Virus record (IMG/VR): IMGVR_UViG_3300046812_000144
Length of the DNA: 64,000 nucleotides
DNA from: an uncultured virus (IMG/VR IMGVR_UViG_3300046812_000144)
Taxonomy: Duplodnaviria > Heunggongvirae > Uroviricota > Caudoviricetes
Reading direction: 5' to 3' (one strand)
Position 1 is the first letter of the stretch. Each line of letters begins with the position of its first letter. A program made the translations under genes and the position numbers. The notes under the pieces are model-generated. The model did no database searches. It had not been told where the DNA came from and worked only from the letters and a program-made list of their open reading frames with translations. Below are positions 1 to 64,000 of the stretch, in pieces.

Positions 1-301
1 CGGTGTTCCCGGTGTGGCGGCGTACAAGAAGTGGTACTTCGACAATATCGACGGCCCTGCGCGCGAGCGCGTGCCGCTGGCGGTGAGCGTGTGATGCACC
101 TCCACCTGCTCCCGTCCCAGTGGCTGATCGCTGGCATCGGTGTCCTGATGCTCATCATCATCGAGGGTGCCGTCATCGGTGGCATCCGAGACTTCTGGCG
201 TTGGAAGTCCTACGGCATGGCGTGGATCGGGGTCATGTTCCTGTTCATCGTCCCTGCCCTCGCAACCGCGCTCGTGCTGAATGCCTGCGGCCACTAAGCG
301 C
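1..301. repeat. Terminal direct repeat / circular-assembly overlap, copy 1
   Basis: Matches 63700-64000 (offset 63699) except at positions 66, 72, 74 and 80. Confidence 0.97.
94..297 (+). CDS. Small two-TM membrane protein, paralog of 7626..7835
   Basis: The ATG at 94 overlaps the upstream TGA. Two hydrophobic helices flank EGxxIxGIxDFxRWxSYG. Confidence 0.75.
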   Translation: MHLHLLPSQWLIAGIGVLMLIIIEGAVIGGIRDFWRWKSYGMAWIGVMFLFIVPALATALVLNACGH

Positions 302-3300
302 ACCCTGACCGTCATGTTCCGCCAGACGCCGGCCGGCCTGCTCGGGTCCGGCGTCGTGGAGGACGACGACCTGTTCCGCAACACGCTCTTCGCATCACTC
401 GACGAGGCGCTCCGCTACATGCAGAGCCGCTACCAGACCGCCTACAAGGTCATCCTGAACATCCCCTCCAACGTCAAGAGGAACACATGAAGATCGAAGT
501 CCGCTTCCGCGACTACGTCAGCAGCGAGTACCCCCGTGTCACCGCGTACGAAGTCCGCTTGAAGGGCAGGCGCACATGGGAGTACATCACCATCCACGTC
601 AGTCGTGTCCTCCGTGAGCACTTCGGCTCGCTCACCGACAAGTGGGTGCGCGTGAGTACGACCAAGGAGAAGGGAGCATTCAAGCTCCCGACCGACGCAC
701 GCCGAAGCCTTTGTGAGCGTGGTGTGAAAGACTTCTTCGGCCGTATCCCGACGGGTGGCCTGTACTTCACGGTCATCAAGTGAAGACGACCGTCCTCACC
801 TCGCTCGTGCAGGCGCAGAACTCGGCGGCTGCCATGGACGAGATCGACCACGCCATCGTTGCCCTCCGCCGGGCGCAGGTCTACCTCGAATCGGCCGGCC
901 GATTCCCAGACGCAACGAGGGCGGCCGAACGGGCGTTGAAGCTGGTCGACTTCAAGTTGGCGCTCCAGCGTCGGTACGCATCATGAGCCGCATCCTCGCG
1001 AAGGGCGAGGTCGAGCACAAGATCAGGCTCGACTACATCCTCCCGGCCAACTGGGAGGAGGCGAACAACAAGTTCGGTGGTGGCTACATCACGATCACCG
1101 AGGTCGCCAAGGTCGCAGTCGACAAGTACATCTCGAACGTGATGGCGATGCAGAAGGCCATCGAGGAGATCCGCCGTGGCACGCAAACACCGTAAGGCAG
1201 GCATCGTCAAGCAGGGCATCGCGAGTGAGATCGTGAAGCCCGAGAAGCGGACGACCGAGCGCAAGGTCATCCAGAACGCGACGACCGGTGAGTTCGAGGT
1301 CGTGCATGTCGAGACTGTCACGCCGGCCGTCGTCAAACAGGGCAAGGCGTACGGCAGCACGCTCAAGGGCCGAGGGAAGCCCAACACGCCGCCAGCGACT
1401 GGAGGCAAGAAGTGAGTCCCACGAAACTCGCAGAACTCGTCCCACACAAGTTCCTCGACGGGCCGCTGGCCGGCCGTACGATCGACCTGCCCCGTGGCAC
1501 CGAGACGTTCCTCATCGGGCCCCGGTGCTCGCCGCTCTTCACGTACGAGTACGCCGGCAAGGACGGCATCACCGTCCTGCTCGCGAAGCGTGGCCGCAGC
1601 CGGCAGCTTCGCCGGCTCGTGCTCGACTACATCGGCAAGAAGGGCAAGCACCCGGCGCTCGTGGCCCTCGGCTGGCGGCGTCATCCCATCCGTGGCAAGA
1701 CCGTCAAGACGGGCAAGGGTGCCGCTGCCCGTGCCGCGAAGCGGGTGGCCTCATGAGACCGTGGCTCGAAGCGGTCGCCATCGCCATCGGCTTCGTGCTC
1801 CTCGTCGGCGGCCTCGTCTGGTTCGGTAACGTCCACCCGATCGCCTTCCTCTGGCTCATGGCGAGTTCTCTCTTCATCCTCGCCGTCATCGGCATCCGCC
1901 AGTACCGATGACCGAGGTCCAGATCATCGCCGTGCAGAACCCGGCCGGCCGCAAGCACGAGCACGTTCGTGTCTTCGGCTACCGTGTCTCTGACCTGTTG
2001 CGGCGTGTGGTCGAGGTCGCCGTCACGACGGCCGATGCGGCCGAGATCATTGCCGACACGCACAGGGAGAGAGAGTTCCCCACCATCGAGGTAGACGACC
2101 GCTACATCGTCGGCTGCCTCAACACTGGAGACATCGAGATGATTCACCTGAAGGAACAGCCGTGAAGCGAGGGCCGGCGCTCCACCCGCTCACGATCGAA
2201 CTCTTCAAGGACACGAAGAGCCGTACAGAGATGGACTTCGCCAAGAAGACGACGACCGTCCAAGACGGGATGAGGACAGGGGCCAGTCCATTCGAGGAGC
2301 CCAAGGTCGACATCGTTGGCTCCGAGTTCCTCGCTCCCACAGTCGAGGAGCAACTGACTACACCCGGAAGTAGTCTCACGGGACGCAGCATCGTGGAGGA
2401 ACTCACGGAGGACCGGATGTTCCGCAAGATCGAACCGTTCACACCGGGCCCCATCGGTGCCTACAAGCGCCGGCCGGTGCCCCGTCCGTACACCATCAAA
2501 GACTGGAGAGACCCGTCGCTCATCAGGAAAGAGATGCTGGAACTACGCGCGAAGAACGATGCCACCCTCAAGTCTCTGGAGGAACGCCTGTGAACGAGTT
2601 CAATAGGGGACGCATCGAGGGAGCGCTCGCCTTCTGGAGGATCATGGAGCAGAACCTCGATGTGGCTGTGCCGTCCGTAGACTCGGTGCTGGAGTTGGCA
2701 CCCGGAACCACGAAGAAGTACTTGGAGGGACACCTGTGACAACGTACGAAGAACGCCGCGAACTGATGCAGATGGCCGAGGCCGTGCGCCTCGAACTCCG
2801 CTCGGTCTCGAAGCGTATCGACATCCTCATCAACAAGATCCTCAGCGAGCGTGATGCTCTCGCTCTCCAGTCGGCCGACGAGGTAACGGCCGGCGAGCAG
2901 TTCACCGTGAAGCCGATCACGTACGACAAGAAGCAGCCCCGGCTCACGCAGGCTCCGCTTGAGGTTGCCACTCCCGTCCTGACGAAGGGTCTGAAGGGCA
3001 TCCGCGCCGGCCTGAAGAAGACCGAGCAGTCGGCCGAGGCAGCACTCGCGGCAGTCGACTCGGCCAAGAAGGCGAAGCCGAAGCGCAAGCTGAAGAAGCC
3101 CATGTCACCCGAGCGGAAGGCCCAGTTGGTCGCCTCGCTCGCCAAGGCCCGCGCGGCCAAGGGAGGCAGCAAGTGAGCCGCTACAGCCCACAGCTTCTGC
3201 GTGATCTCATGTCCTCGATCCAAACGGATGTCGAGCAGGCTCTCGACGACGCATACAACGAGGGTCATGACGACGGCCACGAGGAGGGCGTCGACGAGAC

Positions 3301-4323
3301 CGAGGACACGGCCTACGACCGTGGCTACGAGGACGGCGTCGAGGCCGGCCGCAACGAGAAGCCTGAAGACGAATGACCCTCGCACTCATCGTGCTGTTAG
3401 TTCTGTACCTCCTGCCGGCCATTCCGGGCCGGCGTCACGACTGGTGGAACAAGTGAACGCAGAGAAGGGCATCGAGCAGATTCTGAAGGGCTTCACGGAG
3501 TACGACGAGGGCAAGATCACCACGGCCGCCGTCTCGGTCATCGTCCGTGCGACGGTCGAAGCGGTGGCTGCCACCGAGTGGGAAGCCGGCTACGAGGAAG
3601 GTCTGGTCAGCGACGAGGACGAGATGGAACTCGACATGGACCTCGACGAGATGGACGAGGAGGACGAACAGTGAGAGTCCAAGACCTGCTGGCGAAGATC
3701 AAGGACGGCCGGGTGCTCAACATGGGCATCCGGCTGGACGAGGAGGAGACGGCTCTGCTCGACGCCTACCTCTGCACGCTGGCCGAGGCGGCCGACGCAG
3801 CGAGGGAGCGCGCGCATCTGTACAAGGAGGCGGCCTACGCCCAGACGTACGGCGCGACCACCGAGGCGGTCCAGAAGGCGTTCGGCATCCCGGAGCCGTT
3901 CGGCTCCCTCCGCGTCATGTCGAAGTCGGCACACGCCCTCAAGATGTTCATTCGGGGCACGCCCGAGAAGGACGAGTACGCTGTACTGATTGACATGGTC
4001 AAGTCACGCACTAGCACCGTGGCGCGCGCCGGCTTCAAGACGCTCGACGACGCCTTCACCTTCATCAAGGAGAACCTGAAGTGAGTCGCGTCCTCCTGCT
4101 GGCGGCCATGCTCGTTGCGCCCGCCTTCTGGTGGGAGCGGCACCCACCGTTGCAAACTGCACCGGTCCCACCGCCCTCGCGGGTCCAGTACCGGACCCAC
4201 GACATCAGCGGCTTCAAGCTCACCCTCGGGCAGAAGGAACTCGTCCTGCCGCCGGGCTCGGAACTCTCGATCCCATATGAGGTTGCGCCGGCCGACTCCC
4301 TACCCGACTGGACGAAAGTCTGA
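281..4323 (+). other. Run of about 16 tightly coupled small hypothetical genes: 281-490, 487-783, 780-986, 983-1195, 1176-1415, 1412-1756, 1753-1911, 1908-2165, 2162-2593, 2590-2739, 2736-3176, 3173-3376, 3373-3456, 3453-3674, 3671-4084, 4081-4323
   Basis: Mostly ATGA/GTGA start-stop overlaps, GGAG-type RBSs and GC3-rich codon usage; no function recognised. Confidence 0.75.
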
Positions 4324-4325
4324 TG

Positions 4326-4366
4326 TTGCACGGGGGCTCGGTGATGGTAGACTAGAGTTACCCACC
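4326..4366 (+). promoter_or_regulatory. Sigma70-like promoter with conserved phage motif, copy 1
   Basis: TTGCAC-16 bp-TAGACT with extended -10 TG, followed by AGAGTTACCCACC. RBS AAGGAGG precedes the ATG at 4384. Confidence 0.7.
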
Positions 4367-4383
4367 GAGCCCAAGGAGGACAC

Positions 4384-4740
4384 ATGAACCATCCCGGCGA
4401 CGACGCCCGGAGCGCGTGGAACCGTGGCCCCGAGATCATTGCAGCCGAGGAGCGCATCCTGCTGTATGCCGACGGGCTCCTCTCGTTCATGCGCTCGGAG
4501 AAGACAGACATCCTCAGCGAGTCGGCCGGGGCGATCGCCTTCTTCACCCACCGCAACGGGCAGGGCTTCGCGCCCAACCCGTTCGATAAGCCCATCGGCA
4601 CGACACAGAAGTACCTGCTCGAACGGATGGACCCAGACAACAACCGCCTGCTGGCGGAACTCCTGCGCGCTGCGTGGGACCTCCGCTGCTGGCGCGAGCA
4701 TTACCACGAGATCACACCAGAGGAGAGAGACCGCCTGTGA
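4384..4740 (+). CDS. Hypothetical protein
   Basis: Strong RBS; coupled to rtcB. Confidence 0.7.
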   Translation: MNHPGDDARSAWNRGPEIIAAEERILLYADGLLSFMRSEKTDILSESAGAIAFFTHRNGQGFAPNPFDKPIGTTQKYLLERMDPDNNRLLAELLRAAWDLRCWREHYHEITPEERDRL

Positions 4741-5939
4741 AGTTCTATGGTGACATTCCAGTCTGGGGCGACCCGGTCGACGAGGGCGCACTCGCGCAGG
4801 CTCAGGTCTGCCTTCGCACCGCCAAGCACGTCGCGATGATGGCCGACCACCACCTCGGCTACGCCGTTCCGATCGGTGGCGTCGTCTCCTACGAGGGAGC
4901 CATCTCGCCCTCGGGCGTCGGCTACGACATCGGCTGCGGCAACAAGGCCGTTCGGCTCGACATCCCGGCGCACTACGTCACCGAGAACCTGCCGGCCATC
5001 ATGGACGCCATCGTGTCGCAGATCAGCTTCGGCATGGGCCGCACGAATGACACGCCCGTCGACCATCCCATCCTCGACCGGAGCGAGGCCCGCTGGAACC
5101 ACCCGGCCGTGCTCCCACTCAAGCGGATGGCGGCCGACCAGCTTGGCACCGTCGGCGGCGGCAACCACTACGTCGACATCTTCCTCGACCAGCAGGACCG
5201 CGTCTGGATCGGCGTCCACTTCGGCTCGCGTGGCCTCGGCCACAAGACGGCCACATGGTTCCTCAAGCAGGGTGGCGCGAAGGATGCCATCAATGCCGAG
5301 CCACTCGTGCTGCCTCTCGCGAGCGCCCTCGGTGCCGAGTACCTCCAGTGCATGACGCTGGCGGGCGAGTACGCCTACGCCGGCCGCGACTGGGTCTGCG
5401 CCAAGGTGGCCGAGATCATCGGTGCCGAGATCGTCGAGGAGGTCCACAACCACCACAACTTCGCGTGGCCCGAGGAGCACTTCGGTCAGAGCCTCATCGT
5501 CGTCCGCAAGGGTGCCACCCCGATGTGGCCCGGCCAGCGAGGGTTCATCGGAGGTTCGATGGGCGACCCGGCCTTCATCGTGCGTGGCTTCGACCCGTTC
5601 ACCATGGCGGCCAAGCGCGACCAGCTTCTCTCGATGTACTCGGCTCCCCACGGGGCCGGCCGCCTGATGTCGCGCACTGCGGCCAAGGGCAAGTTCGTGA
5701 AGGATGCGAACGGCAAGAAGCAGCGCATGCCCGGCCTCGTCCGGCATGATGCGTGGGCCAAGTGGATGGAGGATGCCGGCGTGGAGCTTCGCGGTGGCGA
5801 CCTCGACGAGGCTCCGCAAGCGTACAAGCGCATCGAGGAGGTGCTCGCGCACCACACCTACATGCAGATCGACCACACACTCCGCCCGATCGGCGTTGCA
5901 ATGGCCGGCCGGGACGTCGTTGACCCATTCAAGGACTAG
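4737..5939 (+). CDS. rtcB: RtcB-family RNA ligase (3'-P/2',3'-cyclic P to 5'-OH)
   Basis: Motifs DHHLGYAVPIGG, VGYDIGCG, GTVGGGNHY, HFGSRG, HNHHN, RKGAT, HGAGR and DEAPQAYK. GTG start at 4737. Confidence 0.95.
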   Translation: MKFYGDIPVWGDPVDEGALAQAQVCLRTAKHVAMMADHHLGYAVPIGGVVSYEGAISPSGVGYDIGCGNKAVRLDIPAHYVTENLPAIMDAIVSQISFGMGRTNDTPVDHPILDRSEARWNHPAVLPLKRMAADQLGTVGGGNHYVDIFLDQQDRVWIGVHFGSRGLGHKTATWFLKQGGAKDAINAEPLVLPLASALGAEYLQCMTLAGEYAYAGRDWVCAKVAEIIGAEIVEEVHNHHNFAWPEEHFGQSLIVVRKGATPMWPGQRGFIGGSMGDPAFIVRGFDPFTMAAKRDQLLSMYSAPHGAGRLMSRTAAKGKFVKDANGKKQRMPGLVRHDAWAKWMEDAGVELRGGDLDEAPQAYKRIEEVLAHHTYMQIDHTLRPIGVAMAGRDVVDPFKD

Positions 5940-5942
5940 ACA

Positions 5943-6095
5943 ATGAACAGACGTTTCTTTCAGGGCCTGATTACCGGAGCCGGCATCATCGGGGTCTGCT
6001 TCGGTCTGTGGATGCGCGATGTCAACGTCGTGATGTCGTTCGCCCTACCGGCCGTCTTCCTCGGCTTCATGACCTGCATCCCTGACCTCGACTGA
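5943..6095 (+). CDS. Small membrane protein
   Basis: MNRRFFQGLITGAGIIGVCFGLW..., two hydrophobic segments; the stop overlaps the next ATG. Confidence 0.6.
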   Translation: MNRRFFQGLITGAGIIGVCFGLWMRDVNVVMSFALPAVFLGFMTCIPDLD

Positions 6096-7204
6096 TGCGT
6101 AAGTCACACCCAGTACTCGTCGGCATCGAGAACGTCCGGCCGTACAAGCTGACGACGAGCGAGTCGCTCTACACTGTCAAGCCGCCCCCGATGCAGATCG
6201 AGGGCTTCCTCGCGGCGGGTGGCATCATGGGCATCACCTCGTACCCCGGCGTCGGCAAGACGTGGGTCGCGATGGAGGTCGCCCGCACCATTTCCTCCGG
6301 TACATCCTTCCTCGGCCGCAAGACGATTCGAGGCGGCGTCCTCTTCGTGGGCTCGGACTCTTCGCTCGACGACTACGCCCGCCAGTGGACCCGCCTCAGC
6401 AAGTTCACCGGGCTCGACTATGAGCCTGTCCGCTTCCTCATCCAGTCGCCCTTTATGCTGGAGTCGATCGACGAGATCCGCAAGCTGATCGCGACTCACC
6501 GCTCGTTCAAGTGGGGCGAGGTCGAGGTCACCTCCCGTGGCCCCGAGCAGTCGCACGGCTTCAGCGTCATCGTGTTCGACACACTCAGCCGTCTCACGAG
6601 GGCGAACCAGAACGACAACAACGAGATGGAGGACGTCTTCCGCAACATCCGCATCCTGTCGGAGGCGACCGGCGCGGCGATTATCCTGCTGCACCACAAC
6701 TCGAAGAAGTCCGAGTTCAACGACGGCAGCGACTGGCGCGGTGCCATGTCGCAGATCGGCGCGCTCGACTCGTGGGTCCAGCTTGTCCCGCACAAGTCGA
6801 AGAAGCACCTCATCGGCATCCAGTTCAAGAAGTTCCGTGGCATCACGCCGCCCGACTTCGCCTACACGATGAACGTCGACGAGGTCGATCAGGCCACGCT
6901 CGTGGCATCCGAGGAGCCAGTCACGCTGGCGCAGCGGCTGCTGAAGGACGGCGTGTCGGAGGCAGTCCTCGCGCACGTCAAGGCGCACCCCGGCCTCCGT
7001 GCCGGCGAGATCCGCGACGCGCTCTACGAGAAGTTCAAGTCGGACTTCACGGAGGGCAAGTTCAACACCTGCGTCCGCAACCGGCTCACGGCCCTCGGGG
7101 CCGCCGAGCACATCGAGAAGTACCTGTCGCAGTACGGGAAGGCCCTGTATCGTGAAGCAGTCAAACCGCAACCTGACAAGGCTGGCGCAGTCGCTGCCGG
7201 CTGA
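6095..7204 (+). CDS. RepA-like (AAA_25) RecA-fold helicase
   Basis: Walker A SYPGVGKT, Walker B VIVFDT, LLHHNSK and WRGAMS. Confidence 0.8.
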   Translation: MRKSHPVLVGIENVRPYKLTTSESLYTVKPPPMQIEGFLAAGGIMGITSYPGVGKTWVAMEVARTISSGTSFLGRKTIRGGVLFVGSDSSLDDYARQWTRLSKFTGLDYEPVRFLIQSPFMLESIDEIRKLIATHRSFKWGEVEVTSRGPEQSHGFSVIVFDTLSRLTRANQNDNNEMEDVFRNIRILSEATGAAIILLHHNSKKSEFNDGSDWRGAMSQIGALDSWVQLVPHKSKKHLIGIQFKKFRGITPPDFAYTMNVDEVDQATLVASEEPVTLAQRLLKDGVSEAVLAHVKAHPGLRAGEIRDALYEKFKSDFTEGKFNTCVRNRLTALGAAEHIEKYLSQYGKALYREAVKPQPDKAGAVAAG

Positions 7205-7219
7205 TGAACTGGACGACCT

Positions 7220-7459
7220 GTGCCCCTCTACACGTACGAGTGCCCGGCCCACCACACATGGGAAGAGGTCCGAGGGATCAACGAGTCCTCGGAAGTCTCG
7301 GAGAGCCCGTGTGAAGCCTGCATGGAAGCAGCCGGAGGACCGTGGGTCGCAGGAGACAAGCCCGCCCCCTTCGGACGCAAGGTTCCCTCGCAGGTAAGCC
7401 GGCCCGTCCTCGGGCGCGGTGCCACTCCAACCTTCTACCCCAATCAGGAGCACAAGTGA
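7220..7459 (+). CDS. FmdB-like zinc-ribbon protein
   Basis: MPLYTYECxxxH...CEAC. Confidence 0.7.
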   Translation: MPLYTYECPAHHTWEEVRGINESSEVSESPCEACMEAAGGPWVAGDKPAPFGRKVPSQVSRPVLGRGATPTFYPNQEHK

Positions 7460-8080
7460 AGATCACACTGAAAGAACCCGTCGAGATGAACGTCACCGCT
7501 CTCGTCCGCTACAAGGGACGCCCCGATGCCCTCTTCGCCTTCGAGATGAACGCTCACCAATACATCACGATGCTCGTTGGCCGGGGCTATGCCCGTGAGA
7601 ACTTCACGGTCGAGGTTCTCGCCTGATGAACTTCTTCAGCGTGCAGACCGAGTGGAACATCGTCACGGTCGTCGCCGTTCTCCTCGGCATCATGGTCGAG
7701 GGCCTCTTCATCAAGGGCATCTCCGACTTCTTCCGCTGGCGGTCGTACGGCTCGGCGTGGATGGGCATCGGCCTGAACATCGTTGTGGCCCTGATGGCGA
7801 TGGCGGTCATCATCGAGATTCACCTCCACCCATGAGGATCATGAAATCGCGGCACGACGAGTGGGCCGACTCGATGGGCGACGCGATGGGCCGGCCGCCG
7901 GTACCACGCCCGTGGTACAACGCCGAGTGGGTCTACATGATCGCCACGCTCCTCTTCGTCAACCTCTTCATCGGGACGCAGGTTGCACTCGTCATGAGGC
8001 ACTGGAGCTACTGGTTCACATGGCCGTACCACGCTGTCGTCTTCATCTACCACAACGTCTTCGCGGGGATGACATGGTGA
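7456..8080 (+). other. Three small hypothetical genes (7456-7626, 7626-7835, 7832-8080); two are membrane proteins
   Basis: Coupled ORFs; 7626..7835 is a paralog of 94..297. Confidence 0.65.
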
Positions 8081-8982
8081 AGTCGAAGGGTCTCGCAGTC
8101 GCCGTCGTCCGCATGCAGGTCGACGAGCTTCACGCCGGCCACAAGTTCCTGATCGAGTCGATGCGCGCCCTCCACGAGAAGGTGCTCATCGTGCTCGGCG
8201 CTTCACGCGCGCTGCTGTCGGTCACCGACCCCTTGCCGGTGGCCGCTCGGCGCGACATGATCCAGACGGCCTACCCGGACGTGACCGTGACTGCCCTCGC
8301 TGACGAGGCGTCGGATGTCGAGTGGTCGAAGAACCTAGACTGGCTCATCGGCATGTTCCGCACGGCGACAGGGACGGGCATCGAGCCGCCAACGCTCTAC
8401 GGGGCCCGCGACAGCTTCATCCAGCACTACAAGGGCATGTTTCCGACCTGTACGCTCACCTCGCCTCAGTCCGAGTCGGGCACCGACGTGCGGAACGCGA
8501 TCCAGATGGAGGACGACCCGGCCTTCCGGCGAGGGATGATCTTCGCTGCGAAGTCGCTCTACCCCATCTCGTTCCAGACTGTCGACGCGGCCATCATCCA
8601 GCAGGGCAAGGTCCTGCTTGGGCGCAAGAACAGGGACGGCGGCGGTTGGCGCTTCATCGGCGGCTTCGTCGACCCGACCGACGCCTCGCTCGAAGATGCC
8701 ATCCTCCGCGAGGTCCGTGAGGAGACCGGCCTCGAAGTAGCGCAGCCGACCTACATCGGCTCGTACCGCATCGACGACCCGCGCTACCCGAAGACGGGCC
8801 GCGACCGCATCCTGACTGCCTTCTTCTCGATGCCCGTCTCGTTCGGCTTCGCTTTGGCACGCGACGACGTCGACGCGGTCGCATGGTTCGACATGCAGAA
8901 GCTGCCTCCACTGGTCGAGAGCCACTGGCCTCTCGGCCTCGCGTTCCGCACCCACTTCTTTGGAGCCCTCCGTGCTCGCTAA
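8074..8982 (+). CDS. Bifunctional NMN adenylyltransferase / Nudix hydrolase (NadM-Nudix, NatV-like)
   Basis: Nucleotidyltransferase RMQ...HAGH and SGTDVR; Nudix box GGFVD...EDAILREVREETGL. Confidence 0.9.
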   Translation: MVKSKGLAVAVVRMQVDELHAGHKFLIESMRALHEKVLIVLGASRALLSVTDPLPVAARRDMIQTAYPDVTVTALADEASDVEWSKNLDWLIGMFRTATGTGIEPPTLYGARDSFIQHYKGMFPTCTLTSPQSESGTDVRNAIQMEDDPAFRRGMIFAAKSLYPISFQTVDAAIIQQGKVLLGRKNRDGGGWRFIGGFVDPTDASLEDAILREVREETGLEVAQPTYIGSYRIDDPRYPKTGRDRILTAFFSMPVSFGFALARDDVDAVAWFDMQKLPPLVESHWPLGLAFRTHFFGALRAR

Positions 8983-10351
8983 CAACATCCTGCTCCTCAC
9001 CGACTCGTACAAGGTCAGCCACTGGAAGCAGTACCCCAAGGGCACGACGCACGTCTTCAGCTACCTCGAAGCGCGCGACGGCGGCGAGTTCGGTCAGACG
9101 CTCTTCTTCGGCCTCCAGTACATCATCAAGAAGTACCTCGAAGGGCAGGTCGTCACCCGCGAGAAGATCGAGGAGGCGGCCATCTTCTTCAGCCGGCACT
9201 TCGGCAACGAGACGCTCTTCAACCGCGCCGGGTGGGAGCACATCCTGCTCGCGCACGACGGGCATCTGCCGGTCATCGTCAAGGCCGTGCCCGAGGGCTC
9301 TGTCGTCCCGACGGGCAATGTGCTCCTGACGATCGAGAATACGGACCCCGAGACCCCGTGGCTCGTGAACTACTTGGAGACCCTGCTCGTGCAGGTCTGG
9401 TACCCGACGACCGTCGCGACCCAGTCCCGCTACATGAAGCAGGTCATCCGCGACTTCATGGAGACCACGGGCAGCAGCTTGGCCGGGCTCGACTTCAAGC
9501 TGCACGACTTCGGCTACCGTGGCTCGACGAGCGTCGAGTCGGCCGGCATCGGCGGCTGCGCGCACCTCGTGAACTTCAAGGGCACCGACACGATGGCGGC
9601 CCTTCAGGTCGCGCACGAGTACTACGCCGAGGCGATGGCCGGCTTCAGCATCCCGGCCGCCGAGCACTCGACGATCACTTCATGGGGTAACGAGCGTGCA
9701 GCCTACGAGAACATGCTCGACCAGTATCCGACGGGTCTGGTCGCGGTCGTGTCGGACAGCTATGACATCTTCAACGCCGCAGACAAGATCTGGGGCGTGG
9801 AACTGCGCGACAAGGTACTCTTCCGCGACGGCACCGTCGTCATTCGTCCCGACAGCGGCAATCCTGTCGCCGTCGTCATCAAGCTGCTCGACATCCTCGG
9901 GCAGCGGTTCGGCACCTCGCTGACGCCGACCGGCCACAGGCTCTTGAACCCGAAGATCCGCGTCATCCAAGGCGACGGCATCGACCGCAACATGCTCCTC
10001 TCGATCCTGCGTAACATGATGGCGGCCGGGTGGGCTGCCGACAACCTCGCGTTCGGTTCGGGCGGCGGCCTGCTCCAGAAGGTCAACCGCGATACGATCC
10101 GCTTCGCCATGAAGTGCAGCGCGATCAAGATCAACGGCCAGTGGAACGACGTGCAGAAGCACCCGTCCACCGACCCGTCGAAGAACTCGAAGGCCGGCCG
10201 GCTCATCCTCTGCAACGATGGCACGGAGGAGTACACGACGGCGCGCGAGGGCGCGGGCAGTAACTACCTCAGCGTCGTGCTGCGGAACGGCTGGATGCCC
10301 CGGACGCAGACACTGGCCGACATCCGTTCGCGGGCGCAGGACAACCTGTGA
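8972..10351 (+). CDS. nadV: Nicotinamide phosphoribosyltransferase (NAMPT)
   Basis: TDSYKVSHWKQYP, WYPTTVAT, LHDFGYRG, GTDT, SIPAAEHST, VVSDSYD, RPDSG, IQGDG, FGSGGGLLQ and RDT. Confidence 0.95.
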   Translation: MLANNILLLTDSYKVSHWKQYPKGTTHVFSYLEARDGGEFGQTLFFGLQYIIKKYLEGQVVTREKIEEAAIFFSRHFGNETLFNRAGWEHILLAHDGHLPVIVKAVPEGSVVPTGNVLLTIENTDPETPWLVNYLETLLVQVWYPTTVATQSRYMKQVIRDFMETTGSSLAGLDFKLHDFGYRGSTSVESAGIGGCAHLVNFKGTDTMAALQVAHEYYAEAMAGFSIPAAEHSTITSWGNERAAYENMLDQYPTGLVAVVSDSYDIFNAADKIWGVELRDKVLFRDGTVVIRPDSGNPVAVVIKLLDILGQRFGTSLTPTGHRLLNPKIRVIQGDGIDRNMLLSILRNMMAAGWAADNLAFGSGGGLLQKVNRDTIRFAMKCSAIKINGQWNDVQKHPSTDPSKNSKAGRLILCNDGTEEYTTAREGAGSNYLSVVLRNGWMPRTQTLADIRSRAQDNL

Positions 10352-10370
10352 AGACCGAAGGAGACATCTG

Positions 10371-10958
10371 ATGAAGAAGAAGCAGCCGAGCAAGAAGGGC
10401 AAGGCGATGACGGCGCTGGCGAAGGCCAAGCTCGACCTCGCCGAGAGCGACAATCTCCGCGACCGCATGTCGGAGATCCTGCGGGCCACGGCCAACGCGC
10501 TCCACAATGGCCCGCTGGAGAACGGCTACTGGTCGTGGCACGATCTGCCGGAACTGGCGGACGGCCTCCAGTCGAAGCTCACCGCGCAGTTGCTGGAGAT
10601 CAGCAGCCTCAAGAACACGAACCAGCAGTTACTCACCTACATCAAGACGAACCCCGACCCAGTCGTCGCCAAGCGTGGCACGGCATACGCCGACCACGTC
10701 GAGTTCTGCGCGCAGGCCGGCATGATGCCGATGACGCCTGCGGAGTTCGCCAAGGAAGACAAGCGGCTCGTGGTCGACTGGAACCGCCGCCGGCATGGCG
10801 TCGACCCCGGTCACACGTACCCGAAGCTCGGCCATCAGGCCGCGCAGTACGACGACGGCGATGGCACGTTCGGGCCCTGCATCCGCATCCTGAAGAAGCC
10901 CTCGCTCTGGGCGCGGTTCAATCACTGGCTGAAGCAGCCGGTGTGGGGGAAGTATTGA
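10371..10958 (+). CDS. Hypothetical coiled-coil protein
   Basis: RBS AAGGAG; ATG at 10371. Confidence 0.65.
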   Translation: MKKKQPSKKGKAMTALAKAKLDLAESDNLRDRMSEILRATANALHNGPLENGYWSWHDLPELADGLQSKLTAQLLEISSLKNTNQQLLTYIKTNPDPVVAKRGTAYADHVEFCAQAGMMPMTPAEFAKEDKRLVVDWNRRRHGVDPGHTYPKLGHQAAQYDDGDGTFGPCIRILKKPSLWARFNHWLKQPVWGKY

Positions 10959-11209
10959 TGAACTATCCCACCGTCCTCAGCCCGTGGTTCGTGGTGCAGA
11001 AGCTGAGGGCCGCGCACGACACGCAGCCCGAGGACGTGCAGAACGTGTACTTCTGCTCGCAGGAAGTCTCGCCTGACGAATGGACGACTGACAAGAAGAA
11101 GGCGATGCTCATGATGTCCATCCACTCGGCGGCACAGATCTCGAAGGCAACAGGCGGTGAGATCCGGGCCCTCGTCACCCAAGAAGACTCAGCGGAGTTC
11201 GGTCGATGA
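10958..11209 (+). CDS. Hypothetical protein
   Basis: TGATG coupling to the upstream gene. Confidence 0.6.
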   Translation: MNYPTVLSPWFVVQKLRAAHDTQPEDVQNVYFCSQEVSPDEWTTDKKKAMLMMSIHSAAQISKATGGEIRALVTQEDSAEFGR

Positions 11210-11484
11210 TCCAGCCACTCGGTAACAGGGTTCTCATCTCGCGCATGCCGGAGCCGAAGCCGGTCACGTCGCTCATCATCCAGCCCGACTCGGTGCTCGA
11301 CAAGCCGTCGCAGTTCGGCATCGTGCTCGCCATCGGGACGAAGGTGCGCGAGTCGCTCGCGGTCGGCGACACGGTCGTCTTGCGCGACTTCAGCGGTGCG
11401 CCCGTTTCGGCCGACATGGCCGAGGGCATCGACAACGCCTTCATGATCGTCGAAGACGACATCCTCGGAGTCCTCAATGCGTAA
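11206..11484 (+). CDS. groES: Co-chaperonin GroES (Cpn10)
   Basis: MIQPLGNRVLI...IIQPD...GIVLAIG...VGDTVVL...IVEDDILGVL. Confidence 0.9.
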   Translation: MIQPLGNRVLISRMPEPKPVTSLIIQPDSVLDKPSQFGIVLAIGTKVRESLAVGDTVVLRDFSGAPVSADMAEGIDNAFMIVEDDILGVLNA

Positions 11485-11686
11485 CTCTACGGAGAACCTC
11501 ATCGTCGGCGCGCTCGCGCTCATCGGTGGCCTCGTCATCATCGGCTCGCTGATGTCCGCCAGCGGCCTCGGCATCTGGCTGCTCTGGAACACGATCGCCG
11601 CCGGCATGTTCCATCTGCCTCACCTCTCGTTCCTGAAGGCGGTTGCGATCGGCGTCGCCCTCGTGATCGTCTTCCCCCGCAAGTGA
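11477..11686 (+). CDS. Small membrane protein
   Basis: Two hydrophobic segments. Confidence 0.6.
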   Translation: MRNSTENLIVGALALIGGLVIIGSLMSASGLGIWLLWNTIAAGMFHLPHLSFLKAVAIGVALVIVFPRK

Positions 11687-12300
11687 GCCTGCCCACCTTC
11701 GCAGCGATCGTGACGGGGCACAAGCAGATGCCCTTCGCGATCATGAAGAACCTTGCCACGCAGACGGTACAGCCGAGGCAGGTGCTGGTCGGCGTGTCCG
11801 AGTGTCCGCTGCCGTGGGTGGTTCCCTCGCTGCCATTCCCCTTCAGCATCCTCTCGTTCCCCACGGTCCACGACTTCGGCTACAGCAAGCGCAACACGCT
11901 CGCGATGCTCGCCTCGACCGACTACCTCGGCTTCTTCTGCCAAGACGACAGCTACGATGGCGACTACATCGAGCAGATGTTGAAGGCGGTCGACAACACG
12001 AGGGCGGTCGCGGCCTACTGCCAGTGGGACGATGGCCTCGTGGAACACGGTGTCGGACTGACGTGCTCCTTTCACACTGACTCGTCATCGCTTGGCAACT
12101 TCATCGTCCGCCGGGACATCTTCGAGCAGCTTGGTGGATTCCCGAAGACACCACGCGGCGAGGGACTCCGTGATGGGGCGCTGATCGAAGCCATCCGCGA
12201 GGTGGCCGACTCGGTGGCCCGAGTCAACATCACGATGTACCACCACAACAAGCCGTACGAGTCCGGCGTCAGGGTGACCGCATGGGGCAAGGAGGTCTGA
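11683..12300 (+). CDS. GT-A fold (GT2-like) glycosyltransferase
   Basis: LATQT, GYSKRN, DYLGFFCQDD, IVRRDIFEQLGGF and D-GALI. Confidence 0.7.
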   Translation: MSLPTFAAIVTGHKQMPFAIMKNLATQTVQPRQVLVGVSECPLPWVVPSLPFPFSILSFPTVHDFGYSKRNTLAMLASTDYLGFFCQDDSYDGDYIEQMLKAVDNTRAVAAYCQWDDGLVEHGVGLTCSFHTDSSSLGNFIVRRDIFEQLGGFPKTPRGEGLRDGALIEAIREVADSVARVNITMYHHNKPYESGVRVTAWGKEV

Positions 12301-12563
12301 TGACGCCATTCCAACAGCAGCTAACGGCGATCGGCTCGGCACTTCTGCACATCGAGAAGCTGCCGCTCGACACGCCTTGGTCACTCGTCTGTACCAACGA
12401 GGACGACGTATCGTCGCCGACCGCGTTGACAATCTTCGTACCACATACTATGTGGGAAGGATTAGCGGCCCGTTTCAAGCTCCGCAGTAAGCCCACCGAG
12501 AACACACGTCGCGCCCTCGCTTACCAGCAGGGCTCGCTCTACATCACATTTACCGAGGAGTAA
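12300..12563 (+). CDS. Hypothetical protein
   Basis: TGATG coupling and GGAGG RBS. Confidence 0.55.
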   Translation: MTPFQQQLTAIGSALLHIEKLPLDTPWSLVCTNEDDVSSPTALTIFVPHTMWEGLAARFKLRSKPTENTRRALAYQQGSLYITFTEE

Positions 12564-12565
12564 AA

Positions 12566-13267
12566 GTGGACGAGCAGCAAGTCGATCAGCCGGCAGTACC
12601 CGAAGTCGAGGTTCCCGCGTTCCTTCGTGATGTCGACCCGGCCAAGCGCGCCGAGGTGCTCGCGAAGCTGGCGGCGGCCCGCGCCCTCGGAGCCCAGAAC
12701 GCGGCGGCCGAAGCTGAGCAGCCGGCCGAGGAGCCTGCCGCTCCGCAGGCGCAGGTCCTGTTGGGCAAGGATGTCGACTGGACCGCCTACCGGCTCCAGT
12801 ACAGCGTGAAGCATCTGTACCCCGAGTCCCGCTACCAAGACACGCCGCAGGGTCCGCACTGGGTCGCGATGGTGGATGAGTTCTTCTCGACCGAGCGTGA
12901 CTTCCGCAGCCACGGCAAGCTCGTGAAGAATCTGCGTGGTGAGGAGACCGACCAGTTGAACCTCGGCATGTTCCTCAACGACATGCTGAACGGCCCCGAG
13001 GGCTGGAAGCTGATCTCGGTGCTCCCCTCGTCGAGCGGGCGCGCCGGCATCCTGATGCAGCGTCAGGTCCCGGTGCTCCTGCCGCACCCCGAGAAGATCG
13101 AGACCGAGACGACCGTCGAGGCTCCGAAGGACGAGGAACTGGCAGCGACGCAGGCGGCAGCGGATGCCTTCGCAGCAGAGGTTGGTGGCGCGGACGTCGT
13201 CGTCGAAGAGACCGAAGACGTGCGCGACGACGCGGAGAACCCGCAGGCAGAAGGAGACCAGCAGTGA
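12566..13267 (+). CDS. Hypothetical acidic protein
   Basis: GAGGAG RBS; long ORF. Confidence 0.7.
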   Translation: MDEQQVDQPAVPEVEVPAFLRDVDPAKRAEVLAKLAAARALGAQNAAAEAEQPAEEPAAPQAQVLLGKDVDWTAYRLQYSVKHLYPESRYQDTPQGPHWVAMVDEFFSTERDFRSHGKLVKNLRGEETDQLNLGMFLNDMLNGPEGWKLISVLPSSSGRAGILMQRQVPVLLPHPEKIETETTVEAPKDEELAATQAAADAFAAEVGGADVVVEETEDVRDDAENPQAEGDQQ

Positions 13268-14238
13268 ACAGCTTTTCAGCGTACCCCAAGGTGTGGAACC
13301 TCGGTCATCCCTCGGTGGCCGACATCCTGCTCGACGACGTGATCGTCGAGGAGAAGGTCGATGGTTCGCAGTTCAGCTTCGGCCTCGACGAGAACGGGGT
13401 GCTCAACATCCGCTCGAAAGGCGTCGTGATGAACATCGACGCGCCCGAGGGCATGTTCAACAAGGCCGTCGCGACCGTCAAGGAACTGGCGGCCGAGGGC
13501 CTGCTCCGTGCGGGCTGGACGTACCGCGCCGAGTTCCTCCAGCAGCCGAAGCACAACGCGCTCGCGTACGACCGTGTGCCGAACAAGCACCTGATCCTGT
13601 TCGACATCACGATCGGCACCGAGACGTACCTGTCGCGCACCGGCAAGGAGGACGAGGCTGCCCGCATCGGGCTGGAGATCGTGCCCCTCATCTTCCGGGG
13701 CCGGATCACGGACATCGACTTCTTCAAGTCACTCCTCAAGCAGACTAGCATCCTCGGTGGGCAGCAGATCGAGGGCGTCGTCGTGAAGAACAACGACCGC
13801 TTCGGCAAGGACGGCAAGCCGCTGTTCGGCAAGTTCGTCAGCCCGGAGTTCCGCGAGGTCCACAAGGGCGAGTGGAAGAAGGCCAACCCGCTGTCGCAGG
13901 ACATCATCGACCAGTTGGTCGCGCAGTACCGGACGCCGGCCCGTTGGGCGAAGGCCGTCCAGCACCTGCGTGAGGCCGGCAAGATCCAGAACATGCCGCA
14001 GGACATCGCGCTGCTTCTGCCCGAGGTCGTTCGCGACATCGAAGCCGAGTGCATCGACAAGATCAAGGACACGCTCTTCAAGTGGGCGATGGCGAAGGGC
14101 CTCAAGCGCGGCGTGACGGGTGGCCTGCCCGAGTGGTACAAGGCGTCGTTGCTGGAGCAGCAGTTCGCCCCGGCAGCCGAGCCGCGCAATGCGGCATACA
14201 CCGACGCATACACGGTCCACGTCGACCCCGCAGTCTGA
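13264..14238 (+). CDS. ATP-dependent RNA ligase (Rnl2-like)
   Basis: Motif I EEKVDGSQ, III AEF, IIIa FDI, IV EGVVVK and V GKFVS; no OB domain recognised. Confidence 0.82.
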   Translation: MNSFSAYPKVWNLGHPSVADILLDDVIVEEKVDGSQFSFGLDENGVLNIRSKGVVMNIDAPEGMFNKAVATVKELAAEGLLRAGWTYRAEFLQQPKHNALAYDRVPNKHLILFDITIGTETYLSRTGKEDEAARIGLEIVPLIFRGRITDIDFFKSLLKQTSILGGQQIEGVVVKNNDRFGKDGKPLFGKFVSPEFREVHKGEWKKANPLSQDIIDQLVAQYRTPARWAKAVQHLREAGKIQNMPQDIALLLPEVVRDIEAECIDKIKDTLFKWAMAKGLKRGVTGGLPEWYKASLLEQQFAPAAEPRNAAYTDAYTVHVDPAV

Positions 14239-14354
14239 TGGGCCACTTCTGGTGGTGTGACGACTGCGGCCACTCGTGGGTCCACTACGACGAGCAGCAT
14301 CGGCCGCAGCCGTGTCCGAAGTGCAAGAGCACGAACGTGCAGGAAGGCATGTGA
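14238..14354 (+). CDS. Small zinc-ribbon protein
   Basis: MGHFWWCDDCGHSW...PCPKCKS; TGATG coupling on both sides. Confidence 0.65.
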   Translation: MGHFWWCDDCGHSWVHYDEQHRPQPCPKCKSTNVQEGM

Positions 14355-15271
14355 TGTATCGCGTCAACGTGTCGGCAGTCAAGCAGTTCATGCAGTGCCG
14401 CTTCCGCTGGTGGGCCCAGTACGTCATGAACCGGGTGCCACTGGTGACGCCGGCCGCGCTCGATGGGGGCAAGATCCTCCATCGGGCGTTCGAGCGGTTC
14501 GAGAAGGGGACGGCCTCTCTGGCCGACTCGCTGGCGGCGGAGTGCGCGGAGTTTCGGGCGAAGATCCCGGCCGAGCATCCGTCCTGCGAGTCTACGCTGG
14601 TCAAGGCCGTCACCACATTCGAGGACCTGATCGAGGCGATGCCTCTGCACTCGAACAGGTTCGAGATCCAGAAGGTGCTCGAAGTCGAGAAGGCACACGA
14701 GTGGGTCGACCCGGAACTCGATGCTGTAACGTGGCTGCTCCGGCCCGACAAGGTTGTCGTGGTCGAGAACCGGCTCTGGCACATGCAGCGCCGAGGGCTG
14801 GCCGCACAGAAGAACTTCGCGACCTACGTGCGGCTCCAGAACCGGAGCTACCACGAGCACCTATATGCTGAGGTGCTGCACCGCGAGTACCCGCGTCACC
14901 GGTATGGTGGCACGATCTTCGATCTCGTCCGCAAGCTGAAGTTCCGCACGAACGTCGGCAAGAAGAACGAGCAGACGAAGACGGCCGAGGAGATGTTCTA
15001 CCAGCAGCCCATGGGCGTGAACCTGCGCGGAGGGCTGCACGCCTCGGTGATGATGTCGCTCCGGCAGCACGTCGTAGAGATGAAGGAGTGCATCTCGTAC
15101 TGGGAGAACGATGGACTAATCCCGGCCCCGAACGAGGACCAGAACGGCGGCTACTCGGGCAGCAGCGAGGACCCGTACTTCAAGGTGCTCATGGGCGAGA
15201 CGTCGCTCGACGACGACACCCTCTTCAAGGATCGGCAGGACCAGTATGCTGAAGCGTCCGAGAGAGATTGA
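14354..15271 (+). CDS. PD-(D/E)XK-like nuclease (RecB/Cas4-like), possibly degenerate
   Basis: SAVKQFMQCRFRW, GKILHRAFE, VEK and RPD; the usual D/ExK is replaced by MQRR. Confidence 0.6.
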   Translation: MYRVNVSAVKQFMQCRFRWWAQYVMNRVPLVTPAALDGGKILHRAFERFEKGTASLADSLAAECAEFRAKIPAEHPSCESTLVKAVTTFEDLIEAMPLHSNRFEIQKVLEVEKAHEWVDPELDAVTWLLRPDKVVVVENRLWHMQRRGLAAQKNFATYVRLQNRSYHEHLYAEVLHREYPRHRYGGTIFDLVRKLKFRTNVGKKNEQTKTAEEMFYQQPMGVNLRGGLHASVMMSLRQHVVEMKECISYWENDGLIPAPNEDQNGGYSGSSEDPYFKVLMGETSLDDDTLFKDRQDQYAEASERD

Positions 15272-16256
15272 TGAACTGTGGCGCGTACTGCCTCATCCTT
15301 CTACGGACTCAGTGGTACGTGTGTTCGCTCGCGGTGGCGATCATCGCGATGGCGACTTCGCTCGTAGTGCGGCAGAGATCCGCCGCTTCGCGAAGGCGAA
15401 GTCGGGCTGCAATGTATACGTTGCTCCGAACCCCACAGAGGCCACCGGAGGCTCCCGCCACAAGGCCTCGGACGTAACGCACTGGAGCTATCTGCTCATT
15501 GACATGGACCCAGTCAAGGAGCCCAATGATCCACGCGCTGCCATGGATGATGCGCTACTCTGGCTTGGCGAATGGTGTGGGCGCGACTTCCGCGATGGCA
15601 AGTCCGGCCGCCCGATCATCATCGACAGTGGGAGAGGCGTGCAGGCGTGGATCAGGTTGGGAGACGTCGTCCTCGATGCTACGGCCGAGCAGGGCCGCAT
15701 CTGGACGAAGGTCGAGGCCGACTGGGAATGGCGGGTGATCCACCCGGCCACGGCCCGCCGCGTCAACGGGCACTGGCTCCAGAAGCTGGACAAGTTCCTC
15801 GGTGAGCGGTACGGCTGCAAGATCGACACGAGCGTCTCGGACCTCCCTCGCGTCATGCGGTGTCCGGGTACGCGCAACCTGAAGACGAAGCGGCTCGCGC
15901 GGTTCATCCATGCGACCGATCACATCTTCGAGGGTCTGGCCGAACTGCTCGTCACGGGCACGCCGACCAAGTCCCTGTTCGACCCGCCGGCCCCCGAGGG
16001 AGTGGCCGCCGGCCAGCCATGGACAGACGTCTTCGCGCACCTGACGAAGGCGGCACAGGACTACCTGACGCTTGGGCAGGCCGAGCCGGGCCGCCACAAG
16101 GCGATGTGGCACACGGCCATGAAGTTGAAGGAACTGGGTGTCACGCGGGCCGAGGCCCGGAAGGCGCTCCGTTGGGGCAACCGACTGCGAGGGAAGGAGG
16201 AGAAGCTCCCGGCTGACCAGATCGAACACGCCCTCGACACCGCCTATCAGAAGTGA
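15246..16256 (+). CDS. RepB'-like (AEP superfamily) DNA primase with helical C-terminal domain
   Basis: VYVAPN, LIDMD, IIDSGRGVQAW, DLPRVMRCPGTRN and PGRH. Confidence 0.8.
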   Translation: MLKRPREIDELWRVLPHPSTDSVVRVFARGGDHRDGDFARSAAEIRRFAKAKSGCNVYVAPNPTEATGGSRHKASDVTHWSYLLIDMDPVKEPNDPRAAMDDALLWLGEWCGRDFRDGKSGRPIIIDSGRGVQAWIRLGDVVLDATAEQGRIWTKVEADWEWRVIHPATARRVNGHWLQKLDKFLGERYGCKIDTSVSDLPRVMRCPGTRNLKTKRLARFIHATDHIFEGLAELLVTGTPTKSLFDPPAPEGVAAGQPWTDVFAHLTKAAQDYLTLGQAEPGRHKAMWHTAMKLKELGVTRAEARKALRWGNRLRGKEEKLPADQIEHALDTAYQK

Positions 16257-16275
16257 TACAATAGAGTTACCCACC
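16234..16275 (+). promoter_or_regulatory. Sigma70-like promoter with conserved phage motif, copy 2
   Basis: TCGACA-17 bp-TACAAT with extended TG, then AGAGTTACCCACC; GGAGG RBS downstream. Confidence 0.75.
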
Positions 16276-16292
16276 AACCACCCGGAGGAAGC

Positions 16293-16487
16293 ATGAACAC
16301 GACCACCAGTACCGAGCCCCGCTACACCGTCGAGCAGTATGGCACCCAGACGTTCGTCATCATCGACGCCACGACCAAGCTGACCGTGCGGTCGCGCTTC
16401 GGCCTGACGCGCTACTTCACGTCGCACGCCTCGGCCCGCAAGGCCATCACGCGCCTGAACCGTCCCGTCGGCGACCGTCACCGGTAA
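16293..16487 (+). CDS. Small basic hypothetical protein
   Basis: Has its own promoter and RBS; TAATG coupling to the next gene. Confidence 0.7.
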   Translation: MNTTTSTEPRYTVEQYGTQTFVIIDATTKLTVRSRFGLTRYFTSHASARKAITRLNRPVGDRHR

Positions 16488-17398
16488 TGGCGAAGCCACA
16501 GCGGAACATCCTGACCTTCCACCGGGGTCGGGATCTGACCAAGCGCGCGAAAGAGCGCATCCTGATCTACGGCCGTGCGGGCTCGGGCAAGTCCCGGTTC
16601 GCCCTGTCGTACCCCGAGTCGTGGGGCAGGTGCGCGTACTACGCGGCCGACAAGAACTCGTGGCTCCTCCCGTCGATCTCGCCGAAGAAGCGCGAGCGCG
16701 TCGAGGTGGTGAACCCCGAGGGACCGGACCCCGAGGCCCTGTTCCAGCAGTTCTGCATGATGGATCTGGACGCTCAGTTCGGTGAGATCGGCGTGATCGT
16801 GGTGGACACGTACACGAAGATCGCGATGGATTCGCTGTCGCACATCTCCAACACGTTGCAGGTCACGCGCGAGCCGCACGCCATCATCGGCGACCTCGAT
16901 GCGGGTGGTGTTGCCATCCCGACCCGCAGCGACTTCCAAGGAGTGGACGCACTGTCGAAGCAGTACCTCGACGACCTGTTCGACCTGCACGCGGACAAGC
17001 ACATCATCTTCATCATGCACGAAGAGAGCAAGATGATCGGTGGTGCAAACGGTACACTCGTCGGCGGCCCGCAGCATCCGGGCTGGACGATGATCGACTA
17101 CCTACCGTCGCAGTTCAGCACGGTCATCCGGCTCGTCAGGGACGAGGTCCTCATCCCCGGCGCTGCCGACATCTCGCCGGTCGTCGTTGCCATCACCGAG
17201 TACGACGGGAAGTTCCCGGCGAAGCTCCGCACCTGCGACGAGGAGGCTGCCAATCCGATCGCCCGTGTGACGCTCGACAGGAACCCGTCAGGCTGGTGGG
17301 TCAACTACGAGGCGTACATGCAGGGCCTGCTCACTGGTGAGCCGGTCGTCGCCAAGAAGAAGAAGAAGAAGCTCCTCACACCCTCCAACGGAGAGTAA
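16487..17398 (+). CDS. Sak4-like (AAA_24) ATPase, probable single-strand annealing protein
   Basis: ILIYGRAGSGKS, IVVDTYT and IIFIMHE; lies near a nuclease and an acidic-tailed SSB-like gene. Confidence 0.75.
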   Translation: MAKPQRNILTFHRGRDLTKRAKERILIYGRAGSGKSRFALSYPESWGRCAYYAADKNSWLLPSISPKKRERVEVVNPEGPDPEALFQQFCMMDLDAQFGEIGVIVVDTYTKIAMDSLSHISNTLQVTREPHAIIGDLDAGGVAIPTRSDFQGVDALSKQYLDDLFDLHADKHIIFIMHEESKMIGGANGTLVGGPQHPGWTMIDYLPSQFSTVIRLVRDEVLIPGAADISPVVVAITEYDGKFPAKLRTCDEEAANPIARVTLDRNPSGWWVNYEAYMQGLLTGEPVVAKKKKKKLLTPSNGE

Positions 17399-17404
17399 CT
17401 CAAC

Positions 17405-18163
17405 ATGGCAAAGACGCAGCAGCAGGCAGCCCCGGTCGTTCCGAACTTCCGTGACATCGACAAGGAAGCCGCGACGCGCGCCTCGGCGGCCATCGCTGGT
17501 GGCAATCAGGCCCTGAAGGTGCCGAAGACCGCGAAGGTCTCGGTCGACAAGAAGGGCGTCAAGCGCAGCCGCTGGACCGAGCAGGCCACGGTCGTCGAGG
17601 CGTATCGCTCGGTGACGAAGAAGGGCCTCCTCGACGTGACGGTCATCCTCAAGGTCCGCCAGTCGGACAATGCGGGCGGGCGGGTGTTCGCTCACTTCTA
17701 CAAGAACATGCAGGCGAACGTGCCCGAGAACCACGTCAACATGAACGAGCGCAGCGACGGCGCGATCATCTCGCTCCTGACGGTGACGGGCTTCCTGCCG
17801 GCCGGTGGCGAACTGCGTGGCTCGCTGCTCGACAAGATGTTCCCGCCGAAGGGTCAGCCGGGTGCGGTCAGCCCGCTGAACAACAAGGTGGTCGTGGCGA
17901 ACGTCGTCCAGACCATGGAGGTCGTGAAGAATCAGAAGACGGGCAAGCCCGAACTCGACGACGAGGGTGACGAGATCCTTGAACCGCGTGACTCCGCCGA
18001 GTCCTTCCTGCCCTCGGCTGTGACGGCCGTGGCTGCGGACGAGGACGAGGACGAAGACGAAGACGCCGAAGAGGGCGACGAGGACGAGGACGAGGCCGAG
18101 GAGGAAGAGGAGGAGGAAGAGGCTCCTGCTCCGCCCCCGGTCAAGACCCGGAAGAAGAAGTAA
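17405..18163 (+). CDS. Putative single-stranded DNA-binding protein
   Basis: Follows the Sak4-like gene; beta-rich core and a long D/E tract near the C-terminus. Confidence 0.5.
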   Translation: MAKTQQQAAPVVPNFRDIDKEAATRASAAIAGGNQALKVPKTAKVSVDKKGVKRSRWTEQATVVEAYRSVTKKGLLDVTVILKVRQSDNAGGRVFAHFYKNMQANVPENHVNMNERSDGAIISLLTVTGFLPAGGELRGSLLDKMFPPKGQPGAVSPLNNKVVVANVVQTMEVVKNQKTGKPELDDEGDEILEPRDSAESFLPSAVTAVAADEDEDEDEDAEEGDEDEDEAEEEEEEEEAPAPPPVKTRKKK

Positions 18164-18861
18164 TGGTCGACTACCCGGAGAACGACTTCACCCGGATGAT
18201 CGAGATGACCAATCAGGAGAACCGCAGCGGCGTGCGTCGGAACATCGGGGTGGCTTCGGCCACTCCGATGCCGACCGTGCAGTCTGCGGCTGTTGGTCGT
18301 CCGGTCGAGGACGAGGCCCCGCTGACAGCGGAAGAGCGTGCGGAACTGGACAAGGCAGCCATCGCCGCTGGCGTACGCGATCCGCGACTGGGCAACCAGA
18401 ACACGGATGGTACGTTCATCGACGAGCCGAAGCCGGCCTACGCAACTCTCGAAGAGGCCATAGCTGCCGGTGCTCCTGTCGAGCGTCCGGTGCCTGCGGC
18501 CGACCCGGTACTGTTCCCGACCGGGCGCGAGACCGCCCGCGAGTTCATCGCCCGCAAGGAGAACGCTGCTGGTCGCAAGACTCTCGGTGTTCCCTCGTTC
18601 GCTCCGCGCATCCCCGACTTCACAAAGATCGAGGGGATCGACCTCGTCAATGACCGTGTCGTGGTGGACGGGCTCGACTTCCCGATCACCGTCGAGCAGT
18701 CGAACGAGTTCAAGGAGTTCGTGATGGGTGTCGTGCGCGACGCGATCCTCGCGAAGCTCGAAGAAGCGGCTACGTCCTTCGCCGCACGCCTGACCAAGGC
18801 GGAGGGAACTGATGGGGCGGCGGGAACTTCGAGCGAGGGCACGACGGTACAACAGCAGTAA
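18163..18861 (+). CDS. Hypothetical protein
   Basis: TAATG coupling. Confidence 0.65.
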   Translation: MVDYPENDFTRMIEMTNQENRSGVRRNIGVASATPMPTVQSAAVGRPVEDEAPLTAEERAELDKAAIAAGVRDPRLGNQNTDGTFIDEPKPAYATLEEAIAAGAPVERPVPAADPVLFPTGRETAREFIARKENAAGRKTLGVPSFAPRIPDFTKIEGIDLVNDRVVVDGLDFPITVEQSNEFKEFVMGVVRDAILAKLEEAATSFAARLTKAEGTDGAAGTSSEGTTVQQQ

Positions 18862-19387
18862 GGCTGGCGTAGCGCGCAATCTTCGGTGTGAGCACGGCAT
18901 CGACCGGCCCACATCGGAGTACTGGGTGGACAGGATGTTCCACCCCGGTTCGCGCTGTGCCATCTGCGGGCTTCCAACGTATCTGTTGGAGGTCTACAGA
19001 GAGCAGGGCTGGCCGTGGTTCCTCGGGCGCAGGCACGGCGCGGGGAGCCATCCTCGGCTGACCCTCGACCATGTAGTGCCCGGCAACAACGATGGCGGCT
19101 TCCGGCTTCTGTGCCACGCCTGCAACAGCGAGCGTGGGGCGAGTCGGCTGTCCGATGAAGAGGTCCTCAACAGCGTACGCGGTAAGTGGCAGTGGTTCGT
19201 TGGACTCCGCTTTCTCTGGTGGATTCACGCCAGTCCCGGTGTCGGTGGCCGTCTGCACAGGAGTGAGACATGTGCGAAACGCGATGCTCAGTTTGCAGCC
19301 GGAGCTACACCCGAACTGCCCACAACCGCGAGTACGAAGAGTTTGGAATCTGCTTCCCCATCGACGTCTGCGAACTCTGCGGCGTGA
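18812..19387 (+). CDS. HNH endonuclease
   Basis: CAIC...LTLDHVVP...LLCHACNSERG. Confidence 0.85.
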   Translation: MGRRELRARARRYNSSKAGVARNLRCEHGIDRPTSEYWVDRMFHPGSRCAICGLPTYLLEVYREQGWPWFLGRRHGAGSHPRLTLDHVVPGNNDGGFRLLCHACNSERGASRLSDEEVLNSVRGKWQWFVGLRFLWWIHASPGVGGRLHRSETCAKRDAQFAAGATPELPTTASTKSLESASPSTSANSAA

Positions 19388-19542
19388 CGCTACAGCGTGC
19401 GCTCGCAGGGTTCGTAGACCTGTTGCGTCAGTCCCACGGTGAGAGACGCGAGAGAGTGCTGGACCGGCTCGCGGGCAAGCTCTCCGAGCAGGGCTTCGAC
19501 ATCACCACGTTCCCTCGGAGGGCGAATGAAGGCAGAAGGTAG
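19270..19542 (+). CDS. Small Cys-rich (zinc-finger) protein
   Basis: CSVC...CELC; overlaps the 3' end of the HNH gene. Confidence 0.5.
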   Translation: MCETRCSVCSRSYTRTAHNREYEEFGICFPIDVCELCGVTLQRALAGFVDLLRQSHGERRERVLDRLAGKLSEQGFDITTFPRRANEGRR

Positions 19543-21979
19543 AGCAGACTCACCGTACCTGTTCGTGATGGTGAGCAAGCCATCCGATGGCATGATGGCA
19601 TGGTTCTGGCGGCAGGTTCACGCAGCGGGCATCCTCAAGGCGAAGTGCCGCCTCGTGTACCTGATCGACGAGCCGCCCGCAGGCGCGGGCAACAAGCCGC
19701 TCAAGTCGCAGATCCGCTCGGCGCGCACGCGCTTCGAGCAGGACATCAAGCGTAGCAAGCCGCAGGTCGTCATCCCGATGGGCACCGAGCCCTTCAACCT
19801 GCTGACGGGCATCAACGAGGGCATCTTCGACGCGCGTGGTTACCTGATCCAGAAGGACCTGTTCCGCCCCAAGGCGACCGAGGTCTGGAAGCAGGTCGGC
19901 ACGTACGTCAACGCGAGCAAGGCGACCGGCGCGAAGGCCGGCGACCCCAAGATGAAGTGGGTGAAGGAACTCATGCCGGGCCTGCTGGACGGGTTCGACG
20001 GCTACGTCATTCCCACGTTCACGCTCGATCACATCCGTACTGAAGGTTATGCTGTGAGCCCGGCGTTCATCGCTGATCTCCAGCGCGTCTGCCGAGCAGG
20101 CAACGGGGATCTTCGTGAGGTCGCGCTCTCCAACTACCACACGGTCTTGGAGACCTGCCCCGGCCCCGAACTGCTCGGTGATCTTGTGGCCGTCGACATC
20201 GAGACTCACGGAATCGACAACGAGGTCATCGACCTCGTCTCCTTCTCCGATGGGGAGACGACGGCCGCCCTCGACTGGAGCGAGGGAACTCGCGTCTACA
20301 TCGAGCGCCTGATGAACCAGCCGGGCCGCATGATCGCGTTCCACAACAGCCCGTTCGATCTGCCCCGGCTCCAAGCCAACGGCGTCTACGTGAGCCAGTC
20401 GGTCATCGACACTCAGTTGTTCGACACGATGTTCGCCTTCGTCAACGTCCAGCCCGACCTGCACAAGGCACTCGGGCGGGCGTGCTCCGTGCTGCTGGAC
20501 CTGCGTCCGTGGAAGACGAGCAGCCGCAACAAGGTCGACACTCACTGGCGCGCGATGGTCAAGTCGGACCCGCGTCGCTATTCGGCGAAGGACAGCTTCA
20601 ACACGTACTGGCTCGCGACGCAGTTGATCGCGGTCATGAAGCAGCTTGGCGCGTGGGACTACTTCATGGGGCAGGGCAAGCATCCCGGCCCCGGCGTCAT
20701 GGCAACCCTGCCCGTGCTGGCCGAGATGTCGCGCGGCGGCATCCGAGTTTCACGCAGGGCCGCGCTGGCCCTCCAGCCCAAGCTGGAGAAGCGGGCGATG
20801 CGCTACGCTCAGATGTGGCGGCGGATGTTCCCGCTCGTGAACCCGATGTCGAACCCGCAGTTGATGAAGCTCTTCTACAAGAAGTGGGGCCTGCCCCCGC
20901 AGCGGAACAAGGAGGACGGCATCAGCGTGGACGAACTCGCGCTGGTCCGGCTCTCGGCGTTCGTGAAGGACAACCGAGAGGACGAGACGATCCCCGGCGC
21001 GTGGCAGACCGACGCGCGCTCGGTACCTCGGACGTTCGAGCTACTGCTGAAGCTCCGCAAGGTGACCAAGATGCTTGGCACTTACGTCACGCCTGTCATG
21101 CTTGGCGAGGACCAGTGGGTGCATCCGAGCTATCTGCCGGCGTCGAAGGACTCCGAGCGGGGCGGTGCGAAGATGGACGCGAAGGGCGCGGCGGCCACGG
21201 GCCGGCTCGCCAGCTTCGGGCCCAACATCCAGAACCAGATGAAGGACGAGATCGCCGGCACGACCGTGCGGCACCTGTACGTGCCCGACACGGACGCGAT
21301 GTGCTTCGTGCAGGCCGACTACTCGGCTGCTGAACTCTGGGCGCAGGGTGGCATGGCGAACGACCGGAAGCTACTCAAGGACTTGCAGGGCACGAAGCCC
21401 AACGACATCCACACGCTGAACGCTGCCCGTATCGGGGTGAGCCGCAAGGTCTGCAAGAACGTGACCTACGCCTCGCAGTACCTCGCCGGCCCGGCCAAGG
21501 TGTCGTCGATGATCTTGGAGCAGGAGCACTTCTACGTCAGTGTCGCCGAGTGTCTCGAAGTCGCCAACGGCATCTGGGGCTACTACACCGATGTCACGGC
21601 GTACAAGGAGATGCTGGTCGACCTCTGCACGGAGCAGCGGTACATCACCAACCCGTTCGGTCGCACCCGGTTCTTCCACTCCGGCAAGGCGACGGCGGCG
21701 GTCAACTTCATCCCGCAGTCGATCGTGGCGGACATCCTCTGGTGCGTCCTGAAGCCCGTTGCGGACTTCGCGCGCTCCCTCGATGGCCGGCTCGTCACGA
21801 CGGTCCACGACTCGATCCTCCTCTGCGTCCCGGCCGACAAGGTCGACGAAGCAGCGAGGGGGCTGAAGACGATCATGGAGCAGCGGTTCCACAACATCAA
21901 GAAGAACTTCTATATCCCCGTGAGCGTCGAGGTCGGAGCACCCGGCGCGAGTTGGGGCGAACTGGAGGAGATCGCGTGA
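19526..21979 (+). CDS. polA: Family A DNA polymerase with N-terminal UDG-like domain and 3'-5' exonuclease
   Basis: Exonuclease motifs VDIET, HNSPFD and YSAKD; TGRLAS and PNIQN; motif A ADYSAAE, motif B RKVCKNVTYASQY, motif C TVHDS. The N-terminal PQVVIPMG...IPTF pattern resembles the UDG fold. Confidence 0.92.
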   Translation: MKAEGRADSPYLFVMVSKPSDGMMAWFWRQVHAAGILKAKCRLVYLIDEPPAGAGNKPLKSQIRSARTRFEQDIKRSKPQVVIPMGTEPFNLLTGINEGIFDARGYLIQKDLFRPKATEVWKQVGTYVNASKATGAKAGDPKMKWVKELMPGLLDGFDGYVIPTFTLDHIRTEGYAVSPAFIADLQRVCRAGNGDLREVALSNYHTVLETCPGPELLGDLVAVDIETHGIDNEVIDLVSFSDGETTAALDWSEGTRVYIERLMNQPGRMIAFHNSPFDLPRLQANGVYVSQSVIDTQLFDTMFAFVNVQPDLHKALGRACSVLLDLRPWKTSSRNKVDTHWRAMVKSDPRRYSAKDSFNTYWLATQLIAVMKQLGAWDYFMGQGKHPGPGVMATLPVLAEMSRGGIRVSRRAALALQPKLEKRAMRYAQMWRRMFPLVNPMSNPQLMKLFYKKWGLPPQRNKEDGISVDELALVRLSAFVKDNREDETIPGAWQTDARSVPRTFELLLKLRKVTKMLGTYVTPVMLGEDQWVHPSYLPASKDSERGGAKMDAKGAAATGRLASFGPNIQNQMKDEIAGTTVRHLYVPDTDAMCFVQADYSAAELWAQGGMANDRKLLKDLQGTKPNDIHTLNAARIGVSRKVCKNVTYASQYLAGPAKVSSMILEQEHFYVSVAECLEVANGIWGYYTDVTAYKEMLVDLCTEQRYITNPFGRTRFFHSGKATAAVNFIPQSIVADILWCVLKPVADFARSLDGRLVTTVHDSILLCVPADKVDEAARGLKTIMEQRFHNIKKNFYIPVSVEVGAPGASWGELEEIA

Positions 21980-22359
21980 GACATGAGTTTCCAGTACCTG
22001 ACCCATCGGCTACGGCCGGCAGCGGTCAGTTCACCGTGAAGGACAGCGGCAAGCGCGAGGCGTATGCCTCGGGCATGGTCCGTGACACGCAGGACAACAA
22101 GCTGATGTACGAACTCGTCTTCGACGGGCCCCTCGTGGATCGGCTGGCCGCGCACCTGACGAAGGGCGCAGTCAAGTATGGCAAGAGCAACTGGACGCTC
22201 GCGAACAGTGAAGCCGAGATGGAGCGGTTCCGCTCGTCGGCCACACGGCACATGCGCCAGTGGCTGCGGGGCGATCAGGACGAGGACCACGCGATGGCCG
22301 TCGTCTTCAACATCAACGCATACGAGTACGTGAAGGCACGGCTCGCGGAGGGCAAGTGA
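21976..22359 (+). CDS. dATP/dGTP diphosphohydrolase-domain protein (DUF5664-like)
   Basis: KDSGKREAYASGMVRD, GAVKYGKSNW, SATRH and EDHAMAVVFN. Confidence 0.8.
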   Translation: MRHEFPVPDPSATAGSGQFTVKDSGKREAYASGMVRDTQDNKLMYELVFDGPLVDRLAAHLTKGAVKYGKSNWTLANSEAEMERFRSSATRHMRQWLRGDQDEDHAMAVVFNINAYEYVKARLAEGK

Positions 22360-22589
22360 AGCTCCAGATCGCGGCGATTCGCCGCAAGGGCAGTTGGCGT
22401 GGTGCGCTCGTCGAGGAAGGGCGCTTCATGGATGCGCTCATCATGCCGGGTCTGTTCGACCTCGCCACGACGGCGCTGAGTCAACTCATCCTCCTGAACG
22501 ACGAGCCGGATGGCACCTTGGTCACGATCGAGGTGACGCTCGCTCCGCCGGCTGCGGAGGGCTCCGCGGGTGGACAGCCAACTTCGTGA
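22356..22589 (+). CDS. Hypothetical protein
   Basis: GTGA coupling. Confidence 0.55.
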   Translation: MKLQIAAIRRKGSWRGALVEEGRFMDALIMPGLFDLATTALSQLILLNDEPDGTLVTIEVTLAPPAAEGSAGGQPTS

Positions 22590-23040
22590 TGAACTGACGC
22601 GCGACGAGGGCTGTCGGCTCTCGGCGTACCAAGACACGCGAGGCTTCTGGACGATCGGCGTCGGGCACCTGCTTGGCAATGCCGCCCGGATGACCTCGAT
22701 CACGCCGTACGAGGCGCTATCGCTCCTCGCGGGCGATGTCGATGCAGCCCAGAAGGCCATCGAGGAACTGTTCCCCGACTGGTCACCCTGCGGCTGCACG
22801 CACGTCATGTGCGAGGGCGATCGGGTGCGTAACCGGGCGCTCATCAACATGGTCTTCAACCGTGGCATCGGGGCGATGCAGACCTCGACGAGTATCACGC
22901 CGGCCATCAGGCAGGCGATGAAGGACAAGAACTGGGCCCCAGTGACGGTGGCGATTGCGGGCTCCGAATGGGCCCGCCAAGTTGGAGCGCGCGCCACCCG
23001 GCTCGCGTACATGCTGGAACATGGGGAGGTCATGCCGTGA
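22570..23040 (+). CDS. Endolysin, T4-like lysozyme (GH24)
   Basis: RDEGCRLSAYQDTRGFWTIGVGHL (E-x8-D-x5-T triad), ALINMVFN and SEWARQVGARA. Confidence 0.92.
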   Translation: MDSQLRDELTRDEGCRLSAYQDTRGFWTIGVGHLLGNAARMTSITPYEALSLLAGDVDAAQKAIEELFPDWSPCGCTHVMCEGDRVRNRALINMVFNRGIGAMQTSTSITPAIRQAMKDKNWAPVTVAIAGSEWARQVGARATRLAYMLEHGEVMP

Positions 23041-23361
23041 ACGAGCTTCGCGAAGCAGTCGTGCGCCTGTGCAACGCCGCCTACTGGGAGGACAACTCCG
23101 GTCGGAAGACCGAGTCCGAGCAGCGGGCGCTCTGGCAGGCTGTCCTGAAGGCCGGCCTCATCACCCGTGACGAGTTCGGAGTCTGGCGGTGAGGTTCAAG
23201 AACGGAAGCCCGTTGGTCATCTATCTCGTGACGTATCAGGAGAGCGGTGACACGGTTGCTTTCACCAGCGTCAGAGAGCGGAAGCAGTTCGTCACGGCGA
23301 TGGAAGGTTACACCGACGCCGAAACTCCCGTGCTCGCCACCTACGTACTGAAGGAGAAGAA

Positions 23362-23940
23362 GTGAGGATCGGACTCGACATCGACGGCGTGATGTACAAG
23401 TGGGACAAGACGGCGCGCTACATGCTCCGCGAAGTCCTGCCCAACAGCCCCTACAAGATGGGCCCGCTCAAGGAGAGCGAGTCGCAGTACTGGAACTGGA
23501 TCAAGGACAACGTCTCGCCCGAGCACTGGCGCTGGCTCTGGGAAGAGGCAGTGGGCCTCGGCCTCTACCGGTACGGCCACCTGTACCCCGGCACGGTCCA
23601 AGCCGTGAGGGAACTGGCGACGGTGGGCGAGGTCGTGCTCATCACGCACCGCCCGAAGGATGCCATCCGTGACACGGTTGCGTGGCTGTCGCTGCTCGAC
23701 CTGCCGGTCGCCGGGATGAGCTTCCTGACGAACATGGAGCCGAAGTCCCTCGTGCTGCCGCACTGCGACATCTACCTCGACGACAAGCCGGAGAACATCG
23801 TCGACCTGATGGAGAACACCAGCGGTGACGCCGTCATGATGCACCAGCCATGGAACAAGGATCACCGCCACCTCGGCGGGGTCGCCACATGGGCCGCGTT
23901 CGTGGAGCGCGTCCGCAACCTCAAGGGAGTACCCGCGTGA
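23362..23940 (+). CDS. HAD-family 5'(3')-deoxyribonucleotidase (NT5C-like)
   Basis: IGLDIDGV, ITHR, YLDDKPEN and QPWN. Confidence 0.85.
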   Translation: MRIGLDIDGVMYKWDKTARYMLREVLPNSPYKMGPLKESESQYWNWIKDNVSPEHWRWLWEEAVGLGLYRYGHLYPGTVQAVRELATVGEVVLITHRPKDAIRDTVAWLSLLDLPVAGMSFLTNMEPKSLVLPHCDIYLDDKPENIVDLMENTSGDAVMMHQPWNKDHRHLGGVATWAAFVERVRNLKGVPA

Positions 23941-24473
23941 AGACGCTTCTCGTCACACTGATGCTCATGCTCGCTGTCCCGGCCCATGCGGCCGTCTCGC
24001 TGTTCGCCACGGTCAATCCGCAGTCCGAAGTCCGCAACCCGGTGCAGGGCGGAGCCTCCGTGGAGGGCAAGGGCCTGCGACTCGGGGCCTCCCTCGGCGC
24101 TGCCGGCGCTGCCAGTGGCACGCTCGATCTGGTGGAGCGCACGCGTTCGGGCCTCGTGCTCGGCGTCGGCGTCGTGGCCGATCGGCTGTTCGCGGACGAC
24201 TACTCGGACGTGATCGTCGTGCTCGACTCGACGACCACCGTCAGCCGTCACGATCAGGGCAAGCACAAGGGTGATAAGCACCAGCACGGCAACCGCACGT
24301 TCACGACGGTCCGCTCGTACCAGAGCGTCCTGTCCATTGGCAACGTCGACCTTGGCCTGTCGTCCTCGCTGTTCCTCGGCGTCGGTGGCCCCCGTGGCCT
24401 GTTCGCCGAGTCGCGCGCCGTGTTCAACGGTGGCGAGGTGAGCGACCGGGTCAGCGTGGGCCTGCGGTGGTAG
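23937..24473 (+). CDS. Secreted, putative outer-membrane beta-barrel protein
   Basis: Signal peptide ending in AHA, amphipathic beta-strands, C-terminal VSVGLRW and a His/Lys-rich insert. Confidence 0.55.
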   Translation: MKTLLVTLMLMLAVPAHAAVSLFATVNPQSEVRNPVQGGASVEGKGLRLGASLGAAGAASGTLDLVERTRSGLVLGVGVVADRLFADDYSDVIVVLDSTTTVSRHDQGKHKGDKHQHGNRTFTTVRSYQSVLSIGNVDLGLSSSLFLGVGGPRGLFAESRAVFNGGEVSDRVSVGLRW

Positions 24474-24651
24474 TGATCTGCGACGCGTACGCATGGGGCG
24501 ACGTGCCTCCGCCATGGGCGTTACTGCCCGACGGGACGCTCGTCGTCGTCATCGACCCCACGCGCGGTGGCAGTCGGGGCGATGGGACACCCATCCGGTG
24601 CTACCTTGCCGGTCGGGTCGAAAGTGGCAAGGTGCCACACTGGACGGCCGT

Positions 24652-25236
24652 ATGAACAACAAGATGCTGCTGATCGACACCGAGACAGGGGGACTAGACG
24701 CCTCCTCTCACTCGATCCTCTCGCTGGCCGCCCTCGTGGTGGACTACGCGGGGCGGACGATCGACGAGATGTACACGCTCATCGACGAGGGCGAGAACGT
24801 CATCACCGAGGACTCAGCGCTCGCGATCAATGGCCTCTCGATGGTCACGATCCAGCAGAGGGGCGTCTCGCCGATCCGGGCCGTGGGCCTGCTCTACGAG
24901 ATGCTGAACCGGCACAACATGCTGCACAACGTCACGGTCGTGGCGCACAGTGTCAAGTTCGACTTCCCGTTCCTGCGGCGTCTGTTCCGCGAGGCCGGCA
25001 TCAACGACACCTGCTTCAACGATGTGTTCTCCCACCGGACGATCTGCACGCAGGCCGGCGCGGGGCTCCTCATGCAGGCCGGCGTCATCAATCCGACGTC
25101 GACCTCCCTCGCTAATCTGTGCGAGTACTTCAAGATTCCACTCAATCGGACGAAGGGCCACAACGCACTGGAAGATGCACGGGCCACGGCCGCGGTGTTC
25201 GAGTGCCTGCTGCAACGCTGTCAGGAGGGCCTGTGA
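24652..25236 (+). CDS. DEDDh 3'-5' exonuclease (DnaQ/RNase T-like)
   Basis: IDTETGGL, AHSVKFD and HNALEDA. Confidence 0.88.
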   Translation: MNNKMLLIDTETGGLDASSHSILSLAALVVDYAGRTIDEMYTLIDEGENVITEDSALAINGLSMVTIQQRGVSPIRAVGLLYEMLNRHNMLHNVTVVAHSVKFDFPFLRRLFREAGINDTCFNDVFSHRTICTQAGAGLLMQAGVINPTSTSLANLCEYFKIPLNRTKGHNALEDARATAAVFECLLQRCQEGL

Positions 25237-25487
25237 AGCAGAAGCCGAAGATCAACATCGTGCTGGAGACGCTCTGCGGTTGCACGCGGACGTTGGAGAA
25301 CGTCGAGCGGTTCACTGGTACGTACTACCAAGTGATGCTGCCGACGACTGCGAAGTTCTTCGACCCGGATCAGACCGACCTGTTCGACGTGAGCCCCGAG
25401 GCGAATCGGCGCACGTTCCAGATCGAGCGGACGACGTGGATCACGGATGACTACTGTGTGATGCACTACAAGGAGATCCGCAGGTAG
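25233..25487 (+). CDS. Hypothetical protein
   Basis: GTGA coupling; last CDS of the + arm. Confidence 0.6.
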   Translation: MKQKPKINIVLETLCGCTRTLENVERFTGTYYQVMLPTTAKFFDPDQTDLFDVSPEANRRTFQIERTTWITDDYCVMHYKEIRR

Positions 25488-25532
25488 GGTTCCGACACGG
25501 GTTCTAAGCGATTGCACCGTATGCCTAAGTCG

Positions 25533-25635
25533 GCGGCCCGGACCAGCCGCGTGCATGAGGTCTACAACGTGGGGAGCCGGCCAGCGGTTTATAGGGGGCC
25601 TGCAAGCGGAACGCGGTGGCGTCGGGTCCGCACCA
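25533..25635 (+). ncRNA. Candidate rod-shaped RNA with 3' ACCA
   Basis: GCGGCCCGGACCAGCCGCGT pairs imperfectly with ACGCGGTGGCGTCGGGTCCGC, leaving ACCA unpaired 4 nt before tRNA-Asn. Confidence 0.45.
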
Positions 25636-25639
25636 TCTT

Positions 25640-25716
25640 TGGCATGTAGCTCAGTTGGTAGATGCACCCGTCTGTTAAACGGGAGGTCGCAGGTTCGAGT
25701 CCTGCCATGCCAGCCA
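25640..25716 (+). tRNA. tRNA-Asn(GTT)
   Basis: Acceptor TGGCATG/CATGCCA, anticodon arm CCCGT-CTGTTAA-ACGGG, T arm GCAGG-TTCGAGT-CCTGC, G73 and encoded CCA. Confidence 0.95.
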
Positions 25717-25718
25717 GC

Positions 25719-25793
25719 GTGACTGGTCGCGAAGAGTCGAGCGGGGAGGCTGTGAACCTCCCTTACCGGATGCGAGTTCCGGCAGTCACTCCA
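25719..25793 (+). tRNA. Non-canonical tRNA-His(GTG)-like RNA
   Basis: Acceptor GTGACTG/CAGTCAC, anticodon arm GGAGG-CTGTGAA-CCTCC, T arm CCGGA-TGCGAGT-TCCGG, U73 and CCA. Confidence 0.78.
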
Positions 25794-25800
25794 CAAACGC

Positions 25801-25848
25801 AAAAAGCCCCGTCAGTCCTGTTCAAGGACCGGCGGGGCTTTCGTGTTT
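25801..25848. terminator. Bidirectional intrinsic terminator between the convergent arms
   Basis: AAAAAGCCCCGTC...GGCGGGGCTTT hairpin with A and T tracts on either side. Confidence 0.85.
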
Positions 25849-25856
25849 CTACTGGG

Positions 25857-25985
25857 CTACTTCAGGTGCATCCGCTTCTCGACGAGCATCGCGCCGACCG
25901 CGAAGCCCGCTCCGAAGAGCAGGCCGTTCAGTACGATGCCGACGGCCGAGACGAGCAACTGCAACAGCATGAGCAGGACGTTCAT
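25857..25985 (-). CDS. Small membrane protein (42 aa) in the lysis region
   Basis: MNVLLMLLQLLVSAVGIVLNGLLFGAGFAVGAMLVEKRMHLK, read directly from the sequence. Confidence 0.6.
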   Translation of the reverse strand: MNVLLMLLQLLVSAVGIVLNGLLFGAGFAVGAMLVEKRMHLK

Positions 25986-25986
25986 G

Positions 25987-26412
25987 TCAGTGGTTCCCCT
26001 GTGCATTGTTCACCTTCTCGTAGGTGCGAAGACCGGCCATGCCGAGCATCGCGAGAAGGATCGGTGAGAGTGTGGACATATCGACTACGGGTGCTACGAA
26101 CGGCTTGCCGTGGGCAACCGCCACGAGGGCGATGACCATCTGCACGAACGGACCGACGACGTATGCCATCGCCAGTCCACCACCACAGACCCAACCGACG
26201 CCCGGTCGCCAGCCGGCGATGAACGCGTTCGGGGATGCGGCCTCGACCGCGTTGATGTTCGCCTGCTGCGCCATCGCGGCGAGATCACCGCTCTGCTGCA
26301 TCTCGGCGAGCTTCTGGATCGCATCGGCCTTGGCTTTCGGATCGGGGACGAACCGTTCGATCAGAGCCTTGCCGAAGTCGAGCACGCTACTCAGTGGATC
26401 GAGTGACATCAT
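25987..26412 (-). CDS. Holin (3TM gene-transfer-agent type)
   Basis: QANINAVEAASPNAFIAGWRPGVGWVC...LLAMLGMAGLRTYEK. Confidence 0.85.
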   Translation of the reverse strand: MMSLDPLSSVLDFGKALIERFVPDPKAKADAIQKLAEMQQSGDLAAMAQQANINAVEAASPNAFIAGWRPGVGWVCGGGLAMAYVVGPFVQMVIALVAVAHGKPFVAPVVDMSTLSPILLAMLGMAGLRTYEKVNNAQGNH

Positions 26413-26666
26413 TGCCTCCGCGCCAAGAGCCGATCGAGCTTACGACTCTGCTCGTGCTGCTCGGTCTTGATCTCGTCGAGCGACTTGTCGACGCCCTTCG
26501 TGTGATCTTCGAGCACGCTGATGCGTGACTCGTGGTTGTGCCCCTCGGTCGAAAGCCGAGAGGCCATCGCCGCTACTCCCGTGATCGCCACGCCGATGAT
26601 GGCCGTGATGAGGGCCTTGATGACCCACGAGGGAATGACGGTCTGCTTCAGTACTGTATGGTTCAC
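26409..26666 (-). CDS. TM plus coiled-coil protein (holin/XhlA-like)
   Basis: One TM followed by RISVLE...LDEIK...KLDRLL; adjacent to the holin. Confidence 0.55.
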   Translation of the reverse strand: MNHTVLKQTVIPSWVIKALITAIIGVAITGVAAMASRLSTEGHNHESRISVLEDHTKGVDKSLDEIKTEQHEQSRKLDRLLARRQ

Positions 26667-28978
26667 TGGGTCCCTCCGGGTGGCACCAATGGCACAGATG
26701 GTTGGCCGGCCTGACGGGCCTGCTGGTACGCCTGCGCGTTCGCTCTGATCCATGCCGCCCGAGCCTTCAGACGCTCGGCTCTGACGAAAGAGCGAAGCAC
26801 TGCTTTGGCTGCGATCGGATTCATCCCCTGCGTACGAAGTGTGGCTTGTGTCGCTGCTTCCTTATCGGCTTGCTTGATCGCCTCGACGTAGGCCAGAGCC
26901 TGATCGGCCGGGATCTCGCCCTTGACCCCGATGAACGGGATCGTTTCGGGCGTCAGCTTTGTCGAGTACGTCTGGAGCCCGACGCCAAAGGCTGCCGGCA
27001 GCGAGTACGCGAGTCCCTCGATGCCCTTGTCCTTCAGTGCGTCGTAGACGTCCTGCATCGCCAGTGGCACGGCACGCTGTATCAAGGCTCGGGGCCACTC
27101 GAACTTCTGGCCGCCCTGATCCTTGCCACGCATCCAGTCGGTAACGAACGAGGCCACGGGGGCTTCCTTCGCGATGACGAACTGCGAGAGCTTATCGAGC
27201 CGTGTCGGGATGCCAAACTTCGAGCCAAGTTCCGTGACCTTGCCCGTGTCTGCGTTCAAGGACTGATTCGTCACGATCTGCGTACCGAGCCGAATGAACT
27301 GGAACAAGCCACCGCCGAGGTCGATGCGCGTGTTGCCCACCCGGATCTTGCCAGCGTCCGAGGAACGGAAGTCCCACGTCACCTTGGCCCCGCCGGCAGC
27401 CGCGAGGCCGACCAGCGTAACAACCACAGTAGCTGAAGCGAGATTCGTCTTGATCGCCTGCGCCCGAACGAACGGGTGCAGCCCGAGGTAGTAGCCGGGA
27501 TTCAGCGTCTGGATGCGGGCCATTGCCAGCCGAGGACTGAAGAGGATCGTCGAGAGCAGCCCGGTCGGCAGGTCGCCGATCTTCCCTCGCCCTGTGGACG
27601 TGTTGACCCAGTCAGCGAGATCCTTGACGAACTTCTGGTCGTTGACGTCCACGCCGGCCGCAGCCGCCTCGCGCAGCGTGTTCGAGAACACGTCGAAGCG
27701 AACGCGGTTGAGGAAGGTCGTGTACGCCTGCTCCGACTTGCGGATCATCGTGCCCGCGCCGAGCGGAAGATTCTCCGCCATGCTGGAGGCGAACGCCTCC
27801 TCACGGGGCGCGAGCTTGTTGTGCAGGTCCGTGAGCGCGAGCCCGCCGGACTGCGCGGCCTCGAAGTCAGGGTGGTTGCGGATGTACGCCTGTGACTCGT
27901 GGAACTTGGCGTCATCGAATGCACCGAACATCGAAGCCATGTGGTCCCAGTACTCGGGTCTCGCCAACATGAGGATGCCCTGCCGGCCGGGGGCCGACAC
28001 GTCGAACGAGGACATCACAGCGCGTGGCACACCCAGAGCCTGCTTGACACGGTCCCATCCAGTTGCCGGCTTGTTCGAGTCGGCCCATGCGTCGAATCGA
28101 TCGATAGCAGCACGCGCAGCCTTGGGCAGCGGCACTGCATCGATACCTGCTTGCTGATGGAACTTCATCAGTTCGCGCGTCCACGCATCGTTCGTCAGTC
28201 CTTGTCCCTGCCACAGTCCCACCTGCTGTTCGAGGGAAGACATGTAGTTCAGAGCCTGCTGCCAATGCGGCACTTGCCCCGGAGGTGTTGCTGACGTCTC
28301 GGGCGCGTGAAGGGCTCGGATACGTTCCAGAGCCGCCTCGATGCGAACCGCGTCCTGTGATTCAGTACCGAGGGCAAACTCGTTCCATGCCTCATTCTTC
28401 TGTGTCTCAGCGACTGCGTCGAGTTTCGGCATCCCTCGGGCAGCACTGGCCTGTGTCACGGTAGGTGTGTCTTCAGGCACCTCAGTGCTGATCTCGCGAG
28501 CACTGTTCATCGACCAGCGTGTCTTCGGTCGAGACAGGGCTATGGGAGCAGCAGCAGGGGCGACACCGGGACTCGGTTCCTTCGTCGCCTCCGGCTTGAC
28601 GATCGTGCTGGTGACATCCGGGTCGGGCGGCGTCCGCGAGTTCACGAACAGATCCTTCAGTGCCTTCTGCACCTCGGGATCATCCTGCACGCGCAGTTCC
28701 AACGTGTTCTGGAGTGACTGCCACGCGGGCACGCTCACAGCATCGACGTGTGTAAGTCCCGCCTCTTCTGCCTGCCGAAGGGCAGCCGTTCCCCGCAGGT
28801 AGTCATGGATGAGGGGAACCTGTTTCTCAGGGTTCGTGAGTGAATCACCGATCCAGCGTTCGACGTCAGTCGGCGTATGGCCGGCCGCACCCACCATCTT
28901 GCCAGCCGATTCCGTGACGTCACGGCCAGTCGTCCCAATGAAACGGGCGATCCCCTTCAGTAGTGGTTCGTAGTCCAT
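26663..28978 (-). CDS. Large internal virion (ejection) protein
   Basis: Last gene of the virion module; helical, with WDFRSSDAGKIRVGNTRID. ATG at 28978 after an AGGAG RBS. Confidence 0.6.
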   Translation of the reverse strand: MDYEPLLKGIARFIGTTGRDVTESAGKMVGAAGHTPTDVERWIGDSLTNPEKQVPLIHDYLRGTAALRQAEEAGLTHVDAVSVPAWQSLQNTLELRVQDDPEVQKALKDLFVNSRTPPDPDVTSTIVKPEATKEPSPGVAPAAAPIALSRPKTRWSMNSAREISTEVPEDTPTVTQASAARGMPKLDAVAETQKNEAWNEFALGTESQDAVRIEAALERIRALHAPETSATPPGQVPHWQQALNYMSSLEQQVGLWQGQGLTNDAWTRELMKFHQQAGIDAVPLPKAARAAIDRFDAWADSNKPATGWDRVKQALGVPRAVMSSFDVSAPGRQGILMLARPEYWDHMASMFGAFDDAKFHESQAYIRNHPDFEAAQSGGLALTDLHNKLAPREEAFASSMAENLPLGAGTMIRKSEQAYTTFLNRVRFDVFSNTLREAAAAGVDVNDQKFVKDLADWVNTSTGRGKIGDLPTGLLSTILFSPRLAMARIQTLNPGYYLGLHPFVRAQAIKTNLASATVVVTLVGLAAAGGAKVTWDFRSSDAGKIRVGNTRIDLGGGLFQFIRLGTQIVTNQSLNADTGKVTELGSKFGIPTRLDKLSQFVIAKEAPVASFVTDWMRGKDQGGQKFEWPRALIQRAVPLAMQDVYDALKDKGIEGLAYSLPAAFGVGLQTYSTKLTPETIPFIGVKGEIPADQALAYVEAIKQADKEAATQATLRTQGMNPIAAKAVLRSFVRAERLKARAAWIRANAQAYQQARQAGQPSVPLVPPGGTQ

Positions 28979-28986
28979 GAGTTCTC

Positions 28987-31900
28987 CTACAGGCCGACCT
29001 TCTTGATGAAGGCACGGACACGGTTCATCTGCTGTTTGTACCACGCTGGCTGATCGCGGTAGTCCTGCGGGGGCAAGTACTGACGACCATGGTAGCCCGT
29101 CTCGATGGTCTTCTTCCAAGCACCACCCGGTCCGAGCAACGCGATCGCGAACTGCTTGTTCTTGTGAGCGAGGTCGAGTGCCTTGGTCTCATCCTTGACC
29201 ATTACATTGAGGTCGATACTGAACTTGCCCGTGGGCTTGCCTTCAGAGTCTGCAATACGCCAGACTCCGATCGTAGGTTTGAGTCCCTTGGCTTTCAGTT
29301 CCTTGATGAGCGGTTCAACCTGCTGACGGAACTTGAGGATGCGGCCGGGATAGAGCCGGTCACGATCTGTGTTGTGCGTCAGCATCGAGACGACATTGCC
29401 TTCATGCGTCGCCGGCTCGAACGTGTCTGGATCGAACGTATGCCCTGTGTGCTCTCCGTTGCCAGAGACCTCAGTCCAACCGTTCTCTCCCTTCGCGATA
29501 CCCCGTCGAACGGGCTCAAGAGCTTGGTAGAGGTTCTGCATCATCTTCAGATGACCATTGACCTGCTGCACGTATTCCTCGGGCGTGAGCCCACCGAGCT
29601 TACGCTCGACGAGATCTTCGAGGGGACGAGCGGAGCCCGTCTTCGTCGAGGCTGCACGGCCGCCGATCGCTTCCTTCTCTTGGATCGAGCCGACGCGCGC
29701 GCCTTCCCAGACGGCCGCTTGGAACTCGGCCGGGGTCATCCCATTATCGAGCGCCAACTGGCGGACCGCGTTCTCGTACAACTTGTAGTTGTTCGGCTTG
29801 AGCGCCGTCACGTCGTTCATCTTGAGCGCGCGGAGCATCCACCGGTCGAGCACGACGGCATTCGGGTCGCCCCGGAGCGCGTCGAGGAAGTTCTTGATCT
29901 TCGTGTTCTCGGGCAGTGCCTTGCCCGCCGCTGTATCCTCAAGCTGACCGCGCATGGAATCGCCACGGAAGCCCTCGAAGGGCATTCCAGCCTTCCACTG
30001 TGCGTACGCCTTGAGAGCCATTGCAGCGCCGGACTCGGTCTGGCCGTTGGCCGACGTGACCGCGAGGAAGCGGAGGAACATGTCCGAGTCTTCCCCGAAT
30101 CGCTGCTTCGCCCACGTTGCCGTCTTGTTGTACCAGCCCATGCCGTACTTGCCTGAGTCCTTCAGGTCAAGTAGCTCTTTCAAGTTCGCGTCAGCCGTGC
30201 CCGTGTCCTTGAACATACGGACGAAGTGCTTCTGTGCCAGTGCCGAGATCTTCTCGATGAAGGGCTTTACGACCTCGCCGTACTTGCCGACGAGGTATGA
30301 CGCGAAGCTCTCGGGATCGCGAAGCTGCTTGGCGAACATACTGGCAGCCAAGTCGAGAGCCGCGTCCCCGATCATCGTCGGGTCGAAGCCCGCGTTCGCG
30401 CGGCCGAGCTTACTGTTGAGGCGTGCCCTCGCTGCTTCCGCAACCTTGTCGAGAGACGCCGCGACCTGTGCCTGATGCTGGCCGATCGGCTGGCGGATGA
30501 CGTCCGCCGTTGCCATCTGGCCTTCGGGCAGCTTCGTGCTCGCGGTGATCTCGAACCCACGGGGCGCGAGGTAGTTCTTCATCTGCTTCTCGATCGGGAT
30601 CTTGCCCCCGTTCGAGTCGATCTTCGTCAGCCGCATCGTGACGGGCACACCGTGCTCGTCGGCCGTCGTGGTGATATGATCGAGGACCTTGCCCAGTGCG
30701 CCACGCTCGGCCTGCACGCCGCCGGGGAGCCCGAGCCGTTCGATATGCAGCGCGCCGTTCTGCTCCTTCACGACTGCGTGTTCACCCACGGACAGCTTGC
30801 CGAGGGCCTCAGCCGCCCGGTTCGCGGGCGCTTCGGGTGTGGCTGGCGAGGCAGGAGTCGCACCTGCAACCTCCGCGTTCAGAGCGCGGGGCTCCACTGT
30901 TGAGCTACTCGCCGACGGTGCAGCCGGCGCGAGAGCCTCCTCGCGCGGCGTTACGACTGGGGCCGGGACAGCAGCCGGGGCCGCCTCCACTACCTTGGCG
31001 CGCGGCTTCTTCAGCGGGGTCTCGGGGACACCGAGGACCTCGCGCACGCGCGCGTCCCGCATCGCCGGAGTCACCTCGGGCTGCGGCGGGACAGCGAGCC
31101 GCTCGCGGGGCTCGATGGCAGGCTCGGTGTTCGGAGCGATGCCGCTCGCGGGCGGGGCTTGAAGCTCATTCATCTGTGTGCGGAGACCGGTCGGCGGAAG
31201 CTGTGCTTCGCCCTGCATGACCGGACGCGGTTCGAGTGGCCGCGTCTCCATCGTCGGTGCGGACTCGGCCACTTGGCCGGGGCCCGCGAGCGCGCCGGGC
31301 GACGTCAGCGAGGGAGGCCCGCCAGTCGGCTCGGTTGGAGGCAACGCGACAGCGCCGAAGTTCGCCGTCTCACTCTCGGCCGCTTGCGCGAGCTTGATCT
31401 TGTTTCCGATGGCGTCGATAGCCCGAAGACCAGCAGCCGTCTGGAGCGCATCAGAACCGTGCTCTGACGCGATGATGTTCTGGGCAGCGACAAACGGATC
31501 GCCTTCAAGCGGGTACTGCGTACGATCAGCCCGGAACCTTGTGGCGGTGTTCGCAATCTGATCGGACTGCACGCGGAGACGGTACGCTTCGGCACCCTTC
31601 TCGCGCTCTTCTGTGGCCTTCGCTTTCGCAGCGTAGTCTGCTTGGTTCTTCTTGAGAGCCGCCGTATTGGCTTCACTCACCTCCTCTGCCACTGCATTGG
31701 CCTTGGCCTCAGCCCGAGCGGCGTGCTCACCGGGGAAGCGGGCGATTGCACCAGCCGTCTCACCGATTAGACCGAGACCACCGCCGAGCAGAGCACCACC
31801 CTTCACACCAGTTGCGCCTTCCTCGACACCACCACGGACCATCTCGCTCGCGACTTCCGCCGGGCTAAGATTGGCTGCGCTGGCTTCAAGGGCCGCACGG

Positions 31901-32952
31901 GTTGCCCCTTGCACACCAAGACCGACACCACCAACGATGGCACCCGTCGCCGCATGCTTCGCTGCCTGAAGAAGTGGATTCACCGCTTTGGCGGCAACGG
32001 CTCCTTCCTTGGCGATGAGTCCCATGCTCTTAAGAGCCCTGTTGAGTGGGCCTGCACCGGCACCAAGGAATGCAGCGTCTGCAAGTGCCCTCGCTGGCTC
32101 GGTGATCTGCGTGCGCTGCATCGCATCGAGATCCTGATCCATGGAGTCGATTGTCTGCTGCTTGCCGAGTTCGACGTTGCGTGCACGGCGTGATGCTTCG
32201 CCCATGATCTCGTCGTCGCTGAAGCCCTGTGCGCGCAGGCCGGGGGCCAGCTTCGTGAAGTACTCCTGCGTGCGACCATCGACGTTCGGGCCAGCTTCCA
32301 CCTGCCCCATCTTCTGCTGCTGCGCGAGGATGAACGCCTCGTCCACGAGCATGTTACCAGCGTGGCCCGCAGCAAAAGCAGCTTGTGTTGGTGCGCCACC
32401 GAGGGCCTTCGCCACGGTACTCGCTCCTGTACGGAAGGCAGTCGTACCGACGGTAGTAGCGATACTCGGCAGTTCGGCAGCAGCGTACGGAGCCAGACCG
32501 ACAGCAGCCTCACCAACGGCATGCCGCAAGGGAGTTGTCGACTGCATGAACGTCGGCTTGAAGTCGGCGAGGTACGTGTCCTTCAGCTTCTTGTCGTATG
32601 CCTCGGGCGTCATCTCACCCGCGAAGCGCGCCCGGTGACGAGCAAGGATCTCACGGTCGCTCATCCCACTCATGTCGAAGTCATCCGCGAACTTCGTGCG
32701 GATGCCATTCGCGATGTGGTTGATCTTCGCTTCGTCGAGATCGTTTCCCTTGTACTCAGTATTACCTGCAACAGGGGCAGGCGGGGGAGCCGGAGAGTTC
32801 ACGGTGTCAGCTTCACTACCTGCAACAGGCTCGGCAGCAGGCGCGTCCGGGTCGAATGCCGCCGTGTCAGTCGCCGCTGAAGACTGGGGCTTGCCCACTG
32901 CCGCTTCTTGCGCCCGCAGGCGCTTCATCATCTCCGAGAACTTCTCCGCCAT
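28987..32952 (-). CDS. 1321-aa multidomain internal virion / polyvalent-type protein
   Basis: Ala/Gly-rich N-terminal half, Pro-rich linker, GNAT-like segment, and a WY/LAVTS/KIKNF/VLDRW/QAAVW domain. Confidence 0.7.
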   Translation of the reverse strand: MAEKFSEMMKRLRAQEAAVGKPQSSAATDTAAFDPDAPAAEPVAGSEADTVNSPAPPPAPVAGNTEYKGNDLDEAKINHIANGIRTKFADDFDMSGMSDREILARHRARFAGEMTPEAYDKKLKDTYLADFKPTFMQSTTPLRHAVGEAAVGLAPYAAAELPSIATTVGTTAFRTGASTVAKALGGAPTQAAFAAGHAGNMLVDEAFILAQQQKMGQVEAGPNVDGRTQEYFTKLAPGLRAQGFSDDEIMGEASRRARNVELGKQQTIDSMDQDLDAMQRTQITEPARALADAAFLGAGAGPLNRALKSMGLIAKEGAVAAKAVNPLLQAAKHAATGAIVGGVGLGVQGATRAALEASAANLSPAEVASEMVRGGVEEGATGVKGGALLGGGLGLIGETAGAIARFPGEHAARAEAKANAVAEEVSEANTAALKKNQADYAAKAKATEEREKGAEAYRLRVQSDQIANTATRFRADRTQYPLEGDPFVAAQNIIASEHGSDALQTAAGLRAIDAIGNKIKLAQAAESETANFGAVALPPTEPTGGPPSLTSPGALAGPGQVAESAPTMETRPLEPRPVMQGEAQLPPTGLRTQMNELQAPPASGIAPNTEPAIEPRERLAVPPQPEVTPAMRDARVREVLGVPETPLKKPRAKVVEAAPAAVPAPVVTPREEALAPAAPSASSSTVEPRALNAEVAGATPASPATPEAPANRAAEALGKLSVGEHAVVKEQNGALHIERLGLPGGVQAERGALGKVLDHITTTADEHGVPVTMRLTKIDSNGGKIPIEKQMKNYLAPRGFEITASTKLPEGQMATADVIRQPIGQHQAQVAASLDKVAEAARARLNSKLGRANAGFDPTMIGDAALDLAASMFAKQLRDPESFASYLVGKYGEVVKPFIEKISALAQKHFVRMFKDTGTADANLKELLDLKDSGKYGMGWYNKTATWAKQRFGEDSDMFLRFLAVTSANGQTESGAAMALKAYAQWKAGMPFEGFRGDSMRGQLEDTAAGKALPENTKIKNFLDALRGDPNAVVLDRWMLRALKMNDVTALKPNNYKLYENAVRQLALDNGMTPAEFQAAVWEGARVGSIQEKEAIGGRAASTKTGSARPLEDLVERKLGGLTPEEYVQQVNGHLKMMQNLYQALEPVRRGIAKGENGWTEVSGNGEHTGHTFDPDTFEPATHEGNVVSMLTHNTDRDRLYPGRILKFRQQVEPLIKELKAKGLKPTIGVWRIADSEGKPTGKFSIDLNVMVKDETKALDLAHKNKQFAIALLGPGGAWKKTIETGYHGRQYLPPQDYRDQPAWYKQQMNRVRAFIKKVGL
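30840..30914 (-). tRNA. tRNA-Gln(CTG) cloverleaf embedded on the sense strand of the 1321-aa CDS
   Basis: CGGCGAG-TA-GCTC-AACAGTG-GAGC-C-CCGCG-CTCTGAA-CGCGG-AGGTT-GCAGG-TGCGACT-CCTGC-CTCGCCA-G-CCA. Confidence 0.85.
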
Positions 32953-32961
32953 GTGCTCCTC

Positions 32962-34128
32962 CTAGAACTTCTCTTTCGCGCCCGACGGCTTCACCTGCGG
33001 TGTTCCCGCCTTCGGTGTGTGCTTGGCCGGAGCCGTGTCAGTCGGTCCATGTTCGAGTTCCGTAGCGACGCGGCTGTAGTCTTCGGCGAGGGCATCGAGA
33101 TCCAGTGGGTCGTAGGTCTTCGTCAGATCCTTACCTTCGATCCCACGGCGAGCCAACTCTTTGCCGACGTAGTCGAGGAACTTATCACGCCGCGAACCCG
33201 TAAGTCCGTGAGCGTTGGCGATCGTGTTGGCCCTGATCTGGGCCGACTGTACCATCGTGTCGCCACGCATACGAGCACGTTGGTTCTGTCCAGCGATGAC
33301 CTCGTGCGTGCGCTGCTCGGACTGTGCGTTGGCGATGTGCTGGTTGCTTGCCTCCGCCATGGCGGCCTTCTCCTTCTCGGAGAGCGCGACGCGCCAGTTG
33401 CCCTTCGCCTCGGCCTCGGCCGCCTTGGCCTCGTGCATCTTCTGCTTGAGGACCATCTGCGCCGAGAAGCTGTTGTCCGCGCGCGCGTTCCGCTCGGCAA
33501 GCTGTTGGTCGTAGTCGGCGAGCCCACTGCGGCCCGACTGCTTGACCGCCGGATTCATGTCACCGAGCGCGAGCAGGCCGCGCTTCCAGCCCTCGGGCTT
33601 TTCGCGGTTGGCCTCGTGCTCCTTCATCGCCTTGACCTCGGCCTCGTACTCCCCTTGGAAGTCACGGCCGGGGTGCATCTTCTGGAAGAGCGCGTCGAGG
33701 TCGATCGCGTTCTGGTGGATCATGACGCGATGGTCATGCTCGGCCTTGTCGACCGCGTACTGGTCCTTGCCGCCCTCGCCCTTGTACTTCGGGTCGTTCG
33801 GGTCAGGCTCGATCAGTTCAGGCAACTGGAAGCCGCGCTGTGCAGGCACCGTCGTGGTACCGTCGATCGGAGCAGAGGCTGGAGCAACAGATGTGGCCAA
33901 CGGGGAAGCCGGTGCTGTGGCCGCCGCTGTCGCTGGCGCGGCTGCTCCCTGCACGGCCGCGCTGAGAGGACGCTGCACGGGTGCAGTCGCACCGGCCGGA
34001 ACTGGAGCGGCACCCTGTTGCTGTGCCATCAGATCGCGGATCATCGCGAGCTTGGCCGGATCGGTAGTGGGCGTCGGACTCACTGAGTCACTGACAGCTT
34101 TCGTGAACTTGTTCGGAAGTGGGCTCAT
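32962..34128 (-). CDS. Internal virion (ejection) protein
   Basis: Position; helical, Ala/Lys/Glu-rich. Confidence 0.55.
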   Translation of the reverse strand: MSPLPNKFTKAVSDSVSPTPTTDPAKLAMIRDLMAQQQGAAPVPAGATAPVQRPLSAAVQGAAAPATAAATAPASPLATSVAPASAPIDGTTTVPAQRGFQLPELIEPDPNDPKYKGEGGKDQYAVDKAEHDHRVMIHQNAIDLDALFQKMHPGRDFQGEYEAEVKAMKEHEANREKPEGWKRGLLALGDMNPAVKQSGRSGLADYDQQLAERNARADNSFSAQMVLKQKMHEAKAAEAEAKGNWRVALSEKEKAAMAEASNQHIANAQSEQRTHEVIAGQNQRARMRGDTMVQSAQIRANTIANAHGLTGSRRDKFLDYVGKELARRGIEGKDLTKTYDPLDLDALAEDYSRVATELEHGPTDTAPAKHTPKAGTPQVKPSGAKEKF

Positions 34129-34137
34129 GCTGTTCTC

Positions 34138-34722
34138 CTAGTACGAGGGCTGCGGTGCCGGAGGCGACCGGTGCGGCTTGGCCGCATAATCGGACGCTTC
34201 CTCGCCGGCTGCTCTCTGCTTCGGGGCGATCGTGTTCGCCCACTGACCAGCCGCCCCTGCGATCTTCTCGAAGGTGGAGGGCTGCTCGTTGTTGTAGACC
34301 TGTCCGCGTTCGGCGACGTTCGCAAGGTTCTGGTTCAGACCAGTGGCACTTGCAAGAGCGCCCTGCCACAAGTTCGCCTTCGCGCCCGCTTCGAGGGAAC
34401 CCTGAATCTGCGGAGCCGTTGCTGTGGCGAAGTCGGAAGCGCCCGAAGTCGCACCAGAGCCGTTGCCCATGCCGGACGCAGCAGCGTTCGACGCGAGGTT
34501 GCCCTCAGCAGTCTGGCCCGAGGTGGCCGCCTGCCGGAGCAGGTTCTGGCCGTAGGGCGAGGACAGGATGTTGTTGTAGAGCTTCATGGCGTCGGCGTTG
34601 ACGGCGTCAGGGCCGAACCGGCGGCGGAGTTCCTCCGGGTCAGCATACTTGCGCTTCTTGCCGAAAATCGCGCCGAGACCGTTCAGGATGTACGGGGCGG
34701 CGGTGAGGAGGGCTGCTGGCAT
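34138..34722 (-). CDS. Internal virion / DNA pilot-like protein
   Basis: Hydrophobic N-terminus followed by GKKRK; Gly/Ala/Gln-rich. Confidence 0.55.
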   Translation of the reverse strand: MPAALLTAAPYILNGLGAIFGKKRKYADPEELRRRFGPDAVNADAMKLYNNILSSPYGQNLLRQAATSGQTAEGNLASNAAASGMGNGSGATSGASDFATATAPQIQGSLEAGAKANLWQGALASATGLNQNLANVAERGQVYNNEQPSTFEKIAGAAGQWANTIAPKQRAAGEEASDYAAKPHRSPPAPQPSY

Positions 34723-34731
34723 TGTTACCTC

Positions 34732-35118
34732 TTACGGAGTCAGATAGCCGAACACATCGATGCCACAAGTGACACCGGCTGCTCCGGTCGTGATGGTGAG
34801 TACGACGTTGACGCCAGTTGCAACTTCGATTCCTTGTGTCGGCGCTGCTGGCGCTCCGGCTGCGGGGGCTGCTTCAAAGACAACGAAACCTGTGTTTGCC
34901 GTGATGAGGTTTACGAGGGACATCGTCCCCGGAAATCCGTTACAACTCAGGTTGACTGCGGCTGCCGCACTTGCCGAGGGGTCTCGGAAGACGATCTGCA
35001 TGATGCGCGCGACACGGCCAGCCGGGACGGTAAAGAGTGTTGGGTTTGCACCGGTCGCGATCGACTGTCCGGTAAGCTGACCGAGCAGACAGATGGACTT
35101 GTCTTTCAATGCCGCCAT
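34732..35118 (-). CDS. Small beta-rich virion protein
   Basis: LFTVPAG motif; follows the tail fibre gene. Confidence 0.5.
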   Translation of the reverse strand: MAALKDKSICLLGQLTGQSIATGANPTLFTVPAGRVARIMQIVFRDPSASAAAAVNLSCNGFPGTMSLVNLITANTGFVVFEAAPAAGAPAAPTQGIEVATGVNVVLTITTGAAGVTCGIDVFGYLTP

Positions 35119-35127
35119 GTGCCCTCC

Positions 35128-37053
35128 TTAGTGGATAACACTGTAGTAGACGTTCTCGTCTTCAAAGGAAATCTTATCGTCTTCCCAGAAGACATCTCCT
35201 GTCGTTGAGGCAAGTAGCCCTGCGGGCGTGACACTCGTCATGACGTAGCTTGTCGAGTCGAGGATGTTGAGCATATCCCCGGCTTGTACTCCGACTGCCT
35301 TTGCAGTCGAGAGCCTCATGATGACAGCACTATTGAGACCGCTTGCCGCGTTGTGCACGCGAAGAACTGAGGTAGCTCCTTCTGGTGCAAGGAAGTCTGA
35401 CGATCCTGCCTGTGCTGAGGTGATGAGTGTGAAAGTAGAACTGATGCCGAAACGGGTCATCGTGCCGTTGCCAGACGATGCGAGGAAGAGGGCACGGTGC
35501 CCTCCGTTCAGATCACCGACCAGAAGGCGAAAGCTGTTCGCGATGTTGAGCGAGTCGGACCACGCGGCCACGCGGCTGACTTGGATCAACTGAAGGTCGT
35601 TCGATTGCTGCGTCACCGACCACGCATCGTTGTTGCCCAAGTGGTACACGCCCTGCGTGGATGAAGCAGCGGCCATGTAGATGCGACCGTTGCTTCCGTC
35701 GACTTTGAGGTACGTGCCGCCGAGTGCCTTGTTCGGGGCCGTGCCAGAGGACGCGGCACTGACGAGGAACGAGGCTCCCTCGCCGATGCTGAGGTTCTCC
35801 AGCATGTAGAGGCCGGTCCACGCGGTCGTGTAGTCCTGCGGGTTCGCGCCGAAGCCCCACCCGATCTGCGTGCTACCGGCGGCCGACTGGCGGCGAATCC
35901 AGCCCTTGTTTGTCGCGATGGTAATGGAACTCAGTTCACCTCGGTTTGGACCGCCAAACTGAAGGTGGGCTCCGACGGCATTGCCACTGACGACAGTGCC
36001 TGCCTCGAAGATCGAGAAGGCAGTCTGCCGCTTGAACGTCATCGTCTGCGTGGTGATCGTCGGCAGCGTATTCGAGAGCGTCAACTGACCGTTAGTCACC
36101 TTCGTGACGACGTATGTGCCCACCGGGATGCCCGAGCCAGTGACGATGTCGCCCGAGGCGTAGCCGTTCGTAGCAGCGCCCGCGTTGTCGAGGACATTGC
36201 CGAAGGGCGTGCCGGGGGCAGTGAGCGTGCGGGTTCCGTTGACCGCCGAGCAACTGGCGATGACGAGCCCGACGTTCGAGTCATCCAACTGGTCGGAGAG
36301 GACGCGGAGGGGAGCGGCCGTACCCGCCGTGATGCGGAGTGCGCCGTTCAGGAAGAAGTCGATGTCGGTGCCCGTCTCGTCGTTGGTGCGGCGGAAGAGA
36401 CCCACATCGGTGAAGGTGACAGTCCCTCCCGCTATGTCACCTGTGAGGGCGACCGTGAGGGAGAGGTCGGTGTTGCTGTTGACGTGTCGGACGTAGGTGT
36501 TCGGTGCGACATTGGTGCCTGACACGAGCATACCGGCAGTGACCTGCGCGGTGCCACCGGAAGCGATGAAGCCCGCATCTGTCGAGGTCAGCTTCATATC
36601 GCCGCTGGTCCCGTTGACCGTGTGCGTGACTCCGGTCGCACCCAATCGCACCATGCTACCACTACCGACGACATCCACGAGCGCCGAGGGAGCCACCGTG
36701 CCAAAGCCGAAGAAGCCCTGCGCCTCGTCGAACGCTGCCTGCGTCTGTGCGGAGCCGAAGTAGATCTTGCCCTTCGTCGCGTTGGCCGTCGAGACGAGGG
36801 TGAGGATGCCAGAGGCGACCGTGTCACCCTTGGCGATCTGCCCGCCTGAGCGACCGGCGAGCAGGAAGTATCCCGACAGGTCGGGTGCAGGAAGAGGGTT
36901 GCCCGACGAGTCAGGCACCTCACCGCGTACAACCGCCGCCGACGCCTGAAACGACGACGTCGCGGCCCTGTTGAGGCGAGTGATCGCCTCGTAGAGCCAC
37001 GGGGCACAGTCGTCAGGGGTGCGGGGCGGATGTACGGGGATGAAGGCTGGCAT
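35128..37053 (-). CDS. Tail fibre / receptor-binding protein
   Basis: Gly/Thr/Ser-rich beta protein; YFLLAGRSGGQ, FGFGTVAPSALVDV and repeated GxxVxGxxI modules. Confidence 0.7.
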   Translation of the reverse strand: MPAFIPVHPPRTPDDCAPWLYEAITRLNRAATSSFQASAAVVRGEVPDSSGNPLPAPDLSGYFLLAGRSGGQIAKGDTVASGILTLVSTANATKGKIYFGSAQTQAAFDEAQGFFGFGTVAPSALVDVVGSGSMVRLGATGVTHTVNGTSGDMKLTSTDAGFIASGGTAQVTAGMLVSGTNVAPNTYVRHVNSNTDLSLTVALTGDIAGGTVTFTDVGLFRRTNDETGTDIDFFLNGALRITAGTAAPLRVLSDQLDDSNVGLVIASCSAVNGTRTLTAPGTPFGNVLDNAGAATNGYASGDIVTGSGIPVGTYVVTKVTNGQLTLSNTLPTITTQTMTFKRQTAFSIFEAGTVVSGNAVGAHLQFGGPNRGELSSITIATNKGWIRRQSAAGSTQIGWGFGANPQDYTTAWTGLYMLENLSIGEGASFLVSAASSGTAPNKALGGTYLKVDGSNGRIYMAAASSTQGVYHLGNNDAWSVTQQSNDLQLIQVSRVAAWSDSLNIANSFRLLVGDLNGGHRALFLASSGNGTMTRFGISSTFTLITSAQAGSSDFLAPEGATSVLRVHNAASGLNSAVIMRLSTAKAVGVQAGDMLNILDSTSYVMTSVTPAGLLASTTGDVFWEDDKISFEDENVYYSVIH

Positions 37054-37062
37054 CGGGTTCCT

Positions 37063-40000
37063 CTACGTGGTGTTGCGGTTGGTGTCCGGGTAGCCCTGCT
37101 CGCTGACCATGTAGGTGATCTGGTGCAACCGCATGTTGATGCCGAGGTCGGCCCAAGTCAGCGTGTCACCGTTCGCGTCGAACGTGAGGGGAACCTTCTC
37201 GATCTGTAGCTCGAAGCCGCGCCGGATGTTCGAGTTCACGATGCTGACGAGGTCGCCAGCGAGCGTGGAGACGTAGTCCGTGCTAAGGCCCTTGACTGCC
37301 TCACCGAGCCCGCTCCCTCGAATGCCGATACCGATGGTGCCCGTATCGAATGTGAGGGTGACTGCCCCCGCCGTATTCGGAGCCCGCGAGACGACGATCG
37401 TACTGCTGTCCGACTTCGACAAGACGATCGTGCCGGGATCAATACCGGTGCCCTTGACGCGCATGCCGGGAACGATCAGACTGAAAGCTGCTACAGATGT
37501 GATTGTCGTCGTCAGAGCGAGGGTTGAAGAAGCCGTGAAGCTGTTCGATCCGTACGGCGAGAACATCAGGTAGACCTTGTCGCCGAAGACGTCCCGGTCC
37601 ATGCCCGCCGAGTAGATCTTGCGGGTGCGGATGAACGGGATGATCTGCACGTCCTGTACGGTGGCCTTGCCGTCGCCCTGCGTGCTCGCCGTGGCCGTAT
37701 TGGTCACGCGGTAGCCCGCCGGAACGGTGGTGCCACTGTCTTCGAGGTAGACGAGGCCGTCGGTCTCCTGCCCAGTGAGCAGGTAGGCCGTGCCGTTGAG
37801 GTACGCCTCGCACGCACTGCGCGCCGAGACGACCGAGGGGCCGATGGCCGGAAGCTGGAATAGGCCCTTCAGCTTGTCCTGCTGATACGAGAAGTACATC
37901 ACGCGCGTATTGCGCGAGTGCGTCGCACCAGCCGGGCAGTAGTAGAGCGCGAGCAGCTTCTGGCGCGGGTAGTTCTTGAGGACCGCCGCCCCGAGTGCCG
38001 AGATCTTGACCGTGTTCTCCCAGTCGAGATCCATGTTGAGCGGCATCGTCCAGATGCAGTTGCTGATGAACATGCCCGACGTCGAAGCGTAGGCCATGAA
38101 GACGCCCTTGCCCGGCATGTCGAACGAGGTCGCGCACTGCGGTCCGGGGATGCCGTGATCCGTAGCGATGTCCTCGTGCGCGAGGCCCGAGGTCATGTCC
38201 GTGTCGGTCTCCCGAGGGAGGTACATGACGCGCTTGACCGTGTTCTCCAGCCCGACGAACAAGTTGCCGTTGAGCGCCCGGATGAAGGTGATGCGGTCGC
38301 GCTTGCGCGTGTTGAACGTCAGCCGATAGGGCTTCGGGAACGCCTCCGGGTCGTCCGGCAGTGAGTAGCGCAGCGTGTTGATCTGGCTGAGGTCGTTCAG
38401 GACGAGGCAGCCTTGGAAGAAGTCGCCCGTGGTGCAGACCGGCGGGAGCAGCCGGGCCGGGTCCGAGACCGTGGCCCCGACCTGATCGCGGTACGTCACG
38501 ACGCGATACGCGGGCCCGTTGAAGTCGACGTTCACCGAGGTGTACCACACCTTGATGTAGACGTCATAGACATCGAGTCGGACGTTGGGTGAAGACTGCT
38601 TCGTGATGCCAAGTTCGACGGCGAGTGTCGAGGTGTCTGCGTTCGTCCACACAACGCCAAGCAGGTCCATGGGGCCGCCAAAGGCGATACCCTGCTGGAT
38701 CATGGGGACGCCCCGTGACAGGAGGCTCGTCTGCCGGCCGCTGGCAGTCGCCATCAGCTTGATCCACAGGCCGGCGACGTTCGTCGAGCGCGCATTGACG
38801 ACGACTTGGATGCCGATGGGAATCTTGCCCGTGTAGTCGACCGAGCCCACGACGCCGATAGAGAAGCCGAAGGTCGTCAGCCGACTCGCGCCGTCGGAGT
38901 TGACCGGCCAGTGGGTGCCACCCGTCTGGACCGAGCCATAGTCGAGGTCAGCCGCACCCGTGAGGTGATCGGCGTGGCTGAAGGGCAGCGCGTAGCCCGT
39001 GGCCGCAGCGAACGCGCCCGCGTACTTCTGCTGCGTGAGCGTCACGTCGGTCAGCGTGTACGTCTGGCCGGCCGCGTAGGTCGTCATCGCGACGGTGGCG
39101 CACCGACGCATCGAGGCCAGCGAGGGCATGTCGGTGGCCGGGCCGTAGATGTAGATGCCCCAGTGGGTCGCGACGTAGCCGTCCTGCCCGTTGTTCTGCA
39201 CGGCCGGGAAGGTGATCGTGATCGTGTCCGAGGCCGGCGTGGTGATGGCCGCCGAGAGGGGCAGACCTGCCCCGCCCTGTGAGCCCGTGTCGCCCGTGGC
39301 CGCGTTGTTGACGCCGAGGTAAGCTCCCTCGATGATCTGGAGCTTCTGGATCGGGTCCTTGAGCGCCGTGGCGATGTCGCCGTTGGGCGAGTAGATCTCC
39401 GTGATGAGGAACCAGTAGTTGCCTGCGCCCTTCGTCAGGTTCCAGCCCGTGGACTGACCCGTGTTGACAGCGAGCGTCGGCGCGATGAGGACCGGCTTGA
39501 GGCCGACCGGGCGGGCACTGAGGGCCGGCACAGTTGTAGCAACCGCAGAGCGATCAGCCCACTCGATGGCTCGGAGAGCGGACGTGGTCCCGTCCCACAC
39601 GAAGTACTTGCGTGCATTGAACTGGATCGCGTCGAGAATCTCGTTGCCGATGTTGCCGAAGCCCACGGCGGTACCACAGGTGAAGACGGGCGTGTAGACG
39701 CCGTTGCCGCCCGAGGGCGCTGCATTCAGCGTGGCCGTCTTGTAGTGGCCCGTGGTCCCGTCCTGATTCGAGACGGCCGTGACGTAGACGTTCGGGCCGA
39801 TCGACGTGCCGATGACCCTCGCGCCGACGGCGGTGGCGAGGAACGGGTACTGCGTGAAGGTGAGCGTGACGGTGCCGTTGGTCGCGGATGTGTCGAGCGT
39901 GATGTTCGAGTTGTCCTGCACGGCCGAGACGCGGGTGCCGGCAGTGACGCCAGTACCCGAGACGACCATGCCCACGACCACGTTGCCGAAGGCGGCTGCG

Positions 40001-40449
40001 GACGTGACGGCGATACCAGTGATGGTGCAGGAGGCGATGACGAGGTTGGCGTCGAACGCCGTGCTCGTGACCGTCCCGACCCACCGGCCCTGACCGCCAA
40101 CCTCAGCAGGCGTGAGCCCGGAGGTGGCCGTGAAGTCGGCCGCGTAGACGTGCGTGTCTGGCGAGGCCGGGTTCTGGCCCGAGGTCCACGTCGGAGAGCC
40201 GTCCGTGCGCCGGCCAAGCATCAGGATCTGCTCGGTGAAGTTGCCGTCGAACGACAGTTGCTTGAGCCCTCGGATGTCGGCACCGATGGCGGTTGAGGTG
40301 AGAGCCGTGCGGCCCGGCGCGCGCCAGATAGCCGGGTCCTTCTCACGGTAGAAGCAGTCGTCCGCGCGCTGGAGTTCGCCCGATTCGAGCATCGCGCCAA
40401 CGCGAGCGGTGACGAGTCCGCCGTTCAGAAGTTCAGTGACTGCACGCAT
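37063..40449 (-). CDS. Tail nozzle / tubular-B-like protein with inserted beta domains
   Basis: LNGGL N-terminus, LRYSLPDDPEAFP and PFIRTRK; follows the adaptor gene. Confidence 0.65.
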   Translation of the reverse strand: MRAVTELLNGGLVTARVGAMLESGELQRADDCFYREKDPAIWRAPGRTALTSTAIGADIRGLKQLSFDGNFTEQILMLGRRTDGSPTWTSGQNPASPDTHVYAADFTATSGLTPAEVGGQGRWVGTVTSTAFDANLVIASCTITGIAVTSAAAFGNVVVGMVVSGTGVTAGTRVSAVQDNSNITLDTSATNGTVTLTFTQYPFLATAVGARVIGTSIGPNVYVTAVSNQDGTTGHYKTATLNAAPSGGNGVYTPVFTCGTAVGFGNIGNEILDAIQFNARKYFVWDGTTSALRAIEWADRSAVATTVPALSARPVGLKPVLIAPTLAVNTGQSTGWNLTKGAGNYWFLITEIYSPNGDIATALKDPIQKLQIIEGAYLGVNNAATGDTGSQGGAGLPLSAAITTPASDTITITFPAVQNNGQDGYVATHWGIYIYGPATDMPSLASMRRCATVAMTTYAAGQTYTLTDVTLTQQKYAGAFAAATGYALPFSHADHLTGAADLDYGSVQTGGTHWPVNSDGASRLTTFGFSIGVVGSVDYTGKIPIGIQVVVNARSTNVAGLWIKLMATASGRQTSLLSRGVPMIQQGIAFGGPMDLLGVVWTNADTSTLAVELGITKQSSPNVRLDVYDVYIKVWYTSVNVDFNGPAYRVVTYRDQVGATVSDPARLLPPVCTTGDFFQGCLVLNDLSQINTLRYSLPDDPEAFPKPYRLTFNTRKRDRITFIRALNGNLFVGLENTVKRVMYLPRETDTDMTSGLAHEDIATDHGIPGPQCATSFDMPGKGVFMAYASTSGMFISNCIWTMPLNMDLDWENTVKISALGAAVLKNYPRQKLLALYYCPAGATHSRNTRVMYFSYQQDKLKGLFQLPAIGPSVVSARSACEAYLNGTAYLLTGQETDGLVYLEDSGTTVPAGYRVTNTATASTQGDGKATVQDVQIIPFIRTRKIYSAGMDRDVFGDKVYLMFSPYGSNSFTASSTLALTTTITSVAAFSLIVPGMRVKGTGIDPGTIVLSKSDSSTIVVSRAPNTAGAVTLTFDTGTIGIGIRGSGLGEAVKGLSTDYVSTLAGDLVSIVNSNIRRGFELQIEKVPLTFDANGDTLTWADLGINMRLHQITYMVSEQGYPDTNRNTT

Positions 40450-40457
40450 GGGTTACC

Positions 40458-41426
40458 TCAGTAGCGGTAAGGATCGAATGGACCGTTGCCCCAGATGGGC
40501 CGGTTGTAGTCGCCGACTTCGTACTGGGACTTGAGCCCACGATCGAAGTCGTCATCATCCGTGACCTGCTCGTCCTGCTCGACTGCGCTCTCCGCACCCT
40601 TGGCGGACATCTGCGAGTAGCCTTCCGGGTCGTCCTGCGCCCGCTTCGTCGCGAGGAGCAGCGAGCGCGCGTAGTCGAGGAACTGGTAGAGGAAGTCATC
40701 GATCATGTCGATGTTGGTGCCCGTCGGGTTGAACGTCCGGTAGTAGCGGAGCAGGAGCGTGTCGTTGCCGTCGGGAGCCGAGTCGAACTTCAGACGCTTG
40801 GTGCCGAAGTTCTGCGTCTCCTCCGAGTAGGCGTTGTACACACCGTAGTCGGATGGGGTACGGAGCACGGACTGGTCGACGATCACGCGGTCCCACCACC
40901 GCTGGTCGCGGTAGGTGAGCGTGCGCTTGTTCGCCAGAAGCGTCGCCGAGAACGGCGCGAAGAAGTCGATCGGCAGCGCATAGTCGTTGGAGCCTGTCAC
41001 GATCGGGATGTTGGCTGCGAACGTAAGCGTGCCCGCCTCAGTCGTGTAGCTGCCGCCACCGAAGGCATTCGACAGGGTGATCGCGGTCAAGACCCCGTCG
41101 CTCCCTCGCGTGACAGAGAGCACAGTGGTCGGGACGGCGAGTGTCCCGGCCGCGCCCGTGTAGGTCACCGTGTGGCCGGGATTGATGAAATCGAACAGGC
41201 CGGGGGTCGGGCAGGAGATGCTGGCCGATCCCTTCGTCGCGGTCACCGCAAGGGTGGTCGTGAGCGAGGTGTCTTTCAGGAGGAACCGCCAGAACTTCTT
41301 GTTCTGCCAGTCCTGATATGCGCGAAGGATGGCCTCGCCGGCCATGTCGAGCGATTCCTGCGACTCCGAGCCACCACCGATGATGCGGGCGACGTAGATC
41401 TTCGCGTTGACGACGGTCATGCTCAT
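40458..41426 (-). CDS. Head-tail adaptor / tubular-A-like protein
   Basis: WRFL, GSNDYALPIDF and PDG motifs; position. Confidence 0.6.
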   Translation of the reverse strand: MSMTVVNAKIYVARIIGGGSESQESLDMAGEAILRAYQDWQNKKFWRFLLKDTSLTTTLAVTATKGSASISCPTPGLFDFINPGHTVTYTGAAGTLAVPTTVLSVTRGSDGVLTAITLSNAFGGGSYTTEAGTLTFAANIPIVTGSNDYALPIDFFAPFSATLLANKRTLTYRDQRWWDRVIVDQSVLRTPSDYGVYNAYSEETQNFGTKRLKFDSAPDGNDTLLLRYYRTFNPTGTNIDMIDDFLYQFLDYARSLLLATKRAQDDPEGYSQMSAKGAESAVEQDEQVTDDDDFDRGLKSQYEVGDYNRPIWGNGPFDPYRY

Positions 41427-41429
41427 GTG

Positions 41430-42707
41430 TTACCTCAAGGCCGTTGTGACCTTTTTGATCTGCTCGAAGGTGGGACGGTGGATGATTGGAGTACCGAGTT
41501 CACGCCGCTGGCGTGCTCGTGTCTCCGTGTAGAAGTCGAAGAGTCCGGGGATCGTCGCTTTCGGCGTACGATTCTCCATGACCCATTCTCGTGCGCCAGC
41601 AGCAAGGCGAGCGCGCAGAGCCACGTCCTCAATGAGGAGCGACAGCTTCTCCACAAACTCCGCAGGCGTGTTGAACAGGAGGCCCGTTTTGCCATCTTGG
41701 ATCTCCCGGTAGGGCCCAGTGTTCTGCGCGAGGGTCGGTTCCGGCTTCCGCCACACGGATGCTTCGTACCACTTGATGGCGGACTTGCAGGCGTTGAAGA
41801 CGTTGTTCGCGAGGGGGCAGAGGTTGATGTCGATGTTCATGAGGCCGCGCTTCAGCTTGTACGCCTCGTACTCGACCCAGATGTGGTGCTCGATCTGCTC
41901 GGCGGGGATCACATCGTGAATCCAGTGGAAGTACTCGCCGAAGATGACGAACTTCACCTTGGGGTACTTCTTCGCGATGGCCCCGAGCGCGTCGCGCAGC
42001 GGGTACCAATCGATCCAGTGGCTCATGCCACCCTGCCAGAGGATGCGGATCTCGTCGTCCGTGCGGACGAGTTCGAGGTCTTCGTAGTCCTCGGGGACGA
42101 TCGTGTTCGGGAAGAAGTAGGTGTTCGGGTTGCCAACTACGTCCTTGAAGTACTTCGCCAGCAGTGGCGAGGCGGCGGTTACGCCGTGGGCCTCGCGGAT
42201 GATCTGGTGACGCACCTTCATGTCGTGAAGGTTGCGCGCGATGTCCCACACTGAACCATCGGAAGTTGTCTTCTGGTCGATGTACTCGGTGAGGTGCTTA
42301 CCCTTGGCGTCTTCGATGACAAGACCGTCACCCGGTTCGAGTAGCGCGGTGTCGGGGTAGCCCCGGACGCCCATGCGCGCGAACTGCGTGTTGAACGGGT
42401 GGACGAAGTCGTTGTTGTCGTCGTGGTCGTAGATGAGGGCTGGCGGGTAGATGGGCTCACCAGCGCGCATCGAGGGCGCTATCTTCTTGTACGAGAGAAA
42501 GCGGTGAAGGAATGGCTCGCCCGAGACCGCGTAGAACTGCGCGACGTCCGAGTGAAGCAATGCCATGTTCGCATCCTTCGTGTTCCCTCGCTCCTCGAAG
42601 ACCTGAGCCGAGGGCTCGATCACGGGCAGGTGACGAAACGGAATCTGGATGCGGTAGTATGAACAGGCGTTGTGCTTCGTGCTGAGGTTGAGGGTCCACA
42701 GGTACAC
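41430..42707 (-). CDS. GT-B fold (GT4-like) glycosyltransferase
   Basis: YYRIQIP, IYDHDD, WQGGMSH, DINLCPLANNVFNACKSAIKWYE and DGKTGLL. Confidence 0.85.
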   Translation of the reverse strand: MYLWTLNLSTKHNACSYYRIQIPFRHLPVIEPSAQVFEERGNTKDANMALLHSDVAQFYAVSGEPFLHRFLSYKKIAPSMRAGEPIYPPALIYDHDDNNDFVHPFNTQFARMGVRGYPDTALLEPGDGLVIEDAKGKHLTEYIDQKTTSDGSVWDIARNLHDMKVRHQIIREAHGVTAASPLLAKYFKDVVGNPNTYFFPNTIVPEDYEDLELVRTDDEIRILWQGGMSHWIDWYPLRDALGAIAKKYPKVKFVIFGEYFHWIHDVIPAEQIEHHIWVEYEAYKLKRGLMNIDINLCPLANNVFNACKSAIKWYEASVWRKPEPTLAQNTGPYREIQDGKTGLLFNTPAEFVEKLSLLIEDVALRARLAAGAREWVMENRTPKATIPGLFDFYTETRARQRRELGTPIIHRPTFEQIKKVTTALR

Positions 42708-42721
42708 GGGGCCGCTCCTTC

Positions 42722-43156
42722 CTAGTTGAGGATGATCCGACCGCGCATGTCGCAGTCGATGCCCTGCTCGCGGAAGTAGTCCACGAGGGCGTAGAAGAAG
42801 TCCTTGTTGATCTTCAGGACCCCGTCGACAGGGTCTGTCTTGTACAGCAGCCCATCGTCCATCTGGTTGCCCTCGTCATCGTAGCGGGCAAACATGTCGA
42901 GGATGAGCGTCCAGATCGGAGTGTCGAAGTTGGCGACGTGCTGGAACGTGCGCGTCGGGTCGAAGCCGCCGGTCTTTGTATACTTCGCGAGGGTGGACAG
43001 GGCATCAGTCATGCTCTGCACCTCACGGCGCGTCTCTGCCGTCGCCTTCAGGATCGGAACTCGCTCCTGAGCGAGCTTGGTAGCATCGCTCAGAAGACTG
43101 AGTTCCGCCTTGTGGCGACTCTTGATGCGAGCGATCTTGAAGTCACCGCTGCTCAT
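42722..43156 (-). CDS. Hypothetical protein (head module)
   Basis: ORF with RBS in the late operon. Confidence 0.65.
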   Translation of the reverse strand: MSSGDFKIARIKSRHKAELSLLSDATKLAQERVPILKATAETRREVQSMTDALSTLAKYTKTGGFDPTRTFQHVANFDTPIWTLILDMFARYDDEGNQMDDGLLYKTDPVDGVLKINKDFFYALVDYFREQGIDCDMRGRIILN

Positions 43157-43159
43157 GAG

Positions 43160-43342
43160 TTACGCTCCCTTCACCTTCTTGAGACGGGGGTTGGCCTTCT
43201 TGGCTCCCTCGCTGGCCTTGTGTGCCGCTGCGGCGATGATCGCCTTGCCGTGAGCGAGGGACTCGCCCTCTCCCGCAGCCGCGTTCTCCGCAGCAGCCTC
43301 GAAGCCGATGTGCTTCGTCGGATTGCCGCGCTTCCCTGCCAT
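43160..43342 (-). CDS. Small basic protein, RxNP-tag family
   Basis: Starts MAGKRGNP. Confidence 0.75.
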   Translation of the reverse strand: MAGKRGNPTKHIGFEAAAENAAAGEGESLAHGKAIIAAAAHKASEGAKKANPRLKKVKGA

Positions 43343-43343
43343 G

Positions 43344-43472
43344 TTACTTCTTCCCCTTCTTGGCCTTCTTGTCGGCTGCGTCGGGCTTGCCCTTCTCGCC
43401 CTTCTCCATGGCCGCGCTCTCGCCCTCGGCCTTCGCTTCCTTCAGGAACGACAACGGGTTCTTGCGAGCCAT
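43344..43472 (-). CDS. Small basic protein, RxNP-tag family (42 aa, not in the ORF track)
   Basis: MARKNPLSFLKEAKAEGESAAMEKGEKGKPDAADKKAKKGKK. Confidence 0.75.
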   Translation of the reverse strand: MARKNPLSFLKEAKAEGESAAMEKGEKGKPDAADKKAKKGKK

Positions 43473-43473
43473 G

Positions 43474-43674
43474 TTACTTGCCTCCGCCCTTGTTGGACGC
43501 CGACGGGTTCATCACCTGCTGGCTGATGACGGTCTTCTTGCCGACCGGAACACGCATCTTGGCGGGATTGCCGCCACTCGTGTTCGAGTCGTCGGCGACC
43601 GGATGCACGACGTGCTGCGAGAGCACCTTGGACTTGCCAACGCTCTCGACAGGATTGCCTCTCTTGCTTGCCAT
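43474..43674 (-). CDS. Small basic protein, RxNP-tag family
   Basis: Starts MASKRGNP. Confidence 0.75.
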   Translation of the reverse strand: MASKRGNPVESVGKSKVLSQHVVHPVADDSNTSGGNPAKMRVPVGKKTVISQQVMNPSASNKGGGK

Positions 43675-43684
43675 GTTACTTACC

Positions 43685-43939
43685 TCAGTCCTTGCAGCCC
43701 TTCATTGCGGCATGCAGGTTGTCGATGTGGTTCCGAGCCAGCTTCGACTCGGGGGTCTCATTCGCACCGAGAGCCTTCGGGAGGAGCTTCTCGCCCCCGT
43801 TGCTCCACGGCTTGCGGATCTTGTCGCCCAACTGGTGGAGCGCGTCGTGCATCTCCGACAGCTTCTTCTGCTGTGGGTCTTGCTCGACGGCTGCTCCGAT
43901 GCCCATGTTGGCGACCGGGTTCTTGCGGGACTTCGCCAT
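43685..43939 (-). CDS. Small basic protein, RxNP-tag family
   Basis: Starts MAKSRKNP. Confidence 0.75.
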   Translation of the reverse strand: MAKSRKNPVANMGIGAAVEQDPQQKKLSEMHDALHQLGDKIRKPWSNGGEKLLPKALGANETPESKLARNHIDNLHAAMKGCKD

Positions 43940-44163
43940 CAGTCCTCCGCGTCCGGCGCGGGAAGCTGCTTGTTGGCCTTGCGGGCCCGCTGCACAGCAA
44001 CCTTCGCCGTCGTCTTGTTCTTCGCCTGAGCGACGTAGCTGCTCTCGGTCTTGTCCATCTTCGGACCGGGCGAGAGCGTCTTCTGCATGTCCTGATCGAC
44101 AGTGGCACTGTCGTAGGGGGCCGTGTAGCCAGCGGCCTTGGCGATCGGGTTGCCGCGCGCCAT
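43939..44163 (-). CDS. Small basic protein, RxNP-tag family
   Basis: Starts MARGNP. Confidence 0.75.
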   Translation of the reverse strand: MARGNPIAKAAGYTAPYDSATVDQDMQKTLSPGPKMDKTESSYVAQAKNKTTAKVAVQRARKANKQLPAPDAED

Positions 44164-44432
44164 TAGCTGGCCGCCCCCGGCATTGCCGGGAATGGACTCG
44201 ACGTAGGCGACGGGCCCTTCGAGCGCATGTCCTTGCCGTTTGCGAATGGAGCCTGAACGGCCGGAGGATTGCCCCCGTCGTTCTTCGACATGTTGACTTC
44301 CGGCATGTCGTTGTTCTTCTCCTTCAGCCCTTCGTTCACGCCACTCGGCAGAGGAAGATTGTCCACGCCATCGACGGGCGGCGGCATGTTGACCGACGTA
44401 CCGCTGATGGTGGGGTTGGGACGCTTTGCCAT
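44163..44432 (-). CDS. Small Pro-rich protein, RxNP-tag family
   Basis: Starts MAKRPNP; GAGG RBS. Confidence 0.75.
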   Translation of the reverse strand: MAKRPNPTISGTSVNMPPPVDGVDNLPLPSGVNEGLKEKNNDMPEVNMSKNDGGNPPAVQAPFANGKDMRSKGPSPTSSPFPAMPGAAS

Positions 44433-44441
44433 GTGTACCTC

Positions 44442-44491
44442 AAAGCAGAAAGGGGCGGCGAAAGGTCTCGCCCTCCACCGCCCCCTGTCTG
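44442..44491 (-). terminator. Hairpin / partial terminator after the major capsid gene
   Basis: CAGACAGGGGGCGG...CCGCCCCTTTCTGCTTT on the - strand. Confidence 0.5.
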
Positions 44492-44504
44492 TTGTTGGTC
44501 GACG

Positions 44505-45524
44505 TTAGCTGATCGCCGACTTGTTGTTCACCGCGAGGATGCGGCCGTTGGCCTTCTCGTTGAGGACCTCCAGCGTCACCTCACCCACGACCAGCCCGGC
44601 AACGGAATCGCCGCGCTTGCCCACCAACTCGTGGTGGACCGGACGCAGCCACGCGAGCCGGTTGATCGCACGCGACAGGAAGAACATCTGCCCGCCCGTG
44701 TTGGTCGCCGACGCGGTCGCCGTGGTGACGTTGGTGCTCTCCGGCACCCATCGGTCGAGGACGATCTGGATCAGACCGAAGTCCGAGTCGTAGAAGTCGA
44801 TCGCACCGACGAGCTTCTTGTCCACCGCCGCGATGTTGCGCGCGTGCGGGGTACCAGCCGCAGCACCGGGCACCGTGAAGGCAGAAACCTGACGCTTCGC
44901 CTTCGGCGAGACGTAGACCTGCTCCGGGTTGCCACCGGCCACGTAGATGGTGTTCAGCATGTCCGCGAAGTCGCCGACGGTCACGACACCATCGTGCGTC
45001 GCGTCACCACCCGTACCGAGGTTGGCACCCGCGTACGCGGTGTTGGTCGCGATGAACGCCTGAAGACCCTTCAGGACACGAGCCGCTGCCGAAGTACCGG
45101 TCGCCGTGGTGAGAGCGCCGAAGATCGTGGTCTCCAACTGGACGGCCAGTTCCTTCACTGCCTTCTGCACTTCGTAGGCGTACTGATCCGCGAAGCCAGC
45201 GGTGTCGACCGCGCGCTGCGACTCCGACAGCCCGATGTCCTTACGCAGGATCATCGTGATGTTGAAGATTCGCGACGGAGCCGTGGTCGTGTTGAGCGAC
45301 CAGTCGGCACCTTCGACCGCGCCGTTACCGGCGGTCTGCGCCGACAGCGTATCGATGAGCCACTGGTGGTAGATGTGTCGGCAAGCGACCTTGGGTGCCT
45401 GCGACACGAACGGCGTGTCGTACGGGGAGATGTTGGTGATCTGCTCCAGCAAGTCCTCACGAGCGACGCCACTCTTCAGGTCCGAGCCATCGAAGGCGTA
45501 CGAACCGAAGTTGAACGTAGTCAT
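44505..45524 (-). CDS. Major capsid protein (DUF5309/SU10-like)
   Basis: REDLLEQITNISPYDTPF, HQWLIDTL, EGAD, YDSDFG and GEVTLE; follows the scaffold gene. Confidence 0.85.
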   Translation of the reverse strand: MTTFNFGSYAFDGSDLKSGVAREDLLEQITNISPYDTPFVSQAPKVACRHIYHQWLIDTLSAQTAGNGAVEGADWSLNTTTAPSRIFNITMILRKDIGLSESQRAVDTAGFADQYAYEVQKAVKELAVQLETTIFGALTTATGTSAAARVLKGLQAFIATNTAYAGANLGTGGDATHDGVVTVGDFADMLNTIYVAGGNPEQVYVSPKAKRQVSAFTVPGAAAGTPHARNIAAVDKKLVGAIDFYDSDFGLIQIVLDRWVPESTNVTTATASATNTGGQMFFLSRAINRLAWLRPVHHELVGKRGDSVAGLVVGEVTLEVLNEKANGRILAVNNKSAIS

Positions 45525-45585
45525 TGTTGTTCCCTCGCCTCATTGGGAGGCGTGTTGTGGTACTGCGTTGACCCTTTCTCCAGCA

Positions 45586-46788
45586 CTACTGCTGGTTGAG
45601 GAAACCAAGTGACGGGCCGATGACCATCTTGCGGAACGCCATAGCGCCCGGACTGCCGGGGGCTTCACCCTCACGGCGCATCCGTTCGCGGGCGGACTCG
45701 ATCTCCTCGCGGGAGGCTCCAGTCGCACCCTTGTTCTCGTGGGCACCTGCACCGCCTGCGGAACCGCTGATGACGCCCGCATCTTTGCGTGCGATCTTCA
45801 ACTGCTCCTGACGGACCTGTTCACGCGCGGCGAGATCGGCCTCCGTGGCCTCCGCCTTGGCATGATCGGATGCAGCAACCTGTGCACCGTGGGCTCGCTC
45901 GAAGCTCACCCATGCGTGCTCGGTTGCGCCCTGCCGATCCCCCTGCGCCAGCAGTGCTTGCACTGCGCGCTTGACCAGCGGGTCGCTGTCGATGAAGACC
46001 GCGACCTCCTCGGAGAAGCGTTCGGCGTTCGGGTGTTTCTCCTTCATGTAGGAGTCCACCTGCCGCCAAGCCGCCCTGTCCGCATCACCCGCCGTGTCGC
46101 GGGCCGCGAACCTCTCCTCCACCTTCCAGTTGGCCGTCGCCTCGGCGAGTTCGCGGCTCGCCTTGCTCAACAGCTTCGAGGATTCCACGTCGAGAACGCC
46201 ACCGCTCTCGCTGATGTCCGACAGCACCTTGTCGTAACGTGCCTGAGCAGCGTCGACAGCCGCTTGCGAAACGGCTGCCTTCTGGTCAGGCTGTGGAACG
46301 GGAGTGGTGGGGGCCACTGCCGGGGGATTGGCGAAGCGCGCTTCGAGGGTACGGACCTGCTCTGCGAGCCGATCACGCTCCGCGAGGGCGTCCTTCGCCA
46401 TGTGTGTGAGGTGAACTCCACCCTTGATCGCCTCCTTCACGTCGACGTACTTGCCCGCGATGAGACCCGTCTTGGGGTCCCGCAGGGCTTCGTAGCCGGC
46501 GATCAGGTCGTCGAGACTGGGGTTGTCCGCCTTTGGTCCTGTGGTCGTCGCAGCCGCCTTAGCAGCAGCAGGCGCGGGTTGTCCGCCCTGTGCCGGAGGC
46601 GCTGGTGCTCCAGCAGTTCCGGGTGCTCCCTCGTTGCCGGGTAGTCCGGCGATGAAGGTGTCGATCTCTGACTGTGATGCCTTCCCCTGACGGCCGCCGT
46701 TGGCGGCGATGGGGATGATGACTTCGGGCACGACGATCGTACGCATCAGATGCTCGTGCAGTGCCGCTTCCTCTTTGCTTTGTGCCAC
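45586..46788 (-). CDS. Capsid scaffolding protein
   Basis: Helical and Ala/Glu-rich with AGKY; directly upstream of the major capsid gene. Confidence 0.65.
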   Translation of the reverse strand: MAQSKEEAALHEHLMRTIVVPEVIIPIAANGGRQGKASQSEIDTFIAGLPGNEGAPGTAGAPAPPAQGGQPAPAAAKAAATTTGPKADNPSLDDLIAGYEALRDPKTGLIAGKYVDVKEAIKGGVHLTHMAKDALAERDRLAEQVRTLEARFANPPAVAPTTPVPQPDQKAAVSQAAVDAAQARYDKVLSDISESGGVLDVESSKLLSKASRELAEATANWKVEERFAARDTAGDADRAAWRQVDSYMKEKHPNAERFSEEVAVFIDSDPLVKRAVQALLAQGDRQGATEHAWVSFERAHGAQVAASDHAKAEATEADLAAREQVRQEQLKIARKDAGVISGSAGGAGAHENKGATGASREEIESARERMRREGEAPGSPGAMAFRKMVIGPSLGFLNQQ

Positions 46789-46824
46789 GGTGTTCTCCTT
46801 GTGGGGTCGTCCCACAGGTGGAGG

Positions 46825-47028
46825 TTACTTGCCCCGCTTCCGGCGCGTGCCAGCAAGAGGGTTACGGTCGCCGCCGGAGACATAGGTGCCTCCGTGTTCG
46901 GCTTCGTTCTGCTTCTCGGAGATCTCGATTGCGATCGCCTGCTTCGGGTTCGTCACCACCTTGCCCTTCTTCGAGCCGGAGTGAAGTTCCCCCTTCTTGA
47001 ACTTGTCGAAGACTTCGTTGCTTGGCAT
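46825..47028 (-). CDS. Small basic DUF6496-like protein
   Basis: FKKGELHSGSKKGKVVTNPKQAIAI. Confidence 0.7.
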   Translation of the reverse strand: MPSNEVFDKFKKGELHSGSKKGKVVTNPKQAIAIEISEKQNEAEHGGTYVSGGDRNPLAGTRRKRGK

Positions 47029-47300
47029 TACCTGTTCTCCGAGCCGGGCTGATCGCCGGGCTGCGCCTTCTTCGTGACGGCAGACTGCCGTGTGACGGCC
47101 GGCTTCACGAGAGGCATGGGGCCGATGAACTTCGACTTCGGAGGCATGCCCGCTGACGTGCGTCGGTTCTCTGCGAGGTTGTCGAGGTCGCCAGCGATCA
47201 TGTTGTAACCGGATCGCCGGGCCATCTCTGCCATGTCCTCCGTGCTCGACACCTGATGAGCAGCGAAGTTCTGGGCGGGGTTGTTGCGTGCTCGTGCCAT
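47028..47300 (-). CDS. Small basic protein, RxNP-tag family
   Basis: Starts MARARNNP; TGATG and TAATG coupling. Confidence 0.7.
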   Translation of the reverse strand: MARARNNPAQNFAAHQVSSTEDMAEMARRSGYNMIAGDLDNLAENRRTSAGMPPKSKFIGPMPLVKPAVTRQSAVTKKAQPGDQPGSENR

Positions 47301-47722
47301 CAGTACTCTTCGGGGTCTGCTTCACCCTCGTTCGGTGTGGCCGGCTGGTTGATGCCGACCACTGGCTTGACGCCGCCCGCGTTGCGACGAGCGTCGTAGA
47401 GTTGATCGTTGGTCATCGACTGGAGCATCGCTTCGTGGATGCGCTCCATCGACGTCTCGTGGATCAGGAGCGAGAAGAACTTCAGGAGCCCCTCGCCGAA
47501 GCAGACGCCGCCCGCGAGGAACTCGTCGGGATAGCGATCTTGCCGCTCGCGAGAGCGGTCCTTCCACATCGCGTTCATGCTCGCGATGATCGAGAGCATG
47601 TAGGGCTTGAAGCTGTCGTCGTACGCCGGGCTGTTGAGCACGAACTCGATCTGACCGAGTTGACGCTCATCCAGCCGGCGAAGGTCGAACATCTCGCGGA
47701 AGTCACCGCGTTGTCCTGCCAT
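47300..47722 (-). CDS. Hypothetical protein downstream of the portal gene
   Basis: AAGGAG RBS. Confidence 0.7.
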   Translation of the reverse strand: MAGQRGDFREMFDLRRLDERQLGQIEFVLNSPAYDDSFKPYMLSIIASMNAMWKDRSRERQDRYPDEFLAGGVCFGEGLLKFFSLLIHETSMERIHEAMLQSMTNDQLYDARRNAGGVKPVVGINQPATPNEGEADPEEY

Positions 47723-47734
47723 GGTCTACTCCTT

Positions 47735-49705
47735 TCAGGAGTGATTCAACGCCGCCATCATCATCGCGTTCTTGCCGATGTCGGGCGGGTTGAGCATGGA
47801 CGCCGGAGCGCCCATACCGGCCGGCGCGCCTGTCGGCATGCCGGGTACGGCTGAAGGACCGCCGTTGGCAATCTGGCCGGAAGTCGGGATGCCCGCGAGA
47901 CCTGCCGGACCGCCCGCCTGCTGTGCCATTGCCGCAAGCTGCGGATTCTGGGTGAAGATGTCGTTGATCGAGGGAACCTCGAACACGCGGAAGATGCCAC
48001 GGAAGAAGTTCACCGCGTTGATCTGGCCCATCAACGATTGCCCGAGGGGGCTCGACAGGGCTTGCAGGAGCGACAGCAGGTTCTGCTGCTGCATCTGCTT
48101 GCTGAGTCCCATCGTCGCACCCATCGCCCGCGCTTGGTAGCTCGGGAACAGGTCGTATCCGCTGAGGACTTCCCTCGATGCAGGAATGGGCATCCCAGTG
48201 TCGGGGTCCAACTGCGCGCCATCCCCGAGGATCATCACCTCGATGGGCGGCTCAAGGAACTGCTTCGAGAGCGCGCTGAACATGTTCGCCAGCGGCTCCA
48301 GCATGGTCTCTTCGTAGATGCGCGACTCCAGCATCAGGCGGGTGCCAGCAGCCTCGCGCCGGCCCACGAACTCGCGGGCGGTCTGGCGGCTGTCGGAACC
48401 GAGGCCCATGACGGCGTCGTCGACGAGGCCCGTGCCCATCTGGGCGAACTCGCGGACCTGTGCGATCTTGTTGTCGGCCACGGTGAGGCCCGACATGTCG
48501 TGACCCATCGGCATGATCGCCTGCGACGGGTTGCCGTTCAGGCCGATGAAGCGGCCGGGGCGGCTGTAGAGGTTGCGCGTGATGAGGCCAGCGCCACGAT
48601 CGTAGAACCACATCGGATCGATCATGAGATCGGCCGCGTCGAGGCTCTGGTTCAGGTAGCGATTGCCGACGATCTGGAGCTTCTCGATGATCTCGGCCTT
48701 GCCCGGCGCGTAGAAGTAGTGCGGGTCAGGCGTCGGCGAGAAGGCGAGGAACGGCAGCCGCCCGTGGTTGTACGGGTTCGGCCGGTTCCGCATCAGGTAA
48801 CGGCGGTTGGCGACAGTGACGACGCGGTTCAGGTCGCCGTCGGGCGAAAGCTCCGAAGGCACACGACCCCAGAACTCAAGGATCTCGATCGGGCGGGCGT
48901 ACTTGTCCATGTAGCGCGCGGTCTCGTCGTCCATGCCCGTGCGGACTTGGAAGCGACGGATCGAGGTGACGAGTTCGGAGTTGCCGCCTCCGATTGCTCC
49001 CTCGCGCTCCATGCGGGCCACTTCGGACTTGTCGAACGTGCCGATCTCCGCGAGGTAGCGGATGTCGTCGAGGTCGAGAAAGTAGCGGCGGACGACCCAC
49101 TTCATGTCGCGCAGGCGCGAGACGGCCGGCTGCGGGAAGAAGTCGAGGAGGTCGACCATGATGGACTCGGGGCCGTCGAACATGACGACCTTGCCCTTGC
49201 GGATGTGGCGAACGACCTTGCCCGAGAGAGGCATGCGGTCGATCTGTTCCATGATACGGGTCTGCTCGTCGCGCTTCCAGCCCACCTGCATCACGGCAAC
49301 GCCGTAGAGGCCAGAGGCCACGAGGAGATCCACCTGCTTCAGGAAGGCGCTGTCGTCCTTCATCTGCGCGGCGTTCAGGGCCTCCTGTTTCTGCGCGGTC
49401 TTCCGGTCATCCGGGCCGTAGCCCATGAAGTTGACGGGAGGATACGAGGAGAGCGAGGCTGCGGCCTTGCGCGCTGCGTCGGCCCACAGGGCGCTGAAGA
49501 TCAGTGGGATGTGGACGTTGTTCTTGTGCGGGTGGAAGCGGCCAGACCACGAGCCACGCCAGAGGTCGTAGAGCCGGGGCCACTTGGAGCGGATGCCGTT
49601 GAACTGCGACTCGGAGTAGCGCAGGCAGTCGATGACCATGTTCGCCATCTGCTGCTTGTAGGCGTAGTCGGACGGCTCGCGCTGAATGGCAAGAGCAGAG
49701 ATCAT
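47735..49705 (-). CDS. Portal protein
   Basis: 656 aa; YGVAVMQVGW, DFFPQP, RNRPNPY...LPF, TARE and a Gln-rich C-terminus; lies between terminase and scaffold. Confidence 0.85.
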   Translation of the reverse strand: MISALAIQREPSDYAYKQQMANMVIDCLRYSESQFNGIRSKWPRLYDLWRGSWSGRFHPHKNNVHIPLIFSALWADAARKAAASLSSYPPVNFMGYGPDDRKTAQKQEALNAAQMKDDSAFLKQVDLLVASGLYGVAVMQVGWKRDEQTRIMEQIDRMPLSGKVVRHIRKGKVVMFDGPESIMVDLLDFFPQPAVSRLRDMKWVVRRYFLDLDDIRYLAEIGTFDKSEVARMEREGAIGGGNSELVTSIRRFQVRTGMDDETARYMDKYARPIEILEFWGRVPSELSPDGDLNRVVTVANRRYLMRNRPNPYNHGRLPFLAFSPTPDPHYFYAPGKAEIIEKLQIVGNRYLNQSLDAADLMIDPMWFYDRGAGLITRNLYSRPGRFIGLNGNPSQAIMPMGHDMSGLTVADNKIAQVREFAQMGTGLVDDAVMGLGSDSRQTAREFVGRREAAGTRLMLESRIYEETMLEPLANMFSALSKQFLEPPIEVMILGDGAQLDPDTGMPIPASREVLSGYDLFPSYQARAMGATMGLSKQMQQQNLLSLLQALSSPLGQSLMGQINAVNFFRGIFRVFEVPSINDIFTQNPQLAAMAQQAGGPAGLAGIPTSGQIANGGPSAVPGMPTGAPAGMGAPASMLNPPDIGKNAMMMAALNHS

Positions 49706-50289
49706 GTAGCCCTCTTGAAGTCGGCCGGAAGCGGCAGACGTGTGTATCCGCCGGGTCCGATGAGGCCGTCGGTTTCGACGATCTTCATGAACAGGTCGAA
49801 GGTCAGGTGAACGTCATCACCGCAGTAGCGAAAGAGCTTGCCGAACTTGCCCGTGCGGGCGAGTTCCTTGGCGTTGCCGCCGTGCTCGATCTTCCCTCGG
49901 CCGAGATTGCGGCGAGAGATGCGGTCCAGCGTGAGGTCGCCCTTGCCGGTCTTGATGCCACGCTTGGCGCAGGCACCGGAGAGGGCCTCGAAGATGTCGT
50001 AGTGCTTGCGGACACGCAAGGCCCGTCGGGCCAACCCCTCCATCACTGGCAGGTCGAAGCCCACGGAGTTGAAGCCGACGAGGAGGTCGGCCTGCTCGAT
50101 GTGGCGGGCGCACGCTTCGACCTCATGGTCGTCGTATGCGTAGAGCCAGCGATCGCGTGTGTCGTACAGCACGATAGCGGACGCGCCCCCCTTGCCTTGG
50201 CGGAGGAGTTCCCATCCGTGCTCCTTGTCCTTGGGGTCGAGGTCCTCAGCCCAGAGGCGGGACTCGATGTCGAACACGATGACGCGCAT
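49702..50289 (-). CDS. RNase H-like DEDDy exonuclease (YprB/RNase_H_2-like)
   Basis: VFDIES, LVGFNSVGFDLP and YCGDDV. Confidence 0.8.
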   Translation of the reverse strand: MRVIVFDIESRLWAEDLDPKDKEHGWELLRQGKGGASAIVLYDTRDRWLYAYDDHEVEACARHIEQADLLVGFNSVGFDLPVMEGLARRALRVRKHYDIFEALSGACAKRGIKTGKGDLTLDRISRRNLGRGKIEHGGNAKELARTGKFGKLFRYCGDDVHLTFDLFMKIVETDGLIGPGGYTRLPLPADFKRAT

Positions 50290-50395
50290 AGGCGTCCTTT
50301 CTGTAGAAGAGGAGGGGGCCGGCCGGAGTCACCGAGCAGGTTGACGAGACCGCTTCTGCCCAATCGCCGTTGCAGGCGCGGGGAACCGGCCCACC

Positions 50396-50587
50396 TCACA
50401 TCGGGGACAACTTCTCCGGGCTCGACGCAATGATGACCGAGCGAAGACCGAAGTCGTTGAGATACCACTCATTGCCATTCGGCATCACGAACTTGTGGTA
50501 CGTGCCGGCCGGGTTGGCGATGAGTTCGTGGCTCTTGACCTCGAAGACCTCGTTCATCCCGGTGCCGACGATACGGACAGTTTTCAC
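50396..50587 (-). CDS. Small hypothetical protein
   Basis: GTG start after an AGGAG RBS (VKTVRIVG...). Confidence 0.55.
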   Translation of the reverse strand: MKTVRIVGTGMNEVFEVKSHELIANPAGTYHKFVMPNGNEWYLNDFGLRSVIIASSPEKLSPM

Positions 50588-51933
50588 GGTGTCTCCTGCC
50601 GCATGTAACGGCGGTCGCCCCGCGCGATCGCGGCAGTCTCTTCGGGTGGCGGACCACCCTCGATCTGCTCGAAGGCCCAGAGGTAGTTGTACGAGGTGTA
50701 GCATCCGACGGCAGGCCCCGGCGCGGAGCCGGCGAACTGTACATAGATGGCCGTGCGGTGCTTCGGAAGTGCGTCACCTGAAGCGATGTTGTTGATGGTA
50801 ACCGCAGTCGATTGGTTCGTCGCTACATCGGACGTGACAGACCATGAGTGCGTGTGACCCGCCGCTGCGAAGTTACCCGATGCGCCGGATGTCGCATTCT
50901 TCGAGCCGACCGAAGTACCACCGTTCACCAGATGCGTGTGCGCGTTTTGAGTCGGTTGACAGTTTACGGCCGTGTGGTTGTGGATAAGGCCGCCGCCAGT
51001 CGTGCCAACTTCACCGTCGTTAGTTGAACCCTTAGCCCAGACAGCGTCAAGGGCTGTGTAGCGAGACCAACTAGCAGGGATTGCACTATTGGCACCGATC
51101 CAGAGACAGATGATGCTCGTCGGAAGCGTCGCCGCGCTTGACTGGATGACATTGATCTTCGAGAACGGTGGTTCGTGGCTGGACGAGTTGATCGTCGTCG
51201 TCACGGACTGGTTCGTCGCAGTCTGTAGCGTAAGACTCACTGAGTGCGTGTGCCCCGTCGTCGCGATGGGGTCGGTGCCCGCAGGACCCGTCCCCGAAAG
51301 AGCCGCGTTACCCGGCGTTGAAGTGACTGCGCCGTGAGTGTGCGCGTTTTGCGTGTGCGTGTGGGCCGGTGATGTGTGGGTATGTGTGTTTGCACCACCA
51401 GTTGTTCCACCATCCGTACCGGTTGCAGCCCCTTTCAGGTAGCGATCAGCATACGCGCGTGTCCAGTTCGCCGGAAAGACATCGGCTGCGAAGAAGGCGA
51501 GGCAGCCACTTGGCAAGGTCGCCGGAGTCCCATCGCTTGCGATCCAGATGACTTCGACGAAGGCGAGATCGTTGCTCGTCGCATTGACGGTGATCGCGAT
51601 TCCGTTGTTCGTTGCCGTTGCGGCAGCCGAGGCAAAGGCATCGTGACCGTGGGTATCGTCTGCACCTGTACTTGCGACCGTACCGGTAAAGACGTTGAGA
51701 GCATCGCCACCCGGCGCATTGATGGTGTGCGTGTGGGCGTTCTGGACCGGGTTGTGTGAGGGTGACGTATGCGTGTGTGTCGCGAACCCTCGGTCGGTGA
51801 CGAGGTCTGTGTCAGCACCTGCCGCAGAGCCCAGAACGTAACGGGCATCGAGTGCGGTCACGCGCGTCCACCCTGTGGGGATGGAAACGACCGTCGAGGG
51901 CCACGCGACAACGATGTTAGCTGGAACCGCCAT
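50584..51933 (-). CDS. Fibre/collar-like protein with three HxH-rich repeats
   Basis: Three P-x-(G/N/S)W modules, each followed by H-x-HT...QNAHTH. Confidence 0.7.
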   Translation of the reverse strand: MAVPANIVVAWPSTVVSIPTGWTRVTALDARYVLGSAAGADTDLVTDRGFATHTHTSPSHNPVQNAHTHTINAPGGDALNVFTGTVASTGADDTHGHDAFASAAATATNNGIAITVNATSNDLAFVEVIWIASDGTPATLPSGCLAFFAADVFPANWTRAYADRYLKGAATGTDGGTTGGANTHTHTSPAHTHTQNAHTHGAVTSTPGNAALSGTGPAGTDPIATTGHTHSVSLTLQTATNQSVTTTINSSSHEPPFSKINVIQSSAATLPTSIICLWIGANSAIPASWSRYTALDAVWAKGSTNDGEVGTTGGGLIHNHTAVNCQPTQNAHTHLVNGGTSVGSKNATSGASGNFAAAGHTHSWSVTSDVATNQSTAVTINNIASGDALPKHRTAIYVQFAGSAPGPAVGCYTSYNYLWAFEQIEGGPPPEETAAIARGDRRYMRQETP

Positions 51934-52409
51934 TGCGCTGTCCTCTCAGGAAGTCCTGAAGCTCGACGAGCGATTGCTGGACTTCCTTGACGAGTTCGCG
52001 GACATTGCCGCCCCATGAGCGCGAGGAGACTTTCGGGTACGGATGAAGTTGGCGCGTGCCAGACTCCATCAGGTAGTCTTCCTGTCGCATTGCGACGTAG
52101 AGGTCAGTCACACGGTCGTAGACCTCGGTCTTGCCCGTTTCGAGTTCGATGGTGACCTTCATTGGTACGTCCTTTCTACATCGCTTGGAGAGCGGTGATT
52201 GCTGCACTGATCTGGTCGCGAGCGGCGACCATATCGTTCGTGATCGCTATCTTCGTCGCCTGCTGGTTCGCGGGCGAGAGTAGCGAGTAAGCTGATGCAC
52301 CGAGACCGTCGTCGAAGATATTGACGACGCGGTCCCGGTCAGCGAGGAGCTTGTTCGCAGCAGCATTGAGTGCTGCGATCTGTGTGGCAACTGCTGCGGG
52401 AAGAGCCAT
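51917..52409 (-). other. Two small hypothetical genes (51917-52162, 52176-52409)
   Basis: RBS-preceded ORFs in the late operon. Confidence 0.6.
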
Positions 52410-52415
52410 GATTCC

Positions 52416-54362
52416 TCATACGGGTGCGCGGGGTGGAATCCAGCCGTCCTCCTCGAAGCCACGGACGCCGTCGTCGAGGTAACCGGAAGCCCGGAGTTCA
52501 TCGCGCTCGGCCATCATGGTGAGGAGTTCGTCGTTCGTCATGGGCTTGCCCATGTCCTTCAGGTCGTCATCCCACGGGCGACGGACTGTTGTTCCCTCGT
52601 CCTGCACGAGACCGGGGTCCGTGACGGGCGGTCGCCACAGTTTCGGGGCGAAGCCGTCAGCCGCTGCATCGGCAAGGTCGTCGTGTGAGACCGTGTCAAC
52701 CTTGAGGATCTGGTTGACCATCTTCCGCACGATCGGCGTCACGATGAAGTGAGGGCACTGCACATAGACGAGCTTGTTCGTCTTCGGGTCGAGCACGGGA
52801 GGCGGGCACTTGCACTCACCCCTGTTGAGGAGGATGCGCGCGTAGCCGCCCTGCCAGTGACCGGCCGCTGTACGGATGCGGGACTTCTTGTCCTTCGTAC
52901 GGTTGAACTGCATGAACTGGTCGTCGCCGAAGTTGAAGCCGGCGGTGCGAAGGAGGCCGAGGATACGGTTCTTGTAGACGCCCTCTTTGCCACCCGGCTC
53001 GGTCTCGTCCGTGATCGCGCGGATGAAGATGCCGCGACGGCGGAGGTTGACGAGGACGGCAATCAGTTCCTTGTTGAAGTCCTCTTCACGCCACTCGTTC
53101 GAGGCGCGGAGGAGTTCGGTGTCGAGGTAGAGCACGCCGTTGTTGCGGGCGTCCTTCAGCCAGACCACGATCACAGAGTCGTCACCGCGCCCGATGTTCT
53201 CCTTGTTCTTGAACGCCGTGTCGATGTGGACGGTTGCCCACTCGACCGTCACATCCCAGATGAAGTCCGGGTAGGAGACGTAGAGCCACGGGATCTGCCC
53301 CTCGACGAGCGGAGCGTGCTCCGATGCGCCGGGGTTGTTCTGCTGCTGGCCTGCGAACTCCTCGGCGTTGATGCGCTTGCGTCGCGCGATCTCGGCCACG
53401 GTCCACATCTTCGGGTGCGTCGGTAGGCCGGTGGTCTCGTCCTCGGTCTGCCAGAAGAAGACGTGCCAGATGCCTTGGCCGAAGGGCACCTTGTCGAACA
53501 TCGACATGTGCGGGCAGGGCATGCCGGTCCACGAGGCGACGCCATCCTCGTGCATGTGGTAGCCCGCGACGTCATCGTCGAGGTACCGGGTGCATGTGAG
53601 GACACGGAGTCCGTTACGGTGGAGCGCGTTGGCCGACGACATGAAGGCTGACTTCTGCCCTCGCAGGTAGGCCGAGCGGTCCTTCTTCAGCTTCTCCTGT
53701 TCGAGCGGGTCATCCCAGAAAGACTGGCGCGGGTGGTAGCCCGTCGCGCCGATGCCGGCGGACGAGGCGTCGAACGAGGGCTCGCCGATGTTGCGGGCGC
53801 GCCGATAGGAGTGCTTGATGAATGACTTGGTGCGCTCCTGCGCGCCAGTCACCCAGTCGCCGTAGAGCCATACGAACCACGAATCCGGGTCGTGGTTCTT
53901 CCCCCCACCGCAGACTGCAAGGATTGACCCGAGGATGTCACCGGACAACTCGTCGGTCGCAGACTGGATGAGGGTCGTCATGTCGGGGTCGTTCAGGTGC
54001 GACCACAGCGACCCGGCTTTAGTCGATGAGACCGTCTTCCCGAAACCACGCGGCAGGAGAGAGATCAGGTTGTACTGCTCGGGGATGCCAGCGAGGGCGT
54101 GAGCCTTCCACTGGAGCAGGTGAGTCTGGAGCCATGTGGTGTACGGGATGTGAAGCGGCTCGTACAGCCACTGGGGCTCTGCGGGATGCGACGCGAGGTA
54201 GTGCTCCGCGCCCCATGCGTGGCGAAGGAAGTGCCACAGGGAGCGAGGGTGCGTCGACCGCATGGGGTTTACATGCCACGCTTCCGGCGCGCAGATCGCC
54301 CGCCAGAGGACCCGCTCGGCTTCCATGTCCCAGTCTTGACGAAGCGCAGAAACTTGAGCCAC
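52416..54362 (-). CDS. terL: Terminase large subunit
   Basis: Walker A PRGFGKT, Walker B WDDP and TRY; nuclease motifs HIDTA, DDSVI and HDDLADA. Confidence 0.92.
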   Translation of the reverse strand: MAQVSALRQDWDMEAERVLWRAICAPEAWHVNPMRSTHPRSLWHFLRHAWGAEHYLASHPAEPQWLYEPLHIPYTTWLQTHLLQWKAHALAGIPEQYNLISLLPRGFGKTVSSTKAGSLWSHLNDPDMTTLIQSATDELSGDILGSILAVCGGGKNHDPDSWFVWLYGDWVTGAQERTKSFIKHSYRRARNIGEPSFDASSAGIGATGYHPRQSFWDDPLEQEKLKKDRSAYLRGQKSAFMSSANALHRNGLRVLTCTRYLDDDVAGYHMHEDGVASWTGMPCPHMSMFDKVPFGQGIWHVFFWQTEDETTGLPTHPKMWTVAEIARRKRINAEEFAGQQQNNPGASEHAPLVEGQIPWLYVSYPDFIWDVTVEWATVHIDTAFKNKENIGRGDDSVIVVWLKDARNNGVLYLDTELLRASNEWREEDFNKELIAVLVNLRRRGIFIRAITDETEPGGKEGVYKNRILGLLRTAGFNFGDDQFMQFNRTKDKKSRIRTAAGHWQGGYARILLNRGECKCPPPVLDPKTNKLVYVQCPHFIVTPIVRKMVNQILKVDTVSHDDLADAAADGFAPKLWRPPVTDPGLVQDEGTTVRRPWDDDLKDMGKPMTNDELLTMMAERDELRASGYLDDGVRGFEEDGWIPPRAPV

Positions 54363-54760
54363 TGGAACCTCCCTCGGCTGATGACGCCATGCTCGAACGC
54401 CATCTCGGGCGTGAGGAGCACCATGTCCGGCTTCGCGCCGTTCCTGTAGATGTCTTCGAGGTGGTTCGTGAGTTCGCGCTCCCAGAGGGTGCGGACCGTG
54501 GGCATCTCACCGATGGTGAAGCCGAGGCGGTGGAGTTCGTCGCCGTTGAGGAGCGCGCCATGTTCGCCGTCGTCCGTGACGATGCCACGGGCTTCCATCT
54601 CGCCCGCGATGCGGAGGCGCTCCTTGCGGCGGTACTCGTCCCAGTACTTCAGGGTCGCTTCGGCGTCATTGGCGTCAGGGACGTCCGACTTCGCCTTGCG
54701 CTGTTGCAGGCGCGTGGAGATCAGCGCCGGCATGTCGTACTCACGGGGGTCGAGGCCCAT
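54269..54760 (-). CDS. Hypothetical protein
   Basis: AAGGAG RBS. Confidence 0.6.
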   Translation of the reverse strand: MGLDPREYDMPALISTRLQQRKAKSDVPDANDAEATLKYWDEYRRKERLRIAGEMEARGIVTDDGEHGALLNGDELHRLGFTIGEMPTVRTLWERELTNHLEDIYRNGAKPDMVLLTPEMAFEHGVISRGRFQWLKFLRFVKTGTWKPSGSSGGRSARRKRGM

Positions 54761-54761
54761 G

Positions 54762-55034
54762 TCAGGCTCCTTTCGGAGGAGTGGGGATCACGCCACGGGT
54801 GGCAGAGAACTCACGAGGGTCGACGTAGTTGCGGTGCATCGAGTGCGAACGGGCGGAACGCGCCATGCGCTCGGCGTACAGGATGTCGGACTCGCTGGCT
54901 TCAGGGTTTGCTTCCTTGAAGACGACGCCACCCTTCTTGCCAAGCTCGTCGCAGGTCCCGCACCATGGAAGTGAGAACTCCGAAGGCTGAACGGGGCTGC
55001 CGCAGTTGCGGCACGTCGAGGACATCTGGGACAT
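54762..55034 (-). CDS. Small zinc-finger protein
   Basis: CRNC...CGTC; AAGGAG RBS. Confidence 0.6.
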   Translation of the reverse strand: MSQMSSTCRNCGSPVQPSEFSLPWCGTCDELGKKGGVVFKEANPEASESDILYAERMARSARSHSMHRNYVDPREFSATRGVIPTPPKGA

Positions 55035-55713
55035 TGGATGACTCCTTGAGGGAAGCAGCGAAGGTCGCCGCACTGGGGATCGAGAGGATCGTCGTGCTCT
55101 TCCCTGTGTTGCGGAAGTAGTAGTCGACGTCCGGTGGGACTGGCGTCACGCCAGCAATCGCCCACTCAGGCAAGTGCCGTGCGATGTAGGGCGGTCCGAG
55201 GCGGACACCGATGAGGTCGTAGTCCGTGCCGGGTGCATGAAGCGAGAAGGACGTGTCGAGCTTGAAGTCGTGGAGAGCGCAGACCCGATCGTACTTCCAC
55301 GGGCGACGTTCACGCTCACGCTCGATACGAGGTCCGTGACGGTCATCGATGTAGTCGGGACGGTCGAGGAGGATTTCGAGGTCGAAGCCGGCCTTCGGGA
55401 TGCCCGTCTCATCGATGGCACGCTGAAGCATCTTCGGCCAGTCGCGTGGAACGCCTGAGATGTCGAGGTCTGGGTCGGTGATTACAAAGGGTTGCGTCGC
55501 CATCTCGTCACGAAGGACGTACCATGGAGCGACGTGTCCGATGTTCGCTCCAGCGTGAACTACGCGATAGGGACAGGTCTTGTACCAATCGAGTAGTGGC
55601 TGGTAGGTGGAAGCATTGTCGAGGAGAACAACCTCGTGCCCTTCTGCCGCGAGCTTCTCTGCCATGGCACGAGGCCAAGTGAGAAGATTGTGCATGTTGA
55701 TGATGCAGAGCAT
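54901..55713 (-). CDS. GT-A fold (GT2-like) glycosyltransferase
   Basis: VVLLDNASTYQPLLDWY, NIGH, FVITDPD and ARHLP. Confidence 0.75.
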   Translation of the reverse strand: MLCIINMHNLLTWPRAMAEKLAAEGHEVVLLDNASTYQPLLDWYKTCPYRVVHAGANIGHVAPWYVLRDEMATQPFVITDPDLDISGVPRDWPKMLQRAIDETGIPKAGFDLEILLDRPDYIDDRHGPRIERERERRPWKYDRVCALHDFKLDTSFSLHAPGTDYDLIGVRLGPPYIARHLPEWAIAGVTPVPPDVDYYFRNTGKSTTILSIPSAATFAASLKESSNVPDVLDVPQLRQPRSAFGVLTSMVRDLRRAWQEGWRRLQGSKP

Positions 55714-56024
55714 CACAGGTTCCTTTCGTTGGGCTCCACCGGGCCAGTACCGTAGGTGATGTCGAGGGCACGGGTGATCCATGGAGCATCAATGCCCCAG
55801 AGGACGTCTGGGGAGGGAGCAAGATTCTTGTCACGTTCACGCGCAGCAACTCGAACGATCCGGTGAATGTGGACGTCGTCGTTGTGCTCGACCACGAACA
55901 TCAAGATGCCCTTGGCGTTCGTGTACCAGTACATCTTGTTTGGCTCGCACCAGCAGTCGGTCGAGTCGCGGTGACCGCTGTCGGCGAGGCAGATGTGAAC
56001 TTCGTTGCGCCGTTCCATCTTCAT
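55713..56024 (-). CDS. Hypothetical protein with His/Cys motif
   Basis: H...H..STDCWCEP...HN. Confidence 0.6.
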   Translation of the reverse strand: MKMERRNEVHICLADSGHRDSTDCWCEPNKMYWYTNAKGILMFVVEHNDDVHIHRIVRVAARERDKNLAPSPDVLWGIDAPWITRALDITYGTGPVEPNERNL

Positions 56025-56419
56025 CTAGCCTCCTTGTCGGAGTCGATGAGTTTCGCGTTGATCGCCTCGGTCCACAGAGACACGCGCTTTGGTGACTTAC
56101 GAATGTAGGCGACCATGTGTGCATCCATGGCGAGCGCGAGGACCTCGTCGAGGTCGTCCTTGAAGCGCCCAAGCGACATGGGGTACACCATGACGTGGAG
56201 CAGTTCGTGGACCACGGTGCCGATGTGGTCGACGTTGCCCGTCTGTTGGTTTGCGTCGACCTTGATCTTGATGTCGGTCGGCGGCATGATCTCGTTCCAG
56301 AGGTTGTGCCCCTGCTGCGCGGTCATGTGCTGATAGGTGAGCGTGACTTCAGGGTGCCGGAGAAGTTCCAGCATCACCCGGTGGAGCGACTGTGTCGATA
56401 GTGGATACGAGCCCTTCAT
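56021..56419 (-). CDS. HExxH (zincin-like) protein
   Basis: TVVHELLH followed by a distal Glu. Confidence 0.55.
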   Translation of the reverse strand: MKGSYPLSTQSLHRVMLELLRHPEVTLTYQHMTAQQGHNLWNEIMPPTDIKIKVDANQQTGNVDHIGTVVHELLHVMVYPMSLGRFKDDLDEVLALAMDAHMVAYIRKSPKRVSLWTEAINAKLIDSDKEAR

Positions 56420-56996
56420 GAGCTTCCTCCCTCGCTTCGAGGCGGGATGAGAGAGCCCTAACGACGTCGGCTGCCGGGTAGGAGGCGAAGAGCACCTCGA
56501 CTACGAAGTCGACGTCGGCGATCGACGAGGTCAGGTCCTTGTAGCGGGTGAAGGCCATGGCGCGCGTGAGGGGCGGGCCCGGCCCAAGGTCACGGATCTT
56601 GACGGCATCGCGGAGCTTGCCCCACTGGACGGAGGCGCTCATGCGCGTGTCGGCATGGAGCTTGGGGTCGAAGGCGAAGCGGATGCACTGCTTGAGCATG
56701 CGCTTCTGGACTTCGTCGTCGTCGAGGTCTTCGAGGAGCGACATGTCAGCGAGTGCCATCATGGCGTCGTGGTCGAGCATCCCCGAGGGCGGGGCCGGAT
56801 CGGCCGGTGTGGCGTCGGGTAGGACGGAGGTCGCCTTCCGCGAGGGCGCGAGCTTGCCCTCCTCGACGAGACCCTTGCGCGCGATGGCGATGAGGGCCAC
56901 CGAGCAACCGGTACCAGCCGCCTGCTGCTCCTTCGTCTCGTCGGGGTGCGCGAGGATGTAGAGTCGGGCCTTCTGGAGCTTCGTCTGGGGGGCCAT
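56349..56996 (-). CDS. HTH protein, candidate terminase small subunit
   Basis: First gene of the late arm; N-terminal HTH-like HPDETKEQQAAGTGCSVALI; AAGGAG RBS. Confidence 0.55.
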   Translation of the reverse strand: MAPQTKLQKARLYILAHPDETKEQQAAGTGCSVALIAIARKGLVEEGKLAPSRKATSVLPDATPADPAPPSGMLDHDAMMALADMSLLEDLDDDEVQKRMLKQCIRFAFDPKLHADTRMSASVQWGKLRDAVKIRDLGPGPPLTRAMAFTRYKDLTSSIADVDFVVEVLFASYPAADVVRALSSRLEAREEAHEGLVSTIDTVAPPGDAGTSPAP

Positions 56997-57103
56997 AGGA
57001 ACTCCTTGCAAAGGTTTGACGTTAGATACGTCCGAGTATATGGACGGGACAGGGGCTGCCCACAAAGTCATGACATCCATGCGGGTCACTGGGGGGCCCT
57101 TGC

Positions 57104-57178
57104 TGGCACGCATCTTGCTTGGGCAAGGACCATGCCACGCTGCTGGCACGCTCTATGCGTAGAGCAAGGCCCGTGCCA
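57104..57178. promoter_or_regulatory. Four sigma54 (-24/-12) consensus sites in two convergent pairs
   Basis: +57104 TGGCACGCATCTTGCT; -57137 TGGCATGGTCCTTGC; +57144 TGGCACGCTCTATGC; -57178 TGGCACGGGCCTTGCT. Confidence 0.75.
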
Positions 57179-57184
57179 CAGGTC

Positions 57185-57206
57185 GGTGGGTAACTCTAGT
57201 GTACCA
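57185..57206 (-). promoter_or_regulatory. Extended -10 promoter with conserved phage motif, copy 3, facing the late operon
   Basis: TGG-TACACT-AGAGTTACCCACC; 18 bp identical to 4351-4368. Confidence 0.7.
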
Positions 57207-57597
57207 CGTTCCACCTTGCAACGCCCCCCGCATGCGCCACGAAGCGTGTTACCACACGCAATGAGCCCGGCGGGCGGAGCGCGGGATGCCGGTGTGTCCA
57301 TCCTGACACGGTCAGTTTCTAGCCGCTCCTCCCTCGCTGGCCCTGTCCGGGCAGAAGTGCCCTAACCCCATGGCGCACAAGCACTTAGACCATTCGCTCC
57401 CAGACGCTCTAGGATGCCCCACAATCGCGTCGGCCCCCCTCCGAGGATGGCCGCACGGGGATTTACCTAAGTCGTTGTCGCCCATGCATTTACGCCATTC
57501 GAGCCCGCTGGCGCTCGCCCGTCTCCGGGCATCCTAGGAGGCCGAGAACGCCCTCTCATTGACAACGCCTACACAAAACCGTTTCACTCTGCACCAC

Positions 57598-57737
57598 TGT
57601 GGCAACTTTGACACATGGACGCGCGAAACGCCTCGGGCGTTCTGCCCCGAAACACGTTGCGCTTTGCCCCAATCTGTGAGATGCTCCTCCTGTAAGTCAT
57701 TGTGCTGCAACGTGACAATCGTGGCACACGGATTGCA
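57598..57737 (+). promoter_or_regulatory. Sigma54-type promoter with upstream palindrome and IHF-like site
   Basis: TGTGGCAACTTTGACACA (57598-57615), TAAGTCATTGTG (57693-57704) and TGGCACACGGATTGCA (57722-57737). Confidence 0.65.
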
Positions 57738-57749
57738 CTGTTCCATGGT

Positions 57750-58450
57750 GGTAGCACGGTCGCCGGTCCGAAACCGGCGCGCGACACCGGAACGCACCGG
57801 CAGCCCGCCCTGATAACCGTATCTCGGTGGACGGCAAGCCGGCCGGCCCCGCGAGGGGCACCCGACAGGGCACACGGTGGAGTGACAGGGGAATCGGATG
57901 CACGCACAAGGCCCGCAGCACGCGAGCCCAACGCGGCCCCCACGGTCACATATGATGGACGCCGGCACACGCGAGCGGTCGCGGTGACGGGCAGCGCACG
58001 CAGTGCCACCACCCAACAGAGCCCTTCGGGGACAGCGAAGTCGAGGGTGTCAAGCGTGCGACAATGCCCCGAGCGAAGCGCCAGACTGTAAGGTGTCCAG
58101 ACTGTAGCACCCTGCTACGCTTCACCCTGCACTTACATCCCGGCCACCGCACGAACCAACGGCAACGCGAGCAGCGCGAGGGAAGCCCCGCGAGCCTGCA
58201 CCGCCGCCACCTCGTGCGGGGCCGGAGTGTAAGCGCAACAGTGTATCTTAAGAACCTACTACAACACCTGTGTGAGAGTCCCACCCCGTTACGGCGGGGG
58301 GTGGGCCCCCTCACGACGGTGTAAGGGGTGGGGGCCACAATGTGTAAGCCCCGCGAAGCGCCCCCTCTGGCTCTGTACCAAAACGCCGCCCTTCAACCAG
58401 AATCGCGTCGCACCCCTCACCACGCACAATCGCACCCCTTCCAATGCGGA
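57750..58450 (+). ncRNA. Candidate ~700-nt structured leader or large ncRNA
   Basis: No convincing CDS; GNRA and UUCG tetraloop hairpins and long-range helices. Confidence 0.45.
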
Positions 58451-58456
58451 GGCTCC

Positions 58457-61438
58457 ATGTTCAAGCACCTGAAGCGCGCCACCCTCGTCGAGTGTGAGTC
58501 CAACGACGCAGCCGGAAACGACCTGTACCTCATCGCCGTCTGGGCCGATGACGCCGAGACGCAGTCCGCCACCGTGTGGTGCGCTGAAGTCTTCCGCAAC
58601 GGCGGCTCCATCGTCCGCTGCTGGCACCCGACGCGCCGTGCGGCCGTCGCGTGGGCCAAGAGCGAAGTCGAGGCCGACATCCGCGTGTCGGTGCTCCGAT
58701 GACCTGCCGCTCGCCCAAGCACCCGTTCGTCGTGGAACTCCTCCTCAAGGGCCGCTGGCGCATCGAACAGACGTTCGCCGAGCGCGACGCTGCCCGCGAC
58801 TTCGCCGTCCAACTCCTCACCAGTGGCGTGCTCCGCGAGCCCATCCGCGTCCGCGCTCGCAAGGTGGCCTGACATGCCGCGCACCACGTTCGCCCTCGCT
58901 GCTTCGCTGAAGCCCGGCGACCTCGTCGCCACGTTCGACTCGGCCGACTCGCGCACCGAGGCCCTGCTCTGGCTCGAAACGCGCGCCTCGCACCGCATCC
59001 GCGTCAACCTCGACATCCTGACCATCGCGACCATCCGCGTCGACGAGCACCGCACGCTCACGTCCATCCGCATCGGAGGCACGCTGTGACGCACACCTCG
59101 CACATCCTGCTGCACCTGCCCGACCACCGCATCCTCTACACCGGCCTGTCGCGCACCGAGGCCGACAAGGCTGCTGCCGCCGGCCGTGCTGCCGGCTACC
59201 ACGTCACGACGCAGGCCGCTCCCGTCACCGGTTCACGCCGCTCCATCTGGCACTACACAATCGTCGGCATCACGGAGGCCGCGTGACACGCACCGGAACC
59301 TACCGCGCGCTGTATCTGTTCGCGGTCGCGGCTGACGCCTACGCGTTCGCCAAGCAGCTTCAGGAGGGCGTCGTCGCCTCATTCGGCGAAGGCGACGACC
59401 AGTGGGAAGGCCTCGACGTGTGCGACGCTGGCGCGACCATCACGGTCCACACGCGCGAAGAGCGCGACCCCACGCTGCGCCATGGCCTCATCAGTGTCGA
59501 GGCTCGCATCCCCATCGCCTACGTCCCCACCGACTACTGGTTCTCGCCCACCACGGACGACAACCTCATGACGGTCGACGAGCAGGGCAAGTCCACGCAC
59601 GGCGAGCCCGTGAAGTGGGGCCTGCTCCGCAACGCGTCCACACTGCCCACGCCGGGAGGGAAGTCATGAAGAAGTTCTGGGTGTATCTCACGGTCAACGG
59701 CATCACGCACGTCCGCTTCGTGGACGAGCGGCACCTCGACGAGACGCTGACGGCCTTCGCCAACACGTTCGCGACCGAGCCCTACACGGTCGAGCGGAAG
59801 GCCGCATGACGCTCGCCTACGTTGTCCTACTCGTGGTCGCCATCGTGCTCCTGCACGAGAACGACTACCCACAGCCGCCAGTCTGGCGCAAGCGAGGGCA
59901 CAAGTGATACTCGTCCACGTCGTAGTCGAAACGTCAGCGTGCTCCTTCGCTGAGTACTCGGTCCACGCCAACAACCGCTCGCGGCACGCCCTGTCGGGTG
60001 CCATCCGCAACGCCTTCCGCAAGTACCCCAACGCACGCTCGGTCGAGGCAGAGTTCGCCGACGAGCGCGACTCGCGTATCACGCTCACGCGCGCCAACAC
60101 GCTGCGCGCTCAGGAGGCATAATGTTCAAGCTGACCGACTTCACCATCGAACGCGCGGGCAAGAACTATGCGGTGTACCTCGCCGCACAGGCGTCGAACG
60201 GGCCCATCGCCACGCTGCCCACCGTCGAGGAGTGCGCCCGCTTCGTGCGTGCCCTCGTGGACGAGAGGCTCTGATGCCCACCTTCAAGTGGCACCACATC
60301 GCGACGGGCAAGTCCATCACGCTCGTCTGCACGCTCACGAACGGCAAGGTCTGCATGCGTGACGAGGACGGGAACCGTCTGTACCTGAGCAAGTCCGACC
60401 TCGCGGCCGAGTACAAGGCCGCCACGCTTCACTGGCAAGGGAGGTAGCACATGAGCAGCGGCGGGTACCAAGGCGCGCTCGAAGCAGCAGGCGCGACCGT
60501 CCACACGTTCGATTCATTCGGCGACTATCAGGGCTCGTGGTTCGCCAAGGTCACCTTCAACGGCGTGACCGGTTGGGTGCAAGGCGGCTACGGCTCGTGC
60601 TCGGGTTGCGATGCGTTCGAGGCCGAGATGGGCTACGAGCCCTACGACGTCGACGACGACGACTACGCCCACTATAAGGCTTCGTGGGATGCACGGCTCA
60701 AGAACTTCGGTGCCTCGTATCTCAACGCCCTCCAGACGTTCGACGAGGTCTTCGCGCCCTACAAGCGCAAGGTCGAGGGACCGCGTCTCGACTACGAGTG
60801 GCTCGACGAGGACGACCGGGCCATCTACGACTTCCTGAAGGAGAACCAGTGACCACCTACACGTTCACAGTCCCCGTGCTGCTCACCGTCACGGTGAACG
60901 CAGCGCACTCTGAAGACGCCGCTGAGGATGCGGCCTGTGCAGTCCACGCACTCAACGTCGACCTGTCGAACATGGCCGCGAGTGCTGGCAACGATGACAT
61001 CGTCATGAGTGACGGGCCGTACGACCTGACGCTCACCGATGTCTCACCCGAGGAGCGCGACTGATGGCAAAGCTCTTGCGGTTCGAGGTCACGGTCGAGC
61101 GCACCGAGACGACCGAGTACAAGCACATCGTGCTGGCCTACACGGAAGAGCAGGCCGAGCGTGTCGCGCTCAACGGCGGATACGAGGGCAGGACGACCGG
61201 CCCGCGCTTCGTCGACGAGGACGAGGAGGGCGAGTACATGGACGGCGACTCGGAGGTCAAGGACGTGACGCTCATCGAACTGAACGGCGACCACTACGTG
61301 AGCCCCATCGGCCGTGGTGACATCACCACCTGCGCGCTTTGCGGCGAGCCCGTCAGGTGGACAGGCACCGACCGCACCGAAACAACGCCCCTCATCCCCG
61401 GACCATGGGTCCACACCAACGCACCGGAGGTCAAGTGA
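58457..61438 (+). other. Array of about 12 small early hypothetical genes: 58457-58702, 58699-58872, 58874-59089, 59086-59286, 59283-59669, 59666-59809, 59904-60122, 60122-60274, 60274-60447, 60451-60852, 60849-61064, 61064-61438
   Basis: Repeated GGAGG RBSs and start-stop overlaps; layout typical of a host-takeover region. Confidence 0.75.
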
Positions 61439-62565
61439 GCACGAACCTGATGCAAGCGAACCGTCAGTGGGCCGAGCGCCCGGCTGACGAGCGGTTCCAG
61501 ACGCTGTCCGACATGCACAGTGCCATCGCGAAGCGCGACACGGCCAGCACCGATGGCAAGGTCCGCATGTCGCATGTCGGCCTGCATGTCAACGGCGAGA
61601 TGACGATGGTCGGCACCAATCGCATCGCCAAGTTCACCCACTGGTCGGCCGGCCAGATGCTCACCAAGCTCGGCGTGCCGCGCGACCTGCTCGCGAAGCT
61701 CTCGCCCGACGTCGCGACGAGCGTGCTCATGGACCGTCTGCCGGCCGCCCTCAAGGATGGCTCGGTCGACGCCCGTCAGCGCATGCTGCTCCAGAGCGAG
61801 GGAACCACGGACACCATCCGCGCGTTCCATGGCTCGCGCTACGAGCGGCTGTGGGACAAGCAGGTCACCTCGATGCTCATGGAGTACCTGCCGCCCGGCT
61901 GGCGCAATCCTGTCGCCTTCAAGGATGGCAAGTGGGGCGCTGAACTGGTTCCCTCGGGGCTGTACGCTGGCGACCGTGACATGTTCGCCATCTTCATCGA
62001 CGGCGGCGACTGGAAGGACCAGCCGGGCTCGTTCGACGTGGACGGCGACGCCTTCCACCGTGGGTTCATGACGTGGAACAGCGAGGTTGGCGCGCAGTCG
62101 TTCGGCTTCATGCCGTTCAACTTCCGCGTCATCTGCGGCAACAACATCATCTGGGGCGCTGAGAACGTGCAGGTGTTCAAGGCCCGCCATGCCGGCGGCG
62201 CGCACGACATCTTCAAGGGCCTGCGCCGGTTCCTGACCACGCTGAACGAGAGCACGAACGCCGACAGCTTCGTGGTCGCCGTCCGCGATGCGAAGGACAC
62301 CATCGCCATCTCGCTCAAGGGCGCTTCGACCTCGATGGGTCGCGAGCGTATCCTCGACGAGGCGTTCTCGAAGTTCAAGGGCAAGTTCACCCAGACGGTC
62401 ATCACGGACTCGCTCGACGCCATCCTCCGCGAGGAGAAGGGCGCGAAGGGCACCCGGTGGGACTGGCTTCAGGGCTTCACCTCGGTCGCGCGCACCACTG
62501 TGAACGCGGACGAGCGCACGAAGATCGAGACGACCGCGAGCAAGCTGCTGCTCGCCACGAAGTAG
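61435..62565 (+). CDS. DUF932-family protein
   Basis: QWAERPADERF, SRYERLWD, LYAGDRDMF, WNSEVG and RVICGNNIIWG. Confidence 0.75.
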   Translation: MSTNLMQANRQWAERPADERFQTLSDMHSAIAKRDTASTDGKVRMSHVGLHVNGEMTMVGTNRIAKFTHWSAGQMLTKLGVPRDLLAKLSPDVATSVLMDRLPAALKDGSVDARQRMLLQSEGTTDTIRAFHGSRYERLWDKQVTSMLMEYLPPGWRNPVAFKDGKWGAELVPSGLYAGDRDMFAIFIDGGDWKDQPGSFDVDGDAFHRGFMTWNSEVGAQSFGFMPFNFRVICGNNIIWGAENVQVFKARHAGGAHDIFKGLRRFLTTLNESTNADSFVVAVRDAKDTIAISLKGASTSMGRERILDEAFSKFKGKFTQTVITDSLDAILREEKGAKGTRWDWLQGFTSVARTTVNADERTKIETTASKLLLATK

Positions 62566-62634
62566 CCAATCGCGCACCACGCGCGGGAGGTGGGGGGCGC
62601 GCATCCTAGAACGCGCAGTGACCTTGGAGGCAAC

Positions 62635-63408
62635 ATGAAACTCTTCCTTGTCGGTGGCACCGTCCGTGACCACCTGTTCGGGCTGCCGCAGGGGAACGAT
62701 GTCGACTTCGCTGTCGAGGCCGAGTCGTTCGCTGAGATGGAGACGGTGCTCGTCGCACGCGGCCTGCGCGTCTGGCAGTCGCGGCCCGAGTTCGTCACGC
62801 TCCGAGGGCAGATGCCGCTCTCGGCGCTCGGCACCTTCGGGGGCCTGCTCGGGTTGCGTGGGGGCAAGCACGGCAAGGCGTCTTTCAATCCCGAGCACGT
62901 TGTAGTCGATGCCGACTTCACCCTCTGCCGTGCCGAAACTCAGTACAGCGATGGTCGGCACCCGGACAAGGTGACGCCTGCTGACCTGCTCACAGACCTC
63001 GCGCGCCGTGACTTCACGGTGAACGCTGTCGCCGTCAGCGAGGACGGTCAGTGGGTCGATCCGTTCCGTGGTCGGCGTGATGCCGAGTACAAGGTTCTCA
63101 GGTGTGTGGGTTCCGCGCTCCACCGTTTCGAGGAGGACCCACTGCGCCTGCTCCGTGCTCTCCGCTTCGCTGTCAAACTCGACCTGATGCTGGATGTCTG
63201 GCTCAGTCGAGCCCTCGACGACATGGCCGTCGTCAACCGCCTTGCCACGCTGCCGGTCGAGCGTGTCAGGGAGGAGCTTGGCAAGTCGTTCGCACACAAC
63301 TGGCTCGCAACCGCTCTCGCGCTCGCGACCGACTTCACCACCGTCGGCCACGCTGTGCAAGAGCACTTCCCCACACTGTGGCTGAAGGCCACGACAGAGG
63401 AGAGATAA
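62635..63408 (+). CDS. cca: CCA-adding tRNA nucleotidyltransferase (class II, short)
   Basis: LVGGTVRD, DVDF, DLARRDFTVNA, DPFRG and RFEEDPLRLLRALRFA. Confidence 0.9.
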   Translation: MKLFLVGGTVRDHLFGLPQGNDVDFAVEAESFAEMETVLVARGLRVWQSRPEFVTLRGQMPLSALGTFGGLLGLRGGKHGKASFNPEHVVVDADFTLCRAETQYSDGRHPDKVTPADLLTDLARRDFTVNAVAVSEDGQWVDPFRGRRDAEYKVLRCVGSALHRFEEDPLRLLRALRFAVKLDLMLDVWLSRALDDMAVVNRLATLPVERVREELGKSFAHNWLATALALATDFTTVGHAVQEHFPTLWLKATTEER

Positions 63409-63409
63409 C

Positions 63410-63793
63410 ATGAAGTTCGACATCAGCAACATCGGCGACTACGACATCATGAGCGCACTTCGTGGGCCGGATGCCTCCACGAGTGCAGCGACACACGCGA
63501 AGCACTTGACGACCTCGGTGCTTCGCAACCTCGCTGGCATGGAACGCAATGACAGGTGCGTCATCTTCACGCCGGACGAGGCGGCCCGCGAGTGGGAGAT
63601 GGCACCCCTCCATGAGAAGCTCGCGGTGCTCGACTTCATGAACAGCAACTACCACTTCGAGTCCCACTTCCGCCGGGCGCTGAACGTGATGGCAACGCGC
63701 GGTGTTCCCGGTGTGGCGGCGTACAAGAAGTGGTACTTCGACAATATCGACGGCCCTGCGCGCGTGCGCGCGGCGCTGCCGGTGAGCGTGTGA
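63410..63793 (+). CDS. Hypothetical protein spanning the assembly overlap
   Basis: GAGGAG RBS; its 3' end is duplicated at 1-94. Confidence 0.7.
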   Translation: MKFDISNIGDYDIMSALRGPDASTSAATHAKHLTTSVLRNLAGMERNDRCVIFTPDEAAREWEMAPLHEKLAVLDFMNSNYHFESHFRRALNVMATRGVPGVAAYKKWYFDNIDGPARVRAALPVSV

Positions 63794-64000
63794 TGCACCT
63801 CCACCTGCTCCCGTCCCAGTGGCTGATCGCTGGCATCGGTGTCCTGATGCTCATCATCATCGAGGGTGCCGTCATCGGTGGCATCCGAGACTTCTGGCGT
63901 TGGAAGTCCTACGGCATGGCGTGGATCGGGGTCATGTTCCTGTTCATCGTCCCTGCCCTCGCAACCGCGCTCGTGCTGAATGCCTGCGGCCACTAAGCGC
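63700..64000. repeat. Terminal direct repeat / circular-assembly overlap, copy 2
   Basis: Matches 1-301; implies a unit genome of 63,699 bp. Confidence 0.97.

Follow-up and report, generated by a model that had tools for sequence, protein, structure and literature searches.

A complete tRNA-Gln(CUG) gene is predicted on the sense strand of a 1,321-aa phage protein gene, and its 75 nucleotides are read straight through as part of a Pro/Ala-rich linker. The DNA analyzed here (the window) is a 64,000-nucleotide stretch of an uncultured Caudoviricetes virus from IMG/VR (IMGVR_UViG_3300046812_000144). The explanation we favor, with an even chance of being right, is that an intact phage tRNA gene was captured by this gene and is now translated as linker. 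A first-pass annotation had proposed three readings of the element: a tRNA released late in infection, a built-in mRNA cleavage site, or a captured tRNA now used as linker sequence. It was the last of these that gained support, from the absence of the element in distant homologs, the existence of a free-standing homolog, the hypervariability of the linker, and purifying selection on the gene. The same annotation called the segment dual-coding DNA, which is correct as a description of the sequence, the same 75 bases being readable as tRNA and as protein. The features referred to below are as follows.

30840..30914, minus strand: tRNA-Gln(CUG) cloverleaf with G73 and an encoded CCA (ARAGORN; Rfam, 56.1 bits; frame and translation)
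28987..32952, minus strand: host ORF (P0001, 1321 aa), which belongs to a DUF7178-containing family of phage proteins and is located at the far (distal) end of the block of structural genes
30805..31365, minus strand: Pro/Ala-rich linker, roughly aa 530-716 (columns ~650-1250 of alignment A1)
30448..30819, minus strand: small alpha/beta domain with a probable GNAT-like fold, aa 712-835, directly after the tRNA-coded peptide (AlphaFold2 and Foldseek)
29707..30150, minus strand: DUF7178 region, aa 935-1082 (Pfam PF23802, E 3.1e-10)
25640..25716, plus strand: tRNA-Asn(GUU) with encoded CCA, the phage's only free-standing tRNA and a paralog-like relative of the embedded tRNA
30370..31270, no strand assigned: mosaic block ~98% identical to the L003/L004 haplotype, with the tRNA in its middle

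ARAGORN called two tRNAs in the window, tRNA-Asn(gtt) at 25640..25716 (+) and, exactly where a complete tRNA-Gln(CUG) had been claimed, tRNA-Gln with anticodon ctg at 30840..30914 (-). Rfam model RF00005 matched 30843..30914 (-) with 56.1 bits against a gathering score of 29 (E 2.1e-9, with the whole window on both strands as search space), and the alignment spanned model positions 1-71 of 71. This score falls within the range of 42 to 74.4 obtained for free tRNAs of related phages. The cloverleaf has the anatomy first described, with D stem GCUC/GAGC, anticodon stem CCGCG/CGCGG, T stem GCAGG/CCUGC, the anticodon loop CUCUGAA, and G73 followed by an encoded CCA at the 3' end. Standard pairs make up 20 of its 21 stem positions, the sole exception being the first acceptor pair, C1.A72; because 9 of 10 aligned relatives have T at position 1, the data suggest that C1 is derived. 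By all the sequence tests run, the embedded tRNA is undamaged. Folded in silico, the 75 nt prefer a minimum-energy structure other than the cloverleaf (-30.7 versus -30.1 kcal/mol), and with the sequence extended to 275 nt the anticodon hairpin alone is kept; the free tRNA-Asn likewise misfolds. Thermodynamic modeling neither supports nor excludes the cloverleaf.

A cloverleaf formed by chance was rejected on the Rfam E value, and an assembly chimera, which the first-pass annotation had named as a danger, was not found. The 201 nt around the tRNA match G001, the nearest IMG/VR record to the window and our source for genome-level comparison, exactly, and the 75-nt sequence recurs unchanged in L003 and L004, contigs that come from other samples. 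Both junctions are crossed within single run contigs, such as one of 2589 nt that covers 30400-31300 and one of 151 nt that covers 30784-30934, and the DNA contigs of four runs contained only the two known haplotypes, with no deletion or joint at the tRNA. Because the element is present in three other contigs (G001, L003, and L004) as well as several run contigs, it is not an assembly artifact. With the same sequence in independent assemblies, both junctions bridged, and an E value of this size, we consider chance or artifact as the origin of the cloverleaf to be scarcely credible.

The host ORF neighbors genes for an SU10-type capsid and adaptor, a portal, and a terminase. The tRNA begins at ORF nt 2039, at codon position 2, and occupies codons 680-705 of 1321 (peptide SASSSTVEPRALNAEVAGATPASPAT); as had been claimed, the 75 nt are read in frame as S-ASSSTVEPRALNAEVAGATPASPA-T with no stop. 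Only one of its three sense frames is open, namely the frame in phase with the host ORF, and its length is divisible by three, giving exactly 25 codons. The stop-to-stop frame across the embedded tRNA is 1324 codons long, compared with a maximum of 167 across 20 free tRNAs. Both halves of the ORF have homology in 16 database proteins. The linker between them is hypervariable among homologs in both length and sequence, and in four homologs (P0004, P0005, P0007, and P0010) it contains another insertion, well above 100 aa in length. Judged from this alignment, the linker is tolerant of inserts. The linker is also floppy, and the virus is a soil phage.

Directly after the tRNA-coded peptide lies the domain that had been described as GNAT-like. 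An AlphaFold2 model built on a 7-row alignment (pLDDT 73.5) gave GNAT acetyltransferases as its best Foldseek matches in the PDB (E 1e-4), with a TMq of only 0.43-0.50 and a size of 124 aa against 150-195 in the GNAT targets; Atlas matches reached at most 0.83. The description is plausible at the level of fold, and no Pfam family matched this domain at E<=5. For the earlier label of virion protein, the position of the gene in the structural module is the one argument, DUF7178 being a family of no known function. A PDB sequence search with the host family profile gave marginal matches only, and a phage GenBank collection searched by megablast and tblastn contained no match.

One public gene call, P0021, is a 600-aa protein that starts just 3' of the tRNA, at the first in-frame GTG. 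No Shine-Dalgarno-like sequence was found at a useful distance upstream of this GTG, and no promoter-like site was found within 30300-31500. The first of these results bears on a reading in which the fold is kept as an RNase P target and not as a tRNA, forming a cis-acting cleavage site that restricts full-length protein or makes the two mRNA halves independent of each other. The element does lie exactly between the two conserved halves of the protein and offers an RNase P-type substrate with GCCA, and a model of a similar kind has been proposed for selC inside selB (PMC8124441). However, all 16 of the homologs are single fused proteins without such an element, the GTG that would start a separate downstream half lacks a useful Shine-Dalgarno-like sequence, and cleavage alone needs no full set of tRNA identity features, so we regard this reading as improbable.

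The first-pass annotation also noted a likeness to the phage's own tRNA-Asn, and this proved real. The two tRNAs share 54 of 77 aligned columns, identity rises to 86% over 35 nt of the 3' half, and in the acceptor stem, where compensatory changes had been claimed, pairs 5-68 and 6-67 are compensated. BLAST with the tRNA and 200-nt flanks detected no tRNA-Gln remnant beside the window's tRNA-Asn. A closer counterpart was present in the related contig L014, whose host gene is 50% identical. There, the late operon closes at its 3' end with a free tRNA-Gln(CUG) followed after 1 nt by tRNA-Asn; this tRNA-Gln has the same 75-nt build as the embedded tRNA, 56 of 75 positions identical, and the same single open frame. 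Alignment thus showed the embedded tRNA to be homologous to a free-standing phage tRNA-Gln(CUG). Its T arm and 3' acceptor strand recur in free tRNA-Asn or tRNA-Arg genes of seven other IMG/VR contigs, and across nine distinct related tRNAs, 15 of the 21 stem pairs are changed on both sides. The source of the embedded tRNA is probably the phage's own tRNA set.

A tally of 19 free tRNAs from these phages gave 19 open sense frames out of 57 and a length divisible by 3 in 6 of the 19, which indicates that the barrier to in-frame capture is low. The tRNA sets themselves vary by genome (Asn only; Met-Trp-Asn-Ile; Leu-Pro; Phe-Met; Glu-Tyr-Pro; Met); since they differ in this way within the phage group, none of these tRNAs seems essential on its own.

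In many temperate phages, attP is a piece of a host tRNA, and by that precedent, the element might be an attP that was copied from such a gene in a host, or else the remains of an integration event. Neither G001 (99% complete) nor G002 (97% complete) encodes a tyrosine or serine recombinase. The exact 21-nt anticodon arm occurred in only two species-representative genome contigs, both times at sites that are not tRNAs, so that no bacterial tRNA matched. What is present, moreover, is a whole tRNA within a structural gene, and an integration origin is very improbable.

The embedded tRNA lacks the canonical elbow letters G18 and U55, having A18 in the D-loop and G55 in the T-loop instead. Among 49 distinct G55 tRNA stretches in IMG/VR, the D-loop has AG in 44 and GG in 3, whereas all 83 distinct U55 control tRNAs have GG. 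Because the two letters covary across phage tRNAs, A18/G55 is not a sign of decay; in this collection, it is a covarying variant common in phage tRNAs. The covariation points to a large class of phage tRNAs whose elbow is altered, and a literature search found no paper combining A18 and G55.

The embedded tRNA was carried only by the window/G001, L003, and L004. Eleven other distinct contigs extend across the linker (L005, L006, L007/13, L008/19, L009/22, L012, and L014-L018), and in none of them did ARAGORN detect a tRNA within the homologous gene. No tRNA remnant appeared in the 6 of these 11 non-carriers that were searched with Rfam at E<=5, and the tRNA-coded peptide is absent from all 15 aligned homologous proteins. 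P0002, a 65% identical protein, is only 5 residues shorter at the insertion site. It shares ASPATP with the part of the peptide coded by the 3' end of the tRNA. Exact and degenerate pattern searches of IMG/VR yielded no additional embedded copy and no identical free donor, a metagenome scan returned 12 loci, none of them close, and a search for split gene calls using P0021 identified no additional tRNA-bearing lineage. When the tRNA with 200 nt on either side was compared by BLAST with all other loci, similarity ended at the tRNA boundaries. Within the contigs surveyed, the insertion is lineage-specific and confined to one narrow clade. From this narrow distribution, we infer a capture that was recent and unselected.

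The two haplotypes allowed us to examine selection on the reading frame. In a 300-codon block, they differ by 19 synonymous codons and 1 non-synonymous codon, and in the 118 linker codons directly upstream of the tRNA by 9 and 1, respectively. The excess of synonymous changes in the flanks (19 versus 1) indicates that the host frame is translated, and these codon comparisons showed the codons flanking the tRNA to be under purifying selection. The 26 tRNA codons have no differences, where 1.8 would be expected (P ~0.17). The zero count would also fit a dual constraint, but without statistical power; because the clade is narrow and offers only two haplotypes, conservation of the tRNA carries no statistical weight. 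The 26 tRNA codons have a GC3 of 0.58, compared with 0.83 for the 200 codons on their flanks (Fisher p 0.007), and by this measure the segment still looks foreign within the host gene. Against the L003/L004 haplotype, identity is ~98% in the block around the tRNA and 83% over the host gene overall. A special status for this block was rejected, as the genomes are mosaics of blocks of 50-100% identity (13 kb compared).

The absence of changes in the tRNA next to 19 synonymous changes around it, and a GC3 that has not drifted toward the host gene value, would also be expected if the embedded gene were maintained for double use as the phage's working tRNA-Gln(CUG). In that case a portion of the late transcript would adopt the cloverleaf fold and be cut by host RNase P and 3' trimming enzymes, and any one mRNA molecule would give either a tRNA or full-length protein. 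The intact cloverleaf with G73 and encoded CCA is consistent with this, as is an A18/G55 elbow of a type known from free phage tRNAs. G2-C71, G3-C70, G10, the CUG anticodon, A37, and the weak 1-72 pair are what we take to be identity elements of Escherichia coli GlnRS, and the embedded tRNA matches them. It is also the sole tRNA-Gln in the near-complete genomes G001 and G002, whereas L014 retains its free one in the late operon. CAG accounts for 349 of the 397 Gln codons counted in 16 long ORFs (CAA, 48), and the phage encodes genes for tRNA repair and maturation, namely RtcB, a CCA-adding-family enzyme, and an RNase T-type exonuclease. On the other side are the narrow clade with its two haplotypes and P of ~0.17, the genome-to-genome turnover of dispensable-looking tRNAs, a minimum-energy fold other than the cloverleaf with only the anticodon hairpin left in the 275-nt context, and the loss of mRNA that processing would inflict on a gene under purifying selection. 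We therefore hold maintained double use as a tentative alternative that is on balance doubtful; if true, it would mean that tRNA supply is traded against full-length protein.

A broader version, which we find unlikely, joins a working tRNA-Gln cut from the late structural mRNA with a phage-specific A18/G55 class and a possible supply or repair system of the RtcB, CCA-adding, and RNase T-type enzymes. If it were true, A18/G55 tRNAs and these three enzymes might counter host tRNA-cutting defenses. Excision of the tRNA and rejoining of the mRNA by phage RtcB was considered separately. Cleavage by RNase P and RNase Z produces 3'-OH and 5'-phosphate termini that RtcB does not accept, and this route was set aside for that reason; an open frame through the tRNA would also be needless if the tRNA were removed.

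In the capture model that we prefer, a tRNA-Gln(CUG) gene from the fast-changing tRNA set of the phage group would have been copied into the Pro/Ala linker of a structural-module gene. The copy would have landed in the sole phase without a stop codon, its 75 nt adding 25 codons, so that the linker joining the conserved N-terminal half of the protein to its GNAT-like/DUF7178 half would be longer by 25-26 residues. Such a capture was probably recent, and the tRNA form may be intact because little time has passed rather than through demonstrated selection. Any RNase P cutting of the late mRNA at the fold would be a by-product that the phage tolerates. Release of a tRNA from the embedded gene is possible, and it would represent a new phage route coupling tRNA supply to late gene expression. 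A tRNA in mid-gene also offers a rare natural experiment on the amount of RNA structure tolerated in a translated message, and on whether tRNA folds within bacterial mRNAs are attacked by RNase P. Because the public gene call P0021 starts just 3' of the tRNA, such cases may be under-counted.

No phage tRNA nested in an ORF came up in our literature search, which for bacterial protein ORFs returned selB/selC alone. Structured elements of another kind are known to be translated: Rickettsia palindromic elements are non-coding elements inserted in frame and read as protein. As in the phage gene, a folded element occupies a loop or linker that tolerates it and is translated into additional peptide. 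Those elements are multi-copy mobile repeats, whereas the phage element is a single-copy tRNA gene whose cellular role is known. In compact animal mitochondrial genomes, tRNA genes overlap protein genes (cited in PMC8124441), so that tRNA and coding sequence share DNA and processing competes with the mRNA. That overlap is driven by compaction of the organelle genome, whereas the phage has intergenic space and a separate tRNA locus.

The nearest parallel in kind is selC, the tRNA-Sec gene, nested in the selB ORF of Alphaproteobacteria (Mukai 2021, PMC8124441). In both, a whole sense-strand tRNA lies inside an ORF and is translated as extra residues, a length divisible by three keeps the frame (96 or 93 nt for selC, 75 nt for the phage tRNA), and the same trade-off between tRNA processing and full-length protein is proposed. 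Both are bioinformatic predictions only. They differ in that selC forms a C-terminal extension overlapping the start of the next ORF, whereas the phage tRNA is mid-gene between two conserved halves; selC/selB spans several orders and the phage arrangement one narrow clade; and the SelB protein binds its nested tRNA (PMC8124441), while no functional link between tRNA and protein was seen in the phage.

The first-pass annotation had read a complete tRNA-Gln(CUG) within a protein-coding frame. For the window, ARAGORN made two tRNA calls: tRNA-Asn(gtt) at 25640-25716 (+) and, on the minus strand as the annotation had it, tRNA-Gln(ctg) at 30840-30914. When both strands were searched with all 4227 Rfam families, the full-length tRNA model matched 30843-30914 (-) at 56.1 bits (threshold 29; E = 2.1e-9), with 1-72 as the sole non-standard pair flagged. 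The cloverleaf stems, the CUCUGAA loop, G73 and the CCA end described earlier are all present in the sequence. The 75 nt start at nucleotide 2039 of ORF 28987-32952 (-) and are translated, stop-free, as SASSSTVEPRALNAEVAGATPASPAT; only one of the three sense frames is open across them, the one in phase with the host gene. The presence of a tRNA-Gln inside a protein ORF is confirmed.

The nearest IMG/VR record (G001; 63,598 bp, 99% complete) is identical to the window over the 201 nt compared, and the 75 nt recur unchanged in L003 and L004, a pair of contigs obtained from other samples. Both tRNA junctions are also spanned within contigs from further public runs. These records rule out an assembly chimera without spanning reads, a danger raised in the annotation, and we regard the likelihood that the element is a product of chance or of assembly as close to nil.

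The window, of soil or rhizosphere metagenome origin, holds what is essentially a complete phage about 64 kb long with 63% GC. It encodes an SU10-type major capsid protein with adaptor, portal and large terminase, as well as a family A DNA polymerase. We looked for a tyrosine or serine recombinase in the phage and found none; that the embedded tRNA is the relic of an attP site is highly improbable. Within the structural block the host gene occupies the distal end, ahead of a holin. Its earlier description as a virion protein agrees with this location and stands as a purely positional assignment. Among the other features are the first two below, which we take to be an NAD-salvage pair of a kind met in some large phages.

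7861-8979, plus strand: NUDIX-domain protein
8960-10348, plus strand: nicotinamide phosphoribosyltransferase (NAMPT_N + NAPRTase), adjoining the NUDIX gene
aa 935-1082 of the host protein: DUF7178

The 1321-aa host protein has 16 database relatives (1207-1648 aa), most of which align in both regions flanking the tRNA site. For the domain directly after the tRNA-coded peptide (aa 712-835; model pLDDT 73.5), GNAT acetyltransferases head the list of PDB matches (E 1e-4, TMq 0.43-0.50); no Pfam match was found in this segment, and an Atlas search with it gave weak leads only. A public gene call splits the host gene, leaving a 600-aa protein (P0021, ~28987-30789, -) whose GTG start lies 17 codons past the tRNA. 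Because this call leaves the tRNA out, similar nested tRNAs may lie hidden in databases. For the next ORF downstream (26663-29119, -; 818 aa) a TTG start is listed, which makes it overlap the host gene's end by 133 nt; the actual start probably lies further in.

Among the contigs examined, the embedded tRNA is carried only by the window and G001, L003 and L004. ARAGORN found no tRNA within the homologous gene in L005-L009 or L012-L023 (0 of 11 contigs, after duplicates were merged and the fragments L020, L021 and L023, which lack the linker, were dropped), and Rfam found no tRNA remnant there at E ≤ 5 in six of the 11. The tRNA-coded peptide sits in a Pro/Ala linker that is unalignable between lineages at the protein level, and four homologues (P0004, P0005, P0007 and P0010) have a large extra segment in the same linker (about columns 900-1100 of the protein alignment). 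On these comparisons, the embedded tRNA is a derived insertion at an insertion-tolerant site. The extra segment is conserved among the four and includes ...FRAVHDFFGHAAEG...; a further homologue, P0014, has the same motif placed further C-terminal. No Pfam match to the segment or motif was found in the three proteins scanned (P0004, P0005 and P0014). P0002, a 65%-identical sister, lacks the tRNA peptide and is only 5 residues shorter there. It shares ASPATP (aa 672-680) with aa 695-705 of the window's protein, where the tRNA 3' end plus CCA encodes it; this likeness may be due to chance, to decay of an earlier copy or to a junction at microhomology.

A free-standing counterpart occurs in L014, a contig whose version of the host gene is 50% identical. 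There (7857-8190), a tRNA-Gln(CUG) starts 1 nt past the stop of a 41-codon hydrophobic ORF, itself after the holin, and lies 1 nt upstream of a tRNA-Asn(GUU) followed by a hairpin with a T run, placing the tRNAs at the 3' tail of the late operon. This tRNA-Gln (61.9 bits) has the same 75-nt build and is identical to the embedded one at 56 of 75 positions, with compensated stem differences at pairs 3-70, 12-23, two anticodon-stem pairs and 51-63. The T arm and 3' acceptor strand of the embedded tRNA recur in free tRNA-Asn and tRNA-Arg(CCU) genes on 7 other IMG/VR contigs; across 9 distinct tRNAs of that set, 96.8% of cells pair, and both sides change in 15 of 21 pairs. In L003 the tRNA locus reads Met-Trp-Asn-Ile, in L004 and the window just Asn, and the tRNA-Ile region of L003 (13387-13772) aligns to the tRNA-Asn region of the window (25639-25794) at 86%. 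These patterns suggest that the tRNAs arise by duplication and anticodon change, in a locus that changes quickly. Because neighboring tRNAs are alike and tRNA sets differ between genomes of these phages, the embedded tRNA belongs to their own scaffold family. Its single derived blemish is C1.A72 (position 1 is T in 9 of 10 aligned relatives); GlnRS tolerates or even favors a weak 1-72 pair. IMG/VR yielded no identical free donor, and a search of 185,579 species representatives gave no bacterial tRNA with its anticodon arm, only two chance hits, neither of them a tRNA. Its likeness to other tRNAs ends at its own ends. These data make capture of one of the phages' own tRNA genes, in frame and in a tolerant linker, well supported.

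The embedded tRNA has A18 in place of the usual G18 and G55 in place of the usual U55, and G55 cannot become pseudouridine. The same letters occur in two related phages' free tRNAs (L007 Phe, 10839-10913; L018 Leu, 6657-6739) and in a tRNA-Val that matches the embedded tRNA exactly in D arm and T loop, on a 164-kb phage contig. L018 also holds, at 6798-6881 (-), a long-variable-arm tRNA by Rfam (49.8 bits) without an ARAGORN call. We searched matched G55 and U55 patterns across IMG/VR; the observation concerns the L007 and L018 tRNAs just named and the following.

L041-L120 and L160-L239: IMG/VR loci
30840-30914 of the window, minus strand: embedded tRNA-Gln
350-424 of L037: IMG/VR locus

Among the matches listed, the D loop had AG in 44, GG in 3 and other letters in 2 of at least 49 distinct G55 tRNA stretches, versus GG in 83 of 83 distinct U55 controls (at least 83; Fisher p 2e-32). 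Since AG tracks G55 and GG tracks U55, A18/G55 is a variant of the elbow whose two letters covary, and it is common among phage tRNAs. Decay was rejected as its explanation, given the same letters in free phage tRNAs and their covariation. Literature searches listed no paper combining A18 with G55.

Over the host gene, the window shares 83% identity with L003/L004, against about 98% over window positions 30370-31270. Such high-identity blocks occur throughout the 13 kb compared, so this one is ordinary phage mosaicism. Of the 300 codons in the block, 19 carry a synonymous difference and 1 a non-synonymous one, split as 9/1 upstream of the tRNA (118 linker codons) and 10/0 downstream; the third-position differences of the two haplotypes recur in run contigs. 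By this pattern, purifying selection acts on the frame as far as the tRNA from either side, and translation through it is well supported. The tRNA's 26 codons show no differences versus 1.8 expected (P about 0.17), which with two haplotypes weighs neither way. Their GC3 is 0.58 versus 0.83 in the flanks (p 0.007), as expected if the insert is either young or constrained by its RNA.

The annotation's reading of a captured tRNA now translated as linker is thus upheld for origin and translation. We put at about even the chance that this is capture without demonstrated selection on the RNA. A maintained, working tRNA-Gln would be a possible but less probable reading. The embedded gene is the only tRNA-Gln in G001 and in G002, another near-complete related record; CAG outnumbers CAA by 349 to 48 in 16 long ORFs; and tRNA-Gln lies on the late-gene strand both in L014 and in the window. 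The phage also encodes what looks like a tRNA repair or maturation kit, which would suit such a role:

4674-5936, plus strand: RtcB RNA ligase (E 3.8e-65)
62590-63405, plus strand: PolyA_pol-head enzyme, CCA-adding family (E 1e-18)
24493-25233, plus strand: RNase T-type DEDD exonuclease, just upstream of tRNA-Asn (E 9e-15)

However, the clade is narrow and has two haplotypes, this phage group looks able to dispense with its tRNA sets, and a search found no promoter-like site nearby. The cloverleaf is not the minimum-energy fold in silico (-30.1 versus -30.7 kcal/mol alone, and likewise in context), nor is it for the free tRNA-Asn. Processing of a working tRNA would moreover cut the mRNA of a protein under selection. 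A role of the fold as a cleavage site seems unlikely.

A phrase search of the literature found no case of a phage tRNA nested in an ORF. The closest published case of a tRNA in an ORF is selC, the tRNA-Sec gene nested in selB of Alphaproteobacteria (Mukai 2021, PMC8124441). Compared with selB/selC, the phage tRNA has no visible functional tie to its host protein, lies mid-gene and is confined to one young clade.

What the first reader, a model, noticed from the sequence alone, without database searches (positions are those of the whole stretch)
57101..57180. Four sigma54 sites in two face-to-face pairs with ~40-bp period, in front of the late operon
Seen: two imperfect ~40-bp units. Each has a + strand and a - strand TGGCAYG-N4-WTGC site, with their -12 GC elements only 4-5 bp apart. 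They lie between the - strand extended -10 promoter (57185-57206) and the first late gene. Known: sigma54 holoenzyme binds this consensus as a stable closed complex and needs an AAA+ enhancer-binding protein; I saw no GAFTGA-type activator in this genome. Inference: the overlapping sites are probably mutually exclusive. They could be a roadblock or timing switch for late transcription, an RpoN decoy, or the late promoter itself, tied to host physiology.
Basis: partly seen in the sequence, partly recalled or inferred. Interest (0 to 1): 0.78.

Follow-up and report, generated by a model that had tools for sequence, protein, structure and literature searches.

The report
Nose-to-nose sigma-54 sites near phage ends
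This soil phage, many of its relatives and hundreds of unrelated phage contigs carry nose-to-nose pairs of matches to the binding site of the bacterial transcription factor sigma-54, often just in front of their DNA-packaging genes and rarely in bacterial genomes; the pairs likely park the host's RNA polymerase silently at the predicted genome-end junction rather than start genes.

Summary
Observation confirmed. Four sigma54-consensus sites form two face-to-face pairs (gaps 5 and 4 bp) at 57104-57178. A fifth, missed site lies at 57722. Chance gives 0.3 per window.

All five lie in the 1.4-kb gap between divergent early and packaging genes of a 63.7-kb podophage that encodes no sigma54 or activator. 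Relatives keep pairs here with freely varying spacers.

The same pair occurs in about 850 IMG/VR stretches but only 106 GTDB stretches. Shifting the -24/-12 spacing by 1 bp leaves 2 or 0. It often sits beside terminase genes, and just inside VpV262's terminal repeat, but 13 kb from the end in Pakpunavirus K8.

Best reading: a silent docking pad for host sigma54-RNA polymerase at the likely genome-end junction, probably a packaging landmark (0.36). Rivals: occlusion of the adjacent sigma70 late promoter, a bidirectional promoter, a sponge. A roadblock is disfavoured, and the late-facing arms are the weaker ones. Site 5 looks like a real sigma54 promoter.

Binding, termini and host are untested. 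The scan noted this on other DNA before (phiPMW and others); my ten paper searches found no description.

The parts
57104..57118 (+). sigma54 -24/-12 box 1, early-facing, innermost; pairs with box 2 (gap 4)
   Evidence: an early-facing box at this place in 10 of 18 relatives examined
57123..57137 (-). sigma54 box 2, late-facing
   Evidence: predicted start 57111 = G
57144..57158 (+). sigma54 box 3, early-facing; pairs with box 4 (gap 5)
57164..57178 (-). sigma54 box 4, late-facing; begins 8-13 bp downstream of the predicted sigma70 start
   Evidence: one spacer base varies in close strains
57092..57100 (+). G/C run between the array and the first late gene; candidate terminase cut or terminal-repeat edge (inferred)
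   Evidence: C4+A run within 330 bp of the first late ATG in 17 of 18 relatives, including those without pairs; similar runs between array and terminase genes in unrelated phages and at the left ends of LUZ24, RIO-1 and ICBM1
57193..57221 (-). candidate sigma70 late promoter (-35 at 57216-57221, -10 at 57193-57198, overlapping extended -10 at 57198-57206)
   Evidence: sequence; a leftward sigma70-like promoter is visible by eye at the same place in relatives; no TSS data
57294..57309 (.). GTGTC-N6-GACAC palindrome, candidate activator site about 150 bp upstream of the predicted start of box 4
   Evidence: only perfect copy in the window; perfect copies in the control region of L001, L009, L019, L023, L031, L033, none in 10 other distinct relatives
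57371..57386 (-). IHF-like site (motif derived here; IHF consensus from PMC3045617 passage)
   Evidence: 7 matches vs 2.56 expected, 3 of them in this gap
57469..57484 (+). IHF-like site
   Evidence: 0 mismatches
57599..57614 (.). second GTGTC-N6-GACAC-like palindrome, about 140 bp upstream of the predicted start of box 5
   Evidence: 1 mismatch
57694..57709 (+). IHF-like site directly upstream of box 5
   Evidence: CAA-N4-TTA 15-30 bp upstream of the distal box in 8 of 12 relatives
57722..57736 (+). sigma54 box 5, single, early-facing; looks like a real activator-dependent promoter (predicted start 57748)
   Evidence: kept also in relatives that lack pairs; G at +12 in 9 of 12
56349..56996 (-). 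first late gene, 215 aa, likely N-terminal winged HTH; TerS-like by position (inferred)
   Evidence: 62 homologs; weak MarR/AdcR and replication-O HTH matches; Atlas leads to HTH/Terminase_5 clusters at 0.88-0.92
52416..54362 (-). terminase large subunit
   Evidence: phrog_38, E 2.6e-30

Best explanation
The four boxes are two nose-to-nose pairs of sigma54 consensus sites at the early/late junction, which likely bind host sigma54-RNA polymerase as a stable, silent closed complex and would mark the predicted genome-end junction for the phage's packaging and end-processing machinery. SHOWN: exact -24/-12 consensus; tight face-to-face geometry selected across unrelated phages; no phage sigma54 or activator; position between terminase operon and early genes beside a conserved G/C run and IHF-like sites. 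ESTABLISHED KNOWLEDGE: sigma54 holoenzyme binds without opening unless an AAA+ activator acts (PMC7057263). INFERRED: (1) with a 4-5 bp gap both boxes share the -12/-11 melting zone, so the centre is held by one or two polymerases and activator access is probably hindered; (2) the junction is the chromosome end; (3) the parked enzyme serves as a landmark in a phage with no RNA polymerase of its own, as the paused T7 polymerase does at the T7 concatemer junction. Damping of the neighbouring sigma70 late promoter would be a local side effect.
For: About 850 IMG/VR stretches (estimate from 10 of 64 parts) vs 106 in GTDB. Spacing +1: 2 stretches; -1: 0; gap 10-17: 66. Back-to-back pairs are not phage-specific in count (about 250 vs about 320). 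Unselected flanks fit sigma54 (Y 0.77 before, W 0.86 after). Terminase or portal within 3 kb in 23 of 64 loci annotated. VpV262: six boxes, two pairs, at 173-346, just inside the annotated 1-138 terminal repeat. K8: 5 boxes inside its 1,188-bp terminal repeat. Pairs lie within 1 kb of a contig end in 20 of 87 contigs of 10 kb or more, 6.4 expected. PAK_P3: none of 4 boxes has a start site in the ONT-cappable-seq list. NtrC, DnaA and SlmA-type boxes cluster beside the pairs in other phages (11, 4 and 4 of 79 loci), as expected of a host-protein landing zone. T7 precedent: PMC3276506 passage.
Against: In K8 the face-to-face pair is at 80425-80458, 13.4 kb from the right end, before the early-gene block and not in the terminal repeat. 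41 of 64 annotated loci showed no terminase or portal hit within 3 kb. Five relatives with the full region have no pair, and 12 cultured phages (9 Zobellviridae, phiEco32, LUZ24, a Desulfofustis phage) have at most 2 scattered matches, so the pad is dispensable. The terminus of this phage is not mapped; X1 and X2 contigs run through the region at flat depth. Both late-facing boxes here have a purine at +12, with a palindrome at about -150. PAK_P3 has no pair, so its silence tests single boxes only. PAK_P4 has an RNA-seq antisense RNA whose annotated 5' edge (55850) falls in the pair. Contig-end enrichment can come from strain variation.
Confidence: 0.36

Rival explanations
1. Replication-coupled late switch. 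Sigma54 closed complexes would occlude the adjacent sigma70 late promoter while the genome is single-copy. After replication, hundreds of genomes with 5-10 boxes each would titrate the scarce holoenzyme and free the promoter.
For: Box 4 starts 8-13 bp downstream of the predicted sigma70 start. In L015, L019, L023, L029 and L037 a late-facing box runs straight into a sigma70-like -10 (read by eye), the glmY arrangement where sigma54 binding represses the sigma70 promoter (PMC3045617 passages). The phage has no sigma factor or antiterminator hit. The PAK_P4 pair lies 12 bp from an annotated sigma70 -35.
Against: In L063, L079 and L101 the array abuts the early-facing sigma70-like promoter instead. 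I saw no late promoter beside the VpV262 array (by eye). Relatives without pairs keep the same late operon. Occlusion needs no face-to-face geometry.
Confidence: 0.24
2. Activator-dependent bidirectional sigma54 promoter. A gap of 4 puts two divergent starts 19 bp apart around one melting zone; a host enhancer-binding protein would fire either arm and tie early or late expression to host state.
For: 33 of 62 loci with genes on both sides are divergent (crude ORF calls). NtrC-type boxes lie within 400 bp of pairs in 11 of 79 loci and in none of 254 kb further away. Palindrome at about -150 and purine starts for boxes 2 and 4. Box 5 has textbook promoter anatomy. PAK_P4 antisense RNA edge.
Against: Late-facing arms are the degenerate ones (12 vs 4 mismatches). 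Only 120 of 294 paired arms have a purine at +12, though 196 of 295 do at +11. Arrays of up to four tandem pairs are hard to read as promoters. Bacteria, with many sigma54 promoters, hardly use this geometry. The PAK_P4 RNA is annotated with a sigma70 promoter.
Confidence: 0.18
3. Sigma54 sponge: multiplied sites would strip the holoenzyme from host promoters (envelope stress, motility, RNA repair) during infection.
For: Box number varies from 0 to about 10 among relatives and reaches 30 in a 354-kb record. The phage carries its own RtcB, RNA ligase and CCA-adding enzyme; host rtcBA being sigma54-dependent is recalled.
Against: A sponge gains nothing from overlapping boxes or from one fixed position; gap 2-9 is 13-fold commoner than gap 10-17.
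Confidence: 0.13
4. The 34-bp inverted unit is bound by another protein (phage TerS/HTH protein or a different host dimer), and the sigma54 match is incidental.
For: The unit is a pseudo-palindrome next to a likely winged-HTH gene. One relative with pairs is binned in an Acidimicrobiales MAG, a group that usually lacks rpoN (recalled).
Against: The same motif occurs in phages of 32-68% GC with unrelated terminases. Half-sites occur alone and in tandem, and the gap varies from 3 to 8. Flanks match sigma54. No Sigma54_DBD in 49 phage records. That MAG bin does carry an RpoN gene.
Confidence: 0.07

Closest known systems
Bacterial sigma54 (RpoN) -24/-12 promoters and silent sites (PMC7057263, PMC4591121; passages)
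   Same: Exact consensus and spacing; most sites in E. coli are bound but transcriptionally inactive.
   Different: Overlapped nose-to-nose pairs in arrays, on phage DNA, at the early/late junction; this geometry is rare in 185,579 bacterial and archaeal genomes.
glmY/glmZ overlapping sigma70/sigma54 promoters (PMC3045617; passages)
   Same: A sigma54 box inside or beside a sigma70 promoter, with IHF sites and palindromic activator sites upstream; sigma54 binding represses the sigma70 promoter.
   Different: One same-strand box and a known activator (GlrR). Here opposed pairs, no known activator, and in this window the boxes lie just downstream of the sigma70 candidate.
T7/T3 RNA polymerase paused at the concatemer junction (PMC3276506; one passage)
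   Same: A parked polymerase at the genome junction serving terminase.
   Different: T7 uses its own elongating enzyme with gp3.5; this phage has no RNA polymerase, and no terminase contact is shown.
T5 injection-stop region with paired DnaA boxes (bioRxiv 10.1101/866236; passages)
   Same: Paired host-protein sites in non-coding terminal DNA, proposed to act structurally.
   Different: DnaA, not sigma54; T5 has a very long terminal repeat and two-step injection, neither shown here; that model is itself a hypothesis.
Sigma54-like promoter P015 of Pseudomonas phage YuA (PMC10914365; passage and supplement)
   Same: A report of sigma54 use by a phage.
   Different: Single promoter; its listed upstream sequence has no TGGCAY-N6-TGC match, nor does the YuA genome.

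Membership tests
sigma54 binding site | GG(-24) and GC(-12) in TGGCAC-N5-TTGC with fixed spacing | tested here: met
   spacing controls 2 and 0 vs about 850
sigma54 binding site | Pyrimidine before TGG and A/T after TGC (flank consensus recalled) | tested here: met
   0.77 and 0.86 over 144 distinct viral elements; in this window 2 of 5 and 3 of 5 boxes
sigma54 binding site | Bound by RpoN holoenzyme | not testable with these tools
   needs EMSA or ChIP
sigma54 binding site | Host encodes rpoN | tested here: inconclusive
   host unknown; the two MAG bins holding relatives (Binatia, Acidimicrobiales) both carry RpoN, but binning of phage contigs is unreliable
functional sigma54 promoter (boxes 1-4) | Cognate AAA+ enhancer-binding protein and upstream activator site at about -100 to -150 | tested here: inconclusive
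   no phage activator; palindrome at about -150 from box 4 but with no known binder
functional sigma54 promoter (boxes 1-4) | Transcript start about 12 nt behind the -12 element | not testable with these tools
   no RNA run listed for this stretch; none at 4 single boxes of PAK_P3
functional sigma54 promoter (box 5) | IHF site between activator site and box; conserved purine start | tested here: met
   IHF-like core in 8 of 12, G at +12 in 9 of 12 relatives; sequence features only
glmY-type overlapping sigma70/sigma54 promoter | sigma54 -12 overlaps the sigma70 -10 on the same strand | tested here: not met
   not in this window; seen by eye in 5 relatives
T7-type concatemer-junction pause | Phage RNA polymerase pausing at the junction | tested here: not met
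   no RNA polymerase among 107 proteins; works-like claim only
T7-type concatemer-junction pause | Position at the terminal-repeat edge | tested here: inconclusive
   met in VpV262, not met for the K8 pair, unmapped here
T5 injection-stop DnaA array | DnaA boxes in a long terminal repeat, two-step injection | not tested
   the window itself was not scanned for DnaA boxes; boxes near 4 of 79 other pair loci

The most novel reading that the evidence does not exclude
Many unrelated tailed phages have converged on an activator-proof, nose-to-nose sigma54 clamp that turns host RNA polymerase into a non-transcribing structural cofactor of the phage chromosome end, used for terminase recruitment, end anchoring or DNA entry.
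Probability: 0.3. Interest if true: 0.88.

Novelty: new variant of a known kind. Interest (0 to 1): 0.72.

Why it matters
Sigma54 has almost no known role in phage biology, and many silent sigma54 sites in bacteria have no assigned function. A geometry that is common in phages and rare in bacterial genomes points to a use of the closed complex other than starting RNA: a packaging landmark, a copy-number timer or a bidirectional switch. The same 4-bp-gap pair is present in cultured phages (PAK_P1, PAK_P4, K8, JG004, phiPMW), and 7-bp-gap pairs in VpV262, so each model can be tested directly. The motif may also help predict genome ends and rpoN-positive hosts for uncultured phages.

Tried and rejected
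Hairpin or cruciform: rejected. z = -0.90; spacers are self-complementary in only 4 of 144 viral elements vs 17 of 93 genomic ones.

Known RNA family: none at E <= 1 in 56900-58500.

Phage-coded sigma54 or activator: 0 of 49 records for Sigma54_DBD; 4 of 49 had weak AAA matches to Sigma54_activat, one over cut-off only with neighbouring stretches. 36 of these records are under 90% complete.

Roadblock: disfavoured by PMC4591121.

Terminus mapping: only contigs were available. X4 depth drops from 10.3 to 3-5 at 57289, X1 and X2 are flat; not evidence. No RNA holder listed.

Upstream contig ends of TerL relatives: 12 of 34 fall 2.6-3.9 kb upstream, but 6 fall in another bin and near-identical strains are included; weak.

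Cultured close relatives: none (best TerL 23.5%). BLAST with array DNA found only VpV262.

GTGTC-N6-GACAC is not enriched beside pairs outside this family.

JG004 carries a pair. A 30,000-mutant host screen gave 13 genes and the text has no mention of rpoN (PMC3120641 passages), but a survival screen cannot see packaging or late defects.

No fold of the first late gene was obtained, so its TerS identity rests on position and weak HTH matches.

Full report
OBSERVATION. The record is a phage of 63,699 bp unit length (the 67,385-bp contig repeats its start at 63,700). It has SU10-type capsid, portal and adaptor, a terminase, and a family A DNA polymerase; no RNA polymerase, sigma factor or sigma54 activator was found among the 107 proteins scanned. 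Late genes run leftwards from 56996, early genes rightwards from about 58457. TGGCAY-N5-WTGC occurs 5 times in the window against 0.30 expected, and all five lie in this gap: the four described (57104+, 57137-, 57144+, 57178-; gaps 4 and 5 bp) and a fifth at 57722+. The region folds no better than shuffles.

CONSERVATION IN THE FAMILY. TerL searches gave 48 and 80 overlapping loci. In 41 loci scanned, sigma54-like boxes number 91 in 186 kb upstream of TerL and 7 in 281 kb from TerL onwards; the +1-spacing control gives 1 and 10. Among 18 relatives lined up on the first late gene, 10 have pairs (13 pairs), 5 with the full region have none, and 3 are cut off by contig ends. Spacers vary freely. 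Early-facing arms carry 4 mismatches to consensus in all, late-facing arms 12. A C-run (window G-run 57092-57097) lies within 330 bp of the first late ATG in 17 of 18, also where pairs are absent.

The best-kept box is the fifth. It has an IHF-like core 15-30 bp upstream in 8 of 12 relatives and G at the predicted start in 9 of 12, with a GTGTC-N6-GACAC palindrome 110-180 bp upstream of the predicted start in 4 of them. That is the layout of a true activator-dependent promoter (PMC7057263 and PMC3045617, passages). I therefore separate box 5, a probable early promoter, from the paired boxes.

DISTRIBUTION. The face-to-face pattern is in about 850 IMG/VR stretches (estimate from 10 of 64 parts; 127 listed), in loci of 32-68% GC. 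The identical pattern is in 106 stretches of 596 Gb of GTDB genomes, with a flatter gap distribution, near-background flanks and 17 of 93 perfect hairpins. IMG/VR is redundant and its size in bases was not given; even at 50 kb per contig the rate would be over 30-fold higher, and the 127 loci hold 144 distinct elements. Controls in IMG/VR: spacing +1 gives 2, spacing -1 gives 0, gap 10-17 gives 66. Gap 4 is the mode (60 of 144) and 5 is next (31). Back-to-back pairs are about 250 in viruses and about 320 in genomes. Positions not in the search pattern fit the recalled sigma54 flanks (Y 0.77, W 0.86). None of 49 phage records encodes a sigma54 DNA-binding domain or a convincing activator. The binder is therefore most likely host sigma54.

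POSITION. I annotated 150 of 200 flanking ORFs; 23 of the 64 loci covered have terminase or portal within 3 kb, 41 do not (some loci are related). 33 of 62 loci sit between divergent genes. Pairs lie within 1 kb of a contig end in 20 of 87 contigs, 6.4 expected. In terminase-linked cases a G/C run usually separates the array from the terminase operon, and the annotated left ends of LUZ24, RIO-1 and ICBM1 begin in C-runs (by eye). VpV262 has six boxes with two pairs 35-208 bp inside its left terminal repeat. Against a universal end role: K8 has five single boxes in its 1,188-bp repeat but its pair 13.4 kb from the right end, before the early block; 12 other cultured phages have no cluster. NtrC-, DnaA- and SlmA-type boxes (motifs recalled) cluster near pairs in 11, 4 and 4 of 79 loci. 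This phage's own ends could not be mapped.

ACTIVITY. There is no RNA data for this phage. In PAK_P3, none of four single boxes has a start site among P024-P075 of the ONT-cappable-seq table, which cover the region (PMC10914365 supplement part 3; boxes). In E. coli most bound sites are inactive and roadblock repression was ruled out, while repression of overlapped promoters is known (PMC4591121, passages). On the other side, this window's late-facing boxes are perfect and predict purine starts (57111 G, 57152 A). The PAK_P4 record annotates an antisense RNA with a rounded 5' edge inside its pair, though assigned to a sigma70 promoter 12 bp away.

MECHANISM. A 4-bp gap places both -12/-11 melting points in one spot and the two predicted starts 19 bp apart, pointing away from each other. 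Whether two holoenzymes clash or co-bind is not known. Either way the centre would be held by a closed complex that needs no phage protein and, lacking an activator, does not move. I put about 0.85 on sigma54 being the binder and about 0.7 on the pairs being mostly silent. For purpose I favour a structural landmark at the genome-end junction (0.36), by analogy to the T7 polymerase that pauses at the concatemer junction and meets terminase (PMC3276506, one passage). Rivals: occlusion of the sigma70 late promoter relieved by genome replication (0.24), a host-activated bidirectional promoter (0.18), a sponge (0.13), another protein (0.07). These need not exclude each other. The host is unknown; the two MAG bins holding relatives both encode RpoN, a weak hint.

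LITERATURE AND NOVELTY. Ten full-text searches returned no description of face-to-face sigma54 pairs or sigma54 arrays at phage ends. The library lacks most subscription papers, including the original VpV262 and YuA papers, and bioRxiv supplements were closed. Seen as passages: PMC10914365 (plus supplement searches and part 3), PMC4591121, PMC3045617, PMC7057263, PMC3276506, PMC3120641, PMC3391216, PMC7693777, PMC2377431, 10.1101/866236; all others as listings only. Earlier notes of this scan report the same feature on other DNA. I reached the distribution and VpV262 results before seeing them, used them as leads to Pakpunaviruses, host-factor boxes and the T5 preprint, and do not count them as support. 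Verdict: a real, selected, phage-enriched variant of a known binding site with an untested but directly testable function.

Noticed in passing
window 57694-57750 and downstream to 58450: Box 5 looks like a true sigma54 early promoter (IHF-like site, conserved start G). It is followed by a long GC-rich leader; L019, L022 and L024 share a hairpin-like block there that could be a non-coding RNA or antitermination element. No Rfam match.
   Followed up: partly
window 4737-5939, 13264-14238, 62635-63408: RtcB, an RNA ligase and a CCA-adding/poly(A) polymerase-family enzyme: a tRNA-repair set, with tRNA-Asn at 25640-25716.
   Followed up: no
window 8074-10351 and 11206-11484: NUDIX/nucleotidyltransferase plus NAMPT (NAD salvage pair) and a lone GroES.
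   Followed up: no
window 30840-30914: ARAGORN calls a tRNA-Gln inside the 1321-aa virion gene; probably spurious.
   Followed up: no
G000 63700-67385: The contig's tail repeats its start and then continues into a diverged copy of the early genes, suggesting two strains in one assembly.
   Followed up: partly
L069, L073, L082, L109 and L077 around the pair: Near-perfect NtrC-type boxes flank the pair, on both sides in L069 and L073, with DnaA-, SlmA- and Fur-type boxes nearby.
   Followed up: partly
L574 1690-1830 (PAK_P1) and L575 2050-2170 (PAK_P3): Iteron-like direct repeats lie upstream of the sigma54 boxes before the early block; possible replication origin.
   Followed up: no
L581 (Acidimicrobiales MAG G051, contig C6): A distant relative (31% TerL) with two pairs is binned in an actinobacterial MAG whose bin carries an RpoN gene.
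   Followed up: partly
L273, L278, L279, L286, L293, L300, L302, L231, L253: One Desulfomonilaceae MAG supplies at least 9 of the 106 GTDB hits, all with gap 2; probably a repeat element.
   Followed up: no
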